A DNA stretch of 62,147 nucleotides, counting the filler, from Candidatus Woesearchaeota archaeon CG1_02_57_44 (GTDB lineage: Archaea > Nanobdellota > Nanobdellia > Woesearchaeales > CG1-02-57-44): assembly GCA_001871415.1 (NCBI GenBank). It is 5 parts of 5 records of this genome, joined end to end, with 100 filler letters (N's around TTAATTAATTAA, not from the genome) between each part and the next. Parts side by side here need not be neighbours in the genome. Positions count along the whole stretch, not along the records: positions 32,524 to 50,652 come from MNWW01000056.1; 4 more parts are not named here. One strand, written 5' to 3'. A program made the position numbers and the translations under genes. This document shows, one piece after another, positions 1 to 62,147 of this stretch. Under the pieces are notes generated by a model. The model had not been told where the DNA came from, did no database searches, and worked only from the letters and a program-made list of their open reading frames with translations. Numbering within the stretch: position 1 is the stretch's first letter; every line of letters starts with the position of its first letter.

Positions 1-104
1 CGAGAGGTAAGGGCGCGATGGTCCTGTCACCAGAGACGCAAGCGGAATTTCAGCGCCTTGTCGAAGGACACCGTCGTCTGCTTGAGGCGATAGGGAAGCT
101 GTAG
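1..104 (+). CDS. 3' part of a small hypothetical ORF (...MVLSPETQAEFQRLVEGHRRLLEAIGKL*), duplicated at 32524-32627
   Basis: Open frame ending in TAG at 102-104, just before the repeated element; at the contig start. Confidence 0.4.
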   Translation, partial: RGKGAMVLSPETQAEFQRLVEGHRRLLEAIGKL

Positions 105-106
105 TG

Positions 107-243
107 TTATTGCAAAGCACGGGGTTGAATACCCCGTCCTTCAGGACGTGCTTTGCAATTCAAAAATCCGCCTGCAATGACGAGGCGCGGTAATACCGCG
201 GCCTTCAGGCCGCGGTTAGCGCCGAGTGGTGGATTTTTGTTAT
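107..243 (+). mobile_element. ~137-bp non-autonomous double-hairpin element, copy 1 (IS200/IS605-like MITE or REP-like)
   Basis: Bounded by TTAT at both ends. Two nested stem-loops: ATTGCAAAGCAC/GTGCTTTGCAAT (109-159) and CAAAAATCCGCC/GGTGGATTTTTG (161-239). Each contains AATA-CC-stem-TTCA-stem. Five copies in the window. Confidence 0.8.
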
Positions 244-266
244 CTCATCGTTCATCTCCCGTCGTG

Positions 267-623
267 ATGAAAGACCTTGCTCCTGCGATTACCCGTCAGC
301 GGCTTCTGCTGGAGGGCTTCTACGCGATTCCTGTCGATACGATCGTCATCGCAGACTACTTCGACACCGTCACAAAAGCCCTGGGCTTGCGCATGTACGG
401 CGAGCCGGTCATCTTCTCGCCCGGCGGCGAGGGCAAAGAGGAGAACCAGGGCTATGACGCGTTCGTGCCGCTCATTGATTCAGGCATATCATTGTACATC
501 TGGTCCAATGCCCGGTTCCTCTCGCTCATCATCTATACCTGCAAGGCGTTTGATGAGAAGAAGGCCATAGTGGTCACAAAAGAGTTCTTCAGGATGACAG
601 AGACGCAAGCGCAAGGGTTCTGA
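267..623 (+). CDS. S-adenosylmethionine decarboxylase-like (pyruvoyl-dependent) protein
   Basis: GYDAFVPLIDSGISLYIW...IIYTCKAFD resembles the SpeD cleavage region and TC motif. The upstream extension in the ORF track is just the repeat element. Confidence 0.65.
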   Translation: MKDLAPAITRQRLLLEGFYAIPVDTIVIADYFDTVTKALGLRMYGEPVIFSPGGEGKEENQGYDAFVPLIDSGISLYIWSNARFLSLIIYTCKAFDEKKAIVVTKEFFRMTETQAQGF

Positions 624-676
624 GCCTCTCGACCAATCCACAAGCAATAAATACAACTGTATATTTCATTATACAT

Positions 677-1291
677 ATGTCTACAAAATTAAGTATAACA
701 GAGACTACATTGCAGATTCTGGCACTCTTCACTCACGGTTTTGACCGCCAATACTATATCCGCGAAGTCGGTACGCTGCTGTTCATCAGCCCGCGCGCAG
801 CGCAGCTCAACCTTGAGTCGCTGGAAAGCAGGGGCGTGCTTGCATCGACCACACGGGGCAAGATACGATTGTTCAGGCTGCAGCACAATGCCCTGGCAAA
901 GGAGTACCTGCTTTTGGCTGAGCAGCACAAGACCATCACGTTTCTGCAGCATAATCCGATAATTCACGAAATCACGGATAAGGCGACCCCCCATATGCAG
1001 GGTATCTGCCTGGTGTTCGGCAGCTATGCCCGTGGGAGCGAGAAAAAAGGTTCTGACCTTGACGTGTTCATTGCCGGAAGCGCGGACAAGACAAGACTCA
1101 CCGCCATCGGGAAGACATACGGTATCGGTGTACATCTTACGGTTTATTCTCCGGATATTTTTTTAAGGGGCATCAGGTCTGACGCCCTGGTAAGGGAAGT
1201 CCTGCAGGACCATGTGGTGATAGCCGATGCGGGAAAGTTTATCCGAGCAGTCATCAGCAGCGATGATCACGTGGTGCTGGAAAAAGCGTAG
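677..1291 (+). CDS. HTH plus minimal nucleotidyltransferase (MNT) antitoxin-like protein
   Basis: N-terminal wHTH (YYIREVGTLL); VFGSYARG...SDLDVFI motif. Confidence 0.85.
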   Translation: MSTKLSITETTLQILALFTHGFDRQYYIREVGTLLFISPRAAQLNLESLESRGVLASTTRGKIRLFRLQHNALAKEYLLLAEQHKTITFLQHNPIIHEITDKATPHMQGICLVFGSYARGSEKKGSDLDVFIAGSADKTRLTAIGKTYGIGVHLTVYSPDIFLRGIRSDALVREVLQDHVVIADAGKFIRAVISSDDHVVLEKA

Positions 1292-1733
1292 TGGGCTGCT
1301 ATTGTCAGAGCCCAATGGGAATCTTGCGGACGCGTATGTCAAGAAAGCGGAAGAGGCGTTGTTTGCCCTGGGCGAACTGACCGTCCCATCATGGCAGATA
1401 GCTGCCGCCTACTATGCCATGTATTTCTCGCTGTACGCGGTGCTGGTGAGGATAGGCATTCGCTCAGAGATCCATGCGTGTACACTGGCGTGCGCGCGTG
1501 TATAGTTGAAGAATTTTTTTACCGATGATGACCTGGATTTCCTTGAGGCGTCCATGAATGCAAGGATTGACGCGCAGTATCATGTAGGCCGGGATGTATC
1601 GATAGCGCAACGTAAGGAGCTGTACGAAAAGGCGCCGGCATTTATGGTGCAGGCGAAAAATGTGCTCAGGACGCTGTCTGCAAAGGACATCGGCCGCATC
1701 CGAATGTTACTGCCTAGAACAGCGCGTAGATGA
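1263..1733 (+). pseudogene. HEPN-domain protein interrupted by an in-frame TAG at 1503-1505
   Basis: AYYAMYFSLYAVL...SEIHAC, then TAG, then the same frame continues LKNFF...RIDAQY; overlaps the MNT gene. Confidence 0.75.
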
Positions 1734-1869
1734 ACGGGCTGAGCGCGCTGCTCTGGCTGAAGATGATGAGCGCTCCCACGATGATGAGCATGAGCAGCAT
1801 GGGGATGAGCCAGTAGGCCTTGCGCTTCCTGAGGAACTGCCAGAACTCGCTGAAGAGGGAACGTGCCAT
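1714..1869 (-). CDS. DUF5989/SxtK-like small membrane protein (51 aa; not in the ORF track)
   Basis: MARSLFSEFWQFLRKRKAYWLIPMLLMLIIVGALIIFSQSSALSPFIYALF; typical companion of carbamoyltransferase genes. Confidence 0.85.
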   Translation of the reverse strand: MARSLFSEFWQFLRKRKAYWLIPMLLMLIIVGALIIFSQSSALSPFIYALF

Positions 1870-1873
1870 GGTT

Positions 1874-2977
1874 TCACCGAAGTAAGCCGCTGCTTTTTAA
1901 ATTTTTTCCAACCGCGGATGCCCCGATCGCATGCCCGGTGGAGGTCCAGTGCCCGTCCGCCACAAAGTAATTGCTCCTGTCGCCGGAGAGCTCCTGCATC
2001 GGGTCGATGAAGAGCGCGTTCTCGCGCGCCGCCCAGTCTGACAGGATGCGCTGCGGCAGGGTCCTGTCATAGTGGCCCGTGAGTCCATAGGCCTGCTGAG
2101 CCTGCTCCAGCAGCGAGGGATAGACCTGCAGTTTGGTCGGGACGAAGACGATGCCGAATACGCTGCCGCGCATGGCCGCCTCCTCGCGCATCAAGGTCAG
2201 CTCCGATAGCGTCTGTTGCCAGTGCGCGTCGCTCTCATCCATCTGCAGGATGCTCAGCGAGGACCGTGCGCCTCCCTTATCCAGCAGCTTCCTGCCAAGG
2301 GCAGAGTTGCGCGCCAGGCGTCCGAAGTAGACATACGACTCACTCTTTTCATACAGCAAGGCGCGAAGCTTGTTCATCAGTGTCAAGGGTGAATGAAACA
2401 TCTGCCCGCGGTAGAAATAGTACCCTGCGGGTCCGGTGGCGTTGAACGCTGCGTTGTCCCAGAGGTCAGTATCGATGACAAAGAGCACCAGGGTGATGTC
2501 GGGAACCATCCCGTCGGCTATCTCCTGCTCCATGACGAGCCGCTCCTGGATGGTGCTGTAGCCAGGCACTCCCCTTGACACCACCTGCCATCCCGGCGGC
2601 ACCTGTTCTTGCAGACGCGAGGCGAAGCTCTGTTGCCACGGAACGCCCCAGCCGAACAGGAATGAGTCGCCAAGGAGTAGGATGCTGTGGTTGGCTGTCG
2701 CTGAGGATGGAACCGCTTGCTGTCCGTCGAAACGCCATCCATCCGCGTCCGTGGTTACTGCGACATCAAACTCCTGACTGCGCTGCAGACCTGAGAATTT
2801 CGTCGCAAGCTTGTAGCCTAGCGCATCGTCCTCCACGAACAGCCCGGGCGGCCAGCCCTGCACCTTGCCCGGCAAGGCCACCCGTACCGCGACCTCCAGC
2901 ACGAGTAGAAACACCACGACGCTACCAACGAGCAGCGCCAGGTTCTGCCACCATTCAGTCTGTCGCGAGCGCTTCAC
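1874..2977 (-). CDS. Membrane-anchored SGNH/GDSL hydrolase-family protein
   Basis: N-terminal TM; LGDSF block I; GVPGYST; DGHWTSTGH (DxH). Confidence 0.8.
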   Translation of the reverse strand: MKRSRQTEWWQNLALLVGSVVVFLLVLEVAVRVALPGKVQGWPPGLFVEDDALGYKLATKFSGLQRSQEFDVAVTTDADGWRFDGQQAVPSSATANHSILLLGDSFLFGWGVPWQQSFASRLQEQVPPGWQVVSRGVPGYSTIQERLVMEQEIADGMVPDITLVLFVIDTDLWDNAAFNATGPAGYYFYRGQMFHSPLTLMNKLRALLYEKSESYVYFGRLARNSALGRKLLDKGGARSSLSILQMDESDAHWQQTLSELTLMREEAAMRGSVFGIVFVPTKLQVYPSLLEQAQQAYGLTGHYDRTLPQRILSDWAARENALFIDPMQELSGDRSNYFVADGHWTSTGHAIGASAVGKNLKSSGLLR

Positions 2978-4688
2978 TGTCCCACATGTCCTTCGGATTA
3001 TCGTCGCGCTTGATGAGGAAGCGGTCCATGACCAGATAGTCGATGCCCGTCCCCATCATGCACCGGTACGCGTCGTGGGGCGTGCAGACAATGGGCTCGC
3101 CCCGGATATTGAAGCTGGTATTGATGAGCACTGGCACCTTGGTTATCTTCTCGAACGCCTTGATGACGCCGTAGTAGCGCGGGTTCTGCTCCTTGCTGAT
3201 GGTCTGCATCCTGCCTGAGCCATCCACGTGCGTGACTGATGGTATTATCTTGCGCTTCTCTTTCCTGACAGGGAAGATGAAGAGCATGTAGGGCACCTCG
3301 TCGCGCTTCATCTCAAACCAGTCATTCGCGTCCTCGACCGTCACCACAGGGGCGAAGGGCCGGAATTTCTCGCGATGCTTGACCTTGAGGTTGAGGATCT
3401 CCTTCATGTCCGGATTGCTGGCGTTGGACAGGATGCTCCTGCTGCCAAGCGCTCGCGGGCCCCATTCCATGCGGCCCTGGAACCAGCCGATGACATTATC
3501 CTCCGCGATGAGCTTGGCCGTGGTATCCATCATCTCCTTGTCCGTCTTGAACGTGCTATAGATGATGCTGTTGGCCTTCAGGTAATCCTCAATCTCTGTG
3601 GTGGAGTATTCAGGACCGAGGTACGCATGGGTCTGCTTGTACACGCGCTTCTTGCCTAGGATGGTGTTGTAGGTGTAGATTGCTGCGCCCAAGCTCGTGC
3701 CCGCGTCGCTGGCAGCGGGCTGTATCCATATCTTCTTGAAGGGGGTCTTATCGAGTATCTTGCCATTGGCCACCGTGTTCAGGGCCACGCCGCCTGCCAT
3801 GCACAGGTTGTCCAGCTTGGTCTCCTGGTGCAGGTAGTTGAGCAGGCCGAAGATGATTTCTTCTGTTATGACCTGCAGCGAGGAGGCGATATCCTCGTAA
3901 TGATGCGTCATCGGATCGCTTGGCTTGCGTGGCTTGCCGAAGAGCTCGATGAACTTTGGACCGGGCATGGTCATCTTGTAATGATAGACAAAATAGCTCA
4001 TGTCCAGTGCATAGCTGCCGTCCTTGGCAATCCTGATGAGCTTGCGGAACTTGTCCACGTGCTTTGGCTTGCCGTAGGGGGCAAGGCCCATGACCTTGTA
4101 TTCTGAGTTGTTGACCGTGAATCCCAGGAATGCGGTGACCGTGCTGTAGAGCAGCCCGAGTGAGTGCGGGAACTTGATCTCCTTGGTCAGGTGGATGTCA
4201 TTGCCGTCGCCGACGCCAAGCGTGGTGGTGCTCCACTCGCCAACGCCGTCCACCGTGAGTATCGCCGCTTTCTCGAACGGGCTGGGCAGAAAAGCGCTGG
4301 CCGCATGAGCAAGGTGATGCTCAATGAAGAGCACATCGCCTTTGTAGCCGGTCTTCTTGGCGATGGTCTTGGGCACGCGAAGCTTCTCGACCATCCAGGA
4401 TGGCATGGCCTTATGGAATGAGGGGAAGCTCTTGGGCCACGCCTGGAAGTGCTGGGCCATGAGCCGCTCGAACTTGAGGATGGGCTTCTCATAGAACGCG
4501 ATATGATCAAGCTGCTTGCCCATGATGCCCGCTTCTTTGAGGCAGTAGTTGATGGCGTTGAGGGGGAAGCTGGTATCATGCTTCTTGCGCGTGAAGCGCT
4601 CTTCCTCAGCTGCCGCGATGATGATGCCGTCCTTGAGGATGGCTGCCGCGGAATCATGGTAGTAGCAGGATATGCCTAGGATATACAT
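2955..4688 (-). CDS. O-carbamoyltransferase (NodU/CmcH/SxtI family)
   Basis: MYILGISCYYHDSAA, EEERFTRKKHD, EHHLAHAASAF, GPRALGSRSIL, FRPFAP, NTSFN. Confidence 0.95.
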   Translation of the reverse strand: MYILGISCYYHDSAAAILKDGIIIAAAEEERFTRKKHDTSFPLNAINYCLKEAGIMGKQLDHIAFYEKPILKFERLMAQHFQAWPKSFPSFHKAMPSWMVEKLRVPKTIAKKTGYKGDVLFIEHHLAHAASAFLPSPFEKAAILTVDGVGEWSTTTLGVGDGNDIHLTKEIKFPHSLGLLYSTVTAFLGFTVNNSEYKVMGLAPYGKPKHVDKFRKLIRIAKDGSYALDMSYFVYHYKMTMPGPKFIELFGKPRKPSDPMTHHYEDIASSLQVITEEIIFGLLNYLHQETKLDNLCMAGGVALNTVANGKILDKTPFKKIWIQPAASDAGTSLGAAIYTYNTILGKKRVYKQTHAYLGPEYSTTEIEDYLKANSIIYSTFKTDKEMMDTTAKLIAEDNVIGWFQGRMEWGPRALGSRSILSNASNPDMKEILNLKVKHREKFRPFAPVVTVEDANDWFEMKRDEVPYMLFIFPVRKEKRKIIPSVTHVDGSGRMQTISKEQNPRYYGVIKAFEKITKVPVLINTSFNIRGEPIVCTPHDAYRCMMGTGIDYLVMDRFLIKRDDNPKDMWDSEALATD

Positions 4689-4699
4689 TGCGTCATTCC

Positions 4700-4996
4700 T
4701 CAAAATTGATTCTTGTATTCATCCAGCTTCTTGGTGCGGATGTCGATGGCTGTATAGTAGGTCTCCTTCTCCTTGTCGCCAAGGTCAAGGTATTGCTTGC
4801 CAAGGAGCTTGCTTGGCAGCGCGACGATGCCGATGCCGATGACGTAGGTCGCGAGGAGCAGGATCCAGTTGACGATATTGCCGATGGTCCTGCCGATTGG
4901 CTCCATGACGAACAGGATGGTCTGCCCAAAGGGCGTGAGCACTTCACGATAGATTGGTCCGAAAAATCGCTGTAAAAAACCGCCTTTTGAGCCCAT
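4700..4996 (-). CDS. SxtJ-like small membrane protein
   Basis: Hydrophobic segment and C-terminal NQF; immediately upstream of the carbamoyltransferase. Confidence 0.65.
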   Translation of the reverse strand: MGSKGGFLQRFFGPIYREVLTPFGQTILFVMEPIGRTIGNIVNWILLLATYVIGIGIVALPSKLLGKQYLDLGDKEKETYYTAIDIRTKKLDEYKNQF

Positions 4997-5183
4997 GGCT
5001 TGGCGGATTGGGGGGTTCTTTAAAATTTTTTCCAGTCAGTGGTTTTGACACGGTACTGGTATGGTTCAATTCTTTCCCAGTCGAGGACAACAGTGAAGCG
5101 GGCAGATAGATGTTTGTTTCTTACTCTTCTGCCTAACAGTCACATGAGCAATAATTAAATACTCGCTCATCACCAGCATTGCT

Positions 5184-5288
5184 ATGAAATTCCACACCCT
5201 TGTTGTTCTGGCGCTCATCGCCCTGCTGGTGTTCCTCATCTACACCTATGTGACGCAGGGCCCAGGGCCTATGCTAGGTGGAGCTTAA
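5184..5288 (+). CDS. Putative 34-aa single-TM peptide
   Basis: MKFHTLVVLALIALLVFLIYTYVTQGPGPMLGGA; TATA-like AATTAAATA about 25-30 nt upstream. Confidence 0.5.
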   Translation: MKFHTLVVLALIALLVFLIYTYVTQGPGPMLGGA

Positions 5289-5455
5289 GGCCGCTGATTG
5301 GGCGTGCCTGTCCTGAGGGAGTATGCGCTTCTGCATGCCATGCATTACTCTGCAGAATCTGTGTAGTGCCAATTCATGCCTTGTCACACCTTTCCATATC
5401 TTTATATAACGCCAAACACTACCACGCTGCGGGGGTGGATAGTGTGGATCCAGTT

Positions 5456-5575
5456 ATGTGGGATTACGTGAAGGTGGAAGGTACGACAATGATCCACCGG
5501 CAGGTAGAGTTCAGGAACGGTTTGACCTATATGCGCGCCAAGAAGCGCCCGGTCATGCTCGTGAGCAGGGCATAG
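5456..5575 (+). CDS. Small hypothetical protein (39 aa)
   Basis: MWDYVKVEG...; downstream of TTTATATA at 5401; ends 10 nt before the M50 gene. Confidence 0.35.
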   Translation: MWDYVKVEGTTMIHRQVEFRNGLTYMRAKKRPVMLVSRA

Positions 5576-5584
5576 AGGTCTGCC

Positions 5585-6145
5585 ATGAAACAAGAACTCC
5601 GTGACCTGCTGGTCGCCTGGGTTGTGGTGTCCTTGGCGTTCGCCATTGCCCAGGTCGGATTTTTTTCTATTTTCTCTACTGCAGGATTCCTCATCATCCT
5701 CGCGTTCGCCCTGACCGTGGGCATCGGCTTCATTGGTCATGAGCTTGCACACCGCGTGGTCGCGCGCCGCTATGGCTGCTGGGCAGAATTCCGGGCAGAC
5801 TTTCAGATGCTCACGCTAGCAATCATCATGTCGTTCTTTGGTTTTGTGTTCGCGGCGCCTGGAGCGGTCTATATCCATGGCAATGTGGACAAGCGCAGGC
5901 ACGGCCATATCGCAGCAGCAGGTCCTGCGGCAAATATACTGCTAGCCGCGCTCTTCCTGCTCCTCCTCCAGATAGTGCCTTGGCCGGTCTTCTGGCTGGG
6001 CGCGTACGCCAACGCGTTCCTGGCCGTCTTCAACATGTTGCCTTTCGGCCCCTTTGACGGCGCGAAGGTATTGCGCTGGGGATGGCTGCCATACACAGGC
6101 ATGATGGTCGCGTCGGTGATACTGCTCGTGATGGCCTACAGCTGA
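5585..6145 (+). CDS. Site-2 protease (M50) family zinc metalloprotease
   Basis: HELAH, AAAGP and NMLPFGPFDG motifs; multiple TMs. Confidence 0.9.
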   Translation: MKQELRDLLVAWVVVSLAFAIAQVGFFSIFSTAGFLIILAFALTVGIGFIGHELAHRVVARRYGCWAEFRADFQMLTLAIIMSFFGFVFAAPGAVYIHGNVDKRRHGHIAAAGPAANILLAALFLLLLQIVPWPVFWLGAYANAFLAVFNMLPFGPFDGAKVLRWGWLPYTGMMVASVILLVMAYS

Positions 6146-6255
6146 TATTGACCAGGCGTTGATCGATAATTGACCAATACTGCTCTGCTTATTCCCTCAT
6201 GAAAACGCGGACAAGCATCGAGCTCCATTTTCAGATTCTGCGCAAAGAGAAAAAC

Positions 6256-6380
6256 TGGGGGCGCTGCGATTCGAACGCAGATTAGGTGGTATCTTCATCG
6301 TGCGATTGTCTAGTCATCGCCTTGCGGCTCATCGCTCCATTCTGGAGCCACCTGTTCTAACCAGGTTATACTACGCCCCC
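6256..6380 (-). tRNA. tRNA-Trp(CCA) with a 51-nt intron at 37/38 (6291-6341)
   Basis: Acceptor GGGGGCG/CGCCCCC; anticodon stem GGTGG/CCACC with CT-CCA-G; T arm CTGCG-TTCGAAT-CGCAG. Confidence 0.92.
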
Positions 6381-6432
6381 TGGTGGCAGGACGAAAAACC
6401 AGGCCCCTTTATAAGGTTTCGTTCAGAAATTC

Positions 6433-6993
6433 TCACACCAAAACGCTCAGGCCATATCCTCCCAGAAACAGCAGGACCATCAGGAGCAGCGCGGCCCAAT
6501 TCGGTAGCTCCCTGACATTGAACAATCCTTCATACACGATGACCATCAGGTAGGCGATGCCGATGACAAACACGCCCAGGGATAGGGCGCCGGCGCCGAG
6601 ATACGCCAGCACGTGGCTGACCGCGAGCGTGCCAACGAACAGCGGCAGCATGACCATGATATAGTAGGCGAACAGCTCATGATCCCCTGTTCCTCCCATA
6701 ACATCAGACACAACCTCCAGCAGCCAGACCGCCAGCATATACCCTATCAATCCTAGTATGCCAAACACGAGGAACCCAAACAGCAGTGACTGCGGGTTCA
6801 TGGCCTCCCTGACCATGGTGCCGTCGGCTTGCTTGACCATGGGGAAGATGCCGACAACGAGTCCCAATACTGCAAAATTCAGGAACGCGCCGACAATGCT
6901 GGTCATCTTGTCATGCGGCTGCATGTCCTGCCAGGCAGTGGTCGGTCTTATGATGAGCGCCCACTGGTCCCGCAGGGTCTGACGGATGTCCAT
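6433..6993 (-). CDS. Yip1-like membrane protein
   Basis: IIRPTTAW N-terminal motif; about 5 TMs. Confidence 0.65.
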   Translation of the reverse strand: MDIRQTLRDQWALIIRPTTAWQDMQPHDKMTSIVGAFLNFAVLGLVVGIFPMVKQADGTMVREAMNPQSLLFGFLVFGILGLIGYMLAVWLLEVVSDVMGGTGDHELFAYYIMVMLPLFVGTLAVSHVLAYLGAGALSLGVFVIGIAYLMVIVYEGLFNVRELPNWAALLLMVLLFLGGYGLSVLV

Positions 6994-7015
6994 GCGCGAT
7001 TTATTGCCTGGTTCC

Positions 7016-7408
7016 TTATATAATCTTTTCCATTCGCAGGCCTTTTTCGTCCCAGGATAGTCGTGTTCCAAGTGGTACGCGCGTAGCTGTCCCCTGCGGC
7101 ACCTCGAGCACATACTGCCCGCGCATCCTGCTGTTCCAGAACCGCCACGGGAGCAACGTCGCCTTTTCCATCACCCGCCGCTCAGCGTCGAGGACAAGCA
7201 CATCGATGGGATAGGTCACAAAGAACATATGCAGCCGTATGATGATAGGTCTGCTGAACGTAAAGACCATGCAGAACGGATTCCATCGATCCCCATTGCG
7301 AGGGCTTCTGGTGAACATCAGGCCTTTTGCTTTTGTCCAGGCAGTGTCACCCATAGTGACATCGCACTGGATGATTCTCGTCGACAAATCTTTCACTGCT
7401 GGTACCAC
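7016..7408 (-). CDS. DUF192 family protein
   Basis: KAKGLMF, HMFFVTYPIDVLVLD, YVLEVP. Confidence 0.85.
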   Translation of the reverse strand: MVPAVKDLSTRIIQCDVTMGDTAWTKAKGLMFTRSPRNGDRWNPFCMVFTFSRPIIIRLHMFFVTYPIDVLVLDAERRVMEKATLLPWRFWNSRMRGQYVLEVPQGTATRVPLGTRLSWDEKGLRMEKII

Positions 7409-7498
7409 GGTCCATTAGGTGCACCAAAAGCTTTTTAAACTTGCCCCTCTCCACAAGCTATTCGCATATTCATATCGGATATGAGGGGGGTACAGACT

Positions 7499-10400
7499 AT
7501 GGGCAAACAAGGCACAACTCCAGATACAGCCATTTCTAGCGTCTCGTTCAGGGCGCTCTCCCTGGTGCTTCTTGCCTTGTTCATCGTACCCGTAGCGTCA
7601 GCTTTCGAGTGGCACGGCCGTGTCAAGGACTCTGGCACGAATCAGCTGCTGGCCAATGTCTCTATCAATGTATCCATCATGGTTCAGGATCAGGTGACGG
7701 AGAGCTGGAATGCGACCAGCAACGACACTGGCGATTTCATCGTCAACATTACCACGGAGAACCAGGTCTATAAGGTGAACATGATCTACCGTGGCGACGG
7801 CGAGAATGTCTCGCGCGTCGGTCCCCTTCTGCCAGAATTCCCCCAGGATGTCTTCGTGCCCAACTGTGGCGGCCCCTCCTGCTTCGGTGGTGACCTGAAC
7901 GGCTCCACCTTCAGCCTCGTGAACGCATCCTCTGTCTATGTGACCGCCTATACAGGAGGCGGCACAGCGCAGAACTTCTCTCTTGTCATCATGGACAAGA
8001 AGCTGGGCTATCCGACTCATATGTACATCAATCAGGAGCAGTGGAACTTCAACCTCTCCCTGCCGACGAGCAGGAACTACACGCTCATCGTCATGAACTT
8101 CAATCAGAACATCCCCCCGCGCGTCTATGATATCCTCTCCAGCAATCTCTCGGCAATGACTGGCGGGGCCATCTATTATGACCTTAACCTTACGACCATC
8201 CCGTTCGTGGTGAGCGGTTATCTCACGACAGTCGGCAACACCTCTGCGCCTACGTTCAAGGGCCTTGCGGCCAACATGTGGGTGGACGGCATGGTGCCTC
8301 CTGCCCAGGACATCCCGCAGGCGCTAGGATCGACAGACTCCATTGACTCCGCGACCGGTTTCTACAACTTCACGCTCATCGGCCCGGGCGTGGACTACAT
8401 GCTCTTCGCGTATGGCAACGACACGGCCGGCCAGTTCGCGGGCTATCAGAACGTGTCGGTCTCGGCCAACACGCAGATGAACATCTCGCTCTACCCCCTT
8501 GCGGGGACGTCCAAGTCTGTGGGCGGCAGCTTCGGCTATCTGGGCAATGTCTCAAAGGTGACCTTCCATCTGCGCGATGGCAACCAGAACAGCAGCGCAG
8601 GCCAGGCGCACGTGGACGGGGTGCTGACCACCACGGACGGGACAGACATCCGCCTTATGACCGAGACGGACAGCACAGGCAACTTCACCATGATGGTGCA
8701 GCAGGGAGCAAGGCTCAAGCTGCAGGTGTTCAGCCAGCAGTATGCTCCCAAGAAGCTCACGCTCTATGGGACGGATCTGATAGATTCGCCTGACTACAAC
8801 ATAACGCTCAAGAGCTTCAACATGGAGCGTCCCGACGGCTCTTCCTTGGGCGACAAGGTCATGATCGACTTCTTCATCTCCAACAGCACCTGCAATAGGC
8901 CAGACGCCAACCGGACAGAATGTTCCTTGTTCAATGCCGCTCAGGCCGATCAGTTCAGTCCGCTGCAGGCCATGCTCGGCGGTGATCTCTCCCTGCGCCT
9001 GACCCAGACAGACACCGGCGTCGTGGTCCAGTACGTCAACGTCGATCTCCTTGCCAGCGGTCCGCCGGACGCGGAGTACAACGACCAACCTATCGACAGC
9101 AACACGGCAGGTTCGGCCCTCGAGAATGTCTGGCGCTTCGGCAGCCAGGGCCCGGACATCTACGATAAGGTGCTCATCGGCATTCCCTACAATGACACCA
9201 CCACCGACGAGAGCGGTGCATTCCACATAAACCTCAATTTCCTGTATGACGAGAGCTGGAACGTGATCTGGAACATCTCACTGAACAGCACCGCAGAGAT
9301 CCCAGGCGACTATGCCGAATACACGGTCGACCCTTATCTGCAGTACTTCAATGTCACGGACCCGATGTCCTGCAGCAAGACGGATCCGACCGCGACATGC
9401 TATGTGAACACCACGGATAACATGCTCTGGGTCACGGTGCCGCACTTCTCCGGCGTGGCTCCTGGCATCGATACCAACGGGTATGGTGATGTCAACCTCA
9501 CCGCAACGCAGGCGACCTACTACTGCATACCCGGGACCGTGTGCAGCGCCTACGTGAACATCACCAGCGGCAACGTCACCATCTCCGATGTCCTGCGCAA
9601 CCTGACGGTCAACAGCACCTTCACGGATGCGGGGATAACCTGGAACACATCGCTCTACAACGGCACGCTCTGGGATAACCGGACCGCGGATGGTTTCTGG
9701 CAGGACTTCAACCTGACCATCAATACGGCATTCCAGCTGCGCTTCGATTTCATGCTGCCGGACTACATGACGACCAAATGGGCGGTCAACCTGACCATTG
9801 ACGATCAGGTCATCAATGTGGTGCTCGACCCGTTCATCGACAGCATCAATATCAGTGCGCCTGCCGAAGGCCAGCTCATCGCGGGCAATCCGGTCATCAA
9901 CGTGACGTTGTTCTCTGACAACGCGACCACGCAGAACTGCAACCTGACCGTCGGTGGAGTCGACATCGGCAATTTCACGGCCACCAACGGCACCGAGGTC
10001 AGCTATGCGGCGAGCTACAGCACGAATGGCACTTACAGCTGGAACGTGTCCTGCGTGGACGCCTACGGTAACCTGGGCTATTCAGCGACCCGGACACTCA
10101 TCGTCGACAGCCAGACGCCAGAGGTGTCCGGCATCCTGCCGACCGCAGGCAGCGAGGATGCGGTGATCAGCTTCAACGCCACGGTCGCCGATGCGAACAT
10201 CTCCTCCTGCAACCTCTATGTCAACAGCTCCCTGGAAGGCGCCATGGACGTCACCGGCGGTTGGGCAAACAGGTCGGTGACCTTCGCGCAGCCGGCAACC
10301 TACACGCTGCTGGCGAACTGCACAGACAGCGTCGGCAACTATAATGACACCATGACGACCAATGTCACCATCGCGGATGTCACGCTGCCGACCGTCAGTG

Positions 10401-10671
10401 TCACTTCACCGAATGGCGCCGAGAACATCTCCGGCACCGTGACCATCGCCTGGACAGCCGCTGACAACGTGGGAATCAGCAACGGCAGCCTCGCTGTCGA
10501 GTACAGCGATGATTCAGGCGCGACCTGGACGCTCATCGAAGAGGCACAGAACAACACCGGCACCTATAGCTGGCCTGCGGCCGCTATCAACAGCGCGAGC
10601 GTGCGCGTGCGCGTGAATGTGAGCGACGCTGCCGGCAATGAGAACAATGATTCCTCTGACGCGGATTTCAC
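7499..10671 (+). CDS. Large secreted surface (S-layer-like) glycoprotein with Ig-like repeats; truncated by contig end
   Basis: Sec signal peptide (VASA|FEW); very dense N-x-S/T sequons; VPHFS motif; Ig-like YSWNVSCVD.GN repeats. Confidence 0.75.
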
Positions 10672-10771
10672 NNNNNNNNNNNNNNNNNNNNNNNNNNNNN
10701 NNNNNNNNNNNNNNNTTAATTAATTAANNNNNNNNNNNNNNNNNNNNNNNNNNNNNNNNNNNNNNNNNNNN
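10672..10771. other. Artificial contig linker
   Basis: N-run, TTAATTAATTAA, N-run (100 bp). Confidence 0.98.
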
Positions 10772-10950
10772 AGAGCAGCGCGAGATACCACGCGCTTGAG
10801 CGGGCCATGCAGCCGACAAGTGCCGCGGGCTTTAAATATGTTATTGGACAGTAACTATAGAGATAACAAAAATCCGCCACTCGGCGCTAACCGCGGCCTG
10901 AAGGCCGCGGTATTACCGCGCCTCGTCATTGCAGGCGGATTTTTGAATTG
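10772..10950 (+). repeat. 179-bp direct repeat identical to 20953-21131
   Basis: Exact match at offset 10181; includes gene flank plus part of the element. Confidence 0.95.
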
Positions 10951-10999
10951 CAAAGCACGTCCTGAAGGACGGGGTATTCAACCCCGTGCTTTGCAATAA
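10863..10999 (-). mobile_element. Double-hairpin element, copy 2 (full length)
   Basis: Reverse complement of 107-243 with one T>C variant (GGCGGA). Confidence 0.8.
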
Positions 11000-11136
11000 C
11001 AAGGATCAACCAGCAATGATCATACTGAAGAGAAAGTGAAGAGAAAGCACAAGAGATCCGGAGCATCATCCATCCCGAACGCATCATGAGACAGACACCA
11101 TCCCCCAAGGGCATGCGCCACCAACACAGGCTTCAC

Positions 11137-12348
11137 ATGAACAAGCGAGGCGGCACCGGCTTTGACATGCTGATAGACTTCATGGGCATCCTCAAGTGGA
11201 CCTTCTTCATCATCGTCGTGTTCGTGTTCATCGGCCCACAGGGCTGCATCTTCCGTCCCGCGACGCAGCGCATTGACTCTGCCACCTCTGACGGACCCCA
11301 GCTCTCGCTGGTCCTGCTCGACCTGCTGCGCTCACCTGCCAATCTCGGCGTCGGGACCACCGCGGCGACCCCGTCGGCAGCAGCGTCAATAGGTACAACA
11401 GCAGGATCGTCCAGCACGGCCACCACCAGCACAGGAAGCGGCGCCACAGGCAGCAGCACGACCGACCCCAGCCTCGCGGAGATCCTCCAGAAGGTGAACA
11501 AAGGAGACGCCGCCATGACCGACTGGTTGCGTGTGAACCTTCCCACCCTGCTGCCCGACCCCTGGCGCTCGCACTACGGCCTTCGTATCGATTTCCCGTC
11601 CGGCTCCATAGGCTACACGCTCGCCACCCCCATCAGCCAGGCGTATGTGGCCGCGGACGATGGCGACGTCATCCGCGTCTCTGTCGTCGCGCTGCTCACC
11701 CAAGAGGATGCCCTGGAACTAGGATTCAATGACCTTGGCGAAGCGCGCCTTGCCGAGTACAACACTGCAGAGGGACTGGAGACATTCAGCGTCCCAACTG
11801 GGGGCAGCGGCTCATTCAATGCAGAGGGCATGCCGACGGACTGGGGATATACACCGTCAGGAACCTGCGCTGATGTCGTAGAGTACGCCTTCGGCTACCT
11901 TGGGACGAGCTACGCCTCGACCGGCGCATGCTCGGCGAGCAGGGCCCGCGCAGGACAGTGCAGCACCCAGTGCGGCAGCTTCGTGAGCAATGTCTTTCGC
12001 TACAGCAGAGGCCCGGCCAGCATCCCCTGGGGCAATGGCAATGAGAAATGCAACAGCGACCAGGTCACCCGTGTGTGGAGAGCCCCTGACAGCCTGCAGC
12101 CAGGAGATATCTTCAGCATCCGCAGCGGAAAATACGGCCATACCGGCATGTACGTCGGCAGAGGCTACTGGGGGGTGGACGCGAAAGGTAACTATGTCTA
12201 TTCGCAGGATCCCAACGGCAAGTATGTCTTTATCCACAGCACGACCGGCTGTAATCCCATCACCAAGCGTTGCCGAGAAGTACAGTTCACCTACTGGGAG
12301 AACATCGAACGCAGGAAGCCTATCTTCTGCAGGAACAAGGTGTGCTAA
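11137..12348 (+). CDS. Pilin-like N-terminus plus C-terminal NlpC/P60 cysteine peptidase
   Basis: MNKRG|GTGF followed by a hydrophobic stretch; Thr/Ser linker; TQCGSFVSNVF...LQPGDIF...GHTGMYVG...FIHST (Cys-His-His). Confidence 0.8.
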   Translation: MNKRGGTGFDMLIDFMGILKWTFFIIVVFVFIGPQGCIFRPATQRIDSATSDGPQLSLVLLDLLRSPANLGVGTTAATPSAAASIGTTAGSSSTATTSTGSGATGSSTTDPSLAEILQKVNKGDAAMTDWLRVNLPTLLPDPWRSHYGLRIDFPSGSIGYTLATPISQAYVAADDGDVIRVSVVALLTQEDALELGFNDLGEARLAEYNTAEGLETFSVPTGGSGSFNAEGMPTDWGYTPSGTCADVVEYAFGYLGTSYASTGACSASRARAGQCSTQCGSFVSNVFRYSRGPASIPWGNGNEKCNSDQVTRVWRAPDSLQPGDIFSIRSGKYGHTGMYVGRGYWGVDAKGNYVYSQDPNGKYVFIHSTTGCNPITKRCREVQFTYWENIERRKPIFCRNKVC

Positions 12349-15300
12349 TGACATCGTCCGCAACGCGAGTGCCAAAGGACCGCGTGTCTGCATCCGGCGG
12401 CTCGCCGTCCAGAGGGAGCGGCGCTAAGAGAACATGGGCTCGTCACCTTCGCCATTGGCGCCTCCATCGCTCCGGCAATTTCATCGTCATCGTCAACTGG
12501 CTTATGATCGGCATCATCCTCATCGCCCTCGTGCTGATGCAGCGCGACTTCGAGCAGGTCTGCCCGGACGGCGCCTGCGCCATAGGCACCCTGCAGCTGC
12601 AGACCATCTCCACGTCCGCCGCATCCGCGAACGCCCGCTGGTATCTCGGTGAGGCCGCGGGGTATGCCATGCAGGAAGCATTGGACGACCTGTACGCGTC
12701 AGGCATCGCCAGCAGCTGCTCGAGTGCTTCAGGCGTCGCTGTATTCTCCTATCAGGGCAATAGCTGCGTGCCGGACACAGCCGCCATCCGCGACGCGCTC
12801 AGCAAGAGCTTCTCCTCACGCATGGAGCCCTACAGCAAATCCTATATCATGGAACAGTACGCGAGCGTCCTGCCCTCCAGCTATGATGTGACGCTTGATA
12901 CGGTAGCCATCGCGACGTCACGCGATCCCCTCATCATCGCGCGCCTTGCCCCGATGGACACGCTCACAGACGATGACGCGACACGCATCGAGCGCATGAC
13001 CGACTGCGCGGCGACCCTCGCAAAAGCAGCGTCAGACCAGGCAGGTGTCGGCGGCTACGCGCCGACCGCGCGGCCCGGTTCTGCCGGCATCACGCCCCGC
13101 GCGTTCTCACCCTCGTCGTTCACGCATTGGGTGTACCGGGCGCTGGATATCGACATAGGATTTCCTGCATATCAACAATATCTGTTCATGGACGCGAACA
13201 CCGCCCAAGGCAGCCGCCTGGTCATCGACGACGGCACACACCTTGACCCCGGCGTCATAGCGTCGCGCCTGCAGCCAGGCGACCTGCTGTTCTTCAACGG
13301 CGATCACCCGCAAGGACCTCACCACATCGGCCACACCGGCATCTACCTTGGCTCAGGCACCTTCGCCCATGTCACCACCGCAGGCGTCACCATCAGCACG
13401 CTGGCAGCGCACCTGAGCACGCCCGAAGGGACGCTGCAGGCGGCCGCCCGCGTCTGTCCTGACGTGGTGAGCAGCGCCGCCGGCGGCGCGAGCGCCACGA
13501 CCGGCACCATCGGATTTGGTACCCTGACCCCTGCCACCATCACGCTAAGCACCGACGGCTCCCCGGCGGCAGACCAGGTAGCAGCCACGCTCAAACAATC
13601 ACTGGCCTCGCTAGGCATCACGGTCGACCAGAAAGGAGTCAGCACCTCCCCGCACCTTCGCCTGAGCCTGGGCACCGGCATCGACCGGGCAGGCATCTAC
13701 TATGGCGCGCCCGACCCTGTCAGCGGGGCCGTCAATCCGTCCATCGCCTCGCGCGAACTTCGCGCCGCGGACCAGCTCTGGCGCGCGTATCAGACGCTGC
13801 TCCCTTCCACTCAGCCCCAGCAGCGAGGTCCCGAGCTCATCTTGGCCCGCGACCCTCCACGGGCAGCAGTCGCGACTACAGCGACGGGAGCCGGCACGCC
13901 CGCAAGCGCAAGCACCTCCACGACCCCTGGTAGCATCCTCCCTGGCAGCGCACTTCCCGTCGGCGCGTCGACGAGCACGGGCAGCCCGACCACGAGCGCC
14001 ACGACGTCGTATCCTCCTGGCATCCATCTCGACCTCGTCGCTCCAGGGTCCGACGGCATCACATTCCTCTCCAGCAGCAACGCCCGCGGCACCTTGGACG
14101 AACAAGTCGCCAGCACATTGGCACTCGCCATCTACACGTTCCTGCGCACGGACGACCCACGGATATCCTTCAAGTCATCCTCCACCGGAAGCTCCCTTGG
14201 CATCTTCGACCTCACGGCGCCATACGACCGCCATGATTCAGAAGAGACGCTGCGAAAGTTCGAGAAGGACCTGGAAAGCAAAGGATTCTCACGCTACATC
14301 AATGAGCAGGCCGCTGCGCAAGGCATCGACGCTGCGCTCATCAAAGCCATCATCAAACGCGAGAACGACGGCCTGGACGCGAACAGCGGCAGGAACCCTG
14401 GCGACCCCCCGGTCAGCCCGCATGACGCGAGCATGGGCTACGGACTGATGCAGATAATCGCTCCCAACGCGTATCCCGGACTGAGCGGAGCCGAGGGCGC
14501 ATGCTGCATAGGCACGTGCGGGATCACCCCAGACACCATCACGGATCCGGAGAAGAACATCTGCTGCGGCACCTGCAAACTCAAAGCCCTGGCCGAGCGC
14601 TACGATAACAATCTCGAGCTCATCTTCGTGGGCTACAACGCGGGCCCTGGCGTCGCGGACCTGATGAAACCCTCCATCAACAACGTCCAGTCGGTCGCCG
14701 CATTCAACCAGCTGCTCCATGATTCGCTGGTGCACTTTGGCATCTATCGCTCGAACCCTGACCGCAAAGTCTTCATCACCTCTGGCTACGTGCTGCATGG
14801 CCTGCAGTACTATCAGTTCTTCGGCGGCGAGACCGGCGGCTTCGTCGACGACACCATGACGCTCGCGCAGCTTCGCGACGCTCCCATCCTGAGCAGCGAG
14901 CACGTCACACTGCTCGCCCAGCAGTCGCCGGACATCGGCCGCGACGTGAGCAGCGCCGCGGGCATCGCGGCAGACACCTACCGGTCCCTGCTCGCCTGCC
15001 TTCGCGACGGATCAGGCCAGACAGGCGATGATGACGCCACGACCTGCGTCTCTCGCCTGACCAGCCCCGGCACCACGGCGCGCATCGACGATACGAGCGA
15101 CGAGCGCATCCTGTACACGCATCTGGAGAGCATCACCCCGTCGGGAAGGACCCTCGCCTATACGGTCGCGGTCCGCGACATCATCCCTCCTCCAGCGACC
15201 CGCTGGCAGAGCATCAGCGCCTCTGGCGGCACGCTGTCGTTCATGTGGCAGGAGAATTTCGCCTCTGACACGGACCAGTACGAGATAGCCTGCGGCGGCA

Positions 15301-15605
15301 GCGTGCTGCACGACACAGACAACACAGAGCGCGGCTGGTCCTCGCCCTACACTGCCATCAGCTGCAACGGCCCCCTGATCGGCGGCAAGGAATATGAGTT
15401 CTCCATCCGCGCCCGCGACCAGCCCAAGGCCATCAACCCCAGCAACCCCACTCAGCGTGCGGACAACGCCGGCACGTGGAGCGCGTATCGTGTCACTATC
15501 CCCTATTGCTGCTACTCACCACCGAGCACCTTCTCCCCGGAGTTGCTGACCTGGCGGAACCATTGTGAACCGGGAGAATCATCGGTCGGCCTGAGCAATT
15601 GCTAG
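12348..15605 (+). CDS. Multidomain membrane-anchored muralytic protein: degenerate NlpC/P60, amidase-like remnant, lytic transglycosylase (SLT), FN3-like domain
   Basis: LQPGDLLFF...GHTGIYLG; IDAALIKAIIKRE, GYGLMQI, DPEKNI, GYNAGPG; YEFSIRARD. The ATG overlaps the upstream TAA. Confidence 0.8.
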   Translation: MTSSATRVPKDRVSASGGSPSRGSGAKRTWARHLRHWRLHRSGNFIVIVNWLMIGIILIALVLMQRDFEQVCPDGACAIGTLQLQTISTSAASANARWYLGEAAGYAMQEALDDLYASGIASSCSSASGVAVFSYQGNSCVPDTAAIRDALSKSFSSRMEPYSKSYIMEQYASVLPSSYDVTLDTVAIATSRDPLIIARLAPMDTLTDDDATRIERMTDCAATLAKAASDQAGVGGYAPTARPGSAGITPRAFSPSSFTHWVYRALDIDIGFPAYQQYLFMDANTAQGSRLVIDDGTHLDPGVIASRLQPGDLLFFNGDHPQGPHHIGHTGIYLGSGTFAHVTTAGVTISTLAAHLSTPEGTLQAAARVCPDVVSSAAGGASATTGTIGFGTLTPATITLSTDGSPAADQVAATLKQSLASLGITVDQKGVSTSPHLRLSLGTGIDRAGIYYGAPDPVSGAVNPSIASRELRAADQLWRAYQTLLPSTQPQQRGPELILARDPPRAAVATTATGAGTPASASTSTTPGSILPGSALPVGASTSTGSPTTSATTSYPPGIHLDLVAPGSDGITFLSSSNARGTLDEQVASTLALAIYTFLRTDDPRISFKSSSTGSSLGIFDLTAPYDRHDSEETLRKFEKDLESKGFSRYINEQAAAQGIDAALIKAIIKRENDGLDANSGRNPGDPPVSPHDASMGYGLMQIIAPNAYPGLSGAEGACCIGTCGITPDTITDPEKNICCGTCKLKALAERYDNNLELIFVGYNAGPGVADLMKPSINNVQSVAAFNQLLHDSLVHFGIYRSNPDRKVFITSGYVLHGLQYYQFFGGETGGFVDDTMTLAQLRDAPILSSEHVTLLAQQSPDIGRDVSSAAGIAADTYRSLLACLRDGSGQTGDDDATTCVSRLTSPGTTARIDDTSDERILYTHLESITPSGRTLAYTVAVRDIIPPPATRWQSISASGGTLSFMWQENFASDTDQYEIACGGSVLHDTDNTERGWSSPYTAISCNGPLIGGKEYEFSIRARDQPKAINPSNPTQRADNAGTWSAYRVTIPYCCYSPPSTFSPELLTWRNHCEPGESSVGLSNC

Positions 15606-15674
15606 CGAGCTGAGCAAGCGCTAGCGAGTAGACCAACGGGGGTACGGTTCAGCCATATCGCGACCCATCCCTCT

Positions 15675-16337
15675 TCAGGTCCTTTTCTCAACAGCAGTGA
15701 GATTCTCAATCACATCAAGCGACACGAGACCCTTGCGCCTGTCCTGGTAGTTGACAATTATCGTCGGCGTTCCCGTGACATTGAATATCGACTCCATGAA
15801 ATGCAGATCCTCGCTGAAGTTGTATTCCACGGCCAGCACGGTCGCCTGATAGCGCGCGCCAAATTCGTCGAGCACCTTGCCCTGGGCCCTGCTCGCCACG
15901 TCATCACCGTAGTAGAAGAGCACCACCGGCCCGATGTCGCAGCGCTGCGCGAACTGCTTCATGAGCAGGAAGGTGCGTATCTGCTGCAGATGATACTTGA
16001 CTTTCAGGTATCCGAAATCATCGCCGAGCAGACCGCCCGGCTCGGCCGTGATGATGCGCTGGCCGATGCCGAAGAGGTCGCGCTTCAGATCGCCCAGCCG
16101 CTGCTTTGCCACCGCGCAATCAGGGACCGCGGTCACCAGCTCCTGCTCGAGCAGAAAGCTCTGCTGATTAAGCTCATTGTCGCGCAACAGGCGCGTCACG
16201 TCATCAACCCCTCGCGTCCCCGTGATCCTTCCGACGACAATTCCCGCCAGGAAAAAGGCGAATACGACGAAGCCTACCACAAACAGACGATACTTATGCA
16301 TCCTCATGAGTCTCACCACCCTCATTCTTTTTGTCAC
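15675..16337 (-). CDS. Membrane-anchored protein with thioredoxin-like C-terminal fold (start uncertain)
   Basis: N-terminal TM; VLFYY...QGKVLD...FNVTGTPTIIVN. Confidence 0.6.
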   Translation of the reverse strand: MTKRMRVVRLMRMHKYRLFVVGFVVFAFFLAGIVVGRITGTRGVDDVTRLLRDNELNQQSFLLEQELVTAVPDCAVAKQRLGDLKRDLFGIGQRIITAEPGGLLGDDFGYLKVKYHLQQIRTFLLMKQFAQRCDIGPVVLFYYGDDVASRAQGKVLDEFGARYQATVLAVEYNFSEDLHFMESIFNVTGTPTIIVNYQDRRKGLVSLDVIENLTAVEKRT

Positions 16338-16425
16338 ATCGCATCAGCATGAACATCACCACCTGAACGCTTATCGTCGCCTCGTGGCACTGTCATCCCT
16401 GCACAGCCCCTCCTCAATCCCCCCA

Positions 16426-17730
16426 TCACCATCGCCTCTTGAGCTGGAAGAGCTCCTGCACACTCGCGGAGATCCAATATGCCAGGGTCACATACGGAAG
16501 CACCATCAGGAACAGCAGTATCGCACCAGGCTGCTTGAGCCGCTCGGTGCCAAACGAGTGTGCGGCATACAGGATGTAGAGCCCGACACAGGAGCTGATG
16601 AAGATGGGCAGGAAGATGCGAAAGTTCTGACCGAGCAGCAGCTCCTTGAGTGTCGGCACATTCAGGATGCGCGAGAGGAAATAATCCCGGATGATGATGC
16701 TACGGAACACGAACTCATAGAGACCCTGGACGGTGTTGATGATGATGACCAGCAGCGAGAGCAGCAGCAGCGGAGGACCGATGATGTTGAGGGGCAGCTG
16801 GAACCATCCCCACGTGCCGTACTTACGATTGAAGACCATGTTGCGATATCGCAGATGATTCTGGATGAACCCCCTGCTCCAGCGGATGCGCTGGCGCCAG
16901 AACTCGTCCATGTGCTCAGGCACGTCAGTGTAGGTGATGCTGTCATGCGCCATCTCAATGCAATAGCCTGCCTCCTTGAGGCGCATCGCCACTTCCAGAT
17001 CCTCGGTCATGGTCTCATGGTCAAAGCCATGCACCTGTCGCAGAATATCGGTGCGATAGACACTGAGCACCCCTGGCGTCACCCAGAGCGTGCCAATGGT
17101 GGAAATAATCTTTCTCATCAGCGCCGCCATCAGGTACTCGATGCGCTGCACCGCACCGAAGGCGCTCTGGTCATTGCGCACGCGGATGCTGGTGATGCCC
17201 GCCGCGACGCTGCCTTCCTTGGCGTCACCCTGCTCAATAAGCGGCACGAGATTGCGCAGCGCATCAGGATGTATGGTCGAATCCGCGTCCAGAACGCCGA
17301 AGAGCTCTGTATCGGCTATCGCCAGCGCTGCGTTGAGCGCGACGGATTTTCCCTCCTTGTTCTTTCTTAGCACACGGATCTTCGCGCCCCGCTCATGCAC
17401 CTTGCCATCAGCCCCGCCTACGGGAGTTGCCATTGCCTCACTATGTGGCCTTCGCATGGATGCAAGACGAGCCGCTATAGCAGGGGTGGCATCCGTGCTG
17501 CCATCGTCGATGATGATGATGGTGAGCTTCGCCTTCGGATAGTTGGACGCGAGAATGGATCGCACACACACATCCAGATTGTCGGCCTCGTTGTGCGCAG
17601 GCACGGCGATGGTGACAGAAGGATACCTGCGCATGGGCTGTCTCTCGAATCCCAGGTAGTAGAGAGCCAACCATACGGTCCCTAGGTACAAGAAGATGAA
17701 CGAGAGCGCCAGCGTGATGAGCGTGTTCAT
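16426..17730 (-). CDS. Processive GT2 glycosyltransferase (cellulose synthase/PgaC-like)
   Basis: VPAHNE, DDGSTD, DAD, TED and QRIRW motifs; flanking TMs. Confidence 0.9.
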   Translation of the reverse strand: MNTLITLALSFIFLYLGTVWLALYYLGFERQPMRRYPSVTIAVPAHNEADNLDVCVRSILASNYPKAKLTIIIIDDGSTDATPAIAARLASMRRPHSEAMATPVGGADGKVHERGAKIRVLRKNKEGKSVALNAALAIADTELFGVLDADSTIHPDALRNLVPLIEQGDAKEGSVAAGITSIRVRNDQSAFGAVQRIEYLMAALMRKIISTIGTLWVTPGVLSVYRTDILRQVHGFDHETMTEDLEVAMRLKEAGYCIEMAHDSITYTDVPEHMDEFWRQRIRWSRGFIQNHLRYRNMVFNRKYGTWGWFQLPLNIIGPPLLLLSLLVIIINTVQGLYEFVFRSIIIRDYFLSRILNVPTLKELLLGQNFRIFLPIFISSCVGLYILYAAHSFGTERLKQPGAILLFLMVLPYVTLAYWISASVQELFQLKRRW

Positions 17731-19523
17731 ACGACCACCTTGGGCTGCTGCTCTTGGCCAGCGACCTGACTTGATGCCTGGTCTGATACTTGGTTTGATG
17801 CGCCCCCCTGGGCTCCTGCAGCCTGTGTATCGACGGGCAGTCCGGCAAACGGCTCGTCGGTCGCCTGCAACGCATCTGCCGCCTGCACGTGCCAAAGCTC
17901 GTAGGGCGGCTCGTCCATCACCTTCTCCAGGCCAGGCGCCTTGCCCAGCAAGAACAGCATACCATCATCTTCCGCAGCCCAGACCAGGCCGCTACGCATG
18001 TCTTGGGTCACAAGAATATCCCGCACACCCGCGGCGCGCAGTTCCATCTTGAGCTTCGCATACCCCCGGGTCGAAAACAGCTCATCGGCTTTCGCTTTTT
18101 GCCCCGGCGTTGATACCGTGTCAATGAAAGGCTCGCGTCCCGCTATAGCGCGCAGCACGATACCATAACGTTCCTGGCTGAGCACCCTGTCGCGCATGCC
18201 TGACGGCGGAAGTGAATCCTCCAAGGGATTCTGTGAGGGACTCTGTAAGGGAGTCTGTAAAGGAGTCTGCAGGTCCCCTGTGCCTAGAGCTGAGGATAGC
18301 AAAGGCAGCGCGCGCGCCTGATCCTGTGCCGGCGTCGCTGGCAGCACAGTCAGGGCGGGTATGCCAGGCATGGAACTAAACACGTCCAACGCGGTCCTGT
18401 CTGGGAATGAGCGCACCAGCAGGGTCGTGTAGGATGTGTAGGAGAACACGATGCCCAGCAGGATCAGAAACAGCGTGAATCTCCTGACCATCTGGTCATC
18501 CCAGGACATGGCCATCAAATGCGCAAGCCCGATACCGCCAAGCAGCGCGAACAGGAGGTCAAGGAGTATGCGCAGAGAAAAAAAACCCGCCACGAAGAGC
18601 ACCATCAGGATAATGCCCGCGAGATACGCGCCAGGATAACGTTTCTTGAGCCGCCACCCAGCGACGGCGCCCACCATCGCGCAGAGCACATGGAACACGC
18701 CGAATCCCACGACACTTCCAAAGTCAGCCAGCAGCAGAAAGATCCCAGGCCAGGGCACCAGCGGCTCACGCACGGGCGAATACCACGCGAAGGCGATGGT
18801 GAGCACAAGCAGCAATGGCACCAGCCATCGCCCCTTGTGCCGGTGCACGGTGGCGAAGGCCAGCACGACAAACGCGCAGGACAACTGCAGCGAGAGGGGC
18901 AGCAACAGCAGCGCGGCAAGCGCAGCCGGCCACCATACGAGCAGACCGTATGCTCCCAGCAGCAAGAGCACCAAAGCCGGCGCAGCCGAAGACAAGCCCA
19001 AGAACGCGATGATGAATACGGGAGAGGATACCAACAGCAGCAATGCAATGCCCGCTTCCCGCTCACTGAGGAACTCGCCGACCACACGATAGAAGAGCAA
19101 CGCCGCGAGCACCCCCAGGAACAATGTGATAGCGATCGCCGCTGCGGGCCGCGACGCATCAGGAAACAGCGACAGGAATGCGCCCAGCAGCCGCTGCCAG
19201 TAGGAGGGTCCCGCATAAAGGATGTCCGCGTTTCGCACGGGCAATGCTGCTGCACTGCCCATCGCCGCGCGGCCTACTGCTGTGCTGCCCACCACTTCAT
19301 TGCCAGGCAATCCCACAGCGTCCTGGGCCGCAGGAAATACACCAGCCATGGTCAGCTGATAGTAAGGAATCTCTGTCAGGAGCGGAGTCGCGTCCCTCGT
19401 CTCTTTCATCGCCAGGGGAATCGCCAGCAATAAGAGCACCATCATGACCAGCCACACCTTGCTGGATATCCCTCCGCGCACCTTGTCAACCTTCTCGCCA
19501 GCGAGCCCCGCCTTGGCGTTCAT
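17727..19523 (-). CDS. Polytopic membrane protein, GT-C-like with extracellular C-terminal domain
   Basis: Many TMs; C-terminal VLSQERYG...GVRDILVT; overlapping start/stop with both neighbours. Confidence 0.6.
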   Translation of the reverse strand: MNAKAGLAGEKVDKVRGGISSKVWLVMMVLLLLAIPLAMKETRDATPLLTEIPYYQLTMAGVFPAAQDAVGLPGNEVVGSTAVGRAAMGSAAALPVRNADILYAGPSYWQRLLGAFLSLFPDASRPAAAIAITLFLGVLAALLFYRVVGEFLSEREAGIALLLLVSSPVFIIAFLGLSSAAPALVLLLLGAYGLLVWWPAALAALLLLPLSLQLSCAFVVLAFATVHRHKGRWLVPLLLVLTIAFAWYSPVREPLVPWPGIFLLLADFGSVVGFGVFHVLCAMVGAVAGWRLKKRYPGAYLAGIILMVLFVAGFFSLRILLDLLFALLGGIGLAHLMAMSWDDQMVRRFTLFLILLGIVFSYTSYTTLLVRSFPDRTALDVFSSMPGIPALTVLPATPAQDQARALPLLSSALGTGDLQTPLQTPLQSPSQNPLEDSLPPSGMRDRVLSQERYGIVLRAIAGREPFIDTVSTPGQKAKADELFSTRGYAKLKMELRAAGVRDILVTQDMRSGLVWAAEDDGMLFLLGKAPGLEKVMDEPPYELWHVQAADALQATDEPFAGLPVDTQAAGAQGGASNQVSDQASSQVAGQEQQPKVVV

Positions 19524-20989
19524 TGCCCTCCCTCCTTAATCCTGCAATGCGACTCGTATACGATACTGCCCGGCAGCACGGTCTTACGAAAGCAATTTCC
19601 TGAGTAAGGAAGATCCGCCACACCATAGCGCTCCTGAGCCCTCTGCGTCACCAGGATATGAGTGACGCCGTAACGGTTGAGCAAATAGACCGCGTTAGTC
19701 GCGTACGGGGTCGTGTAGATATCCTGAACATCCTCATTGCGCTGCAGGCCATCGCGCAAAAAAAGAAAACTTGACGCCAGCACCACACGCCTGCCAGTCA
19801 AGTACATGAGCGCCGCTGCCTGCGATGGCGGAACCACGATGATCGCGTCCTGTGGCGTGTTCTGACGGACCCATGCGAAAGCCTGCTCATCCACCAGGAC
19901 AGATGACTGCTGTTTCCCTGACACGGTGAAGGCGAACGCGGCAGGAGCAGATGTTGCGACCAGCATCATCAGCAGGAGCGCTATGATACCTCCAGCGTGC
20001 CCAGAAAAGCGCGAGCGCTGCAGGAACGCCCAGAGCAGCTGCAGAAACAGGCCCGTCAGCAATGTCAACGCGACGCCCAGGTAGAGCAAGCCATACTGGA
20101 CCTGAACCAGACCCAGCGCAAGCAACACCACACACGCCAGCACAGATGAGATGATAAGGTACACAGGATGACGCTGCTCGAGGCTGAATGAATACCTGCG
20201 GATCATATAGACGCCTAACATGAACGGCACGATACCAACGGCCGTGATGGCTGTCAGCACATTTACCGGTTCGCTGATGGGAGAGGACCATAACAGATGC
20301 GTGCCATGGAAGAGCAGGACGCGCTTGAATACCACAAAACCAAGCCATATCAGATATAGCAGCGTGAAGAGCGTCATCTCCACCTCCCGCCGACGTATAC
20401 GCATGCCTGATACATTCGCGAAGAGCAGGTACATGACGAGCGTGAGCCCCAGCAGCTCGGATATAGGAGCGGTGAAAGAGAGCGCGATGAGTCCTCCGAT
20501 GAACCATGCTGTATACTGGCCCTGACGCAGAAATCCATACAGGCAGAAAAAGAACAAGGGCAGCGCGAGCGCGTGCGACGTGATGGTAAGCGACGACGCT
20601 ATCGCCAGGGGCATGAGCCCTGCCATACCCGCGGTTATCAGCGCTATCGGATCGCTTCCGGTCAGCTCTTTTGCCAGCAGATAGATGACGGGAATAATCA
20701 GCGCGGCAATGATATTGGACCATATCTTGTAGGCAACCAACCCCGGAAACGGCAGTGATAACAGAGCCACCAGATAATAGAATAATGGTAGGGTTATCAG
20801 ATGCGGCTTGCCCAGCACCAGCTCGCTCGTTGTCTGCGGAACACCTGTCGTCCCTATATAGCCTATCTGCGCAGCGGCGGCGAATGAATCGCCATCCGCG
20901 AAATAGGGCACGGACAGGGCGATCGCCAGATGGATGCTCACCACCAGCACAAAGAGCAGCGCGAGATACCACGCGCTTGAGCGGGCCAT
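19520..20989 (-). CDS. Polytopic membrane protein, GT-C/STT3-like
   Basis: D.DS loop after TM1; WVRQNTPQDA; LNRYGVTHILVT. Confidence 0.65.
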   Translation of the reverse strand: MARSSAWYLALLFVLVVSIHLAIALSVPYFADGDSFAAAAQIGYIGTTGVPQTTSELVLGKPHLITLPLFYYLVALLSLPFPGLVAYKIWSNIIAALIIPVIYLLAKELTGSDPIALITAGMAGLMPLAIASSLTITSHALALPLFFFCLYGFLRQGQYTAWFIGGLIALSFTAPISELLGLTLVMYLLFANVSGMRIRRREVEMTLFTLLYLIWLGFVVFKRVLLFHGTHLLWSSPISEPVNVLTAITAVGIVPFMLGVYMIRRYSFSLEQRHPVYLIISSVLACVVLLALGLVQVQYGLLYLGVALTLLTGLFLQLLWAFLQRSRFSGHAGGIIALLLMMLVATSAPAAFAFTVSGKQQSSVLVDEQAFAWVRQNTPQDAIIVVPPSQAAALMYLTGRRVVLASSFLFLRDGLQRNEDVQDIYTTPYATNAVYLLNRYGVTHILVTQRAQERYGVADLPYSGNCFRKTVLPGSIVYESHCRIKEGGQ

Positions 20990-21043
20990 GCAGCCGACAA
21001 GTGCCGCGGGCTTTAAATATGTTATTGGACAGTAACTATAGAG

Positions 21044-21131
21044 ATAACAAAAATCCGCCACTCGGCGCTAACCGCGGCCTGAAGGCCGCGGTATTACCGC
21101 GCCTCGTCATTGCAGGCGGATTTTTGAATTG
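21044..21131 (-). mobile_element. Double-hairpin element, copy 3 (right half only)
   Basis: Identical to 10863-10950; lies at the centre of a fold-back. Confidence 0.8.
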
Positions 21132-21347
21132 TCTATAGTTACTGTCCAATAACATATTTAAAGCCCGCGGCACTTGTCGGCTGCATGGCCCGCTCAAGCG
21201 CGTGGTATCTCGCGCTGCTCTTTGTGCTGGTGGTGAGCATCCATCTGGCGATCGCCCTGTCCGTGCCCTATTTCGCGGATGGCGATTCATTCGCCGCCGC
21301 TGCGCAGATAGGCTATATAGGGACGACAGGTGTTCCGCAGACAACGA
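21132..21347 (-). repeat. 216-bp inverted duplication of 20827-21042 (fold-back at contig end)
   Basis: Exact reverse complement. Confidence 0.95.
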
Positions 21348-21447
21348 NNNNNNNNNNNNNNNNNNNNNNNNNNNNNNNNNNNNNNNNNNNNTTAATTAAT
21401 TAANNNNNNNNNNNNNNNNNNNNNNNNNNNNNNNNNNNNNNNNNNNN
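21348..21447. other. Artificial contig linker
   Basis: N-run, TTAATTAATTAA, N-run. Confidence 0.98.
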
Positions 21448-21691
21448 CGGCGCCAAGACTCTTTCGCATGTGAGGGTAGTCAGTGACAGCAGTGGCAAGC
21501 TCGCGATAGATTTCATCAATGTCATCAAATTTTGGGAAGGCGTCGAGAATGTCGCCTAGATACTGATCCACGTACTTGCCTACTGCCTCAAGCCTTGCCT
21601 CTTCGCCTTTGCTGACAGCTGCCTTGCGACCCTGGGCCAACGCCTGGTCGATGAGCCATTGCGCGTCATGGATAGGGGGAATGCTCCACAT
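21448..21691 (-). CDS. NOG1-family GTP-binding protein, N-terminal fragment
   Basis: IPPI...LIDQAL...FPKFDDIDEIYREL...RKSLGA matches the NOG1 N-terminal helical domain. Confidence 0.75.
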
Positions 21692-21783
21692 GACAGGCAA
21701 AAAAGACATGGTGGTTATAAGGGTTGCGGAGAAGATGCCCACAACCCTATCACGCCCCAGACCATTCAGCGAATGGCGTCAGC

Positions 21784-23238
21784 TTAGCTCGTGACACCAG
21801 AAATGACCACTCCATTGATCACATTCCTGTACACTGCGCCTTGGATTGCTGTCGGGTCCCGAAAGACCAGCGAGCCATCAGCCTCAACACTTCCTACCTG
21901 GTCCCAGACCCCCATCAACCCTTCGTATTTCTGCGCCTCTGCGCTGACCACGACAGTGGGTATTGCGGTGACGTTGTATTTGAGCATGAGCGCGATCGCG
22001 GAGGAATCTGTTGCGTCAAGTACGGTCTCATTGACCAGGAACACGCCAAAGCGTTGCAGGATGTCACGGTGGACGAGCACATCGTAGCAATCAGCGCATG
22101 CTGTATCATTGATGTACGTCGCGCTGACCAGTCCGATGGTGGCGCCGGTAGTCACATCCACGTATGGCGGCAGCAGGCGACGCTGCACGAGCCACCCGTC
22201 AGACTCCTTGGTGCCTGCGAACTGCCAGTTCTGGGCGATGAAATCATACTCCCACGCGTCAGGCGATAATATGATGATAGGCAGCGATGACACATTATAG
22301 CGGCTCAGCAGCGCCTGCCCTTCGGCGGAATCCGCGGCAATGTCATCGGTCGACGCTACCGTTATGCCCATGGACTGCAGCTCCAGGACTGTCTGCATCG
22401 GATCGCTGCAGTTGTCGCACACCGTCGTCAGCAGGATGGCCTTGACACGCCCGACAGCGCTGCCATTGGATAGTAGATAGACAGGTTGTGGCGTATCCCA
22501 TACAAATGCCTTGCCCGAAGCGTGATAGCCAATAACAGCACTTGGCAAATCACCCTCCAGCACGATAGCGGGTAGTTTCGTGATGCCGTATTTCTTCACC
22601 AGGGCGTCTGCCTCAGCGCCCGGCCAGGTCAGGGTTTTGGTGCTGAGATTGGCGCGAAGAGCTGTCGCGCTGTCAAGCGCGTCAGCATAGCCGCTGCAGT
22701 CTGCGCAGGTTGCAGGCGAGAGCACGGTCGCGGTAATCACCGGCAACGGCTGGTCAGCGGCTGTCGGTGGCAGCGCAGGCGTGTGAATCCCAAAGGCCAG
22801 GAAGATATCGATGACCACGACGATAATAAGGGTGGCGAGCGTGATTGCGGTCCAGTCAAGCTTTCGCCTGGGTTTACTGCCTGTGCCTGATGCCCCGCCG
22901 TGCAAGGAAGGCCTACTTGGCGCAGGGGTATGGTGCGCTGCCTCAGAAGAGGAAGTGTCCTGATGCCCTAGCGGGACAGGAGCATGCTCTGCAGAAGAGT
23001 GATGTGCGCTGGTGTGCGCCGCGTGATGCTGCGAACCAGCGGTCTTGTGCGCATGGGTGCTTGTGGAATGAACCTGCTCGTGATGCGATGGCGTGTGCGT
23101 TCCAGCAACTGGATGTGTTTGACCAGGCGATGCCTTGTCAGTGGACGACTCCTTGCTTACGGAGGATGATGCATCGTCGTGGTGCTTGTGATCAGGGGAC
23201 GCGCCTGCATGAGGTTGTTGTTCTTTTCGTGGATCCAT
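21784..23238 (-). CDS. His-rich N-terminus, one TM and three CxxC thioredoxin-like repeats
   Basis: CADC, CDNC and CADC, each followed by a L..KY.IT.LP.I-like motif. Confidence 0.7.
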   Translation of the reverse strand: MDPRKEQQPHAGASPDHKHHDDASSSVSKESSTDKASPGQTHPVAGTHTPSHHEQVHSTSTHAHKTAGSQHHAAHTSAHHSSAEHAPVPLGHQDTSSSEAAHHTPAPSRPSLHGGASGTGSKPRRKLDWTAITLATLIIVVVIDIFLAFGIHTPALPPTAADQPLPVITATVLSPATCADCSGYADALDSATALRANLSTKTLTWPGAEADALVKKYGITKLPAIVLEGDLPSAVIGYHASGKAFVWDTPQPVYLLSNGSAVGRVKAILLTTVCDNCSDPMQTVLELQSMGITVASTDDIAADSAEGQALLSRYNVSSLPIIILSPDAWEYDFIAQNWQFAGTKESDGWLVQRRLLPPYVDVTTGATIGLVSATYINDTACADCYDVLVHRDILQRFGVFLVNETVLDATDSSAIALMLKYNVTAIPTVVVSAEAQKYEGLMGVWDQVGSVEADGSLVFRDPTAIQGAVYRNVINGVVISGVTS

Positions 23239-23362
23239 GATGCTAAGGGCACGTCCCAGACATATATATAGTTTATCCATGTGTGTTGTACAACAGTGAT
23301 GTAACAATAATCAGTGATGTAACAGTAATGTTAATAATGGGCAGCGCAGCCCATGGGAGAAG

Positions 23363-24130
23363 ATGGATAACATGAAGCCAGGGACAATTCGCAACGGGGA
23401 AAAACGAGGGGTCTGGAATGCTCTCTTCTCTCGATTGCTTGCGATCATTGCCCTGGACGTATTATTCATCAAAGCGCAATTCGAACTCCAATGGCTCTTC
23501 TTCGGGCCCATTGGCGAACACGCGACAGCCATCCTTGATATCCTCAAGTCGCATCAGTCAGATATCGCTGTGCACTTGTCAGCCCAAAAATCCCTGTGGT
23601 CATACCTTGGCACAGTCCCAGCGTTGCACCCGCACGCCTGGGCCATAGGTGGATGGGCCTGTTTGCTGCTGACAGCTATCTACATCGCTTATTGCCTGCT
23701 GCAGGGGATCTCTTGGATGATTGCGGGCAGCCATGACGTACGCTATCTCCGCGCCTTCGCCCTGATGAACATTCCCATCGCCATGATATACGGCCTGATT
23801 GAGTTCACCTTCCGCGCGACAAACTTCCTGCTGACTATCCAACAGCCAGGCGAGCCCGTTTACGCTGCACCCTGGCTGTACGCTGCGCTGCTGCTCTTGC
23901 TGGCCTATGTTGCGACCGCCGCGTATCGCGCTCCTGAGGAGCCCCTGCAGACAGCATTGAGCAGGGGCCATGCGCTGCGCTTCGCGCTCGTCGCTGCGGC
24001 GCTCGCGTGCATCAATGCCATCATGCTCGTCCCGGTGCTGACTAAGCTGGCAGGCTACCTGCTGCTCTTGCCCGCGATGGCTTATGGCAAGATGGTGCTT
24101 TCAAGCAAACCTCATCCTACGGAAGGGTGA
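23363..24130 (+). CDS. Hypothetical membrane protein
   Basis: Long ORF with several TMs. Confidence 0.65.
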   Translation: MDNMKPGTIRNGEKRGVWNALFSRLLAIIALDVLFIKAQFELQWLFFGPIGEHATAILDILKSHQSDIAVHLSAQKSLWSYLGTVPALHPHAWAIGGWACLLLTAIYIAYCLLQGISWMIAGSHDVRYLRAFALMNIPIAMIYGLIEFTFRATNFLLTIQQPGEPVYAAPWLYAALLLLLAYVATAAYRAPEEPLQTALSRGHALRFALVAAALACINAIMLVPVLTKLAGYLLLLPAMAYGKMVLSSKPHPTEG

Positions 24131-24192
24131 GGCGATGCGCAAGGCACAAACAGGAGCAATGCTCAAGGATGACACACAAAGGTGAATGGACA

Positions 24193-25161
24193 ATGACTCA
24201 TCAAGAGAAGGAACACGCGCACACACAGGCAGGCCATCACAAGGATGCGCCTGCGCAGAGGGATGCGGCTGCGCAAGGGGACGCGACAACGCAGAGGGAT
24301 GCGACAACGAACGGGCAGATGAAGGAGTCAGCAGGACAGCCCGCGGCTTCATCAGCAAAGAAGCAAGATAGCACACCGTCAAAAGGTATCAAACCTACGA
24401 GCCCTAACAGACATCAGCAGGACGCTCAACATCCAGCGAGAGGCTCCCTCATACAAGGCATCATCGCCATGATCGTGTGGGATATCATCGGAGGATTCCT
24501 CCTGCTCGGACTCTGGCCGTTTCTCGCCCGGCTCATCTTCCCTCAGGACCCTGAGGTATTGCAGATGGTCTGGGGCGCAAGGCCGGCTCTTGCCATGGCC
24601 ATAGCCCTGCTCTACACCTTGGTCGTCGCGCTCACGTATGTAACCTACAAGTTCTTCGGATTCAGGGGCCTGCTGCGCGGATGCGATATCCACCAGAGCA
24701 GACACGGCAGTCCATCATATCCTGTCGGCAGGACCTACCTGCGATTCCTGGGCATAAACATCCTCTTGGGCTTCGTGGCACTGCTCATCGCGGCCGGCAT
24801 CGCGAAGGCCCTGGTGGCATTCTCACCAGCAGGCAGCGCGAACCTCACCACAGTCAGGTATGTGCTGACCTTGCTGCTGGGCCTGAGCGCGGGCTACTGG
24901 ATGCTCTACCTGCCCATCAATCTGGTGCAGATGGGCGCGGTGCTCCGCAGACCGCCCTTAGCATTCACCTTGGCTCACTACCAGCAGTGGAAAGCACCGC
25001 TGGGAGCATTTGTGGCGCTCATTATCCTGATAGCCATGCTGATGGTCCTGAGCATCCCGCTGCAGAACCATCTCGGGGCAGTTGAGGCAGGTTCAGCTCT
25101 GCTACTATACGTGTGGCATGCCTGGACAAGAGTCCTGCTGGCAAATGCTATCAGCGCGTAG
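24193..25161 (+). CDS. Hypothetical membrane protein with low-complexity N-terminus
   Basis: GGTGA SD before the ATG; about 6 TMs. Confidence 0.65.
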   Translation: MTHQEKEHAHTQAGHHKDAPAQRDAAAQGDATTQRDATTNGQMKESAGQPAASSAKKQDSTPSKGIKPTSPNRHQQDAQHPARGSLIQGIIAMIVWDIIGGFLLLGLWPFLARLIFPQDPEVLQMVWGARPALAMAIALLYTLVVALTYVTYKFFGFRGLLRGCDIHQSRHGSPSYPVGRTYLRFLGINILLGFVALLIAAGIAKALVAFSPAGSANLTTVRYVLTLLLGLSAGYWMLYLPINLVQMGAVLRRPPLAFTLAHYQQWKAPLGAFVALIILIAMLMVLSIPLQNHLGAVEAGSALLLYVWHAWTRVLLANAISA

Positions 25162-25302
25162 TACGCGCGAGATACAGGCGATGCGTAGGGGGTTTATGAT
25201 AATGTGCCAAGGGTTCACGATCAACCACAGCGAAACTTTTAAATACGCTGTTGGCAACAAGTAGGGAATCAGCCAAGCGATTATCAAAAAAGGGGTGAAC
25301 AG

Positions 25303-26085
25303 ATGGCCGATGATGATTACGAGGTAGTATCCCACCAGAAGATAGAGGAGCTCAAGAAGGAGATAGGCGAGCTTCGGAAGCGCCAGTATAGTGATTTTGA
25401 GATTGTGCTCAAGCCCCTGCGGGAGCTCGATGAGAAGGTGCAGAAGATTCTGGACGTCTTTGCCGAGGCCGCGAAAGACGCGGATGATGACAGCACAGAC
25501 GAGCTGGCAACCAAGATGGATGCCCTGATGGATCAGAACGAGAAGATAGCCACTGGCCTGCTGGCAATAGCCGACCTGGTCAAGGAGCACGAAGCTGCGC
25601 CGCTACCAGCAACTACTCCAGAACCAAAGCCCGCAGCGGAACGAACCGAACGAAGCTTCACCATGAGTCCGCCGGATATGCCAAGGCAACAGCCCTTGCA
25701 GTCCGCCAGCGCTATGAGCATGCCTTCGCTATCCCCTCCACCTGCACCGCAATCGCTCTCGAGCCAGCAACAGATGCAGCAATCATCTTTCAGCCAAAGG
25801 CCGCCCATGAGCACGGGCTCAGGCATGATGCCCCCATCGTTCTCATCAGGAAGCCAGGGGATGGCTCCACCACCAAGCAGTTTCACGCCGCGCTCAGGGC
25901 CCTTGCCGCCACCAAGCATGTCAAGACCAACGGGCATGCCCTCACCTCCCATGAATACGCAGCGCTCGCCATCCATGTTCGGGCAGCAATTAAGCCCGCC
26001 TCCATCCTTCGGACCGCCAAGAGCACCGCTTGCCCCGCCTATGCCGGTGGAGAAGAAAAAGCTGTTCTCATTCGGGAGGAAGTGA
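25303..26085 (+). CDS. Coiled-coil protein with Pro/Ser/Met-rich tail
   Basis: TTTAAATA box, GGGGTGA SD, long ORF. Confidence 0.75.
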   Translation: MADDDYEVVSHQKIEELKKEIGELRKRQYSDFEIVLKPLRELDEKVQKILDVFAEAAKDADDDSTDELATKMDALMDQNEKIATGLLAIADLVKEHEAAPLPATTPEPKPAAERTERSFTMSPPDMPRQQPLQSASAMSMPSLSPPPAPQSLSSQQQMQQSSFSQRPPMSTGSGMMPPSFSSGSQGMAPPPSSFTPRSGPLPPPSMSRPTGMPSPPMNTQRSPSMFGQQLSPPPSFGPPRAPLAPPMPVEKKKLFSFGRK

Positions 26086-26906
26086 TGAGCTCATTTCTGC
26101 AGAAGTTGGGAAAAGCGGCCGCGAAGCTTGAAGCGGCCAAGACGATGCCGCAGCAGCAAGCGCCGGCAGCAAGGAAAACCAAGGGAAAGCGAGGCGGATC
26201 AACCAGGAGCCCAAAGAAGACTAAGCCATCTGCAGCCCGGAAGAAAGGCGCAGCACGCAGCGGCAAGACCAAGCAGCAGTCTATCGAGATGATCCTGGAA
26301 TCTGAGAAAGATATCCGCAAGGAACTCGACACGGTCGAGCAGGAGCTGCAGGCCCTTGAGGATCAGGCGCGCACGAGGGCAGCGGCAGGCGACAGGACCC
26401 TGAAGCTGCAGGAACAGCTGCTCGGCACGGTCGATGATATCGGCAAGGAGATAGCGCATCGCCTGGATCCGCCCACAGCCGATGCCCTGACAGAGTTCAG
26501 GAAGATGCTCTCGCAGCAGCGCGAGGAATACAACCGATTCTTCTCTGATAGACTCTCGTCCCTGGAATTTCGCATGGCCGAGGTGGCAAATAGCGTCGAG
26601 CGCATCGCCCGCGACCAGAACGAATTGCTCGGCTCACTTCGCCCCCAGCCCCTGCACCCATCAGAGCGTCTACTGCATATGACGAGTGGCAAGAAAGATG
26701 GGAAAAAAGACACTATGCAGAGCATAGACAAGCAGCGACAGATCGCGCTGGAGAAGAAGATACGACATAGGGTGAAGGACAGGGACATCGACCCCGCGAA
26801 GAGGATCAAGAAAGCAGAAGCGCTGCTCAAGGGATCAAGCATCTCGGCCAAGCAAAAAAAGCGCCTGCAGGCTCGCATCACCCAGCTGAAAAAACAGATG
26901 CACTGA
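26085..26906 (+). CDS. Basic coiled-coil hypothetical protein
   Basis: TGATG coupling to the upstream gene. Confidence 0.7.
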   Translation: MSSFLQKLGKAAAKLEAAKTMPQQQAPAARKTKGKRGGSTRSPKKTKPSAARKKGAARSGKTKQQSIEMILESEKDIRKELDTVEQELQALEDQARTRAAAGDRTLKLQEQLLGTVDDIGKEIAHRLDPPTADALTEFRKMLSQQREEYNRFFSDRLSSLEFRMAEVANSVERIARDQNELLGSLRPQPLHPSERLLHMTSGKKDGKKDTMQSIDKQRQIALEKKIRHRVKDRDIDPAKRIKKAEALLKGSSISAKQKKRLQARITQLKKQMH

Positions 26907-27056
26907 AGAAAAGGGAGACAGGGGGAAGAGTGGCAACGCGCAGATGCCGAAGTGCGCGTCCTGATTAGACGTGCGGCGGAGACAGCCACGCGATTAAAGT
27001 ACGCTGACCCTGACTTTTCAATACTTTTATTAAGCGTCATGCACCTGCGCTAGGGC

Positions 27057-27410
27057 ATGGCCAGACGTTCCCGGCTCTCTGACGCCAGCGAGGGCGATAT
27101 GCTCATTCTCCAGCGCTACGACGGAGACTCGGTCTTTCAGCAACGACTGCAGGAGCGCGGACTTGGTCCGGGAAGCATCGTGCAGGTGCTGCGCAATGAC
27201 CGGAAGAATCCGCTCATCCTGAAATCAGGGGAGACGCGTATCGCGGTCGGCAGGGAGGACGCCATGCATATGCAGGCAGTCATCGCGACGGACGCCGCGC
27301 AAGGAGAGGGCAGAGGGCCATCATGCGTGTCCACAAGACCACAGGCGCTCAGCAGAACACCGCCGCGAATGATCAGGAGGAGGTCTCATGCGCGTCGCGC
27401 TCGCAGGTAA
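27057..27410 (+). CDS. feoA: Ferrous iron transport protein A
   Basis: RLQERGLGPGSIVQVLR...PLIL...RIAVGR; upstream of feoB. Confidence 0.85.
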   Translation: MARRSRLSDASEGDMLILQRYDGDSVFQQRLQERGLGPGSIVQVLRNDRKNPLILKSGETRIAVGREDAMHMQAVIATDAAQGEGRGPSCVSTRPQALSRTPPRMIRRRSHARRARR

Positions 27411-29190
27411 CCCCAACGCGGGTAAGACGACATTGTTCAACACCCTGACAGGGCTGCGCCATCATGTGGGCAACTGGCCCGGCAAGACCGTAGAGAAGAA
27501 GCAGGGCATGTGGACGTATCAGGGCGAATCTATTGAAGTGACAGACCTGCCAGGAACCTACAGCATAACGCCCTACGCGGAAGACGAGCGAGTGGCCAAG
27601 GAGGCCCTGGAGTCAGGAGCATTTGACGCGATCATCAACATCGTCGATGCCGCCAACCTTGAGCATCACCTGTATCTCACGCTCCAGCTGCTCGACAGAC
27701 ACTTGCCGGTGACGGTGTTCCTGAACATGAGCAGGCGCGCGAAAAAGAAAGGGATCAGGATAGACGCGACTGCGCTTTCCGCTGCACTGGGCGTGCCGGT
27801 CATAGCGGGCGAAGCCAACAGCGAGGAAGCCAAGACCCGTATCGGCCGCTTGCTCACGCACCGGCGACGCCTGCAGGATCAGGGTCATCTGCCAAAGGCA
27901 GAGCAGCGCGCCTTGCCGAATGATCAGGGGGAATCGCGGAGCGCCGATGAAGTCCGCCAGCAGGTCAAGGCCATCGCAGAGATGGCGATCCACGCGCCAA
28001 GCAGGATACCAAGCCGCTCTGACCGTGTCGATAAGATAGCTACAGGCCCAGGGGGCATACCCTTGTTCCTCATCATCATGGCGATGACGTTTCAGATGAC
28101 CTTCGTCGCGTCAGCGCCGCTGTCCCAGCTTATCGAGACAGGCATCACCAGTCTGGGGGGCGTCGTGGGTCTGCTGCACCTCCAGCCCGCATGGCTGGCT
28201 TCTCTGGTGGTGGACGGCATCATCGGAGGCATCGGTGCCGTGCTGGTCTTCATCCCGAGCATCTTCCTGCTCTTCCTGCTGCTGAGCATGCTGGAAGACT
28301 CCGGCTACATGGCGAGGGCCGCGTATGTGATGGACCGCTCCATGCGCCGTATGGGCCTGCACGGCAAGTCCTTCCTGCCAATGGTTCTGGGCTTTGGCTG
28401 CAATGTCCCGGCCGTCATGGCAACGCGGACTCTGGAGGATCGCCACAGCAGGCTGCTGACCATCCTGCTGATCCCGCTCATGTCCTGCTCCGCGCGCCTG
28501 CCCGTCTATGTCCTGTTCGCGGGGGCATTCTTTCCTGCCCGTGCGGGGATGGTCATCTTCCTGCTCTACATCCTGGGCATCCTCATGGCATTGCTGATGG
28601 GCATACTGTTCCGTCGGACGCTGTTCCGGAGAAAGGAGCTGCACCTGCTACTGGAATTGCCACCCTATCGTCTGCCCATGGTGAAGAATACGCTCATCAC
28701 GGCCTGGGACAGGACACTGCTCTTCATCCGCAACGCCGGGACCATCATCCTGAGCACCGTGCTGCTCATCTGGTTCCTGGCCAGTGTGCCGCAGGGAGTC
28801 GCCTATGCGTCGCGCCATAGCCTGATAGGCAGGATAGGGATCCTGGCGGCGCCTTTGCTCTCGCCCCTGGGATTCGGCTTCTGGGAAGCAGCGGTCGCGC
28901 TGCTTTTTGGCATCGCGGCAAAAGAGGTCATCATCGGCACGTTCGCAGCGTTGTATGGCACGGCTGCGACAGGATTAGGCCCTGCCCTGCAGGCCCATTT
29001 CACGCCACTCTCTGCCGCATCGTTCCTGGTCTTTGTCCTGCTCTATACGCCCTGCGCGGCCGCGCTTGGGGCTATCCGTCGTGAGGCAGGCGCGAAGTGG
29101 GCCGCCTTCACCGCAGGATATCTGCTGGTGCTCGCATGGATAATGGCGTTCCTGGTGTTTCAGCTCGGCACGCTCGCGGGGTGGTCCTGA
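27388..29190 (+). CDS. feoB: Ferrous iron transport protein B
   Basis: GNPNAGKT, VGNWPGKT, DLPGTYS, EDSGYMARAA, GFGCNVPA, CSARLP. Confidence 0.97.
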   Translation: MRVALAGNPNAGKTTLFNTLTGLRHHVGNWPGKTVEKKQGMWTYQGESIEVTDLPGTYSITPYAEDERVAKEALESGAFDAIINIVDAANLEHHLYLTLQLLDRHLPVTVFLNMSRRAKKKGIRIDATALSAALGVPVIAGEANSEEAKTRIGRLLTHRRRLQDQGHLPKAEQRALPNDQGESRSADEVRQQVKAIAEMAIHAPSRIPSRSDRVDKIATGPGGIPLFLIIMAMTFQMTFVASAPLSQLIETGITSLGGVVGLLHLQPAWLASLVVDGIIGGIGAVLVFIPSIFLLFLLLSMLEDSGYMARAAYVMDRSMRRMGLHGKSFLPMVLGFGCNVPAVMATRTLEDRHSRLLTILLIPLMSCSARLPVYVLFAGAFFPARAGMVIFLLYILGILMALLMGILFRRTLFRRKELHLLLELPPYRLPMVKNTLITAWDRTLLFIRNAGTIILSTVLLIWFLASVPQGVAYASRHSLIGRIGILAAPLLSPLGFGFWEAAVALLFGIAAKEVIIGTFAALYGTAATGLGPALQAHFTPLSAASFLVFVLLYTPCAAALGAIRREAGAKWAAFTAGYLLVLAWIMAFLVFQLGTLAGWS

Positions 29191-29369
29191 TGGCCCTGTT
29201 CTGGATCGTCGGGGCGGCCATTATCTACGCGTTCTACCGCTCGGTGCGCGGAGAGATACAGGAATGCGCCCGCTGCCAGGATAAGCCTATCGACAGGAAG
29301 AACAAGACACGATGCAAAGGATGCACACCAGTGCCAACAACCAAGGACACTATCAAGAAAAGGAGATAG
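29190..29369 (+). CDS. FeoB-associated Cys-rich membrane peptide
   Basis: TM followed by CARC...CKGC; coupled to the feoB stop. Confidence 0.65.
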   Translation: MALFWIVGAAIIYAFYRSVRGEIQECARCQDKPIDRKNKTRCKGCTPVPTTKDTIKKRR

Positions 29370-29381
29370 GAATAGATTCAT

Positions 29382-29744
29382 ATGCAATCTGATTATTCCA
29401 CACCCATGTCCACCTGGGATGATGCCGTATCTGTAGATGACCTCGTCGATCCCCAATCAAGGGTCATTATCAGCGACCTTGATACAGAGGAGCAGCTTGA
29501 GCGGGATTGCTCAGAAGCACAGCAAGGACAGCAATGTCCGTATCTTCGCAGACTTGGGATGTATTTCCATTACTGCGGCAGGGGCATCCCGGAGGGGACG
29601 GAATTCACCGCTGATCCAGAAAATCCAGTGGTCAAGGCCCAGCAAGAGGTCGCGGAGCTCCAGCTCTTCTGCAGGACGACTGACAATCATCAGAAGTGCG
29701 TCTACTTCACAGGAGATGAGCCGTTTCCCGGCGCGCAGGATTAA
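29382..29744 (+). CDS. Cys-containing hypothetical protein
   Basis: 120-aa ORF with five Cys. Confidence 0.55.
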   Translation: MQSDYSTPMSTWDDAVSVDDLVDPQSRVIISDLDTEEQLERDCSEAQQGQQCPYLRRLGMYFHYCGRGIPEGTEFTADPENPVVKAQQEVAELQLFCRTTDNHQKCVYFTGDEPFPGAQD

Positions 29745-29864
29745 GGCCTGCACACTGCAATGTTTCTGCCGAAGTCGCGCCCAGTCATCGCAGTGGAGCG
29801 CCAGCACTAGCGGATAGGATGAAGGAAGAAAGAAAAAAGAAGCAAACCGAACAGACTACCTGCT

Positions 29865-31460
29865 TCACATCCCGGGCATATCCGGCATCCGGGGCTCGTC
29901 CTTCAGTGGCCCTGCTGCGATGATATCATCGATGCGCAGGATCATGACCGAGACTTCTGTCGCGCTGCTGATTGCCTGGGTCTTGATCTTGAGCGGCTCG
30001 AGGATGCCCGCCTTCCACGCGTCCATGACCTTGCCCGTGAACACATCAATGCCTGCCCACTTCTGCTTGCCATGAGCCGACTTCAGCTCGGTCATGGTGT
30101 CGATAGGATCCAGTCCCGCATTCTCCGCGAGCGTCCTGGGCACGACCTCGATGGCGTCCGCGAAGGCGTTGACCGCGAGCTGCTCCCTGCCAGAGAGGGA
30201 TTGCGCATAGCCGCGCAGGTGCTTGGCGAGCTCTATCTCAACGGCGCCCGCGCCTGCGACAATCTTGCCGCTCCTGAACGCCGCCGCGACATCGCCCAGC
30301 GAGTCATCCACCGCGCGCTTGACCTCTTCGACCACATGCTCGGTACCGCCGCGCACCAGCAAGGTGACGGCCTTGGCGTGTTTGCAGTCCTCGATGAATG
30401 TCATATCTTCGTCACCGACCTTGCGCTCCTCGACCATGCCCGCATGGCCAAGGTCATCAGTAGACAGATCATCAAGATTCGTGACAATGCGCGCGCCCGT
30501 TGCCTTGGCGATGGCCTCCAGGTCGCTCTTCTTGGCGCGCCGGACAGCGTAGATGCTCCGCTTCGCGAGGAAATGCTGGGCAACGTCATCAATGCCCTTC
30601 TGGCAGATGAGCACCGTGGCGCCTGCCTTTTCCACCGCGTCAACCATATCGCGCAGCATCTTCTCTTCCATGTCCAGGAAGTGCTGCATCTGCTCTGGGC
30701 TCGTGATCTGTATCTTCGCGTCCACTTCCGTGTTCTTGATCTCCAGGGAACTGTCGATGAGCGCTATCCTGGCCTTGGCGACCTTGCGCGGCATGCCGGA
30801 GTGGCAGCGCTCCTTGTCCAGGATGATGCCCTGCACGAGAACAGAATTATCGACGCTCGCGCCCACTTTCTTTTCCACGCTGATATCATCAAGGTCGATG
30901 CTCTTGTCTTCGCCCGCGACCTGCACGACAGCATCGACGACCAATTGAGCTAGATGCTCTTTCGCTGACTCCGCGCCCTTGCCGGTCATGGCAGTGATAG
31001 CGACCTTGAGCAGGTCTCCTTCCTTCACATCCTCTGCCATGCTCAGGAGCACTTTTTGCGCCTCTGCTTCCGCGAGCCGATAGCCCTTGGCGAGGACCGT
31101 GGGATGGATGTCCTGGTCGAGCAGGTCTTCTGCCTTGCGTAGCAGCTCGCCTGCGAGGATGACCGCTGTCGTGGTGCCATCGCCGACCTCATCTTCCTGG
31201 GTCTTGGCGACCTCGACTATCATCTTGGCCGTGGGATGCTCTATCTGCATCTCGCGCAGTATCGTGACGCCGTCATTGGTGACGATGATATCGCCGAGCT
31301 TGTCCACGAGCATCTTATCCATGCCCTTTGGTCCGAGTGTTGTCCTGACCGTCTCAGCGACGGCTTTCGCGGCCATGATGTTGTTGCGCTGGGCGTTCTT
31401 GCCCTGGCTTCGCTTTGTTCCTTCCGGGAGGATGAAGATTGGTTGCACGGGTTGGCTCAT
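29865..31460 (-). CDS. thsA: Thermosome subunit (group II chaperonin)
   Basis: [30 protein letters not shown]. Confidence 0.97.
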
Positions 31461-31543
31461 TGTATCACCGGCTCCTGCGGAACAGCCCATGCTTTAAAAA
31501 CATATCGTGCATGGGCCATAGAGATGAACGAATGGCAGAGACC

Positions 31544-32423
31544 TTACTTATCGCTCACTATCTCTACCACATCGCCGGGCATGAGCACGTGCTCCTTGCC
31601 GACCGTGCGCTTGGTCTTGACGTCGATTGCCCTGATGAATCCCCTGCCAAGGTCAGTATGTATCTTGTACGCGAAGTCGAGCGCGGTGCTTCCCTGCCTG
31701 AGGAGCCAGCAATCAGGCATGACCCGTCCTTCTGAATCCGCCAGCTTGCCCACTCCACCGGGGAAGATGGGCATGTACTTGAGCAGCGAGAACACCGCGC
31801 CATCAAGCGCCTCCTGTACTCCGGTATTGCCGATGACATCGAGCACCGTCCTTTGGATGACCGGCAAGCCCTTCTCCTGCTGCGCAGTCAACGCTCCGCT
31901 GATGTCATACCCTTTTCCGCCAGGGACATACTGTATCGCTCCGTCTTTGGCAGCGGTCTTGAGCACCAGTTCTGCCACACCAGAGCAGGGAACAATAATC
32001 AGTTCAGGAAACTCCTTGCGCAATCGCTCGACATTCTCCAGAGCCCCAGGCACATCTATCTTGTTGGCTGCTATGAGCATGGGCTGTGTTCGTTTGCGAA
32101 GCTCGCGGGAGAATCCGAAGAGCTCATCATCGCTCCACGCCGAAAGCTTCCTCTCATCAAGACCCATGCCCGTGAGTATCTGCTTGACCATGTCTTCCGT
32201 GCTGCCAAGGCCGGAGAACTGCTTGTGCAGCGCCTTGTATGGCTCGGCATTCGTCTGGCTCACGGTGCGGGCGAACTTGTCCCATGCTTTCTTGAGGATG
32301 CCAAGGTACCAGTAGTCAAGCTCTTCTGCCAGGAACCTGATATCCTCTGCAGGATCCCTGCTGCCCGGCGGCACGGGCTCGCCTTTCTCATTCGTGCTGC
32401 CCGATGCGTCGATGACATGGATG
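31544..32423 (-). CDS. ychF: Archaeal YchF/Obg-like GTPase with TGS domain, 5' truncated
   Basis: HVIDASG.TN, AANKID, STALDFAYKIHTDLG. Confidence 0.85.
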
Positions 32424-32523
32424 NNNNNNNNNNNNNNNNNNNNNNNNNNNNNNNNNNNNNNNNNNNNTTAATTAATTAANNNNNNNNNNNNNNNNNNNNN
32501 NNNNNNNNNNNNNNNNNNNNNNN
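32424..32523. other. Artificial contig linker
   Basis: N-run, TTAATTAATTAA, N-run. Confidence 0.98.
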
Positions 32524-32629
32524 CGAGAGGTAAGGGCGCGATGGTCCTGTCACCAGAGACGCAAGCGGAATTTCAGCGCCTTGTCGAAGGACACCGTCGT
32601 CTGCTTGAGGCGATAGGGAAGCTGTAGTG

Positions 32630-32766
32630 TTATTGCAAAGCACGGGGTTGAATACCCCGTCCTTCAGGACGTGCTTTGCAATTCAAAAATCCGCCTGCAA
32701 TGACGAGGCGCGGTAATACCGCGGCCTTCAGGCCGCGGTTAGCGCCGAGTGGTGGATTTTTGTTAT
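32630..32766 (+). mobile_element. Double-hairpin element, copy 4
   Basis: 32524-32766 is identical to 1-243; the sequences diverge right after the terminal TTAT. Confidence 0.8.
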
Positions 32767-32822
32767 TTGGCGCAGAGAAAAGAAGGCCATTCACATGGAA
32801 TGAAGTGATTGGGGTGATTGAT

Positions 32823-33122
32823 GTGAAAGAAAACCATAACGTATGGATCTGGGTCTTGGTTGCTGTAGCTTTGCTTTTTCTGTTCAGTAGCTTTGGTATG
32901 GGCGGCTATGGGATGATGGGTTTTGGCATGGGATTCGGATTCCTCTTCATGATACTCTTCTGGGGACTCGTCATATGGCTCGTGTATTCTCTCATAAATG
33001 CCGCACAATCAGACACGCAAAGGAAAGGAGAAGACTCCATGGTGATACTCAAGAAAAGATACGCAAAAGGAGAAATCTCCAAAACGCAGTATGAAGAAAT
33101 GAGAAAAGAGCTAATCAGGTGA
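32823..33122 (+). CDS. SHOCT-domain membrane protein
   Basis: GMMGFG TM region; ILKKRYAKGEISKTQYEEMRKEL; GGGGTGA SD before the GTG. Confidence 0.85.
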   Translation: MKENHNVWIWVLVAVALLFLFSSFGMGGYGMMGFGMGFGFLFMILFWGLVIWLVYSLINAAQSDTQRKGEDSMVILKKRYAKGEISKTQYEEMRKELIR

Positions 33123-33123
33123 T

Positions 33124-33450
33124 ATGATGAAAATAGGTATTGTTATCGGGACAACCGAGCCAGAGGCGGTCTGGAACGCATTCAGATTCGCAGTAACAGC
33201 ATTGAAAGCAGATCATGAAGTAAAGGCATTTCTCATTAACAAAGGCGTCGAGATTGAAGAGATAGCAGATGAAAAATACAATGTGAAAGAACAGACTGAC
33301 GCATTCCTGCAGAACAACGGACAGATTCTTGCCTGCGGGACATGCCTCAAGTCAAGGCATAAAGAAGGAAGCAATGTCTGCCCGATATCAACCATGCAGG
33401 ACTTGCTGAAGCTGGTGGAAGAATCAGATAAAATCCTGACCTTTGGATGA
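33124..33450 (+). CDS. DsrE family protein
   Basis: WNAFRFA, FLINKGVE, ACGTCL.SR, CPISTM. Confidence 0.9.
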   Translation: MMKIGIVIGTTEPEAVWNAFRFAVTALKADHEVKAFLINKGVEIEEIADEKYNVKEQTDAFLQNNGQILACGTCLKSRHKEGSNVCPISTMQDLLKLVEESDKILTFG

Positions 33451-33574
33451 TGGCTGTCAGAAAAATAGGCAATAGGAAATTTTGATGGTTCTTACATGGT
33501 CTTGGAACAGGAGAAGAAGTATCAATGAGAGGAATGCAAGCTTTGGTACAAGGATGAATCTTGGGGCAGACAGC

Positions 33575-35005
33575 TCAGTAGCTCTTGGCAAAGCTGTAGA
33601 TACCTTGCGCCCGCTCGCCGGTCAGCGCGCATGGCTCCGTGGGCGCGATGTCCCGGGAGCGGTTGATGCTCTTGGCGCCGCCCGTCGCGTCCTTGATCTT
33701 CTCTTCGCTGGCAGGCGTGCCGCACCAGGGCATGCGCGCCATCTTCCTGGCGTCGATAGCGGCCTTGAGCTCATCCATGGAGGCGACATCGACGGTCTGC
33801 TCGGCGATGCGCTTGCGCTGGCTTTCCAGCAGGTCGCGCTGCATGGCCGCCAGGAGTTCAGTCGTCCGTCCGGTCAGGTCGGCCAGCGCGACCACTTCTT
33901 TTGTGCCGGTATCGCGCCTGACCACCACAGCGCTGCGCTTTTCCAGGTCCTTGGGCCCAAGCTCAATGCGCAGGGGTATGCCCTGCAACTCAGCGTCGTG
34001 GAATTTCCACCCCGGCGTGTAGTCGCGATTATCTATCCACACGCGGCGGCCCTTGAGCAGGCGCTTGGCTTCATCAGCGCCCTCGAGCACCGCAACCCTT
34101 GTATCCTCTTTGTAGATGGGCACGATGACCGCCTCGATAGGCGCGACCGCGGGTGGCAGCACGAGTCCCTTATCGTCGCTGTGCATCATGACCATGATGC
34201 CGATGCTCCTCGTGGAGATGCCCCAGCTGTTCTGCCACGGATGCTGCTTCTCGCCCTTCTCGTCGAGGAAATCGATGCCGAATGCCTTGGAGAAGTTCTG
34301 GCCGAGGTGATGGCTCGTCGCGCCCTGGATGGCCTTGCCATTGGGCAGCAAGGTCTCGACGCTGGTCGTGAAGACCGCGCCGGCGAATTTCTCCTTCTCG
34401 CTCTTGATGCCTTTCATGACCGGCACGGCGAGCAGCTCCTCAAAGACGCTGGCGTAGAGGTCAAGGATCTGATATACTTCCTGCTCCGCGCTATCGCTGG
34501 TCGCGTGGGCCGTATGGCCTTCCTGCCAGAGGAATTCCCGGGTGCGAAGGAAGGGCATGGGGTGCTTGAATTCCCAGCGCACCACGTTGCACCACTGGTT
34601 GAGCTTCAGGGGCAGGTCATTATGGCTGCGTATCCAGCGCGAGTAGGCATCATACATGATGGTCTCCGACGTGGGCCGGATAGCGAGGCGCTCTGGCAGC
34701 TGCGAGTCGCCGCCGTGCGTGACCCAGGCGACCTCGGGCTTGAATCCCTCGACATGCTCTGACTCCTTGCCGAGCAAGGACTCGGGGATGAGCAGGGGAA
34801 AGTAGCAGTTCTGCACCCCGAGCTTCCTGATCTCTGCGTCAAAGAACTTCTGGATCTGCTCCCAGATGTGATAGGCCTTTGGGCGCAATATCATGCAGCC
34901 GGAGACTGGGCTGTAATCGGCGAGGCCTGACTTGAGGATGACCTGCTGATACCATTCGCCGGTGTTCTCGTTCTTCTTCTCCGTGATGCCCAGTTGCTCT
35001 GCCAT
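33575..35005 (-). CDS. proS: Proline--tRNA ligase (archaeal/eukaryotic type)
   Basis: RPTSET, FLRTREFLWQEGHT, HHLGQNF, C-terminal FAKSY. Confidence 0.97.
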   Translation of the reverse strand: MAEQLGITEKKNENTGEWYQQVILKSGLADYSPVSGCMILRPKAYHIWEQIQKFFDAEIRKLGVQNCYFPLLIPESLLGKESEHVEGFKPEVAWVTHGGDSQLPERLAIRPTSETIMYDAYSRWIRSHNDLPLKLNQWCNVVRWEFKHPMPFLRTREFLWQEGHTAHATSDSAEQEVYQILDLYASVFEELLAVPVMKGIKSEKEKFAGAVFTTSVETLLPNGKAIQGATSHHLGQNFSKAFGIDFLDEKGEKQHPWQNSWGISTRSIGIMVMMHSDDKGLVLPPAVAPIEAVIVPIYKEDTRVAVLEGADEAKRLLKGRRVWIDNRDYTPGWKFHDAELQGIPLRIELGPKDLEKRSAVVVRRDTGTKEVVALADLTGRTTELLAAMQRDLLESQRKRIAEQTVDVASMDELKAAIDARKMARMPWCGTPASEEKIKDATGGAKSINRSRDIAPTEPCALTGERAQGIYSFAKSY

Positions 35006-35055
35006 GCCACTGGCAAGTGCCAAAAGCATTATAAGCATTGTGATGGGATGCAGGG

Positions 35056-35583
35056 ATGATGGGAGAAAAACAATCATCCGTGCCGCCCCGAGCGGTCCCT
35101 GCCTCACAGGCAGCAGCATCTGTCTATTGCATCAACACAAGGTATGCGGTGACATTCCTGATAGTGTTTCTGCTCGATAGGCTGACCAAGGCGTGGGCGC
35201 TGGCCTCGCTGGCGCGACCGATACCGGTCATCGGCGCATTCTTCGCCCTTGAGCTGCGCCGCAACACCGGCGCTGCCTTCTCCATCCTGACCGGGCAGAA
35301 TGTGGTGCTGGCAGTGGTGGCTGGCATCTTCGTCATCCTCACATTGTTCTGGCAGCGTCAGGTGTTCTTCCGGCAGCGCCTCGCTGCCATCGCTCTTGGC
35401 ATGATGGCGGGCGGCGCGCTTGGCAACCTTATTGACAGGCTCCTGTATGGTGCGGTGACTGATTTTATCGCCTTCAGCTTCTGGCCGGCCTTCAATGTCG
35501 CTGACAGCTGCCTCGTGACTGGCGCGCTGCTGCTGGTGTGGTGCGAGTGGCGCGGGGCGAAGGGCAGGCAAGGGCCTCGATGA
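35056..35583 (+). CDS. lspA: Signal peptidase II (lipoprotein signal peptidase)
   Basis: DRLTK, NTGAAFS, GGALGNLIDR, VTDFI, PAFNVAD. Confidence 0.92.
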   Translation: MMGEKQSSVPPRAVPASQAAASVYCINTRYAVTFLIVFLLDRLTKAWALASLARPIPVIGAFFALELRRNTGAAFSILTGQNVVLAVVAGIFVILTLFWQRQVFFRQRLAAIALGMMAGGALGNLIDRLLYGAVTDFIAFSFWPAFNVADSCLVTGALLLVWCEWRGAKGRQGPR

Positions 35584-35643
35584 TTGCTGCAGGATGCGTC
35601 AAAACAGAATGCATATAGTCGCTGGCATCACGCATAACTGACG

Positions 35644-35967
35644 CTATCTCTGATCCTTATTCGTCATTCGCTGGTACGCTTCCATGAATGTCACCTGCTG
35701 TTCTTGGTTCAGAGGACGTGGAAAGACATGGCCGAGCGGGGGCTGTATCATTCTGTCGGGCAGGTCCTCAGCATTACCTTGCATGACTCCCTGGGGAATT
35801 TTTGCAACCAAACCCGTGAGATTGGCCACCAAATCATCCAGTGTCTGGAACGGGAATCCGACCGGTCTGGATTCTCCTCCCTGGTAGGCGAAAATTGCGT
35901 AGCAATCAGGCATGTGCGGGCGCTCGAGGCGGACGGGATATATTGGTGTTTTCATAGGATGCGGCAT
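35644..35967 (-). CDS. Hypothetical protein
   Basis: 107-aa ORF with a TATA-like box upstream. Confidence 0.5.
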   Translation of the reverse strand: MPHPMKTPIYPVRLERPHMPDCYAIFAYQGGESRPVGFPFQTLDDLVANLTGLVAKIPQGVMQGNAEDLPDRMIQPPLGHVFPRPLNQEQQVTFMEAYQRMTNKDQR

Positions 35968-36173
35968 TTCTGCAGCAATTCAAGAACCTATCTATTTATC
36001 GCAGGGGGAGTGCGGATTCGCTGTGCTGACAGGTGACTGGAATAGTCGATGTGCTGACGTCTAATGCCTACGTCTGGTGCATAGTATTATGGACGTCTTG
36101 AGGCATGTCGGGTGCGCGGACAGCCCACGCAACCATTAACTTTAAATACACCCTCCAAAATGCACCAATTCCA

Positions 36174-36275
36174 ATGAAGCGTTCCTCGCGACGGTGGAAG
36201 AAGAAGCGGCAGATGCGCTGGAAGTGGCAGCGCAAGAAGATGAAGAAGGAGAAGCGCCGCAGAGCGAGGAAGTAG
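36174..36275 (+). CDS. rpl41e: Ribosomal protein eL41 (eS32); not in the ORF track
   Basis: MKRSSRRWKKKRQMRWKWQRKKMKKEKRRRARK with the MRWKW signature; TTTAAATA at 36141. Confidence 0.88.
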   Translation: MKRSSRRWKKKRQMRWKWQRKKMKKEKRRRARK

Positions 36276-36300
36276 CTCCACGCTTGATTGTTGTTGGGGC

Positions 36301-36427
36301 TGCTTGTTTCTGTTTTTTTCTGGCTTTGTCTATGCTTGTTTCTGTTATTTTCTGGCTTTGTCTATGCTTGTTTCTGTTATTTTCTGGCTTTGTCTATGCT
36401 TGTTTCTGTAATTTTCTGGCTTTGTCT
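36301..36427. repeat. 32-bp tandem repeat, about 4 copies
   Basis: Unit TGCTTGTTTCTGTTATTTTCTGGCTTTGTCTA with no spacers. Confidence 0.92.
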
Positions 36428-36908
36428 GTTTTGCAGTCGCTCTCGCTCTGCAGCCTGGCTGATGATCCGAATCAGACTGGGCAGGCATCTCGCTGCGTGA
36501 GTATGTCACAGCATTCCCGTCAATGGAGCGCGCGGATTCTTATGCGCAGATTCTTATGATGGGTCGCAGAGGTTTCTGCGGGAGAATTGTCATCGGGACA
36601 CTACTATCCATGACGCGCGCTTGCCTGCCACTTTGCAGGGATTGGTCGCCGGCGGACCGCGACCTCGCCCCAGCTTATCGCAAGGCGCTGCCAAAGATTT
36701 CAATGCGCTGCCAAAGACTTCTGTGCGCTGTGAGTATGCGCTGGTTCATCTGTCAGGACCTTCATCAGGACCCTTATCGATACCCTTATATATACCCCCT
36801 TGTTATCCCGGAACGCCTCGCCCACAAATGTGGCGCGATAGACTTCTGCAACTGCACCATTAGTTGCATGATGGCAAGATTCTTGCCGTCGGAAAGGGGA
36901 CAATAACA

Positions 36909-36917
36909 CTTAAATAG
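36909..36917 (+). promoter_or_regulatory. Putative TATA box of the rRNA operon
   Basis: CTTAAATAG preceded by an A-rich BRE-like stretch, about 190 nt upstream of the 16S. Confidence 0.45.
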
Positions 36918-37099
36918 GGGTGCCATTTCACGGCAACTCTCCTGTTTGGGTGGGAAGTCATTCCCAATCACCTCCATGCGCCGCAAGGCGCGATGTGGTG
37001 TATGCCAAAACTGAAAATTTGGCATGAAAAAGGCATGTGCAGTTTGTTGTATATCTTTGTATGACGAACCGCTATAGACGTTTGCGACCTATTATAATC

Positions 37100-38572
<1,473 letters not shown>

Positions 38573-38681
38573 TTTCTTTATTCATGATCCCGTAAGGGAT
38601 GATGGTGAGGAAAGAACAAACAGACAGGAAACATTATAGCGGAGCCCGCAAGGGTGCTGCACATGCCTTCCTATTCACAAT

Positions 38682-38788
38682 GGGCCCGTAGCTCAATTTG
38701 GCTAGAGCGTCCGCTTTGCAAGCGGGAGGCTTCGGGTTCAAATCATGAGTGGGCCCATCCCACCGTGGGGAAAGTCCCGACGGGTCCA
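38682..38788 (+). tRNA. tRNA-Ala(TGC) with a 32-nt T-loop intron (about 38743-38774)
   Basis: Acceptor GGGCCCG/CGGGTCC; anticodon TGC; the T-stem TCGGG/CCCGA encloses 39 nt instead of 7. Confidence 0.9.
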
Positions 38789-40863
38789 TTGTTCCTGCTC
38801 ACATATGCTCATATGATGAGCACCATCCCAAGGCGCAACTTGGGGTGGTGGTTAGCTGATAGTTACGGCCTTCGGGCTATAACATTGATGAGGCTATGCA
38901 CCAAAAAGCAAGAACGCTGCCAGGTGGATGACTAGGCTTCAGCGCTGATGAAGGACGTGGCAAGCTGCGATAAGCTCCGGCGAGCTGCATGCAAGCATTG
39001 AACCGGAGATCTCTCAATGGGATTCCCATCAGGCCGATAGGCAGGGAACGTGGGGAATTGAAACGTCTGAGTACCCACAGGAGAAGAAACCAATTGGGAT
39101 GCGGTGAGTAAGGGCGACTGAAAACCGCGCAGGGCAAACTGAATCCTTTGGTGAAAGCCAGGGGAGATGTGGTGTTTTGGCTCATCATAACGTCCGTGCT
39201 TTCTGACACGAAGTTCCCTGGAACGGGATGCTACAGAGGGTGATAGCCCCGTAGTGGAAGGAAAGCGTGGATGGGATGCGGCCAGAGTAGGGCTCCTCGG
39301 ATATGGGGCCTGAATTTGGGGGGCATCAACCTCCAACCCTAAATACGACTGAAGACCGATAGCGTACGAGTACCGTGAGGGAACGTTGAAAAGAACCCCC
39401 GCAAGGGAGTGAAAAGAGCCTGAAACCTGGTAGCTATAGTTTGATACGGCCTTTAGGGGTTGTATCGTGCGTTTCGAATAACGTGCCAGGGAGTTTACTT
39501 CTGTGGCGAGGATAACTGCCTTAAGGCAGGCATCCGCAGGGAAACCGATAAGCCCGCAACCGCAAGGTGAGGGGCAGGGCGTGAAAGCGTCCGGAGTCAC
39601 AGGGGTCAGACCCGAAGCCAGACGATCTAGTCCGGGGCATGGTGAAGCGCGGGTAAAACCGCGTGGAGGCCAGAAGCAGTGCTACGTGCAAGTGCATGCG
39701 TGACCTTGGATTAGGGGTAAAAAGCCAATCGAGTCTGGTGATAGCTGGTTCCTGCCGAAATTGGCCTAAGTCAAGCCTCAGCTGAGGAGGGTGCGGTGGT
39801 AGAGATACGGATTGGGGATTTAGGGCTTTAACCGGCTCGGTCCTTTGTCCAACTCCGAATGCCGCACCTCTGTAGACGCTGGGAGACGGGGGCCCGGGGT
39901 AAACTTGGGTCCCGAGAGGGGAACAACCCAGAGCACAGTTAAGGTCCCAAAATAGTGGCTAAGTGTGAAAGGCATAAGGGTGTCTATGGTCGAAGACAGC
40001 GAGGAGGTTAGCTTAGAAGCAGCTACCCTTGAAAAAGTGCGTAACAGCTTACTCGTCAAGATCATAGGCCCCGTAAATGGACGGGGCAAAGCCACTTACC
40101 GATACTGTGCCATCGCCACAAGCGATGGGTAGGCAGGCGTCCTGCAAGGGCAGAAGCGTGTCTGTGAAGATACGTGGACCTTGTTGGAATGAGAATCCTG
40201 GTGGTAGTAGGATCGGAGCAAGGTGAGATTCCTTGTCGCCGAAAGGGCAAGGGTTCCTTGGCAATGTCGATCAGCCAAGGGTTAGTCGGCCCTAACCGAC
40301 CTCCTAACTGGAGGGTGTGAGGAAAGGGAGACTGGTTAATATTCCAGTACTGTGAGAGTATGCGTGGTGACACAAGCTGCGTCGCAGACGCTTTGGGCTA
40401 GGCGGACAGAACTTGTCTGTTCTGCTAACACGTGCAGGCCTGGGGAGTAACGTAATGTTGAGAACCAGGGCAACGCGTGGAATGGCACCCCTGAGGGTGT
40501 TTCGCTGATGTCGGGAGCCCGTGAAAACGTGACGTGGAAAAATCTCTTACAACCGTACCAAGAACCAGCACTGGTGCCCCTGGGTGGGAAGCTCAAGGTG
40601 TGAAGGCATAATCCAGTTGAGGGAATTCGGCAAACTAGCCCCGTGTCTTAGGTCGAAGGGGTCCCTGAGTTGGTACCGGAATAGGTGCCTTCTCAGGGCG
40701 CAGTGACTAGGATGGTCCGACTGTTTAACAAAAACGCAGCGAACTGCAAGCCCGTAAGGGTGTGTACAGTTCGTGACGTCTGCCCAGTGTCAGTACCTAA
40801 AACCCGGGTCCAACCGGGCTAAGGGCTGGTAAACGGCGGGAGTAACTATAACTCTCTTAAGGT

Positions 40864-41544
40864 GAAGCGTTGCCTTAGTAAAATTCGGCTATATGCTGGA
40901 ACATCCGTGTATCCCGCATTACCACTGGACAACCATCCATAACGATTATTACAGGGGTTGTTGTCAGGGTGACAAAATGACGGGTGCGGACAATCAGCAG
41001 GAAAGGCTAGATGCCCGATGGATTGCAGGATTCGTGGACGGCGAAGGATGCTTCCACGTTGCGATCAACAAGCTCGACAAGATGACGAGAGGTTACCAGG
41101 TATTGCCGGAACTTCGCATTGTCCAGAACAAGCGCGATATGCGGTTATTGCACCGCATTCAGCAGGTTCTGGGTGGCGTGGTCCGGCATAACCATGATGA
41201 CATCTACGAAGTCAGAGTACGAAGACTTGAGGAATTGCAGCGGGTCGTGGATTTTTTCCGCAGGTATCCATTACAGTCCCAGAAGCGACATGATTTTTCA
41301 TGCTTCGCTGAGATTGTCGGAATGATGGCGCGACGCCAGCATTTGACGGTCGAGGGATTGGAAAAGATTCGCAATATACGAGATCGTATGAACAGGGCGT
41401 CTGGAATCCTCAGAGACTGCACGCCGAACCTCCGCAAGGGGGATGATACAGTCCGAACCGTCAGGCGACTGGCGGAGGCATGATGAAAGTCATGTCCGCC
41501 ACAGTGATGTGGTCAGTAACCCGCAAGGGTGAAGTAACAGTTTG
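40864..41544 (+). ncRNA. Group I intron at LSU position ~1931 (681 nt)
   Basis: 5' exon ends CTTAAGGT; IGS GCCTTA; P ATGCTGGAA, Q AATCAGCAGG, R TCAGAGACT, S GATACAGTCC; terminal G before AACGAAATGCC. Confidence 0.93.
40977..41483 (+). CDS. Single-motif LAGLIDADG homing endonuclease
   Basis: WIAGFVDGEG, YPLQSQKRHDF, HLT.EGL. Confidence 0.93.
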   Translation: MTGADNQQERLDARWIAGFVDGEGCFHVAINKLDKMTRGYQVLPELRIVQNKRDMRLLHRIQQVLGGVVRHNHDDIYEVRVRRLEELQRVVDFFRRYPLQSQKRHDFSCFAEIVGMMARRQHLTVEGLEKIRNIRDRMNRASGILRDCTPNLRKGDDTVRTVRRLAEA

Positions 41545-42528
41545 AACGAAATGCCTTGCCGTTTGAATGACGGCCTGCATGAATGGCGTAACGAGATCGT
41601 CGCTGTCCCCAACTGGAAGCCTCCGAACACTACATTTGTGGTGCAAAGTCCACAGACCGCTAGTGGGAAGTGAAGACCCCGTGAAACTTTACTGTATCCT
41701 GTAGCTGCGTGACGAGTGTTGCTGTGTAGCGTAGATGGGAGTCGCCGAAGCTTGATCGTCAGGTCAGGTGGAGACAACGATGAAACACCATCCTGCTTCG
41801 CTTGCCATGCTTTACTCGCATGCGAGGACACCTATAGGTGGACAGTTTGGCTGGGGTGGCACCCTGCTGAAAAGGTATCAGCAGGGCCCAAAGGTCGGCT
41901 CAGGCAGGTCAGAAATCTGCCGTTGAGTGCAAGGGCATAAGCCGGCCTGACTGGAACTGTAACATGATCAGGTCCAGGCGCGAGAGCGTGGCCTAGCGAA
42001 CTCCCGCACCTCCTTGATGGGGGTCGGGAATGACCGAAAAGTTACTCCGGGGATAACAGAGTTGTCGCGCCCGAGAGCTCACATCGACGGCGCGGTTTGC
42101 TACATCGATGTCGGCTCATCCTATCCTGGCCGTGCAGAAGCGGCCAAGGGTGTGGGTGTTCACCAATTAAAAGGGTTCGTGAGCTGGGTTCAGAACGCTG
42201 TGAGGCAGTTTGTTTAATATCTACTAGCGGTGTTGGGCGTCTGAGAGGAAGGATCTTCTAGTACGAGAGGAACGAAGGTTCGCGGCCTCTGGTTTACCGG
42301 TTAGCTGACAAGCTATGCCGGGCAGCTACGCCGTAGCTGATAAGGGCTGAAAGCATCTAAGCCCGAAGCAGCCCCCGAAAAGAGACGCTCTGGGATACGG
42401 ACAACAACATCCGGTTGATGGAGCCGGTGTGTACGCACGAAGCTTCGGCGACGTGTTCAGCACGCGGCAACCAATAATCCTTCGCTTTTGGTGCATAGCC
42501 TCTTCTTTTTTTTCATTGTCTGATCAAT

Positions 42529-42597
42529 GCATAGCGTCAGCTGTGCTGGTCGGGTGATGGTGCATGGTCATGATGAAGCATAGCGTCAGCTGTGCTG
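42529..42597. repeat. Two 20-bp direct repeats downstream of the 23S
   Basis: GCATAGCGTCAGCTGTGCTG at 42529 and 42578. Confidence 0.7.
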
Positions 42598-42758
42598 CTG
42601 GTGGCGATGTCGCATAGACAAGGACATAGGCGCAGCTATGGTCTGCCGCGCTGTCCAGTTGTTTGATGGCGTAGCGGGAGCGCTGTCGCAAGGCACCTTG
42701 CGAGTCACACTACTCCACTGGCACAACCTTTTTCAATCCTGCATATATTCCCTCCCGT

Positions 42759-43232
42759 ATGTCACTCTTGCTTAGCATGCTTGGAGAGATGTTTGGTTCC
42801 GAAGGATACAATCCTGCCATTGTCATGGATTTCGCCAACTGCGTCTTCACGGACAAGTGGAAGACGCTTGCTCCTGAGCGGGCTGGCGAGATCCTTGATG
42901 CTATCGTGCATGAGGAACTCAGGACCGCGAGGACTGATATCGAGGCGAGGATGGCGCAAGGAGAGTCTCCCATTGTCTATACGCCTGCCTGGACCACGCA
43001 AGTGGGGACAGGCGCTGGTTACATGCAGGATAATGAGATGGCGTTGATGACGCAATTATTGACCGGCGAAGCCCCGCTGGGTCCGGCCGGCGCGATCCTC
43101 TGTACGGATGAATTCATGCTTTCTGGCTGCCAGTTCGCTTATGAAAATGTCCTGGCCCGGGCGAATCCGGGTTATCAGGTGCTTAACGGGCATAACGCAT
43201 TGGACGGCATAGGGTTCGAGAAGGGGGCTTAA
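42759..43232 (+). CDS. Hypothetical protein
   Basis: 157-aa ORF. Confidence 0.6.
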   Translation: MSLLLSMLGEMFGSEGYNPAIVMDFANCVFTDKWKTLAPERAGEILDAIVHEELRTARTDIEARMAQGESPIVYTPAWTTQVGTGAGYMQDNEMALMTQLLTGEAPLGPAGAILCTDEFMLSGCQFAYENVLARANPGYQVLNGHNALDGIGFEKGA

Positions 43233-43304
43233 GACTCCAGTCTACGCTGTCTCATTTATTGTCAGGTGGTTCAGTGTACCCTGCCGAATCGATGCACTTT
43301 TTAC

Positions 43305-44573
43305 TTATAGACACGTATGCACCGTTATCCCATCAGCCGGTGTGCATTCCACCAGTCGCGCAGTATCCCGGTATTCTGGGAACTCACGCTTGAAGTGCCC
43401 TATGCATTCCCCGAGCTCTCCGATCACTTGGTCATAGCACTCGGTCACAGGCACGAACGCGGCGACACCGCCGCCGATGCCTGCGCCGACCTGACGAGCC
43501 CCTACCACGCCGTGGACAGTCAGCGCCGTTCCTGTCAAGGACTGCAGCTCGGATGATCCGACGTGGAACTGTTGGTCCAGCGAGTAGCCCGCTGCGGTGA
43601 TGAGCTGGCCGCCCAGGTCACCCTGCTCCCACAGGCGCGTTCCTTCATTGATCCTTTCTATGGCTCCATAGACGTGCATGGCGACAGCGCGCTCCTCGGG
43701 TGTCAGCTGTGATGCCCAGCGCAGGAACTCGCTGGCAGGGACTTGGCTGAGTCCTCTGCCATCCACGTACTCTCTACCAGTGAGGTCGCAGAGGTTCTGC
43801 GCGGCTGCATAGCACAATCGCACCCTTTCATTGTAGAACCTGTTCTCTGTCAGGTCGCGCTGCTTGCCGGAGTACAGGAAGAATATCTTGAATTCTGGCA
43901 TTCCTGCTCCTGGCTCGACGATCCTGAAGAAATCAGGGTTGCCATCAGCGTACGCCTCGCAGTCCATGTACACAAGCTTGCCGGCTTCGCCGAGCGTGAT
44001 GATGCCCTGGTCGAGGATGCCGTTCTGCAGCCCGAGAAAGCCGTTCTCGATGGCCTTGTCCAGCTCGATGAGCTGCGCTTGCGAGACCTGTCCAGCCAGG
44101 CCATTGCATTGCAGCAGGCCCGTCAGATAGTTGAGTCCTATCGATGCTGATGAGCTGAGCCCGGCAGACGTGAAGATCTCGCTGCCGACCAGTATAGTGG
44201 CTCCGCGCTCCAGGGGCGGGAGGTGGTGGTCCTGCTGCAGCGCGTGCACAGCGCCGACGGCGTAGCGCGCCCAATGACCGTTGAGTTCTGCCGCTGTTGG
44301 GATGCTATCAAGGTCGAACTCCAACGACCCGGCATATTCTGGGTCAAGGCTCTCGACCAGGACCGTATGTCTCTTGGATCCACCATTGGGCGCGAAGGCA
44401 CCGTAGACGAATCCAGGCGCCGCGACAGAAAGGCCATTGACCGGCCCGAGCTGATGGTCCGTATGGTCATCGTGCACGGGCAGGCGGCCGGATGTCTGGC
44501 AGACCACTATGTCCTGTAGGCGCGCCCCTGTCTTGCCTACAAGGGCTTGGATGACTTGTTCTTGAGTGGCCAT
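43305..44573 (-). CDS. GHMP sugar kinase, galacturonokinase/galactokinase-like
   Basis: HTDHQLG, GLSSSAS, IENGFLGLQNGILDQ, YNERV, GARQVGAGIGG. Confidence 0.85.
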   Translation of the reverse strand: MATQEQVIQALVGKTGARLQDIVVCQTSGRLPVHDDHTDHQLGPVNGLSVAAPGFVYGAFAPNGGSKRHTVLVESLDPEYAGSLEFDLDSIPTAAELNGHWARYAVGAVHALQQDHHLPPLERGATILVGSEIFTSAGLSSSASIGLNYLTGLLQCNGLAGQVSQAQLIELDKAIENGFLGLQNGILDQGIITLGEAGKLVYMDCEAYADGNPDFFRIVEPGAGMPEFKIFFLYSGKQRDLTENRFYNERVRLCYAAAQNLCDLTGREYVDGRGLSQVPASEFLRWASQLTPEERAVAMHVYGAIERINEGTRLWEQGDLGGQLITAAGYSLDQQFHVGSSELQSLTGTALTVHGVVGARQVGAGIGGGVAAFVPVTECYDQVIGELGECIGHFKREFPEYRDTARLVECTPADGITVHTCL

Positions 44574-44769
44574 GGTTGTCTCCTCCTTGTATTGGTTGCA
44601 TATCTGACATCATGCTTCAGGTGCAGAGGATTCTCCTGAGTTTCAAAAACATTGTGCCTACAGGGAATTTTTCGTCTGGTTCTCTTTCACCATGAGCGTG
44701 CATCCCTCAGTGAGGTCGGCCCATCCAAAACCTATTTAAACCCCTGTCTTTAGAGACTATCTGGGTCGT

Positions 44770-45711
44770 ATGCATAAGCAGGCGCAGCTGGCCGCAACTC
44801 TGGTTGTGGGAGTCGTCATCATCCTTGCGGTAGCGATGGCCTCCAACAGGCCTACTGCGCAACAGGTCATTCCGCAGGGTGATGACTCGGTGGCTACGTT
44901 GGTGCAATCCTGCTTGCAGCAATCGTTGGAGCAGGCAGTCATTGATTACGGCGCTGAGCCGCGCTGGTGCTACAAGGACGGTGTCCTGGCTCATTTTGAT
45001 GATGCCTACACCCGCGTGTCTGACCTTGTGCGCTCCAACCTGCAATCCTGCATCGATCTCACCAACAGGCAGAATGTCGAGGCAGGGGCGCCGTCTGTAC
45101 GTCTGGCATTCGGAACAGATGGCATCACTGCGGGACTTTCCTTCTCTCCTCCGCTGTCAGTGACCACCAATACTGGCAAGCAGCGCTTCACGGACTTCAC
45201 TGCTGATCGCGGTGTGCGCCTGCGTCTGATAGTAACAGCGGCGGAGCGGCTGGCCGACGACGTTGACTCAGTAACGCTCTTTGAGCGCACGCGCCAGATG
45301 CTTGAGGCCGATGACATCACTGCCCGTTTCACCACGCTGGGCGATGAGCACACCCTGACCGTGACTGACGAGCATACAGGTGACGCGTTCACCTGCAAGA
45401 TACTGCTGCCTCCGGGGCAGTCCACCCTGAATGGCCTGCTGCCGGTCTTTGACTCTGGCACGTGTGTCCAGGCATATGCTGGCCTGCCATCATCCTGCAT
45501 CGTCCACGCATTAGACCCGGACAGCGCGTATGTGGATGTTGTGTCATTGTCTCCTGATGTGCAGGTCGAACAGCAGGGGCCGTATGCGGCCAAGCTGAGC
45601 TTCACTGCGGCATCGGCGCTGAGCGAGCTTGACATCCCGCTGCGGTTGCGTGATTCAGAGAATAATTTCAAGGACGTCACACTGACGGTGCAGGTGGTGC
45701 CGCTTGTCTGA
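44770..45711 (+). CDS. Class III signal peptide (type IV pilin-like) surface protein
   Basis: MHKQA|QLAATLVVGVVIILAV; TTTAAA box upstream; paralog of 49952. Confidence 0.7.
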   Translation: MHKQAQLAATLVVGVVIILAVAMASNRPTAQQVIPQGDDSVATLVQSCLQQSLEQAVIDYGAEPRWCYKDGVLAHFDDAYTRVSDLVRSNLQSCIDLTNRQNVEAGAPSVRLAFGTDGITAGLSFSPPLSVTTNTGKQRFTDFTADRGVRLRLIVTAAERLADDVDSVTLFERTRQMLEADDITARFTTLGDEHTLTVTDEHTGDAFTCKILLPPGQSTLNGLLPVFDSGTCVQAYAGLPSSCIVHALDPDSAYVDVVSLSPDVQVEQQGPYAAKLSFTAASALSELDIPLRLRDSENNFKDVTLTVQVVPLV

Positions 45712-48700
45712 TGTCTTGTCTAATAGCAGGATGCAGTGCAGGGCACAAGTGCTCCTGCTGATGATGCTCATGGTGCTGGCCGTGGTTCCTTCATCTGTCC
45801 AGGCAGAGCCCGAGCTGCGAGGCAAGATAGCCAAGCTCATCATGGCAGAGCCGGGAGCACAGACGCTGAATCATCATATCGGCGCTGTCATCTTCATGGG
45901 TGCTGATACCAAGGAGAAGGACAGTACGCAGATCAAGGCACTAATCAAGCCGTATGCTGATGACGGCATGATAGTTGCTTCTGATATGGAAAGCGCGACA
46001 GTCAATCGGTTGCAGTCCATTTGTGCGCTCAAGGCAGCATCAGACATGGCTAGTGATACAGAACTGCGGGCATACATGAAGGAAAAGGGCGAGTGCTTCA
46101 GATCAGTCGGCATCAATCTTGACCTCGCGCCGGTGTTGGACATCTCAGGAACTGGCAATGAGGTGAATGCCCGCAGCTTCGGGACCGACGCCCAAACGGT
46201 GAGTGCGGCTGGAGCATTGTATATCCTTGGTCTGCGGGATGCTGGTGTCGGCGCGACGGCGAAGCACTTTCCTGGATTGTACGGTCTGAGTTCAACAAGA
46301 ACGGACACGACCTTGGTGAGCATCCAAAAGACTGAGAGCAAACTTGATGGACGAGAGCTTATCCCCTTCACCAAGGCCAAAGAAGCAGGTGTCTACGCAG
46401 TCATGATGTCAAGCGCGTTGTTCCCATTGCTTGATCAGACTGATGAGCAGAAGAAGATGCCCGCAGGCATCAATCCGACCCTGGTGGCAAAGGCCCGGCA
46501 CATCTTCGGCACCGATACAGTCATCATGACCGATGCGCTCAACACCGCGACATTCAAAGCTTACTACAAGGATGATGATGATTATATCGTCAAAGCGGCG
46601 GTCGATGCCTTACGCGCCGGCAACGACATGGTGCTGGTCATGGATCCTGCGAAGATAGACGCGGTCATCACGGCGGTCGAAGCTGATGTGACGAACACAC
46701 AGGATGACACGCTCACCCAAGCAGATATCGACGCTAAATACGCCCGCGTCAAGACCCTGACCGAAAAGCTCACCAAGGGAACGACGACTGGAGCGACAGG
46801 CTCAACGTCGGACACCACCACAGGCACCAAGACCGTCCAGTCCCAGCCGACCGTCATCGTCCTNNNNNNNNNNNNNCGTCCTTGACCCGGGGCATGGCAC
46901 AAAGGGTGTCAGGACCTGCGCTGGCGACCCGGGTGATAAAGGTGCCAATACAGAGGAGAAGCTGAACCTGATCCTGTCGAACAAGGTCAAGGCAGTGCTT
47001 GAGGCAAAGGGCTACCGTGTGCTGCTCACCCATGAGAAAAGCGACTGCTCAGAGAAGCTGGCGACCAAAGGCACGGACGGGAAAGGGGAAACGCAGCCCG
47101 AGAAGGACTATCGTATCTCCGACCGATGGGCGCGCGCAGACGTCGCCAACAACAATGGCGCTGCATTGCTGGTGGCCCTCCATAATGATTACAAAGAGGG
47201 CGGTAGTGCCGTGTACTATCCTGATCATCATCTGCAGGAGACCAAGAGCAAGCAGGCCGCCAAGAGCATCTGGGCAAAGCTGAGTGCGGCTATTCCAGAG
47301 AACATCAAGCACAGCGGGGTCCTGACAGAGGATACTGCGCTGAAAAGTCATGCTAACCTGCAGGGCACACCGCCCGACGACGGCAAGTCCTTCAAGTTTG
47401 ACTGGTCCGCGCACAGCACCGTGCCGGTGGTCACGGTGGAGGTCGTGCCACTATCAGCTGCAGGCATCACTTTTATCAGGACTGTCCCTAATCAGCAGAA
47501 GGTCGCGCAGGCCATTGCCGACGGCATCATGGCGTTCGCGCCTGCGACAACAACCACGACAGGTTCCTCCACCGGCACAGCAGACCAGCCCCATGGTTCC
47601 TTCTCTGACATCCCTGAGAAGCACTGGGCCGACCCACTGGTCAAGAAGGTTACTGCCGCTGGCCTGATGACCGCAACAGACGGCAAGTTCAACGGCGCTG
47701 CCGCAAGCACGCGCAAGGACGTGCTGATTGCGCTGGGCAAGGCGCTGCAGGACAAGATATTCTCGGTGAAACAAAATAAGGATGCCATAACAAATGAATG
47801 TTCTGATGGCGCGCAGGTGTATGGCGAGCAATTGACAGGCAATGACTGCGTCGCGGCTTCTGCTCTGGCCAGCGTCACAAAACCAACAGTCCCAGAGCTG
47901 GCTGTCGAACCAACGCGCCTTGATGTGGCCGGGCTTCTGGGCGCTGCCGCGACTGCGCTATCACTGCCAAAGCCGCAGGCCCTGAGCGCGCTGGACATTG
48001 ACCCCAAGACTATCTGGTCTGACGCTGACGACGCGAGCGCTCCTGTCATCAAGGCAGCGGCTGAGTACGGGCTGTTCACCGGATACCCTAAGGTGGATGG
48101 CAAGTGCTCCTGGAAGCCGTCAGACAAGCTGGTGCGCTATGAGCTGGCGATTGTCGCAGATCGTGTCATGGGCCTTGCCCGAGGCAGCGCAGCGGGCATC
48201 AGTCCTGGATATTTCGCTGATTGCAGGAGCGCGGCAGAGGCGACGGCAAAGCAAGCGCAATGGGGCGAGGAGCATCCTTTGCCTGATGGTGGTCTCAAGC
48301 GCGATAAGCTGGAGGTGCGAGGCATAGGCACGATGCAGGAGGCGGGAAGTGACCTGCGCATCAACCTCGAGCCCAAGCCAGGTGCGATCACGGTGATGGG
48401 GACGCAGATAACGTCTGAGGAGCCATCGACCATTGAATTCATTGATGGCATATTCACAGTCTCATTGAAGAAAGGTGGCTTCTCAGCCGATTATCAGGTA
48501 GAGCAGGCGACTATCACCTTCGGCAAGACAGCAATTGATCCTAAGGTCATCACGCTGGCGCAGGGAGGGTCCATGGCATTTGCGCCCGCGAGCCAAGGAC
48601 AAGACCGCCCCGATGAGCAATACCGCGTTGACGGGCCCTTGTCTGTATTGCTGCTCGCTCCGGGCGCATCATTCCCTAAAACAGCAGAGCAGGACATCGC

Positions 48701-49838
48701 TATCATCCCGGCGCATGGCGATAAGCCCATGCAGCTGCGCATCTACAAGGGCAAAGGCAAGGTCACTATCGGCAGTGTGGAAGTGACATTTGAGGCCGGT
48801 GCCATCACCAACCAGGCAGACCTGAATAATAAGCAATCATCCATCGCGGCTACGGTGACTGACGTGCGGGGGACGAATGTCATATTCGCGCCAAAGTCTG
48901 ACGCGGTGGTGACCGAGGGAACGGGCGCTCACACAAGTAACGCAGCATCACCTCCAACAACAGTCACTCCCGGGTCATCAACGAAGATGACCATTGCCAT
49001 GTCGCCGCAGGTATTGACGTTAAGTGATGTGGCTCAGATTCAACCTAAGAACGTGCCAAAGATCATCTCCGGCCTGCTGCGCTTCATGCTCCTGAATAAC
49101 AACGGGTTCGACATAGTCGCTCAAAATAATCCAGGTGCCACTGTCAAACTGGATGTGACCGCAGCGGTCAATGGCGTTTCAACAGATGTGGTAGAATATG
49201 GGCCTGAGCTTCAGGCTCTTGGCAATGCCCTGACGAAAGAACTGGATGCGGAGGGTATATTGCCTGGGACTACTGCAACAAAGACAACCACGCCAAAGTC
49301 CCTACGCCTTAAGCTCAAGGATCCGAAATCTGACTCTATCGGTGTGGTGACCGACGCGTTGTACCGTGGCCTGGTCGCGCGCCTGAAAGACGTGCAGGGC
49401 ACAGACGCTCCCACGTCGCTTGTTACCGGGGAAGCGACAGAAAATATCGTGATTGAGCTGTATTTCAAGGCCAATGACCGCGATTCTGAAAAATTAGCCA
49501 GCTACCTCGCAAAGCTCTTTGATCCTCAGACCGGGCCGTATAGGGGCATCAAGAACACACAGGTGCGCCTCACGCAGGATCCCGATGCGTTCAAGATGCG
49601 CATAAAGACCGATGGCAATGCAAACGCAAACAAGCTCAAGCAGCTCATAGAGAAACATACTGATTCCATTGCAACAGTGACCGTGGTATCAGACACTACC
49701 AATGGCAATTATGTCACCATCGCAGGGCTCACGTACAATGACAAGACCACAACGCAGCTCTTCAAGGCCATGCTGCAGTATCTGAACATCCTGGATCCAA
49801 GCCTGATGGTAGAATCCCCCTCTGCTGCTACGCCTTGA
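45704..49838 (+). CDS. Fusion of GH3 beta-N-acetylglucosaminidase (NagZ-like), N-acetylmuramoyl-L-alanine amidase (Amidase_3), SLH domains and a C-terminal region; spans a false scaffold gap
   Basis: GINLDLAPVLD, RSFG, KHFPG, MTDAL. CGTCCT is repeated on both sides of the N gap, giving TVIVLDPGHG. Also EEKLN, ALHND, VTVEV, FSDIPEKHWA...TR and GLFTGY...VRYE. Confidence 0.8.
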
Positions 49839-49951
49839 TCTGGTCAACTGCGATAGGTTGACTTCTCGCCCATGACCTCCTTTTCTGCACCCCTGAATCT
49901 CGCCGAAACCTTTATAAGCTGCATTGTCCAATATCAGCCCGGGCAAGGTCA

Positions 49952-50652
49952 ATGATGAAAGCGCAAGCTACGGCGTTCATAGTGCTCGGCATAGTGGTTC
50001 TCATCGCTGTTGGCTCTGTCCTCCTGCTGCGTCCTGCGCAGCAGAGCGCTGTGCAGACAGGCATCGGGCAGGCAGTCTTCACCTTTACGCAGCAGTGCCT
50101 GCAGCAGAGCGTTGATGAGGCAGTCTCCCAGCTTGGCTCTGGCGCGCTGGTCTGCTATCAGGACCGAAGCTTCATCACGGTCAGTGAGGTGCAGGAGTTC
50201 CTGCAGCAGGTGGCGAAGCGTAACCTTGAGCAGTGCCTTGACTATGGCGCGTTTGCTTCGCAGGGCATGCGGGTGGATGAGGGTGTGTATGATTTCTCCC
50301 TGCGGGTGCGCGATACAGGGCTGGAGGCGGGCATGGCCTTTGACGAGCCGCTCATCGTCTCTGACAGCAGGCGCGAGGAGCGCTTTGACGCGTTCTCGTA
50401 CGATTCACCCCGGCCGGTCCGGGCATTGGTGCAGACTGCTGCCAGCGGCGCTGACTATCTGGACGAGGCATCCTGGTTCGCGTGGCTGCAGGAGCGCGCG
50501 GCAGAGGATGGCATTGACCTGTCAGTTGAGAGCGCTGACGCCATGCACGTGCTCAGCGTGGTGCACGGTGATACGATGCTCAGATGCGGCATGTACCTGC
50601 CAGCAGGACACAGCACCATCAACGGCATGCTGCCCATCGCGGTGCAGGTGCC
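49952..50652 (+). CDS. Class III signal peptide (pilin-like) protein, truncated; paralog of 44770
   Basis: MMKA|QATAFIVLGIVVLIAV; shares CLQQS, CY and PxGxSTxNGxLP motifs with 44770. Confidence 0.75.
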
Positions 50653-50752
50653 NNNNNNNNNNNNNNNNNNNNNNNNNNNNNNNNNNNNNNNNNNNNTTAA
50701 TTAATTAANNNNNNNNNNNNNNNNNNNNNNNNNNNNNNNNNNNNNNNNNNNN
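50653..50752. other. Artificial contig linker
   Basis: N-run, TTAATTAATTAA, N-run. Confidence 0.98.
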
Positions 50753-51034
50753 GCGTGGTTCGTCTCGCTCACCAGCAACCCTGTCATCAACCCCAGCAGC
50801 ATGGTCATGGCCTCGCCATCACAGCGCGAGTCCATCATCCTGACCGTGTTCGTGTTCATCGTCAGCTATTCCTTGTTCCTGCTCATCTTCTACGCCTTTG
50901 TGCTCAAGCGCAGGTATTTCTCCGCAGCGCCTGTGGCGGTCGGAGCTGACGCTGGTTTTGTGCCCATGAGCAAGGCAGCTGTCAAAGCAGTGCGCAAGAC
51001 TCCGGCGAAGAAGTCAAAGCCGCGCAAGAAGTGA
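50753..51034 (+). CDS. 3' end of a membrane protein
   Basis: TM followed by a Lys-rich tail, at the contig start. Confidence 0.55.
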   Translation, partial: AWFVSLTSNPVINPSSMVMASPSQRESIILTVFVFIVSYSLFLLIFYAFVLKRRYFSAAPVAVGADAGFVPMSKAAVKAVRKTPAKKSKPRKK

Positions 51035-51053
51035 GCGTCGAGGCGCTATTGTC

Positions 51054-51407
51054 ATGAAGCTTGTCCTAGCGTACATACCGTGCCCTTCTGCTTCGGAAGC
51101 CGAGCGCATCGGCAAGCAGCTTGTCGAGCAGCGGCTTTGCGCATGCGCGAATTGGTCTTCTATGCGATCCTGCTATCGGTGGGAGGGCGCGGTGAAGACG
51201 GAGAACGAGTGGCTCTTGCTGGCGAAGACGTCGCCTGATAAGAAGGATGCGCTACGGGCAGCGGTGGAGAAGACGCATCCGTATGCTGTTCCTTGTGTGC
51301 TGTTCTTGGACGGGGACGTGAATGAGGTGTATGGGGAATGGGTGCAGGGAGAGGTTATGGGCGGCGCAGTGTGGTCGACGCGGAGTGAAGCGAAACGAAG
51401 AAGTTGA
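51054..51407 (+). CDS. cutA: Divalent-cation tolerance protein CutA
   Basis: LCACAN, YRWEG, HPYAVP. Confidence 0.92.
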   Translation: MKLVLAYIPCPSASEAERIGKQLVEQRLCACANWSSMRSCYRWEGAVKTENEWLLLAKTSPDKKDALRAAVEKTHPYAVPCVLFLDGDVNEVYGEWVQGEVMGGAVWSTRSEAKRRS

Positions 51408-51422
51408 CCTGCTTTTCTGTCA

Positions 51423-52073
51423 TTATCCACCATCCCATTCTTTATAGAATTCATCAAGAAACTGTTCCATAAATTCATGCCTGTTCTCAGCCATCGATCT
51501 TCCTGTATCTGTATTCATCCTGTCTTTAAGCAGAAGAAGCTTCTCATAAAAATGATTGAGTGTCGGAGCGTCACTGTTCTTGTATTCTTCTTTAGTCATG
51601 TTATGGTTCGGTTTGATCTGAGGATTGTATATCACTCTGCCTTTATGGCCTCCATAATTGAATGCCCTTGCGATGCCTATTGCTCCCATCGCATCTAATC
51701 TATCCGCGTCTTGGACGACGTCAAACTCAGGAGATCGGAATCCTTGCGTGTGCTTTCCACCTTTGAACGAAATATTTACGATAACATTTTCAATGTGTAC
51801 TATCACATCTTCTTCGACCTGCAAGGTGCTCAAGAACTCTCTTGCTCTACGAGGTCCTATCTCTTCATCACCATCATGAAACTTGGGATCTGCCACGTCA
51901 TGAAGCAATGCTCCAAGCTCAACAACAAAAGTATCGACACCTTCGGTCTGAGCAATGTGTCTCGATAATTTCCAAACACGACGCGCGTGCCACCAATCAT
52001 GGCCTCCTTCAGCATCGGACAAGACCTCTTTTACGAACTCTATGGTCTTTTGAATTGTGGTTTCTTGATCCAT
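51423..52073 (-). CDS. HD-domain phosphohydrolase
   Basis: GHDWWH, LLHD, QDADRLDAMGAIGIARAF, NHFYEKLL. Confidence 0.9.
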   Translation of the reverse strand: MDQETTIQKTIEFVKEVLSDAEGGHDWWHARRVWKLSRHIAQTEGVDTFVVELGALLHDVADPKFHDGDEEIGPRRAREFLSTLQVEEDVIVHIENVIVNISFKGGKHTQGFRSPEFDVVQDADRLDAMGAIGIARAFNYGGHKGRVIYNPQIKPNHNMTKEEYKNSDAPTLNHFYEKLLLLKDRMNTDTGRSMAENRHEFMEQFLDEFYKEWDGG

Positions 52074-52261
52074 ATTATTAACGTTTCAATAGACTCATAT
52101 AAAGTTAGCGATGCGCAAAGGAATGTGCCCCCAAAGGTCTGCACTACATGCGATAGTGGTGCGCTTAGTAATCAGCGATCAGTATCATATCGGGATGGGT
52201 CTTGTCGCTTCGGGCAGGACGCTGCGGCTCGTGGTGGAACCTGTCCCGTTGTCTGCCCGCC

Positions 52262-54967
52262 TCACGCGATGACCAGCGCCGGCTTGCCGGGCATGGCCTG
52301 CCTGCGCTTGTCGTGCCCTGATTGGGATTCAACCTCGATGAGGATGTCGCACTTGAACTCGGCACCGATGTTGGCGAGCTCGAGGAACTTCTTCTCGTCC
52401 TCCGTAGCCAGCAGCACCGCTGGCATCTTCTGCGGAGACGCCACGAGCTTTGGCAAGAGCTTGGCGACATCCTGACCGTGCTTCTTGAGGTCAGCATCTG
52501 TCATCGCGGCCTTCATGATGGCGCCGACATCGCGCGTGGATGTGAGCTGCTGCTGGATGAATCTGCAGAGCGTGCGTTTCCAATCGTCCGCGAGTATCAA
52601 GGTGATGGTCTTTGGCTTGACTTTCAGCAAGCCCAGGAGGTTGAGGATGTCTTTTCGCGCCTCATCGACCAAGGTCTCGCCTGCCTCGGCCGCATGGTCT
52701 ATCTTCGACTCGTCCGCGACGGGCCAGGGCGAGAGCGAACAGAAGGTGGAGGCGTCGGTCGCATCAGCAGAGCTATTTCCCAACAGCTCACACATCTCCT
52801 CGGCCATGTGCGGCGCGATAGGCGAGAGCAAGCGCGCAAGATCGCTCAAGCAGCCATTCCAGACCGACGATGACACTTGTCCTGCCACCTTGTGCAAGGC
52901 ATTGCCAAATTCCATCATCGCACCTATGGCCAGCGAAAACTCGAAGGCGTCCATGTGCGCGGTCACTCTCGCGATGGTGCGATGCAGCTTGGATCGTATC
53001 TGACGGTCTGTCTCTGGTGAAGCAGGTGACGGTGCGGTATCTGCATTAGACTGATCAACCTGTTCGAGCAGCCGATACACCTTGGTCAGGAACCGGTTGA
53101 CCGCGTCGACGCCGGTGTCCGACCATTCCAGCTCTTTTTCCGGCAGCGCGGCGAAGAGGATGAATGCTCTTGCGGTATCGGCGCCGTACTTGTCCACGAT
53201 GGTGTTGGGGTCGACGACATTGCCCTTGCTCTTGCTCATGGCGTCGCCGTCCTTGAGTACCATGCCCTGGCAGAGCAGGCGATGGAACGGCTCGTCGATG
53301 TCGATGAGGCCCAGGTCGCGCAGCGCCTTGGTGAAGAATCGCGCGTAGAGCAGGTGCATGACCGCGTGCTCGATGCCGCCGATGTACTGGCTGACCGGCA
53401 TCCATTGTGACGCTTCCTTCCCGAACGGCAGCTCCTTGTTCTTCGGGTCGCAGTAGCGCAGGAAATACCAGGAAGAATCCACGAACGTGTCCATGGTGTC
53501 GGTCTCACGGCGCGCAGGCTTGCCGCATGCGGGGCAGTCGGCCTTAGTGAACGAGGCGCTGCTCTCCAGAGGATTTCCTTCTCCGGTGAACTGCACGTCC
53601 TCGGGCAGGCGTACCGGAAGGTCCTTTTCCGGGACAGGCACGGTGCCGCAGGCCTCGCAGTGGATGATGGGAATAGGTGTTCCCCAGTAGCGCTGGCGGC
53701 TGATGAGCCAGTCACGCAGCTTGAACTGCACCACGGCCTCTCCTTTGCCCTGCTCCTTGAGCCACTCGTTTATCTTCGGGATGGCGTCGCGATTGCCCTC
53801 GCCGTCAAAGGGTCCTGAGTCTACAAGTTTTCCGTCGTCGACAAAGGCATGATGCATGGTCCCGGACTTCAGCATGGTGCCTTCATCTGGCTGGATGACG
53901 ATCTTCTTTGGGATATTGAACTTGGTCGCGAACTCGAAGTCGCGCTGGTCATGCGTGGGCACGGCCATGATGAAGCCGGTGCCGTATTCCATGAGCACGA
54001 AGTTGGCGATGTAGATGGGCACCACGTCACCATTGACTGGATTGACGGCGTGCTTGCCGATGAAGAGGCCTTCCTTCTCCTTGTCCTCGGCCAGTCTTGT
54101 GAACCTGTCCTTGACCGCCTGCGTCACGAACTCGCGCACAGGCTTCTCATACGCTGTCCCTTTGACCAGTTCCATGACCTTGGGATGCTCTGGCGCGAAG
54201 ACCATGAACATGACTCCCCACAGGGTATCGGGTCGGGTAGTGAAGACTGGTATGGTCTCGCCGGTCTCTTTGATAGTGAAATCCACACGGGTTCCTTCGC
54301 TCCTGCCTATCCAGTTGCGCTGCATGGCCTTGACGCGCTCTGGCCACGCCAGGGTGTCTATGTCCTTGAGCAGCTCTTCAGCGTAGGCGGTTATCCTAAA
54401 GAACCACTGCGGCATGTCCTTCTGGGTGACGTCGCTCGCGCACCGCCAGCACTTGCCGTCATGCACCTGCTCATTCGCCAGCACCGTGTTGCAGGACGGA
54501 CACCAGTTAGCCAGCGCCGCCTTGCGATAGGCGAGACCTTTCTCATAGAGCTTGGTGAATATCCACTGGTTCCATCTGTAGTAATCAGGGTCATGGCTGT
54601 AGATCATGCGGTCCCAGTCATAGCTGAGCCCGAGTGCCTTCTGCTGGCCCATCATGGTCCTGATGTTGTTGTCGGTCCAGTCCTTCGGGCTGACCTTGTG
54701 CTTGATGGCGGCGTTCTCGGCGGGAAGTCCGAAGGAGTCATAGCCCATGGGATACAGGACCGCTTTGCCTTTCATGCGCTGATAGCGCGCGAAGGCATCG
54801 CCGATGGCATAGTTGCGGCAGTGGCCCATGTGCAGGCCTGAGCCGCTCGGATAGGGGTACATCTCAAGGCAGTAGAAGGTGTCTTTGCCCTCTGCTGGCC
54901 GGGCCTTGAAGGCCTTGGCGCTCTCCCAGCGCTCCTGCCATTTTCCGTCGATATGCTTGAAGTTCAT
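52262..54967 (-). CDS. leuS: Leucine--tRNA ligase (bacterial-type core, archaeal-type C-terminus)
   Basis: MYPYPSG.LHMGH, FTTRPDT, DWLISRQRYWG, MSKSKGN, C-terminal AMPGKPALVIA. Confidence 0.97.
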   Translation of the reverse strand: MNFKHIDGKWQERWESAKAFKARPAEGKDTFYCLEMYPYPSGSGLHMGHCRNYAIGDAFARYQRMKGKAVLYPMGYDSFGLPAENAAIKHKVSPKDWTDNNIRTMMGQQKALGLSYDWDRMIYSHDPDYYRWNQWIFTKLYEKGLAYRKAALANWCPSCNTVLANEQVHDGKCWRCASDVTQKDMPQWFFRITAYAEELLKDIDTLAWPERVKAMQRNWIGRSEGTRVDFTIKETGETIPVFTTRPDTLWGVMFMVFAPEHPKVMELVKGTAYEKPVREFVTQAVKDRFTRLAEDKEKEGLFIGKHAVNPVNGDVVPIYIANFVLMEYGTGFIMAVPTHDQRDFEFATKFNIPKKIVIQPDEGTMLKSGTMHHAFVDDGKLVDSGPFDGEGNRDAIPKINEWLKEQGKGEAVVQFKLRDWLISRQRYWGTPIPIIHCEACGTVPVPEKDLPVRLPEDVQFTGEGNPLESSASFTKADCPACGKPARRETDTMDTFVDSSWYFLRYCDPKNKELPFGKEASQWMPVSQYIGGIEHAVMHLLYARFFTKALRDLGLIDIDEPFHRLLCQGMVLKDGDAMSKSKGNVVDPNTIVDKYGADTARAFILFAALPEKELEWSDTGVDAVNRFLTKVYRLLEQVDQSNADTAPSPASPETDRQIRSKLHRTIARVTAHMDAFEFSLAIGAMMEFGNALHKVAGQVSSSVWNGCLSDLARLLSPIAPHMAEEMCELLGNSSADATDASTFCSLSPWPVADESKIDHAAEAGETLVDEARKDILNLLGLLKVKPKTITLILADDWKRTLCRFIQQQLTSTRDVGAIMKAAMTDADLKKHGQDVAKLLPKLVASPQKMPAVLLATEDEKKFLELANIGAEFKCDILIEVESQSGHDKRRQAMPGKPALVIA

Positions 54968-55153
54968 GGTCCTCCTGCCTCGGTCATCGGCCTGCCTGTC
55001 TGCTGCGTTCCCGGCAAGGTGGGGAGGTTATAAATAGGTTTTGCTAGGGCGGCGGTTTTTTTTTGATGGAGTCGGCCTGATATCTTGAGGGGGTCTGCTG
55101 AAGTGAAGCATCTTAGTCGCTATCGGCTCTACCGAAAACCTTCCCTATTTTGC

Positions 55154-55633
55154 ATGCCAGTCCATAAGAAGCAGGACCTGCTGTTATCAGTCATGGCGCG
55201 TTTTGAGCCCATCGCCCGTGAGATCCAGACACAGTATGAGCTTCAGCTCCGCATGGATGAGATGCAGGACACGAAGACAGGCATCACGCTTGGTTTCATC
55301 TTTCTGGTGATAGTGCAGAGTCTCGGACAAAGGCCGTTGTCTCTCTTGCAGCGGATTGGTGTCCTTGCCATGTTCGTGGCTGTTGTGTTCGGCTATGCCG
55401 CGAACTTCAAGTCACATTATTTTCGTGGAGCGATCATCCACTCATTGCTTGACGACTATGGGCGTGAACCGTCTGCCGATTACCATAAGCTCATCGCCCA
55501 TTCGCGATACATGGCTTTGCGTCGCAACCTATCCATATCCCTCTATAAGGCAAAATATATTAAGCGCATGTTCTCTTGTTTTCTTGCAGGTGTGATATTA
55601 CTATTATCCAGTGCCCTGTGGGGTAGTGTATGA
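55154..55633 (+). CDS. Small 3-TM membrane protein (weak resemblance to Pycsar effector/DUF5706 topology)
   Basis: D.K..I.LGF TM hairpin and C-terminal K...I...F..G TM. Confidence 0.55.
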   Translation: MPVHKKQDLLLSVMARFEPIAREIQTQYELQLRMDEMQDTKTGITLGFIFLVIVQSLGQRPLSLLQRIGVLAMFVAVVFGYAANFKSHYFRGAIIHSLLDDYGREPSADYHKLIAHSRYMALRRNLSISLYKAKYIKRMFSCFLAGVILLLSSALWGSV

Positions 55634-55825
55634 TGGCAAAGAAACGCAAGACACGGGAGATTCCTGCTTGGGAAAAGGAATCGCTTCCCCTAGCAAGGTT
55701 CGGTGAGCCAGAGCCGGAGTGAAACGCCAGATTTTTCTATACTGTATCCAGGTAGGTGCTGGTACGTCCACAAAGATGTGTTGTCCATCTAAACTTTTAT
55801 ATACCGCCCGGTCGCCCTTTGCCTG

Positions 55826-56506
55826 ATGAAACTCTCCATCATCGTCCCTGCCTATAACGAGGCCGCGACCATCCTGGATGTCGTCGCGGCGGTCAAGAGG
55901 GCGAATACACTAGGACTTGATACGCAGATCATTGTCGTGGATGACGGCAGCGATGACGGCACCAAGCAGCTGCTGCTGGGAGCGCAGGGCATCACGGTCG
56001 TGACGCATCCGAAGAACAAGGGCAAGGGCGCTGCTGTGGCAAGCGGTCTTGCCAAGGCGACGGGTGATGTCATCATCATCCAGGATGCTGACCTGGAGTA
56101 TTCTCCGAAAGAATATCCTAAATTGTTGAAACCTCTGATCTCAGGGCAGGCCACGGTGGTCTATGGCTCGCGGTTCATGACCCGGCACAACCCCCGCTAC
56201 TTCTGGCTGTATGTGGGCAATAAGGGACTGTCACTTCTGACATCCTTGCTGTTCTTCCGCAAAGTCACGGACATGGAGACGGGCTACAAGGTCTTTCGCA
56301 AGGACGCCATGCGCAGCATCACTTTGCATGCGCGTGGCTTTGATCTGGAGCCCGAGCTGACTGCCAAGTTCCTGAAACGCGGCATCAGGATCCATGAGGT
56401 GCCTATCTCCTATGAATGCAGGACGTTCTCTGCTGGTAAGAAGATCAGCTGGAAGGACGGTGTGAAGGCTGCTCTTGTGCTGCTGAAGTATCGATTTGTG
56501 GATTGA
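55826..56506 (+). CDS. GT2 polyprenol-phosphate glycosyltransferase
   Basis: [26 protein letters not shown]. Confidence 0.92.
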
Positions 56507-56538
56507 ACTGTCCGCGGACTGAAAAAAGCAAAAAAAGC

Positions 56539-56807
56539 GGCAGGCGCAGCGACAGTCGGCAACAAAAGCGCCATTGAGGCGACCCTGCTACCTTCTCAGT
56601 TCCGCTACCCTCCAAGCGTCCCAGGCGTGACTTAGAGCTGCTCTGTTCCCAGCCTGACTCGGTTCATCGACACCGAAACCCTGAAGGACAGAACGTCAGC
56701 GTCAGCAGCAAGACCACAACAGTGTCCTGAAGCCTCAGCCGCCTTCGGCCCTGCCGTAAGTCCGGTTGCAGTGACAGCGCGGGACTGGCGCGCCGGCCTA
56801 GCCTGCC
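56539..56807 (-). ncRNA. ffs: Archaeal SRP RNA (7S)
   Basis: Terminal helix GGCAGGC/GCCTGCC; helix 8 CAGGCTG-GGAA-CAGAGCAG; TTTATAA about 25 nt upstream; oligo-T downstream. Confidence 0.85.
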
Positions 56808-56897
56808 AAGTGGCTGGAAGAACATGGGCGTTATAAATGTATTTGCGGATGCTATGGGCTAGCGCTGTTCCCTGACGGATACCATGGTCTTGCACTA

Positions 56898-57887
56898 TCA
56901 ACGCCGCTCCAGCGGCCTTGGCGCGATGAAGCCAGAATCCAGGGCGAAGACCGTTGCCATGATGTGGCGTTTCGTTATCTGTGCATCCACAACACTGTGT
57001 CCCCGGTCCAGTGCTTGCCTCATCGCGACCACACCCGCGATGTACCATACCTTCGCGACACACCCGGCATAGTAATCGGTCAGGCCGAAAGGTGCCATGA
57101 GCGCCGCGGTGCAGTAGCGCTTGGTGATGGCGTTGACGTAGCTGGTGAGCCATTGCTTAGCGTCGTTGTCGAGAGGCAGAAAATCTTTTGGCAACTGTGT
57201 GGGGGGCATGGATGTCATGTCGATATCGAAGAATTGCGATGTATCAGCGTCGATGCAGCGCAAGGACACCTTGCGGAATGCCTGCAGCTGTCGGAAGTGA
57301 TAGCCGAGGTAATCTGCCATCTCAGTTGGACCAGTGCCGAGCGCCTTGTCGCTGAGCCATGCTGGATCGAGGTTGATAGCCACTTCCGGGATGTCTGCTT
57401 TTTCCGTCGACGAGGGCACTTGTCGGCTATAATCTTCTGCCGCAGCAGCGATGGCGTCCCGAGCGCTTTCTGTCGTGCCAAGGCTCAGGAGGATCGCCGG
57501 ACATGAGTATGTCGCATCCACCATGAGGATATCCTCTCGCCAGGACAGGACGAACGGGTATTGCCTGCAGGCGAGCGGACGGCGGTCGTAGCCGATGCAG
57601 GATGCATCACCGCTGTACCTGCGCTGGATAGTCAAGCTGGGGGATGGCGTCGGGGTCTTGTCTGCGATTTGCAGCAACGGGCAATAACCGGTGTTCTTCT
57701 CCGGCATCACTGTTGCGTCATCACCGAGGCGCTGCCGGTCTGTCTTCGTGAGCGGAACTGTTGTTGCATAGCAGGAATGCCCACAGCGCTGGCAGGCATA
57801 GGGGCCGTCGTAGGTGCTTATCCAGGGGATGGTCCTGCCATCGCTGGTGAGGGTTCCTTGCATGGTGCTTTGTCCTTTGATGCGCAT
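56898..57887 (-). CDS. YkgJ-like Fe-S/zinc cluster protein
   Basis: CQRCGHSC, CPLL, CIGYDRRPLACRQYPF. Confidence 0.75.
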   Translation of the reverse strand: MRIKGQSTMQGTLTSDGRTIPWISTYDGPYACQRCGHSCYATTVPLTKTDRQRLGDDATVMPEKNTGYCPLLQIADKTPTPSPSLTIQRRYSGDASCIGYDRRPLACRQYPFVLSWREDILMVDATYSCPAILLSLGTTESARDAIAAAAEDYSRQVPSSTEKADIPEVAINLDPAWLSDKALGTGPTEMADYLGYHFRQLQAFRKVSLRCIDADTSQFFDIDMTSMPPTQLPKDFLPLDNDAKQWLTSYVNAITKRYCTAALMAPFGLTDYYAGCVAKVWYIAGVVAMRQALDRGHSVVDAQITKRHIMATVFALDSGFIAPRPLERR

Positions 57888-58119
57888 GCATAGATGGCAA
57901 TTGGCGGGAATAATAAATGTTGGGATAAAGGCCGGAATTGATGGGGATGGTACGGTCAAACGATAGAGCTGTTGCGTAAACAGGTTTTTGCGTAGCTGGT
58001 GCGCATCAGGCCGTGATACTCTCGCGCCTTGGTCGCGTTTAGCAGCAGGGTATGCCATCAGCACCTATCCACTTTTCACCGCCACAACGCTTATATTCCC
58101 GCACTAGGTCACCTTGGCC

Positions 58120-58701
58120 ATGGCAGGTGTCATCGGCAAGCTCAAGGAGCTCAGCGATTCTTCGGACAGCATCAAAGACATCCACACGCAGATAGCGGAG
58201 CTTCGCACTGATGTCGACGGGCTCAGGGATTCTATCGGCCAGCTGCGCGTCGAGGCCAAGGCGCTTCGCGAGTCGCTGTTCATGGTGGGCGGTGAGATAC
58301 GCAATGGCGCAGAGGCGCTTCGCGATGATGTCGGCGCGAAGACCACTGAGCTGAGCGACGAATTGATGAAACTCAAGCTGGTCTCCAGCACCCTGCAGGG
58401 CAAGGTCTCTGAAAAGGTCGATAGCGAGATTGTGGGGCTGGTCGCGGTGCTCAAGGAGCGCATGGGTCCATACGTGGACGCCGAGGCGCAACTGCGCGCC
58501 GTGCTCGAGGCCGTGGGACAGCTCAAGGCAGAGATCAACCGCATGGCAGAGATCGGCAAGGGCCTTCGCAAGGAAGATTTCTCCATGCAACGTACCCATA
58601 GCATCATCAAGCAATGCGAGGCCGAGAAGCTGGAACTGCATCGCAAGCTGGACACGCTCGAGAAACTGATAGCGTCGGAAAGAAGAAGACAGCATCGATG
58701 A
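58120..58701 (+). CDS. Coiled-coil hypothetical protein
   Basis: Heptad-rich ORF. Confidence 0.7.
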   Translation: MAGVIGKLKELSDSSDSIKDIHTQIAELRTDVDGLRDSIGQLRVEAKALRESLFMVGGEIRNGAEALRDDVGAKTTELSDELMKLKLVSSTLQGKVSEKVDSEIVGLVAVLKERMGPYVDAEAQLRAVLEAVGQLKAEINRMAEIGKGLRKEDFSMQRTHSIIKQCEAEKLELHRKLDTLEKLIASERRRQHR

Positions 58702-58758
58702 TGGGATGACTCAAGGGCATCGATGATGGGATGACTCAAGGGCATCGATGATGGGATG
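58692..58758. repeat. 25-bp tandem repeat, about 2.7 copies, overlapping a stop codon
   Basis: GCATCGATGATGGGATGACTCAAGG. Confidence 0.88.
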
Positions 58759-58895
58759 GTTCGGTAGCGTGGCTGAGGAGATGACTCAAGGAGTTCTTGC
58801 GCATACGCCCGCTATTCCTGACTGCAGGGTCTTGTCATGTGGGCCGTTGCATCTGAGCCGTTCGTTGCATCCGCTTCAGCATATTCTTTTCACGT

Positions 58896-59741
58896 TTATG
58901 CTATAGCGCGACGCTGGCCAATGCGATGGGTGGTGTTTCTCTTCCAAAGCGCGACCATCCCCATGAGATAGGTGACGTAGGCGGCGAGCTCCAGTGCGCT
59001 GGGATTTCCATTATACCCGAACAGTCCCTTAGCGAAGCTGCCGACGAGTCCCTTCTCATGCAGCAACGGGTATGAGCCGTCTTGATTCATTGGTGGATTA
59101 ATATCATAAAGCGGCACGACGCTGCCCGCCACTTCCTGGAACTCGTGCACGCTGTGCGAGACGAGTCCAGCTGCGAAGAGGATGAGCAGGACGCTGCTTA
59201 CCTTGAAGACCGCTGATACCTTGATTCGTTGGGCCCCCTTGAAGAACAGGTAACCGATGACGAGCGCCGCCAGGACGCCGATGCTGCTGCCGAGGAATGA
59301 GATGCCGCTCTCGTAGCGCGCGGCATTGAGGAACAGGACGGTTTCTGCCCCCTCCCGTAGGATGGCTGTCGCGATGAGCATGGTCAGGCCCCAGGAGGAC
59401 CAGCCAGGCGCTTTGTGCAATTGGAGGTCGACTTTCTGCTCGATGTCCCGGGTTACCTGGTGCTGGCGCATCATCCAGATGATCATGGTGCTCAGCAGCA
59501 GGGCGCCGATAAGCATGGTCGTCCCCTCGAACAGCTGTTCAGCGACGCCTTCGAAACCGCTGGTGAAGGTCTGGAAGAGGGCAGCGGTGATGATGCTTCC
59601 CAGGATGCCAAGCCCTATACCCAGATGTACGCTTGGCCTGTAGTGATTATTACCGCTGCGATGCAGGTAACCATAGACAATGCCGACCACAAGGCTCGCC
59701 TCGAGCGTCTCCCTGCCTGTGATGAGAAACGATTCTATCAT
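58896..59741 (-). CDS. FTR1/EfeU-family iron permease
   Basis: Two RExxE motifs (RETLE, REGAE); about 7 TMs. Confidence 0.92.
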   Translation of the reverse strand: MIESFLITGRETLEASLVVGIVYGYLHRSGNNHYRPSVHLGIGLGILGSIITAALFQTFTSGFEGVAEQLFEGTTMLIGALLLSTMIIWMMRQHQVTRDIEQKVDLQLHKAPGWSSWGLTMLIATAILREGAETVLFLNAARYESGISFLGSSIGVLAALVIGYLFFKGAQRIKVSAVFKVSSVLLILFAAGLVSHSVHEFQEVAGSVVPLYDINPPMNQDGSYPLLHEKGLVGSFAKGLFGYNGNPSALELAAYVTYLMGMVALWKRNTTHRIGQRRAIA

Positions 59742-59773
59742 TTTTCCTCTGTCGTATAATACCCTTCATTGTA

Positions 59774-59789
59774 GTTATGTCAACCTAAC
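59774..59789. promoter_or_regulatory. Putative DtxR/IdeR operator
   Basis: GTTATGTCAACCTAAC matches the palindrome GTTAGGTTAACCTAAC at 14/16; lies between the TATA box (~59801-59809) and the FTR1 start. Confidence 0.7.
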
Positions 59790-59974
59790 ATACTTGTTGG
59801 TTATATATAGCTTTCTGTACATGGGGCTTCTGCTCTGCGTCCTTCAGGCCTTTGGCTGGGATTGCTTGACCTCTTTACTGTATGCGCTTCACCAGCTTTA
59901 GAATACTGACTGTGAGACCTTTAAGGCTTTGGAATTCTGGTTGTGAGGGTCCTGATTAGAAGCAACAGGCCTGT

Positions 59975-60367
59975 TCACTTCTTGAGCAGCGTTTCCAGTT
60001 TCGTGATTGTCTCGTCTGATGCCGCATGCTCGAAATTGCACGCGTCGTGGTGCGCTACAGCATGCGGTACGCCGATAGACTCCAGAAAATCTCGTATCAC
60101 CGAGTAGCGGCGTACGACTTTCTTTGCCGCGTTCTTGCCTTTCACGGTCAGTTCGACATCCGCATAGGGCTGGTGCGCGATAAGACCATCGTCTGCTAGC
60201 TTCTTGAGCATTTCTGATACTGAACCTTTGGAAAGATTGAGTTCCTCTGCTATCTCGACAGACTTGGCAGGGCCGCTTTTGCCATCAGAGATAAGATAGA
60301 TCGCCTTCAAGTACATCTCTGTGGTAATCTTATTCTTCTGCCCTGCGTGAAGCTTTGCTGGCTGCAT
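59975..60367 (-). CDS. DtxR/MntR-family metal-dependent repressor
   Basis: EMYLKAIY, SVSEMLKKL, DACNFEH. Confidence 0.92.
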   Translation of the reverse strand: MQPAKLHAGQKNKITTEMYLKAIYLISDGKSGPAKSVEIAEELNLSKGSVSEMLKKLADDGLIAHQPYADVELTVKGKNAAKKVVRRYSVIRDFLESIGVPHAVAHHDACNFEHAASDETITKLETLLKK

Positions 60368-60709
60368 ATCTGTTGGGTTGGGCTCCTCCTTAAAAAGCGT
60401 TGTGTATGTTTGGTGCTAAAAACAATCGCTGGTCAGGGGGTCTCTTGCAGGGTCAGTCGAAGGTCCCTTCACGGATGGCTCATTTTGTCTGTATCTAGTC
60501 TATGTGATGCACACAGGCGTCGCAGCCTTCCGGTGTCTCTGCGCTTATGAAAACATTTAATAACCGCCTGCCTTTTCCTTTCCTCATCATAAGCCAGTAA
60601 AGAGCTTCACTGTCACCTTTCACTCTTATCATTTCCTGCAGTTGTTCGTCATTGCTGCAGGCCGCCCGAGAGGCGGCTAGGGCTCTTTCTGGCAACGAGG
60701 TGATTAACC

Positions 60710-61984
60710 ATGGGAAAAATCAGCCCGGTTTCCGCTAAATACATCATTTACGCGAACATCGAGACTGACGGGATTGTCGATAAGCCAGACGTCATCGGCG
60801 CCATCTTCGGTCAGACCGAAGGCCTGCTCGGCGCGGACCTTGAGCTGCGCGAGTTGCAGCGCTCCGGACGCATCGGCAGGATAGAGGTCAATATCGAGAC
60901 CAGGACCGGCAAGAGCCGCGGCACTATCGTCATACCCAGCAGTATGGACAAGGCAGAAACCAGCATCATCGGCGCGGCGCTCGAGATCATCCAGCGCATC
61001 GGCCCGTGCAATGCAAGACTCAAAGTCAGCAATATCGAAGACGTACGCATCAGTAAGCGCACTTTTGTCATCGAGCGCGCAAAGGAACTGCTCAAGCAGC
61101 TCATGGATACCAGTATGCCTGACAGCCAGGAGCTGGCGGACGAAGTCTCCTACAGCATCAGGGTCATGGAAATCCAGGAATGGGGTCGTGACCGGCTTCC
61201 GGCAGGACCAAGCATCGACGAATCTGATGATGTGCTGGTCGTGGAAGGCAGAGCTGATGTCCTGAACCTGCTCAAGCACGGCATCAAGAACGCCATTGCT
61301 ATGAACGGTACGAGCGTCCCTAAGAGCATCGCTGATCTGTCCCGTGAGAAGGTCATGACCGCGTTTGTTGACGGTGACCGTGGCGGCGATCTCATCATCA
61401 AGGAGCTGCTGACGGTCGCTGAGATTGACTTTGTCACCAAGGCGCCTGACGGCAAGGAAGTCGAGGAGCTCACCAAGAAGGAGCTTCACAAGGCGCTTCG
61501 CAGTAAGGTCAGCCCTGAGCAGATAAAGCATGATATGGACCGCAGGGGCAATCATGCGCCCAGCCAGCCGCGTTCGCAACCGTCTAGCGGCGGTCCTAGT
61601 GCTGGCAAGCCTTCGCAGTCAGGTTCCGCCAGCAGGACCCCGTCCAGTAGCAGGCCACCGCAGCGCGAGCCGCAGCGGCGCAAGGCGAGCAGTCAGGAAC
61701 TGGAGTCCTTCCGTACCATGCTTGAAGACCTCGTAGGTACCCGTGGAGCTTATATCCTGGATGAGAAACTTTCCATCCTCGGCAAAGTGCCTGTGTCAGA
61801 GCTCGCGAGCACGCTCAAGAGCCTCAGCTCCGGCGTGTACGCTATCGTCTTTGACGGCGTCATTGACCTGGAGCTGCTCAAGGTCGCTGAACGCAGCAAT
61901 GTCAGCTTCCTCGTCGGCATGGAATCAAAGGTCCGCCCTAGCGGACCTGTCGAAGTGCTGACGCAGGATGCTTTGAGCGCATAG
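60710..61984 (+). CDS. dnaG: Archaeal DnaG (TOPRIM primase-like)
   Basis: DVIGAIFGQTEGLLG, VEGRADV, FVDGDRGG. Confidence 0.97.
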   Translation: MGKISPVSAKYIIYANIETDGIVDKPDVIGAIFGQTEGLLGADLELRELQRSGRIGRIEVNIETRTGKSRGTIVIPSSMDKAETSIIGAALEIIQRIGPCNARLKVSNIEDVRISKRTFVIERAKELLKQLMDTSMPDSQELADEVSYSIRVMEIQEWGRDRLPAGPSIDESDDVLVVEGRADVLNLLKHGIKNAIAMNGTSVPKSIADLSREKVMTAFVDGDRGGDLIIKELLTVAEIDFVTKAPDGKEVEELTKKELHKALRSKVSPEQIKHDMDRRGNHAPSQPRSQPSSGGPSAGKPSQSGSASRTPSSSRPPQREPQRRKASSQELESFRTMLEDLVGTRGAYILDEKLSILGKVPVSELASTLKSLSSGVYAIVFDGVIDLELLKVAERSNVSFLVGMESKVRPSGPVEVLTQDALSA

Positions 61985-62017
61985 AACAATCTTGCCCATT
62001 TGGGCAATCTTTTTTTC

Positions 62018-62147
62018 TTATTGCAAAGCACGGGGTTGAATACCCCGTCCTTCAGGACGTGCTTTGCAATTCAAAAATCCGCCTGCAATGACGAGGCGCG
62101 GTAATACCGCGGCCTTCAGGCCGCGGTTAGCGCCGAGTGGCGGATTT
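62018..62147 (+). mobile_element. Double-hairpin element, copy 5 (truncated by window end)
   Basis: Starts at TTAT just after the dnaG oligo-T tract; identical core. Confidence 0.8.

Follow-up and report, generated by a model that had tools for sequence, protein, structure and literature searches.

Neighbouring pilin-like, probably surface-displayed proteins with predicted wall-hydrolase domains in a woesearchaeal archaeon

The window analysed here, 62,147 nucleotides of DNA from Candidatus Woesearchaeota archaeon CG1_02_57_44 (assembly GCA_001871415.1), contains two adjoining genes that each encode a pilin-like carrier with additional domains (Table 1). The stop codon of gene 1 overlaps the start codon of gene 2, and their junction is bridged by contigs from all four sequencing runs, in agreement with the translational coupling proposed in an earlier sequence-only reading. 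Overlaps of 1 or 4 bases occur at the corresponding junction in 26 of 77 relatives. A direct search for homologues of gene 2 returned a sole match, its own fragment.

Table 1. The gene pair and its features, in positions of the window.
Feature	Position	Strand	Remarks
Gene 1 (P0001)	11137-12348	+	403 aa; family U1 pilin-like carrier with appended CHAP/NlpC-type peptidase
U1 carrier of gene 1	11137-11706	+	KRG motif, hydrophobic helix, small head
Thr/Ser tract interrupting the U1 carrier	11350-11469	+	residues 72-111 of gene 1
CHAP/NlpC-type domain of gene 1	11854-12345	+	C279 (11971-11973), H335, H367
TAATG stop-start overlap, gene 1/gene 2	12346-12350	+	read from sequence
Gene 2 (P0002)	12348-15605	+	1085 aa; order: carrier N-half, NlpC without Cys, amidase-like, SLT, carrier C-half, FN3-like domain
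Carrier N-half	12462-12956	+	hydrophobic helix, long helix, Cys pair, two strands into slot
NlpC/P60 domain without catalytic Cys	12981-13463	+	Pro codon 13110-13112; H329, H341 retained
Amidase_3-like domain without Zn-ligand motifs	13521-14150	+	residues 392-601 of gene 2
Thr/Ser tract within Amidase_3-like domain	13797-14015	+	residues 484-556
SLT-type lytic transglycosylase domain	14265-14717	+	residues 650-768 of gene 2; E672 at 14361-14363
Carrier C-half, probable	14880-15197	+	helix, Cys pair, last strand, DxxPP; strongly diverged; borderline
FN3/Ig-like beta-sandwich	15195-15506	+	Pfam E 0.13; position common to relatives

Residues 1-69 of gene 1 match the profile of family U1 (E 6.7e-10), the remainder of the U1 head being assigned by eye. 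In 71 of 77 cases the gene immediately upstream of the carrier gene belongs to U1. The domain appended to the U1 carrier of gene 1 scores below the Pfam cut-offs both for CHAP (E 1e-4, 23.1 bits vs 26) and for NlpC (E 0.0024, 18.2 bits vs 23). It has the Cys-His-His set that had been read from the sequence, and 9 of 11 distinct relatives in the alignment, counting gene 1 itself, retain the catalytic Cys. This domain is predicted to be active.

In gene 2, residues 247-355 match the NlpC/P60 profile PF00877 with E 2.7e-9 (37.4 bits vs a cut-off of 23). The sequence FSPSSF aligns with FDCSSF of CwlO, placing P255 at the position of the catalytic Cys, so that the loss of this residue claimed in the sequence-only reading is borne out. 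The codon of P255 is CCC, two base changes away from a Cys codon, and a sequencing error can therefore be rejected; the one of the four sequencing runs that covers the codon (X4, independent) has the same letters, with no differences. Displacement of the catalytic Cys is also rejected, there being no other Cys near the site. In relatives a Cys pair occupies the two ends of the domain, and C220 and C370 correspond to it. Judged by these residues the domain is a member of the fold and not an active member. Searching with it found two distant bacterial-type NlpC proteins.

The degenerate amidase-like segment that had been proposed to follow is supported by two results. A BLASTP match to P0117 (E 9e-9) continues from the NlpC domain into the first helix of the amidase, and a profile made from four intact amidases gave a score on the segment that was equalled by none of 150 shuffles and none of 200 natural windows, this being the third profile tried and using gap settings that we set ourselves. 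The segment has no Pfam match, an Atlas search with it was blank and BLASTP against one intact amidase gave no match. We regard the support for homology with the Amidase_3 fold as moderate, because Pfam and the two earlier profile tests were negative. Origin from a degenerate amidase of the neighbouring family F2 was unsupported by the profile tests; with the F2 profile 35 of 60 and 48 of 120 shuffles, and 113 of 200 natural windows, scored as high as the segment. No motif for the Zn ligands (His, Glu, His) or the catalytic Glu is present in the alignment of the segment. The long Thr/Ser tracts had been taken for linkers separating the domains, which they are not; both lie inside domains, i.e. 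within the amidase-like domain of gene 2 and the carrier of gene 1.

The SLT domain of gene 2 matches profile PF01464 with E 1e-11 (44.8 bits vs a cut-off of 21.3) and retains E672, GLMQ and YNAG as the earlier reading had it; we predict that it is active. The Cys-rich insertion reported in this domain is an insertion in part, since ACCIGTC is in a variable loop, but ICCGTC sits in a conserved SLT helix, where one relative has NICCG. The match of the carrier C-half is borderline (HMMER E 0.075; 1 of 60 and 12 of 150 shuffles score as high). The FN3 domain is weak in the sequence of gene 2, but there is a clear FN3 domain at the same place in relatives. Single-sequence AlphaFold prediction of the whole of gene 2 gave a pLDDT of 38, and fold searches with this low-confidence model returned weak matches for the FN3/Ig-like region and none for NlpC, amidase or SLT.

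Of 301 genomes of the order, 251 contain the carrier of gene 2 (243 of 293 when eight unpublished genomes are left out), mostly in single copy. It is a near-core gene of the order, occurring either empty or loaded. The carrier alignment has a single insertion point, located between strands 156-161 and 169-175 of the carrier model (pLDDT 92.4, pTM 0.83); in the model this slot is one beta-hairpin loop of the carrier head. In gene 2 the slot is occupied by one apparently intact hydrolase domain (SLT) and two disabled ones (NlpC and amidase-like). Of 27 payloads found in ORFs with both carrier halves, 24 are located between the halves. A wall-hydrolase-type domain is present in the slot at 56 of 76 loci, a count that includes our own profiles and the next ORF and becomes 49 of 69 without the seven seed loci, and the slot is empty at 12 of 76. 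The payload types are M23, SLT, M15, NlpC/CHAP, amidases, glucosaminidase and 3D. Pfam matches of wall-hydrolase type, from eight families, occur in 47 of 77 carrier ORFs; the same scan of database relatives found them in 64 of 109, adding YkuD, M74 and M15_4. The payload differs between families and sometimes inside one genus; in 3 of the 12 genera that were compared, more than one payload class occurs. None of 20 carriers from the other orders of the class is loaded. Together with the 12 empty loci this indicates that the cluster has a job needing no enzyme.

We note that the inactive state of the NlpC and amidase-like domains is not conserved for this tandem, and that the loss is lineage-specific, since P0117 and P0147, which have the same order of carrier, NlpC and amidase, keep the catalytic Cys and the Zn-ligand motifs. 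This would fit a view of the dead domains as relics, in which newer payloads were stacked into the slot while older ones decayed, persisting as folded spacers because they are located inside a needed protein. Intact-looking counterparts that could substitute for them are present in the genome (gene 1, a gene 1 paralog on another contig, C24, and an Amidase_3 at 46.9-47.5 kb of the window), the amidase has drifted almost past recognition and gained a 70-residue Thr/Ser tract, and Pro at the nucleophile position is harsher than Ser or Ala. But the NlpC domain is still readily scored by its profile with both His residues retained, and dead M23 domains are maintained as the only recognised payload in all three species examined of one genus and both of another. 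Moreover RipD of mycobacteria, likewise an NlpC/P60 fold that has lost the catalytic Cys, is able to bind peptidoglycan, according to the available part of the account (PMC12067865). In RipD, as described there, binding was measured and the Cys loss is conserved, whereas in gene 2 binding is putative, Pro takes the place of the Cys and neither His has been lost. We give the relic view slightly less than an even chance. That the dead domains have been repurposed for peptidoglycan binding, as the sequence-only reading suggested, is possible, and the odds of their binding peptidoglycan lie marginally on the doubtful side of level.

Could the substrate be something other than bacterial, for instance a methanogen host's pseudomurein or the envelope of the archaeon itself? 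Papain-like domains of the CHAP and C39 types are able to act on other peptides, and one slot contains a C39_2 domain. However the majority of payloads (SLT, M23, M15, Amidase_2/3, glucosaminidase, 3D, M74 and YkuD) are of families defined on murein chemistry, and convergence on so many of these points to murein as the target, making a non-bacterial substrate most improbable. The same enzymes would also suit a scavenger that obtained sugars and amino acids by breaking down the wall remains of dead bacteria with membrane-anchored exoenzymes. One locus has in its slot a GH3 domain, expected to set monosaccharide free, and GH3 also occurs beside an amidase in this window. Yet a scavenger would profit from all the activities, while here one slot is refilled with mutually different families. 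Payloads that change within genera, and are sometimes only dead ones, would be better explained by matching to a host, and we consider scavenging unlikely.

The order of pilin-like neighbour genes is conserved around the carrier, and the gene pair is part of a conserved cluster of pilin-like, putatively surface-located proteins in tiny symbiotic archaea. Of the usual upstream genes, two (F1 and F2) were not found in this assembly. The cluster also occurs, with four payloads, in a record titled Methanosarcinales (L115) that we presume to be a misassigned contig. On contig C21 a paralogous tail is DPBB-like by eye, with no Pfam match.

At most loci the carrier gene is followed either by its own C-half or by RPA. 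RPA comes after the carrier at 51 of 76 loci, RadA at 27, and the RPA link extends to 18 of 20 loci of the other orders, where the carriers are empty. This might suggest a competence-like pseudopilus for DNA uptake, with hydrolases that, like fratricins, release DNA or nucleotides from neighbouring bacteria. But there is no DNA channel or nuclease among the common neighbours, the pair is apart from RPA and RadA in this genome (these being on contig C61), and the adjacency may be plain synteny; a role in DNA uptake thus seems improbable. On the RPA tree the payload labels are unclustered, with 33 changes vs a shuffled mean of 32.2, and this shows little because none of the 48 branches is strongly supported.

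By a simple pattern of our own, [KR][GA] followed by a hydrophobic stretch is present in 69 of 77 carriers. Gene 1 has KRG, but gene 2 deviates with RSG-NF and may therefore escape cleavage by prepilin peptidase. Foldseek found no match for the structure of the empty carrier at E<=0.001. The best VIA match is PilV (Z 4.3, rmsd 3.6, 77 aligned), and pilins make up 6 of the top 50 rows, in both cases tied with unrelated folds. The genome encodes a prepilin peptidase, pilus ATPases and platform proteins, none adjoining the pair, and no pilus ATPase or platform gene is among the common neighbours of the carrier. We found no match to a Mur ligase, PBP or transpeptidase in the genome, although such genes are not proven absent given that it is 82% complete.

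We think it rather probable that the pair are neighbouring subunits of a conserved pilin-like surface cluster with exchangeable peptidoglycan-cutting domains. That the proteins are displayed on the surface and act on bacterial peptidoglycan is likely, while their carriage on a type IV filament is evenly poised. In our best reading they form a polymorphic lysin system on the cell surface, probably carried by a pilus and directed at bacteria. Both proteins would be exported and anchored through the N-terminal helix, and would probably be built into a type IV filament or a short pseudopilus, where they would be minor pilins. When the archaeon touches a bacterium, the SLT domain would cut glycan strands, with the 1,6-anhydro products known for its family, and the gene 1 peptidase would cut stem peptides or cross-links. 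This would open the wall locally and let the archaeon attach and feed. The two inactive domains of gene 2, NlpC and amidase, would be an older tandem, once active and now serving as tether or spacer.

Murein transglycosylase proteins are known from Woesearchaeota and Pacearchaeota, i.e. fam00969 (PMC8204110) and GH23 (PMC9723730), and resemble those described here in lineage, in an extracellular SLT-type domain and in a proposed role against bacterial walls. As far as the available text of these studies goes, they report one hydrolase domain per genome or proteins of up to 3,000 aa, and do not describe the carrier, its fixed insertion site or exchange among families; the word 'pilin' does not occur in either main text. 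Archaeal modular peptidoglycan hydrolases, for which killing was shown with haloarchaeal enzymes (PMC12352652), are in the accessible account similarly secreted by archaea, prominent in Nanoarchaeota and subject to repeated replacement of catalytic domains. That survey, on the same account, included proteins only if they had a known cell-wall-binding domain, with Sec/Tat signals being counted, and the distribution was patchy and often on plasmids; here, by contrast, the partner is an unannotated near-core chromosomal pilin-like carrier with the enzyme inserted in a loop. With the minor pilins of type IV filaments, and with class III signal peptide proteins like those of the bindosome (PMC13705601), the cluster shares the basic-Gly/Ala motif and hydrophobic helix, small pilin-like gene clusters, scattered T4F machinery in Nanobdellati and cargo on pilin-like N-termini, so far as the available portion of that paper describes them. 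The known pilin cargo is substrate-binding or adhesin domains, whereas here it is hydrolases, and the fold match to GspK and PilV structures is weak; 'peptidoglycan' and 'hydrolase' do not occur in that text.

Polymorphic toxin systems combine a conserved delivery part with a variable antibacterial domain. A conserved carrier with an exchangeable toxic domain is also present here, but the cargo is internal and not at the C-terminal tip. No adjacent immunity gene or orphan cassette array was seen at the carrier loci; an owner without murein would need no immunity gene. The cluster would thus work like a polymorphic toxin system but is not filed as one.

Few Woesearchaeales have a known host, and the DPANN symbionts in cultivation depend on archaea. 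The dead domains of this gene are a smaller, lineage-specific detail. A near-core gene with one variable slot, repeatedly filled with domains of murein-cutting type, is evidence across the order that bacteria are the targets, and it identifies the machinery. The cluster is a concrete candidate means for these archaea to attach to bacteria and open them. More tentatively, the Woesearchaeales may, as an order, be contact parasites or predators of bacteria that made a pilus-tip weapon out of an originally enzyme-free pilin cluster, which sister orders still have without payload; one loop would be dedicated to interchangeable lysins, and dead payloads would serve as host-recognition adhesins. If that were so, the payload would record the type of bacterial wall that each lineage attacks. 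The cluster also points to a pool of lysins that would escape surveys relying on known wall-binding domains. The host question becomes testable without culture, by assays of the domains on different wall types and by comparing payload type with co-occurring bacteria.

The overlap of the two genes (TAATG), their coupled frames and the motifs quoted in the sequence-only reading are all present in the sequence, and the junction is bridged by contigs of all four sequencing runs. Gene 1 retains the Cys-His-His claimed for it as C279, H335 and H367, in a peptidase domain that scores below threshold against both CHAP and NlpC. Gene 2 contains an NlpC/P60 domain (E 2.7e-9) and an SLT domain (E 1e-11), while its FN3 domain is weak by sequence. 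The former had been thought to have lost its catalytic cysteine, and alignment places Pro255 at the position of the catalytic Cys of CwlO; this codon is covered by one of the four sequencing runs, with letter-for-letter agreement. The Thr/Ser tracts, taken earlier as linkers separating the domains, were found inside domains. The observation on the pair is real, and the catalytic residues are read directly.

The degenerate amidase-like segment proposed for gene 2 was also borne out. Residues 308-426 align by BLASTP with residues 279-391 of the database relative P0117 (E 9e-9), running from the RVCP end of NlpC, which the two proteins share, as far as the first helix of the amidase. On residues 392-601 a profile made from four intact amidases scored 68.4, a value reached by none of 150 shuffles and none of 200 natural genome windows; this was the third profile tried, with gap settings chosen for this analysis. 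Nothing was found for the segment by Pfam, by Atlas, by one BLAST comparison of a pair or by the F2 family profile, tested twice, and the Zn-ligand motifs are absent from it. The order carrier-NlpC-Amidase_3 occurs in two database relatives, P0117 and P0147, and because both keep the DCS and amidase motifs, the gene 2 tandem is a decayed form of an arrangement that is intact elsewhere.

Residues 39-201 of gene 2 gave weak matches in seven of 40 relatives, and in each a different-looking wall enzyme follows directly after the matched region. A profile of this pilin-like carrier, built from eight sequences, had a match in 251 of the order's 301 genomes (243 of 293 without eight marked unpublished; 185 of 222 of high quality), in 155 of the 201 from the phylum, and in 1,684 proteins among 50%-identity representatives. 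Matches are nearly always single per genome, the frames run from about 170 to 1300 codons, and the closest Atlas clusters are unannotated Nanobdellota/Woesearchaeota proteins. The carrier has a second half (the C-half, defined on empty carriers), present in the same or next ORF in 63 of 76 loci. Where one ORF has both halves the payload lies between them in 24 of 27 cases and behind them in three, and the carrier alignment places the insertion at one point. In an AlphaFold model of an empty carrier (73 rows; pLDDT 92.4, pTM 0.83) this slot is predicted to be the loop that joins strand 156-161 to strand 169-175. The model has no clear match among known folds; by VIA the best hit was the minor pilin PilV (Z 4.3), tied with unrelated chains, and six of 50 rows were pilins or pseudopilins. 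The gene 2 C-half is borderline by score, with the Cys pair, last strand and DxxPP in register, and is followed by an FN3-like domain, as in relatives.

The payloads were surveyed in 76 loci, one genome per family from 135 genomes (G001-G135), taken from the better-scoring matches listed, with unpublished genomes left out. A Pfam match (E<=0.001) was found in 47 of the 77 carrier ORFs: M23 (22), SLT (12), M15/VanY (4), Amidase_2 (3), NlpC (3), glucosaminidase (2), 3D (2) and C39_2 (1). Note that C39_2 is a papain-like family and not murein-specific. Adding our own profiles, weaker Pfam matches and the next ORF, 56 of 76 loci are loaded (49 of 69 without the seven seeds), 14 with more than one family; the remaining 20 comprise 12 empty, four truncated by a contig end, two that look loaded by eye only and two with unknown inserts. 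Among database relatives, a set overlapping the 76 loci, 64 of 109 scanned carry a wall-hydrolase-type match, adding YkuD, M74, M15_4 and Amidase_3; the 109 come from 150 representatives listed, less five seeds, 24 of <=218 aa and 12 set aside by size. Two slot inserts (L057, L112) are candidates for new wall-active families. The record of L115 is titled Methanosarcinales and is probably misassigned, because its gene order is that of Woesearchaeales.

Payload class differs within three of the 12 genera compared (those with at least two genomes): 3D/3D/glucosaminidase, empty/M15/M15 and glucosaminidase/empty/empty. Payloads do not cluster on an RPA tree that is itself poorly resolved. Most look intact by their catalytic motifs. 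The Glu is seen in 11 of 12 SLT domains, four of 24 M23 domains lack both metal motifs, Ser replaces Cys in one of three Pfam NlpC payloads, and Cys is absent from two of 11 CHAP-type domains. Dead domains might reflect plain decay. A dead M23 is the sole recognised payload in all three species of one genus and both species of another, and this persistence favours selection on non-catalytic domains within the family, a point on the family and not on binding by gene 2.

The carrier belongs to a gene cluster. Upstream are the conserved small genes U1, F1, F2, F4, F8 and F9, with basic-Gly/Ala-hydrophobic N-termini, and downstream are RPA, YdjM and RadA. Gene 1 is a U1 protein (profile E 6.7e-10 over residues 1-69), a family directly adjoining the carrier in 71 of 77 cases. 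Its peptidase load is unusual, since nine of the 78 U1 proteins are longer than 225 aa and a recognisable peptidase is present in one of these nine; the same peptidase clade fills the gene 2 slot elsewhere. In other orders of the class (20 loci of 31 listed) the genes follow in the same order, the amidase part is missing from F2, none of the 20 carriers (191-340 aa) is loaded by eight payload profiles, and three loci have a payload on another cluster gene. In most of the order's genomes the Amidase_3-like domain of F2 is degenerate. Long inserts in two RadA frames are probably inteins.

A simple class III signal pattern fits 69 of 77 carriers; gene 2 reads RSG. The source genome has a prepilin peptidase, ATPases and platform proteins, none adjacent to the pair, and its cluster is scattered, with F4, F8, F9, RPA and RadA on contigs other than that of the pair; neither F1 nor F2 was found in this assembly (82% complete). 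The cluster could alternatively be a DNA-uptake pilus.

Positions of features, in the window or in fetched loci (L-numbers)
Feature	Position	Strand	Remarks
Gene 1	11137-12348	+	403 aa
Gene 2	12348-15605	+	1085 aa
Contig C64	10772-21347		carries the pair
~140-base repeat	105-245; 10861-11002; 21042-21131; 32628-32767; 62018-62147		strongly self-pairing; second copy just upstream of gene 1
LAGLIDADG endonuclease	40893-41483	+	E 3.1e-23; perhaps inside intron or RNA gene
Second wall-hydrolase locus	44770-50652	+	pilin-like gene, GH3 (E 3.8e-37) + Amidase_3 (E 1.7e-20), pilin-like gene
13-base N gap	46864-46876		splits GH3 and Amidase_3 domains
Membrane-anchored paralogs	L136:1488-3380; L157:77-2473		source genome contigs C24; C21
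Slot inserts	L057:5350-8007; L112:4992-7169		200-300 residues; no Pfam match
Other cargo on carrier or C-half	L094:1601-6811; L108:4258-8028; L102:5001-8426		GH3, metallophosphoesterase, NAGPA, GDSL lipase, TPM domain
Four-payload carrier	L115:1674-6305		1543 aa; two SLT-like, NlpC, CHAP-type
F2 pilin-like neighbour (examples)	L066:3004-3999; L058:3049-4008		ends in Amidase_3-like domain, by eye
RadA frames	L124:8687-11140; L127:10066-12000		818 and at least 645 codons; profile match split by insert

Six contigs of a 1.53 Mb genome make up the window, which includes archaeal genes, among them a thermosome. This is the sole genome of its family, and its relatives have only the order in common with it, which comprises well over 100 families with genomes of 0.6-2.7 Mb. 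Together with the Atlas clusters of the carrier, this makes the source organism probably one of the Woesearchaeales. Counting copies of 80 bases or more, the repeat occurs 44 times, spread over 37 contigs. For 38 of these copies a contig end is no more than 400 bases away, and the repeat is probably a small mobile element breaking the assembly. Giant open frames (2970 to 4636 codons) lie on contigs C47, C68, C72 and C75, and several resemble secreted surface proteins. At the second wall-hydrolase locus, GH3 and Amidase_3 probably belong to one large secreted protein. The membrane-anchored paralogs are 32% identical and differ in their tails: that on C24 is a CHAP-type peptidase, a close paralog of that of gene 1 on an unrelated carrier, and that on C21 is DPBB-like by eye, with no Pfam match. 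Relatives have 509 to 1373 codons, and this is possibly another swappable slot.

Mur ligase and transpeptidase gave no match in the source genome, while both families were matched in ten of 14 control genomes; as the source genome is 82% complete, murein genes are 'not found' rather than 'absent'. The enzymes might scavenge debris, or act on a non-bacterial substrate. Wall hydrolases of such archaea are already known, with bacterial targets proposed (PMC8204110, PMC9723730, PMC12352652). No description of the carrier or slot was found in the literature available, which includes passages of PMC13705601 and PMC12067865, and a term search of 10.64898/2026.05.13.725050 gave no match; supplements (PMC8204110 family tables, PMC12352652 S2, PMC13705601 S4-S5) may list such proteins.

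We consider the best overall explanation, with moderate confidence, to be an exported pilin-like pair with exchangeable lysins acting on bacterial walls. Carrier, slot, payload exchange, catalytic residues and the machinery in the genome are observed directly; beyond these, the pair would be exported and membrane-anchored, assembled as minor pilins and brought into contact with a bacterial wall, where the SLT domain would cleave glycan and the gene 1 peptidase peptide, while the dead domains may act as tether or spacer. The context of the pair is of more interest than its dead domains.

Follow-up and report, generated by a model that had tools for sequence, protein, structure and literature searches.

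Two kinds of described system come closest to the locus presented here: wall hydrolases, whose occurrence in Woesearchaeota is already published, and prepilin-type proteins, among which the minor pseudopilin tip complex of type II secretion handles substrates. Modular peptidoglycan hydrolases are prominent and diverse in Nanoarchaeota, where they often have Sec or Tat signals, as the main text of a recent survey describes (Strock et al., 2025, PLoS Biol, PMC12352652). A 'Large lytic murein transglycosylase' of Woesearchaeota has been interpreted as a tool for attacking bacterial walls, in an article that also cites the earlier aquifer genome AR20 (Vigneron et al., 2022, PMC9723730). On the filament side, the sources drawn on here describe the bindosome, which consists of substrate-binding proteins bearing class III signals (PMC3047682; Sivabalasarma & Albers, 2026, PMC13705601), and the Epd pilins of Methanococcus maripaludis, which are cut by EppA at KGQI, KGQV or RAQI sites where Q at +1 is required (PMC4371748).

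The window analysed here, a stretch of 62,147 nucleotides (filler included) from Candidatus Woesearchaeota archaeon CG1_02_57_44, consists of five MAG contigs joined via N44-TTAATTAATTAA-N44 spacers. Its two hydrolase loci, at 11137-15605 (contig C64) and 44770-50652 (contig C66), are therefore not linked. Of a first-pass annotation that had seen two separate loci in an archaeal genome, the archaeal origin holds. We propose, at about an even chance, that the locus on C66 is one copy of an adaptor and cargo cassette common in the Woesearchaeota-type DPANN phylum, whose hydrolase is held at the cell surface and attacks bacterial walls.

A predicted modular hydrolase across a scaffold gap

The cargo gene lies on the plus strand in two parts (45731..46863 and 46877..49838), which are separated by a scaffold gap of 13 N (46864..46876). 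GH3 and Amidase_3, previously counted as separate proteins, are almost certainly the two halves of one protein of ~1,370 aa, since Amidase_3 starts at profile position 2 directly past the gap, upstream of any start codon, CGTCCT flanks the gap on both sides, and a true gap length of 0, -6 or any other multiple of 3 would bring the two halves into one frame. From its ATG, 19 nt past the stop codon of the upstream adaptor gene, the order is signal peptide, NagZ-like GH3, Amidase_3, SLH repeats and a C-terminal region without known fold.

The NagZ-like GH3 domain (45818-46759), after which a Thr-rich linker extends as far as the gap, matches the GH3 N-terminal domain (Pfam PF00933, E 3.8e-37, within 45704-46861), and its nearest solved structures are GH3 beta-N-acetylglucosaminidases (6k5j, E 5e-28). 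The NCBIfam beta-N-acetylhexosaminidase model also matches this part, at E 2e-24, which is below the model cut-off. Alignment to 6k5j shows that the T-D of the region with the Asp nucleophile is kept and that D-S-H has become D-T-T, which means that the His of the expected Asp-His catalytic pair (K-H-F-P-G-x-G...D-S-H) is absent. Amidase_3 (46878-47528; Pfam PF01520, E 2.7e-20, profile positions 2-172 of 174) has its predicted active-site residues intact, its H, E and H positions, presumably the metal ligands, aligning with those of CwlD (7rag). A second Thr-rich linker leads to the SLH match, which starts at 47598 and lies, with Amidase_3, within 46878-49835. It scores 26.7 bits in Pfam, where the cut-off is 20.8, and the genome-wide search gives it 21.8 bits. 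Visual inspection alone suggests a further repeat resembling SLH. The last ~560 aa are of unknown fold, and a search of solved-structure sequences with the 986-aa second part, like a search of Atlas, returned no relatives for the C-terminal part. Having a catalytic and a cell-wall-binding domain, the GH3-amidase is a predicted modular peptidoglycan hydrolase. Pairing NagZ with an amidase is the classic arrangement for wall recycling, and is as compatible with scavenging as with attack.

Putative adaptors with prepilin-type N-termini on either side

The hydrolase gene is flanked by two genes of one family. Adaptor 1 (44770..45711, plus strand; 313 aa; family profile E 9e-37), which matches no Pfam or NCBIfam family, begins with K-Q-A|Q and a hydrophobic helix. 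In an AlphaFold2 model with pLDDT 86, a flexible linker then leads to a conserved alpha/beta head (residues 39-212), and the C-terminus is formed by a cadherin/Ig-like domain (residues 223-313; VIA Z 8.7-7.1). Adaptor 2 (49952..50652, plus strand; E 7e-24) starts M-M-K-A|Q and is cut by the contig end; its full-length form is P0002 (412 aa, 94% identical by tblastn), whose cluster contains a record named Candidatus Woesearchaeota archaeon.

This family is found in 345/401 sampled genomes and 252/281 genera of the phylum (~1,009 matches), its module being always N-terminal, in proteins of 170-2,644 aa. Over 40 aligned rows, 37 of them distinct, the N-terminus reads K-[RK]-[GAS]|Q followed by ~22 hydrophobic residues: positions -3 to -1 are K in 36/40, R/K in 39/40 and G/A/S in 40/40, positions +1, +5 and +9 are Q in 40/40, F in 36/40 and G in 38/40, and positions +2 to +22 are hydrophobic. 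To judge from sequence, this N-terminus matches EppA/Epd-type prepilin sites. Curated archaeal pilin N-terminal models matched 0/40 members (E up to 1), and the weak matches among the same 40 were to Tad (2/40), Flp1_like (1/40) and TadE-like (1/40). Because both adaptors match the family profile and Q at +1 is kept in every aligned row, the earlier notice of class III-like N-termini beside the GH3-amidase goes beyond chance, and the predicted prepilin-type (class III) N-termini of these two proteins appear genuine.

The helix is predicted at residues 3-25 and a low-confidence linker (residues 26-38) parts it from the head, whereas classical pilins have a continuous alpha-1 helix. In a fold search with the adaptor core model (pLDDT 88.8), pilins and pseudopilins make up 11/50 VIA rows, all with Z < 8, and the best of them, PilX (Z 6.3, rmsd 3.4, 88 aligned), stands below an unrelated phosphatase in the top row (Z 6.7), that is, within noise. 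Foldseek with the same model found nothing (TM ~0.14).

A widespread gene pair of proposed adaptor and cargo

In a sample of 40 loci from 40 genomes, chosen by the author among short-ORF matches and including related genomes that are not independent, 42/47 adaptor genes with a visible neighbour are followed by a co-oriented gene at -80 to +135 nt that encodes at least 300 aa with a hydrophobic leader, against 20/166 other genes of the sampled loci. All six assessable adaptor genes of the source genome (G000) show this pattern. Some genomes have the two fused in proteins whose C-terminal parts find matches among split cargos, with E values from 5.5e-25 to 4e-4. Coupling in 42/47 cases, together with the fused forms, argues for joint function, and the two-gene unit is widespread in the phylum and apparently undescribed, as no description of it was found in the literature searched. 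Wall hydrolases account for only 3/54 split cargos scanned, namely the GH3-amidase of the window, an Amidase_2 protein in G070 and a T6SS_VgrG3-like_C protein in G226 (E 3e-45), and the cassette is therefore not a dedicated wall-attack system. Some cargo subfamilies have an acidic N-terminal domain, which is absent from the GH3-amidase.

How might such a pair work? Gene 1 would provide the adaptor, with its EppA/Epd-type prepilin signal, helix of ~22 residues, flexible linker and conserved head, and gene 2, tightly coupled to it, a large, highly variable and Sec-exported cargo. Sec would export the GH3-amidase, and a prepilin peptidase would trim the adaptor, whose helix would anchor it either in a type IV filament or in the membrane, while the adaptor head would keep hold of the cargo on the outside of the cell. 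From that position, the SLH repeats could dock onto the wall of a neighbouring bacterium and the amidase could cut it, so that the archaeon could open a bacterial host or prey, or could feed on it or on wall debris. The domain content, the archaeal origin, the conservation of the cassette and the fused forms are observed, and in this scheme we infer signal processing, binding of cargo by adaptor, incorporation into a filament and the bacterial target.

Alternatively, the hydrolase might be released to the medium and scavenge sugars and peptides from wall debris, the adaptors being adhesins or surface proteins that share its operon without binding it. NagZ-type GH3 and MurNAc-L-Ala amidase are the two muropeptide-recycling enzymes, and a galactokinase-like sugar kinase (43305-44573; E 2e-40, below cut-off) is encoded next door, divergently, on the adaptor 1 side. 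The choice between predation and scavenging is left open in published discussion (PMC12352652, main text), and small-genome DPANN archaea are described as relying on external building blocks (PMC9723730, in the part drawn on here). However, a mere sharing of operons sits poorly with the adaptor-cargo coupling and the fused forms, and SLH repeats are suited to docking on intact walls, which makes this scenario unlikely, if still worth serious attention.

Hydrolases as pilin subunits, an improbable reading

The first-pass annotation had taken the hydrolases themselves as minor-pilin-like subunits that would be cut by PibD/FlaK, built into a pilus and displayed against bacterial walls. We now find this quite improbable. 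For the GH3-amidase, it hinged on "CRA|Q" as a class III N-terminus, and a crude pattern scan does flag R-A|Q plus a hydrophobic stretch in the leader. However, this leader of 25 residues has a hydrophobic core of ~14 residues followed by P-S-S-V-Q-A|E, has no T/S at +3, F at +5 or G at +9 as the adaptor family does, and looks, from its sequence, Sec-type rather than class III. Ordinary leaders are also found in the other 42 cargos.

The locus on C64 encodes, on the plus strand, a CHAP-like membrane-anchored protein (11137..12348) that has a paralogue on contig C24, and a P60-SLT anchored protein of ~1,085 aa (12348..15605). The CHAP domain call itself was set aside (E 1.1e-4, 23 bits, below the Pfam cut-off of 26). 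The CHAP-like protein starts M-N-K-R-G, followed by an amphipathic stretch and then a helix, and this region resembles the N-termini of pilin-like clusters in relatives, one gene of such a cluster in G047 matching at E 2.5e-5. Against a pilin-type helix, D, D and K fall within 17 residues past K-R-G, and the P60-SLT protein has a basic tail of ~45 residues before its membrane anchor. The adaptor module was not detected in either protein by the family profile, and hhalign gave a probability of 3%. A bindosome-type class, in which the enzyme bears its own class III signal, was likewise rejected, the GH3-amidase leader being Sec-like and the adaptor profile missing all three proteins.

The P60-SLT protein combines a degenerate NlpC/P60 domain (NLPC_P60, E 2.7e-9 at 13086-13412) with an SLT domain (E 1.1e-11 at 14295-14651; both Pfam, within 12270-15602). 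In alignment to CwlO (8wt3), F-D-C-S-S-F is replaced by F-S-P-S-S-F, so that the catalytic Cys of D-C-S is absent, with S-P in its place, and the later G-H motif is kept. Thus, of the four wall-cleaving activities once read from the two loci, the GH3, Amidase_3, NLPC_P60 and SLT domains are all there, but the P60 domain is without its Cys and the GH3 domain without its His.

Among Amidase_3 loci fetched from other genomes, 9/20 amidases have a basic-G/A plus membrane-helix N-terminus and lie inside a pilin-like gene cluster, the N-terminal pattern being present in 67/86 ORFs of cluster loci versus 92/331 in control loci. These clusters carry amidases and other wall hydrolases, and their last gene has a relative in the P60-SLT protein of the window, which is the only match to the last-gene profile among 8,282 ORFs of the source genome (E 5.7e-9). 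However, that genome has no amidase of the pilin-cluster type, and in two relatives the filament ATPases are ~30 kb away from the clusters. Display on pilin-like N-termini hence fits the relatives better than the window locus, where what survives of the pilus-display idea is the class III-like flanking adaptors and not pilin-like hydrolases.

An archaeal genome without matches to peptidoglycan synthesis genes

The locus is archaeal. An archaeal rRNA operon lies 2.3 kb from the hydrolase locus on the same contig, with 16S rRNA (37100-38570, plus strand; Rfam, 1458 bits), tRNA-Ala (plus strand; ARAGORN) and 23S rRNA (38900-42494, plus strand; Rfam, 2518 bits), inside which lies a LAGLIDADG ORF (40893-41483; Pfam). 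The contig also carries LspA, a bacterial-type gene. The genome is 82% complete, with a contamination estimate of 0.1%, and a profile search of it gave no match to Mur_ligase_M or Transpeptidase. The earlier statements that the genome is archaeal and that archaea lack peptidoglycan are both borne out to this extent, and the evidence supports an archaeal genome in which no peptidoglycan synthesis genes were found, yet which encodes murein-hydrolase domains predicted to be exported.

Type IV filament machinery and a prepilin peptidase are also present: one Peptidase_A24 gene (contig C54, E 1.8e-13), six T2SSE and seven T2SSF matches, with several ATPase/platform loci. The contigs of the two window loci are free of filament ATPase and platform genes, and T2SSE and T2SSF have no match on any adaptor-bearing contig (C6, C12, C50, C66, C70 and C77), the ATPase contigs being C39, C48, C26, C57, C68 and C53. 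Scattered pilin genes are described as usual in this archaeal group (PMC13705601, in the part drawn on here).

Two further explanations have very little left in their favour. An autolysin role, in which the enzymes would remodel the archaeon's own wall polymer, draws on the use of SLH domains by bacteria to fix proteins to their own walls, but the SLH match of the hydrolase is the only one in this genome, the synthesis genes just named gave no match in what is an 82% complete sequence, and archaeal wall hydrolases fall almost entirely outside pseudomurein-making classes in surveys (PMC12352652, main text). Equally far-fetched is an artefact in which assembly or binning attached a bacterial fragment to an archaeal contig via the conserved rRNA operon, since, common chimera points as rRNA operons are, and despite the internal gap and LspA, adaptor-family genes flank the hydrolase on both sides, G+C is even along the contig (0.50-0.58), a repeat of ~140 nt (98-100% identity) is common to this contig and >40 others of the bin, C64 included, and estimated contamination is minimal.

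Comparison with known systems

How does the adaptor and cargo cassette compare with what has been described? Like the surveyed archaeal hydrolases, the GH3-amidase comes from an archaeon that lacks a murein wall, and joins a catalytic domain to a wall-binding one; unlike them, it fuses three parts into a protein of ~1,370 aa and is the proposed cargo of an adaptor cassette, and the main text of that survey has 0 occurrences each of SLH, GH3 and pili and describes no partner gene (PMC12352652). The P60-SLT protein at 12348-15605 resembles the published transglycosylase in having a GH23/SLT domain within a large Woesearchaeotal protein, to which it adds a Cys-less P60 domain and kinship to the gene that closes the pilin-like clusters, pili having 0 occurrences in the text of that article (PMC9723730).

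As in the bindosome, non-pilin functional proteins would be tied to filament machinery via a class III signal and helix, and their genes lie away from ATPase/platform genes; in the bindosome, as far as the source describes it, the functional protein bears the signal, whereas in the cassette a separate adaptor bears it and the cargo has a Sec leader, the two being fused in some genomes (PMC13705601). With Epd pilins, the adaptors share the site pattern, K-G-Q-[IV] or R-A-Q-I with Q at +1, but these pilins, in the part of the source used, are small filament subunits, whereas adaptors combine a long linker with a head of ~170 aa and, in many cases, an Ig-like domain (PMC4371748). The adaptor also differs from the Epd/EppA system in having no +5 Glu, and the source genome yielded a single A24 peptidase.

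The logic is similar to that of the type II secretion tip (GspK-GspI-GspJ, EpsI-EpsJ, XcpV-XcpW), where prepilin-type proteins act on Sec/Tat-exported substrates, although the adaptor has no sequence relation to it, no outer membrane or secretin is involved, and these tip structures come up among the weak fold matches only within noise (Z 5.3-4.5). It is possible, if doubtful, that prepilin-type adaptors form a general loading system, in which each EppA-like-cut adaptor, in an Epd-like filament or as a membrane stub, would carry its own Sec-exported cargo, wall hydrolases being one cargo class. The second set, the clusters of relatives, would then have prepilin-type N-termini fused directly to amidase, glucosaminidase, endopeptidase and SLT domains, and Woesearchaeota would use cassettes and clusters together as the contact apparatus for opening bacterial hosts. 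If true, the loading system would give these archaea their own equivalent of pseudopilus-driven secretion or of tip display.

A hydrolase locus in an archaeal genome

The hydrolase locus of this woesearchaeal genome is best read as an adaptor-cargo cassette, in which the cargo would be a Sec-exported, SLH-targeted enzyme with amidase and GH3 domains, its probable substrate being bacterial walls on or close to the surface of the archaeon. It lies on contig C66 (32524-50652), one of five (C63, C64, C65, C66 and C67) into which the 62,147-base window is split by four N44-TTAATTAATTAA-N44 blocks (10672-10771, 21348-21447, 32424-32523 and 50653-50752), so that open reading frames (ORFs) seeming to enter these blocks are contig-end truncations. 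The source assembly comprises 1.53 Mb in 77 contigs (82% complete, 0.1% contamination). The second locus named in the first-pass annotation (11137-15605) is on C64 and hence unlinked to it in these data.

A bacterial origin for the hydrolase locus is very unlikely, because (i) C66 carries archaeal 16S rRNA, tRNA-Ala and 23S rRNA genes, in an operon that ends 2.3 kb before the locus, (ii) a thermosome gene and an archaeal SRP RNA are found on other contigs within the window, (iii) the close relatives of the proteins flanking the hydrolase are filed under the name Candidatus Woesearchaeota archaeon and (iv) a common repeat ties these contigs to one genome. This repeat, ~140 nt long or, at some ends, ~244 nt, is a high-copy interspersed element breaking the assembly, which occurs mostly at contig ends and with 95-100% identity (98-100% for the ~140-nt repeat on C66, C64 and more than 40 other contigs of this genome; in the window at 1-243, 10772-11001, 20953-21347, 32524-32768 and 62018-62147). 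The rRNA-bearing contig C66 encodes LspA, a bacterial-type lipoprotein signal peptidase (35056-35583; TIGR00077, 93.5 bits vs a cut-off of 73.95), and its 23S rRNA gene contains a LAGLIDADG homing-endonuclease ORF (40893-41483), which implies an rRNA intron. Elsewhere in the window, a candidate S-layer or surface glycoprotein (7481-10671) of more than 1,063 aa runs off its contig end, with a signal-like N-terminus, very dense N-x-S/T sequons and, against Pfam, just a weak CarboxypepD_reg-like match.

The hydrolase itself is interrupted by a 13-N gap (46864-46876, CGTCCT on either side), with a Pfam GH3 N-terminal domain on one side (45704-46861) and Amidase_3 and SLH domains on the other (46878-49835). 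The frame 5' of the gap stops two bases into a codon, while the frame 3' of it starts V-L-D-P-G-H-G, which is position 2 of the Amidase_3 profile, and offers no possible start codon until 39 codons into that domain; a true gap length of 0, -6 or any multiple of 3 would let the two fuse. We therefore read them as one gene of ~1,370 codons (45731-49838). As no orthologue of the GH3 part was found among 7,998 candidates scored (58 proteins at E ≤1e-10, the best 33-34% identical), it is this frame and domain logic that carries the single-gene reading. With the 986-aa amidase part as query, a word-index search returned nothing but that part's own fragment (P0001), and the last ~560 residues had no match in a solved-structure sequence search with that part or in an Atlas look-up. 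Other GH3 fusions exist in proteins elsewhere, namely M23+GH3+SLT (P0007) and Amidase_3+PF18013+GH3 (P0050). The GH3 domain is nearest to NagZ-type beta-N-acetylglucosaminidases (6k5j, E 5e-28), with D-T-T at the place of their D-S-H, and the Amidase_3 domain retains its H, E and H positions. The leader has 14 hydrophobic residues and then P-S-S-V-Q-A↓E, and is probably of Sec type rather than class III. Upstream, divergent from the first adaptor gene, is a galactokinase-like GHMP sugar kinase gene (43305-44573, minus strand; NCBIfam E 2e-40, below cut-off), which could be linked to the use of released wall sugars.

A widespread family of putative pilin-like adaptors

The hydrolase is flanked by two paralogues, a 313-aa protein (44770-45711) and a protein truncated by the contig end (49952-50652), the missing end of which is absent from the rest of the assembly. 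Neither matches any Pfam or NCBIfam family, and a phmmer search of 1.84 billion representatives with the 313-aa protein gave just four matches, namely the second paralogue in full length, P0005, a fragment and a repeat protein that was spurious; the family came to light by profile only. Searching with a three-row profile gave ~1,009 matches, spread over 345 of the 401 genomes sampled from the phylum and 252 of 281 genera (counts that take in five genomes flagged unpublished), always at the N-terminus, in proteins of 170-2,644 aa. The best matches in G273 and G120 proved to be orthologues of P0005, itself a profile row, and were set aside; their neighbourhoods have no Pfam wall-hydrolase domains.

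The N-terminus of these adaptors is conserved position by position. In an alignment of 40 rows (37 distinct, three loci having been fetched twice), K is at -3 in 36 and R/K at -2 in 39, position -1 is G (31), A (6) or S (3), Q is at +1 in all 40, F at +5 in 36 and G at +9 in 38, and the sequence remains hydrophobic through about +22. A plain membrane anchor would hardly be expected to show conservation of this kind. The window adaptors, K-Q-A↓Q and M-K-A↓Q, are somewhat degenerate members of the family. The class-III-like N-termini reported in the first-pass annotation are thus borne out for these flanking proteins, which follow the family pattern, but probably not for the GH3-amidase with its Sec-like leader.

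AlphaFold2 with family alignments gave confident adaptor models (pLDDT 86 and 88.8), which consist of a helix (3-25), a low-confidence linker (26-38) and an alpha/beta head (39-212) with one invariant and a second, nearly invariant Cys, followed in the 313-aa protein by a cadherin/Ig-like domain (223-313; VIA Z 8.7-7.1). Foldseek searches with both models were informative for the Ig-like domain alone, with no match for the head. When the head was compared on its own, type IV pilins and pseudopilins filled 11 of 50 VIA rows (PilX, Z 6.3; EpsI-EpsJ, 5.3; GspK-I-J, 5.2; and others), all at Z below 8 and with an unrelated phosphatase domain in the top row. A pilin-like head is suggested, no more.

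Adaptor genes mostly precede genes for large secreted proteins

The gene context of this family was surveyed in 40 short-open-frame matches from those listed, one per genome, with ~9.5 kb fetched around each, avoiding contig edges and unpublished genomes. These loci hold 49 adaptor genes by profile, and a downstream neighbour is visible for 47. For 42 of the 47, this neighbour has the same orientation, starts at a distance of -80 to +135 nt and codes for a protein of at least 300 aa with a hydrophobic leader (the exceptions being in L046, L059, L061, L076 and L078), as against 20 of the 166 other genes (150 aa or longer) of these loci. The genome under study has the module in seven ORFs, with such a downstream gene for all six that could be assessed. 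The window fits this pattern, since the cargo ATG (45731) comes right behind the stop of adaptor 1 (45711), with adaptor 2 following the cargo and running off the contig end. Fused forms also exist, in which the C-terminal parts of the fused proteins (L032, L029 and two from this genome, on C12 and C77) match split cargos (E 5.5e-25 to 4e-4).

The cargos are highly diverse, with little pairwise similarity, and most have no Pfam family at all (35/41, 5/7 and 4/5 in three scans). Recognised domains include Amidase_2 (in G070) and T6SS_VgrG3-like_C (in G226, E 3e-45), the latter presumably wall-degrading, and also Peptidase_C25, Peptidase_M64, Kelch, NHL, SpoIIE and FN3. Since wall hydrolases represent just three of 54 split cargos, the cassette appears to be a general device, with the hydrolase as one of its loads. 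An acidic domain of ~130 aa directly after the signal peptide is common to subsets of cargos (L055, L071, L062, L065 and L070; L056, L072, L066, L054, L041 and others), the window cargo being without it, and may be where the adaptor docks. We infer adaptor-cargo binding and filament incorporation; a complex prediction run without controls on the G070 pair, with residues 28-256 of the adaptor (as a 37-row alignment) and 26-356 of the Amidase_2 cargo, scored 0.01 against a mark of 0.32, which weighs on neither side.

Wall hydrolases in candidate pilin-like clusters

The second locus, on C64, encodes a protein (12348-15605) with an NlpC/P60 domain, where S-P stands at the D-C position of CwlO, and then an SLT domain, in which the Glu is present by eye. 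A CHAP assignment for the preceding protein (11137-12348) falls below the Pfam cut-off. The original observation is partly borne out, in that GH3, Amidase_3, NlpC/P60 and SLT domains are present on these archaeal contigs, the NlpC/P60 domain without its D-C. The adaptor module is absent from both C64 proteins and the GH3-amidase has a Sec-like leader, so that the proposal that the window hydrolases are displayed on pili is not supported.

This interpretation is not baseless, as can be seen in relatives. Amidase_3 occurs in 37 of 401 genomes of the phylum (two of the 37 flagged unpublished), and 20 such loci were fetched, unpublished genomes excluded. Nine of the 20 (L094-L096 and L098-L103, from G207, G269, G071, G028, G154, G191, G400, G233 and G047) encode an amidase of 290-370 aa with a basic-G/A motif, a membrane helix and intact amidase motifs, within conserved runs of 5-10 genes with similar N-termini (67/86 ORFs vs 92/331 in control loci), where in some cases neighbours carry SLT, or Glucosaminidase plus VanY. 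These are candidate pilin-like clusters bearing wall hydrolases, and in two relatives a filament ATPase is encoded ~30 kb from the cluster. Another fetched locus (L087:4032-6137, G197) encodes a 702-aa protein with Amidase_3 and Peptidase_M74 (murein endopeptidase) domains behind a hydrophobic N-terminus, R-R-G-A↓M-L-L-Y-L.

A profile of the clusters' last gene (8 sequences) matched a single one of the 8,282 ORFs of our genome, that for the P60-SLT protein (E 5.7e-9), and the N-terminal region of the CHAP-like protein is similar to another cluster gene (E 2.5e-5). Since C64 starts only 315 nt upstream of the latter protein's gene, at a repeat copy, this locus may be the tail of a pilin-like cluster. 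Profiles of the clusters' +1 and +2 genes had no match in this genome and that of their amidase no convincing one.

Filament genes and concluding remarks

Among filament-related genes, this genome encodes a single Peptidase_A24, about nine archaellin-like proteins and several small pilins; contigs other than those of the loci bear six T2SSE and seven T2SSF matches. The archaellin-like genes on C26, C54 and C57, outside the window, have N-termini K-A↓E-M-G-M-G-T-L-I-I-F, and the single A24 peptidase is the one found for both these and Q+1 substrates. The archaellin-like genes suggest motility, despite the small genome. Searches of the assembly (82% complete) for Mur ligase and transpeptidase gave no match.

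It is debated whether any DPANN archaea live on bacteria, and the ways in which they find and use partners are an open question. The adaptor-cargo pair, conserved in most genomes of the phylum, offers a concrete, testable handle, and through the cassette several hundred large secreted proteins without annotation come into view, which probably form the working surface of these cells.

In the part of the literature searched, neither the cassette nor pilin-like clusters bearing hydrolases had been described, and papers on DPANN and Woesearchaeota within it did not tie woesearchaeal wall hydrolases to any delivery or display machinery. Archaeal wall hydrolases are in print, prominently in Nanoarchaeota (PMC12352652), and woesearchaeal "large lytic murein transglycosylases" have been interpreted as predatory tools (PMC9723730), with pili mentioned in neither paper, as far as their available parts go. 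Another paper describes scattered DPANN pilin genes and non-pilin proteins with class III signals, and its main text leaves hydrolases and peptidoglycan unmentioned (PMC13705601). A parallel for the adaptors is provided by the Epd pilins of Methanococcus maripaludis, whose sites (KGQI, KGQV and RAQI) agree with the adaptor N-terminal pattern and whose EppA peptidase needs Q at +1 (PMC4371748).
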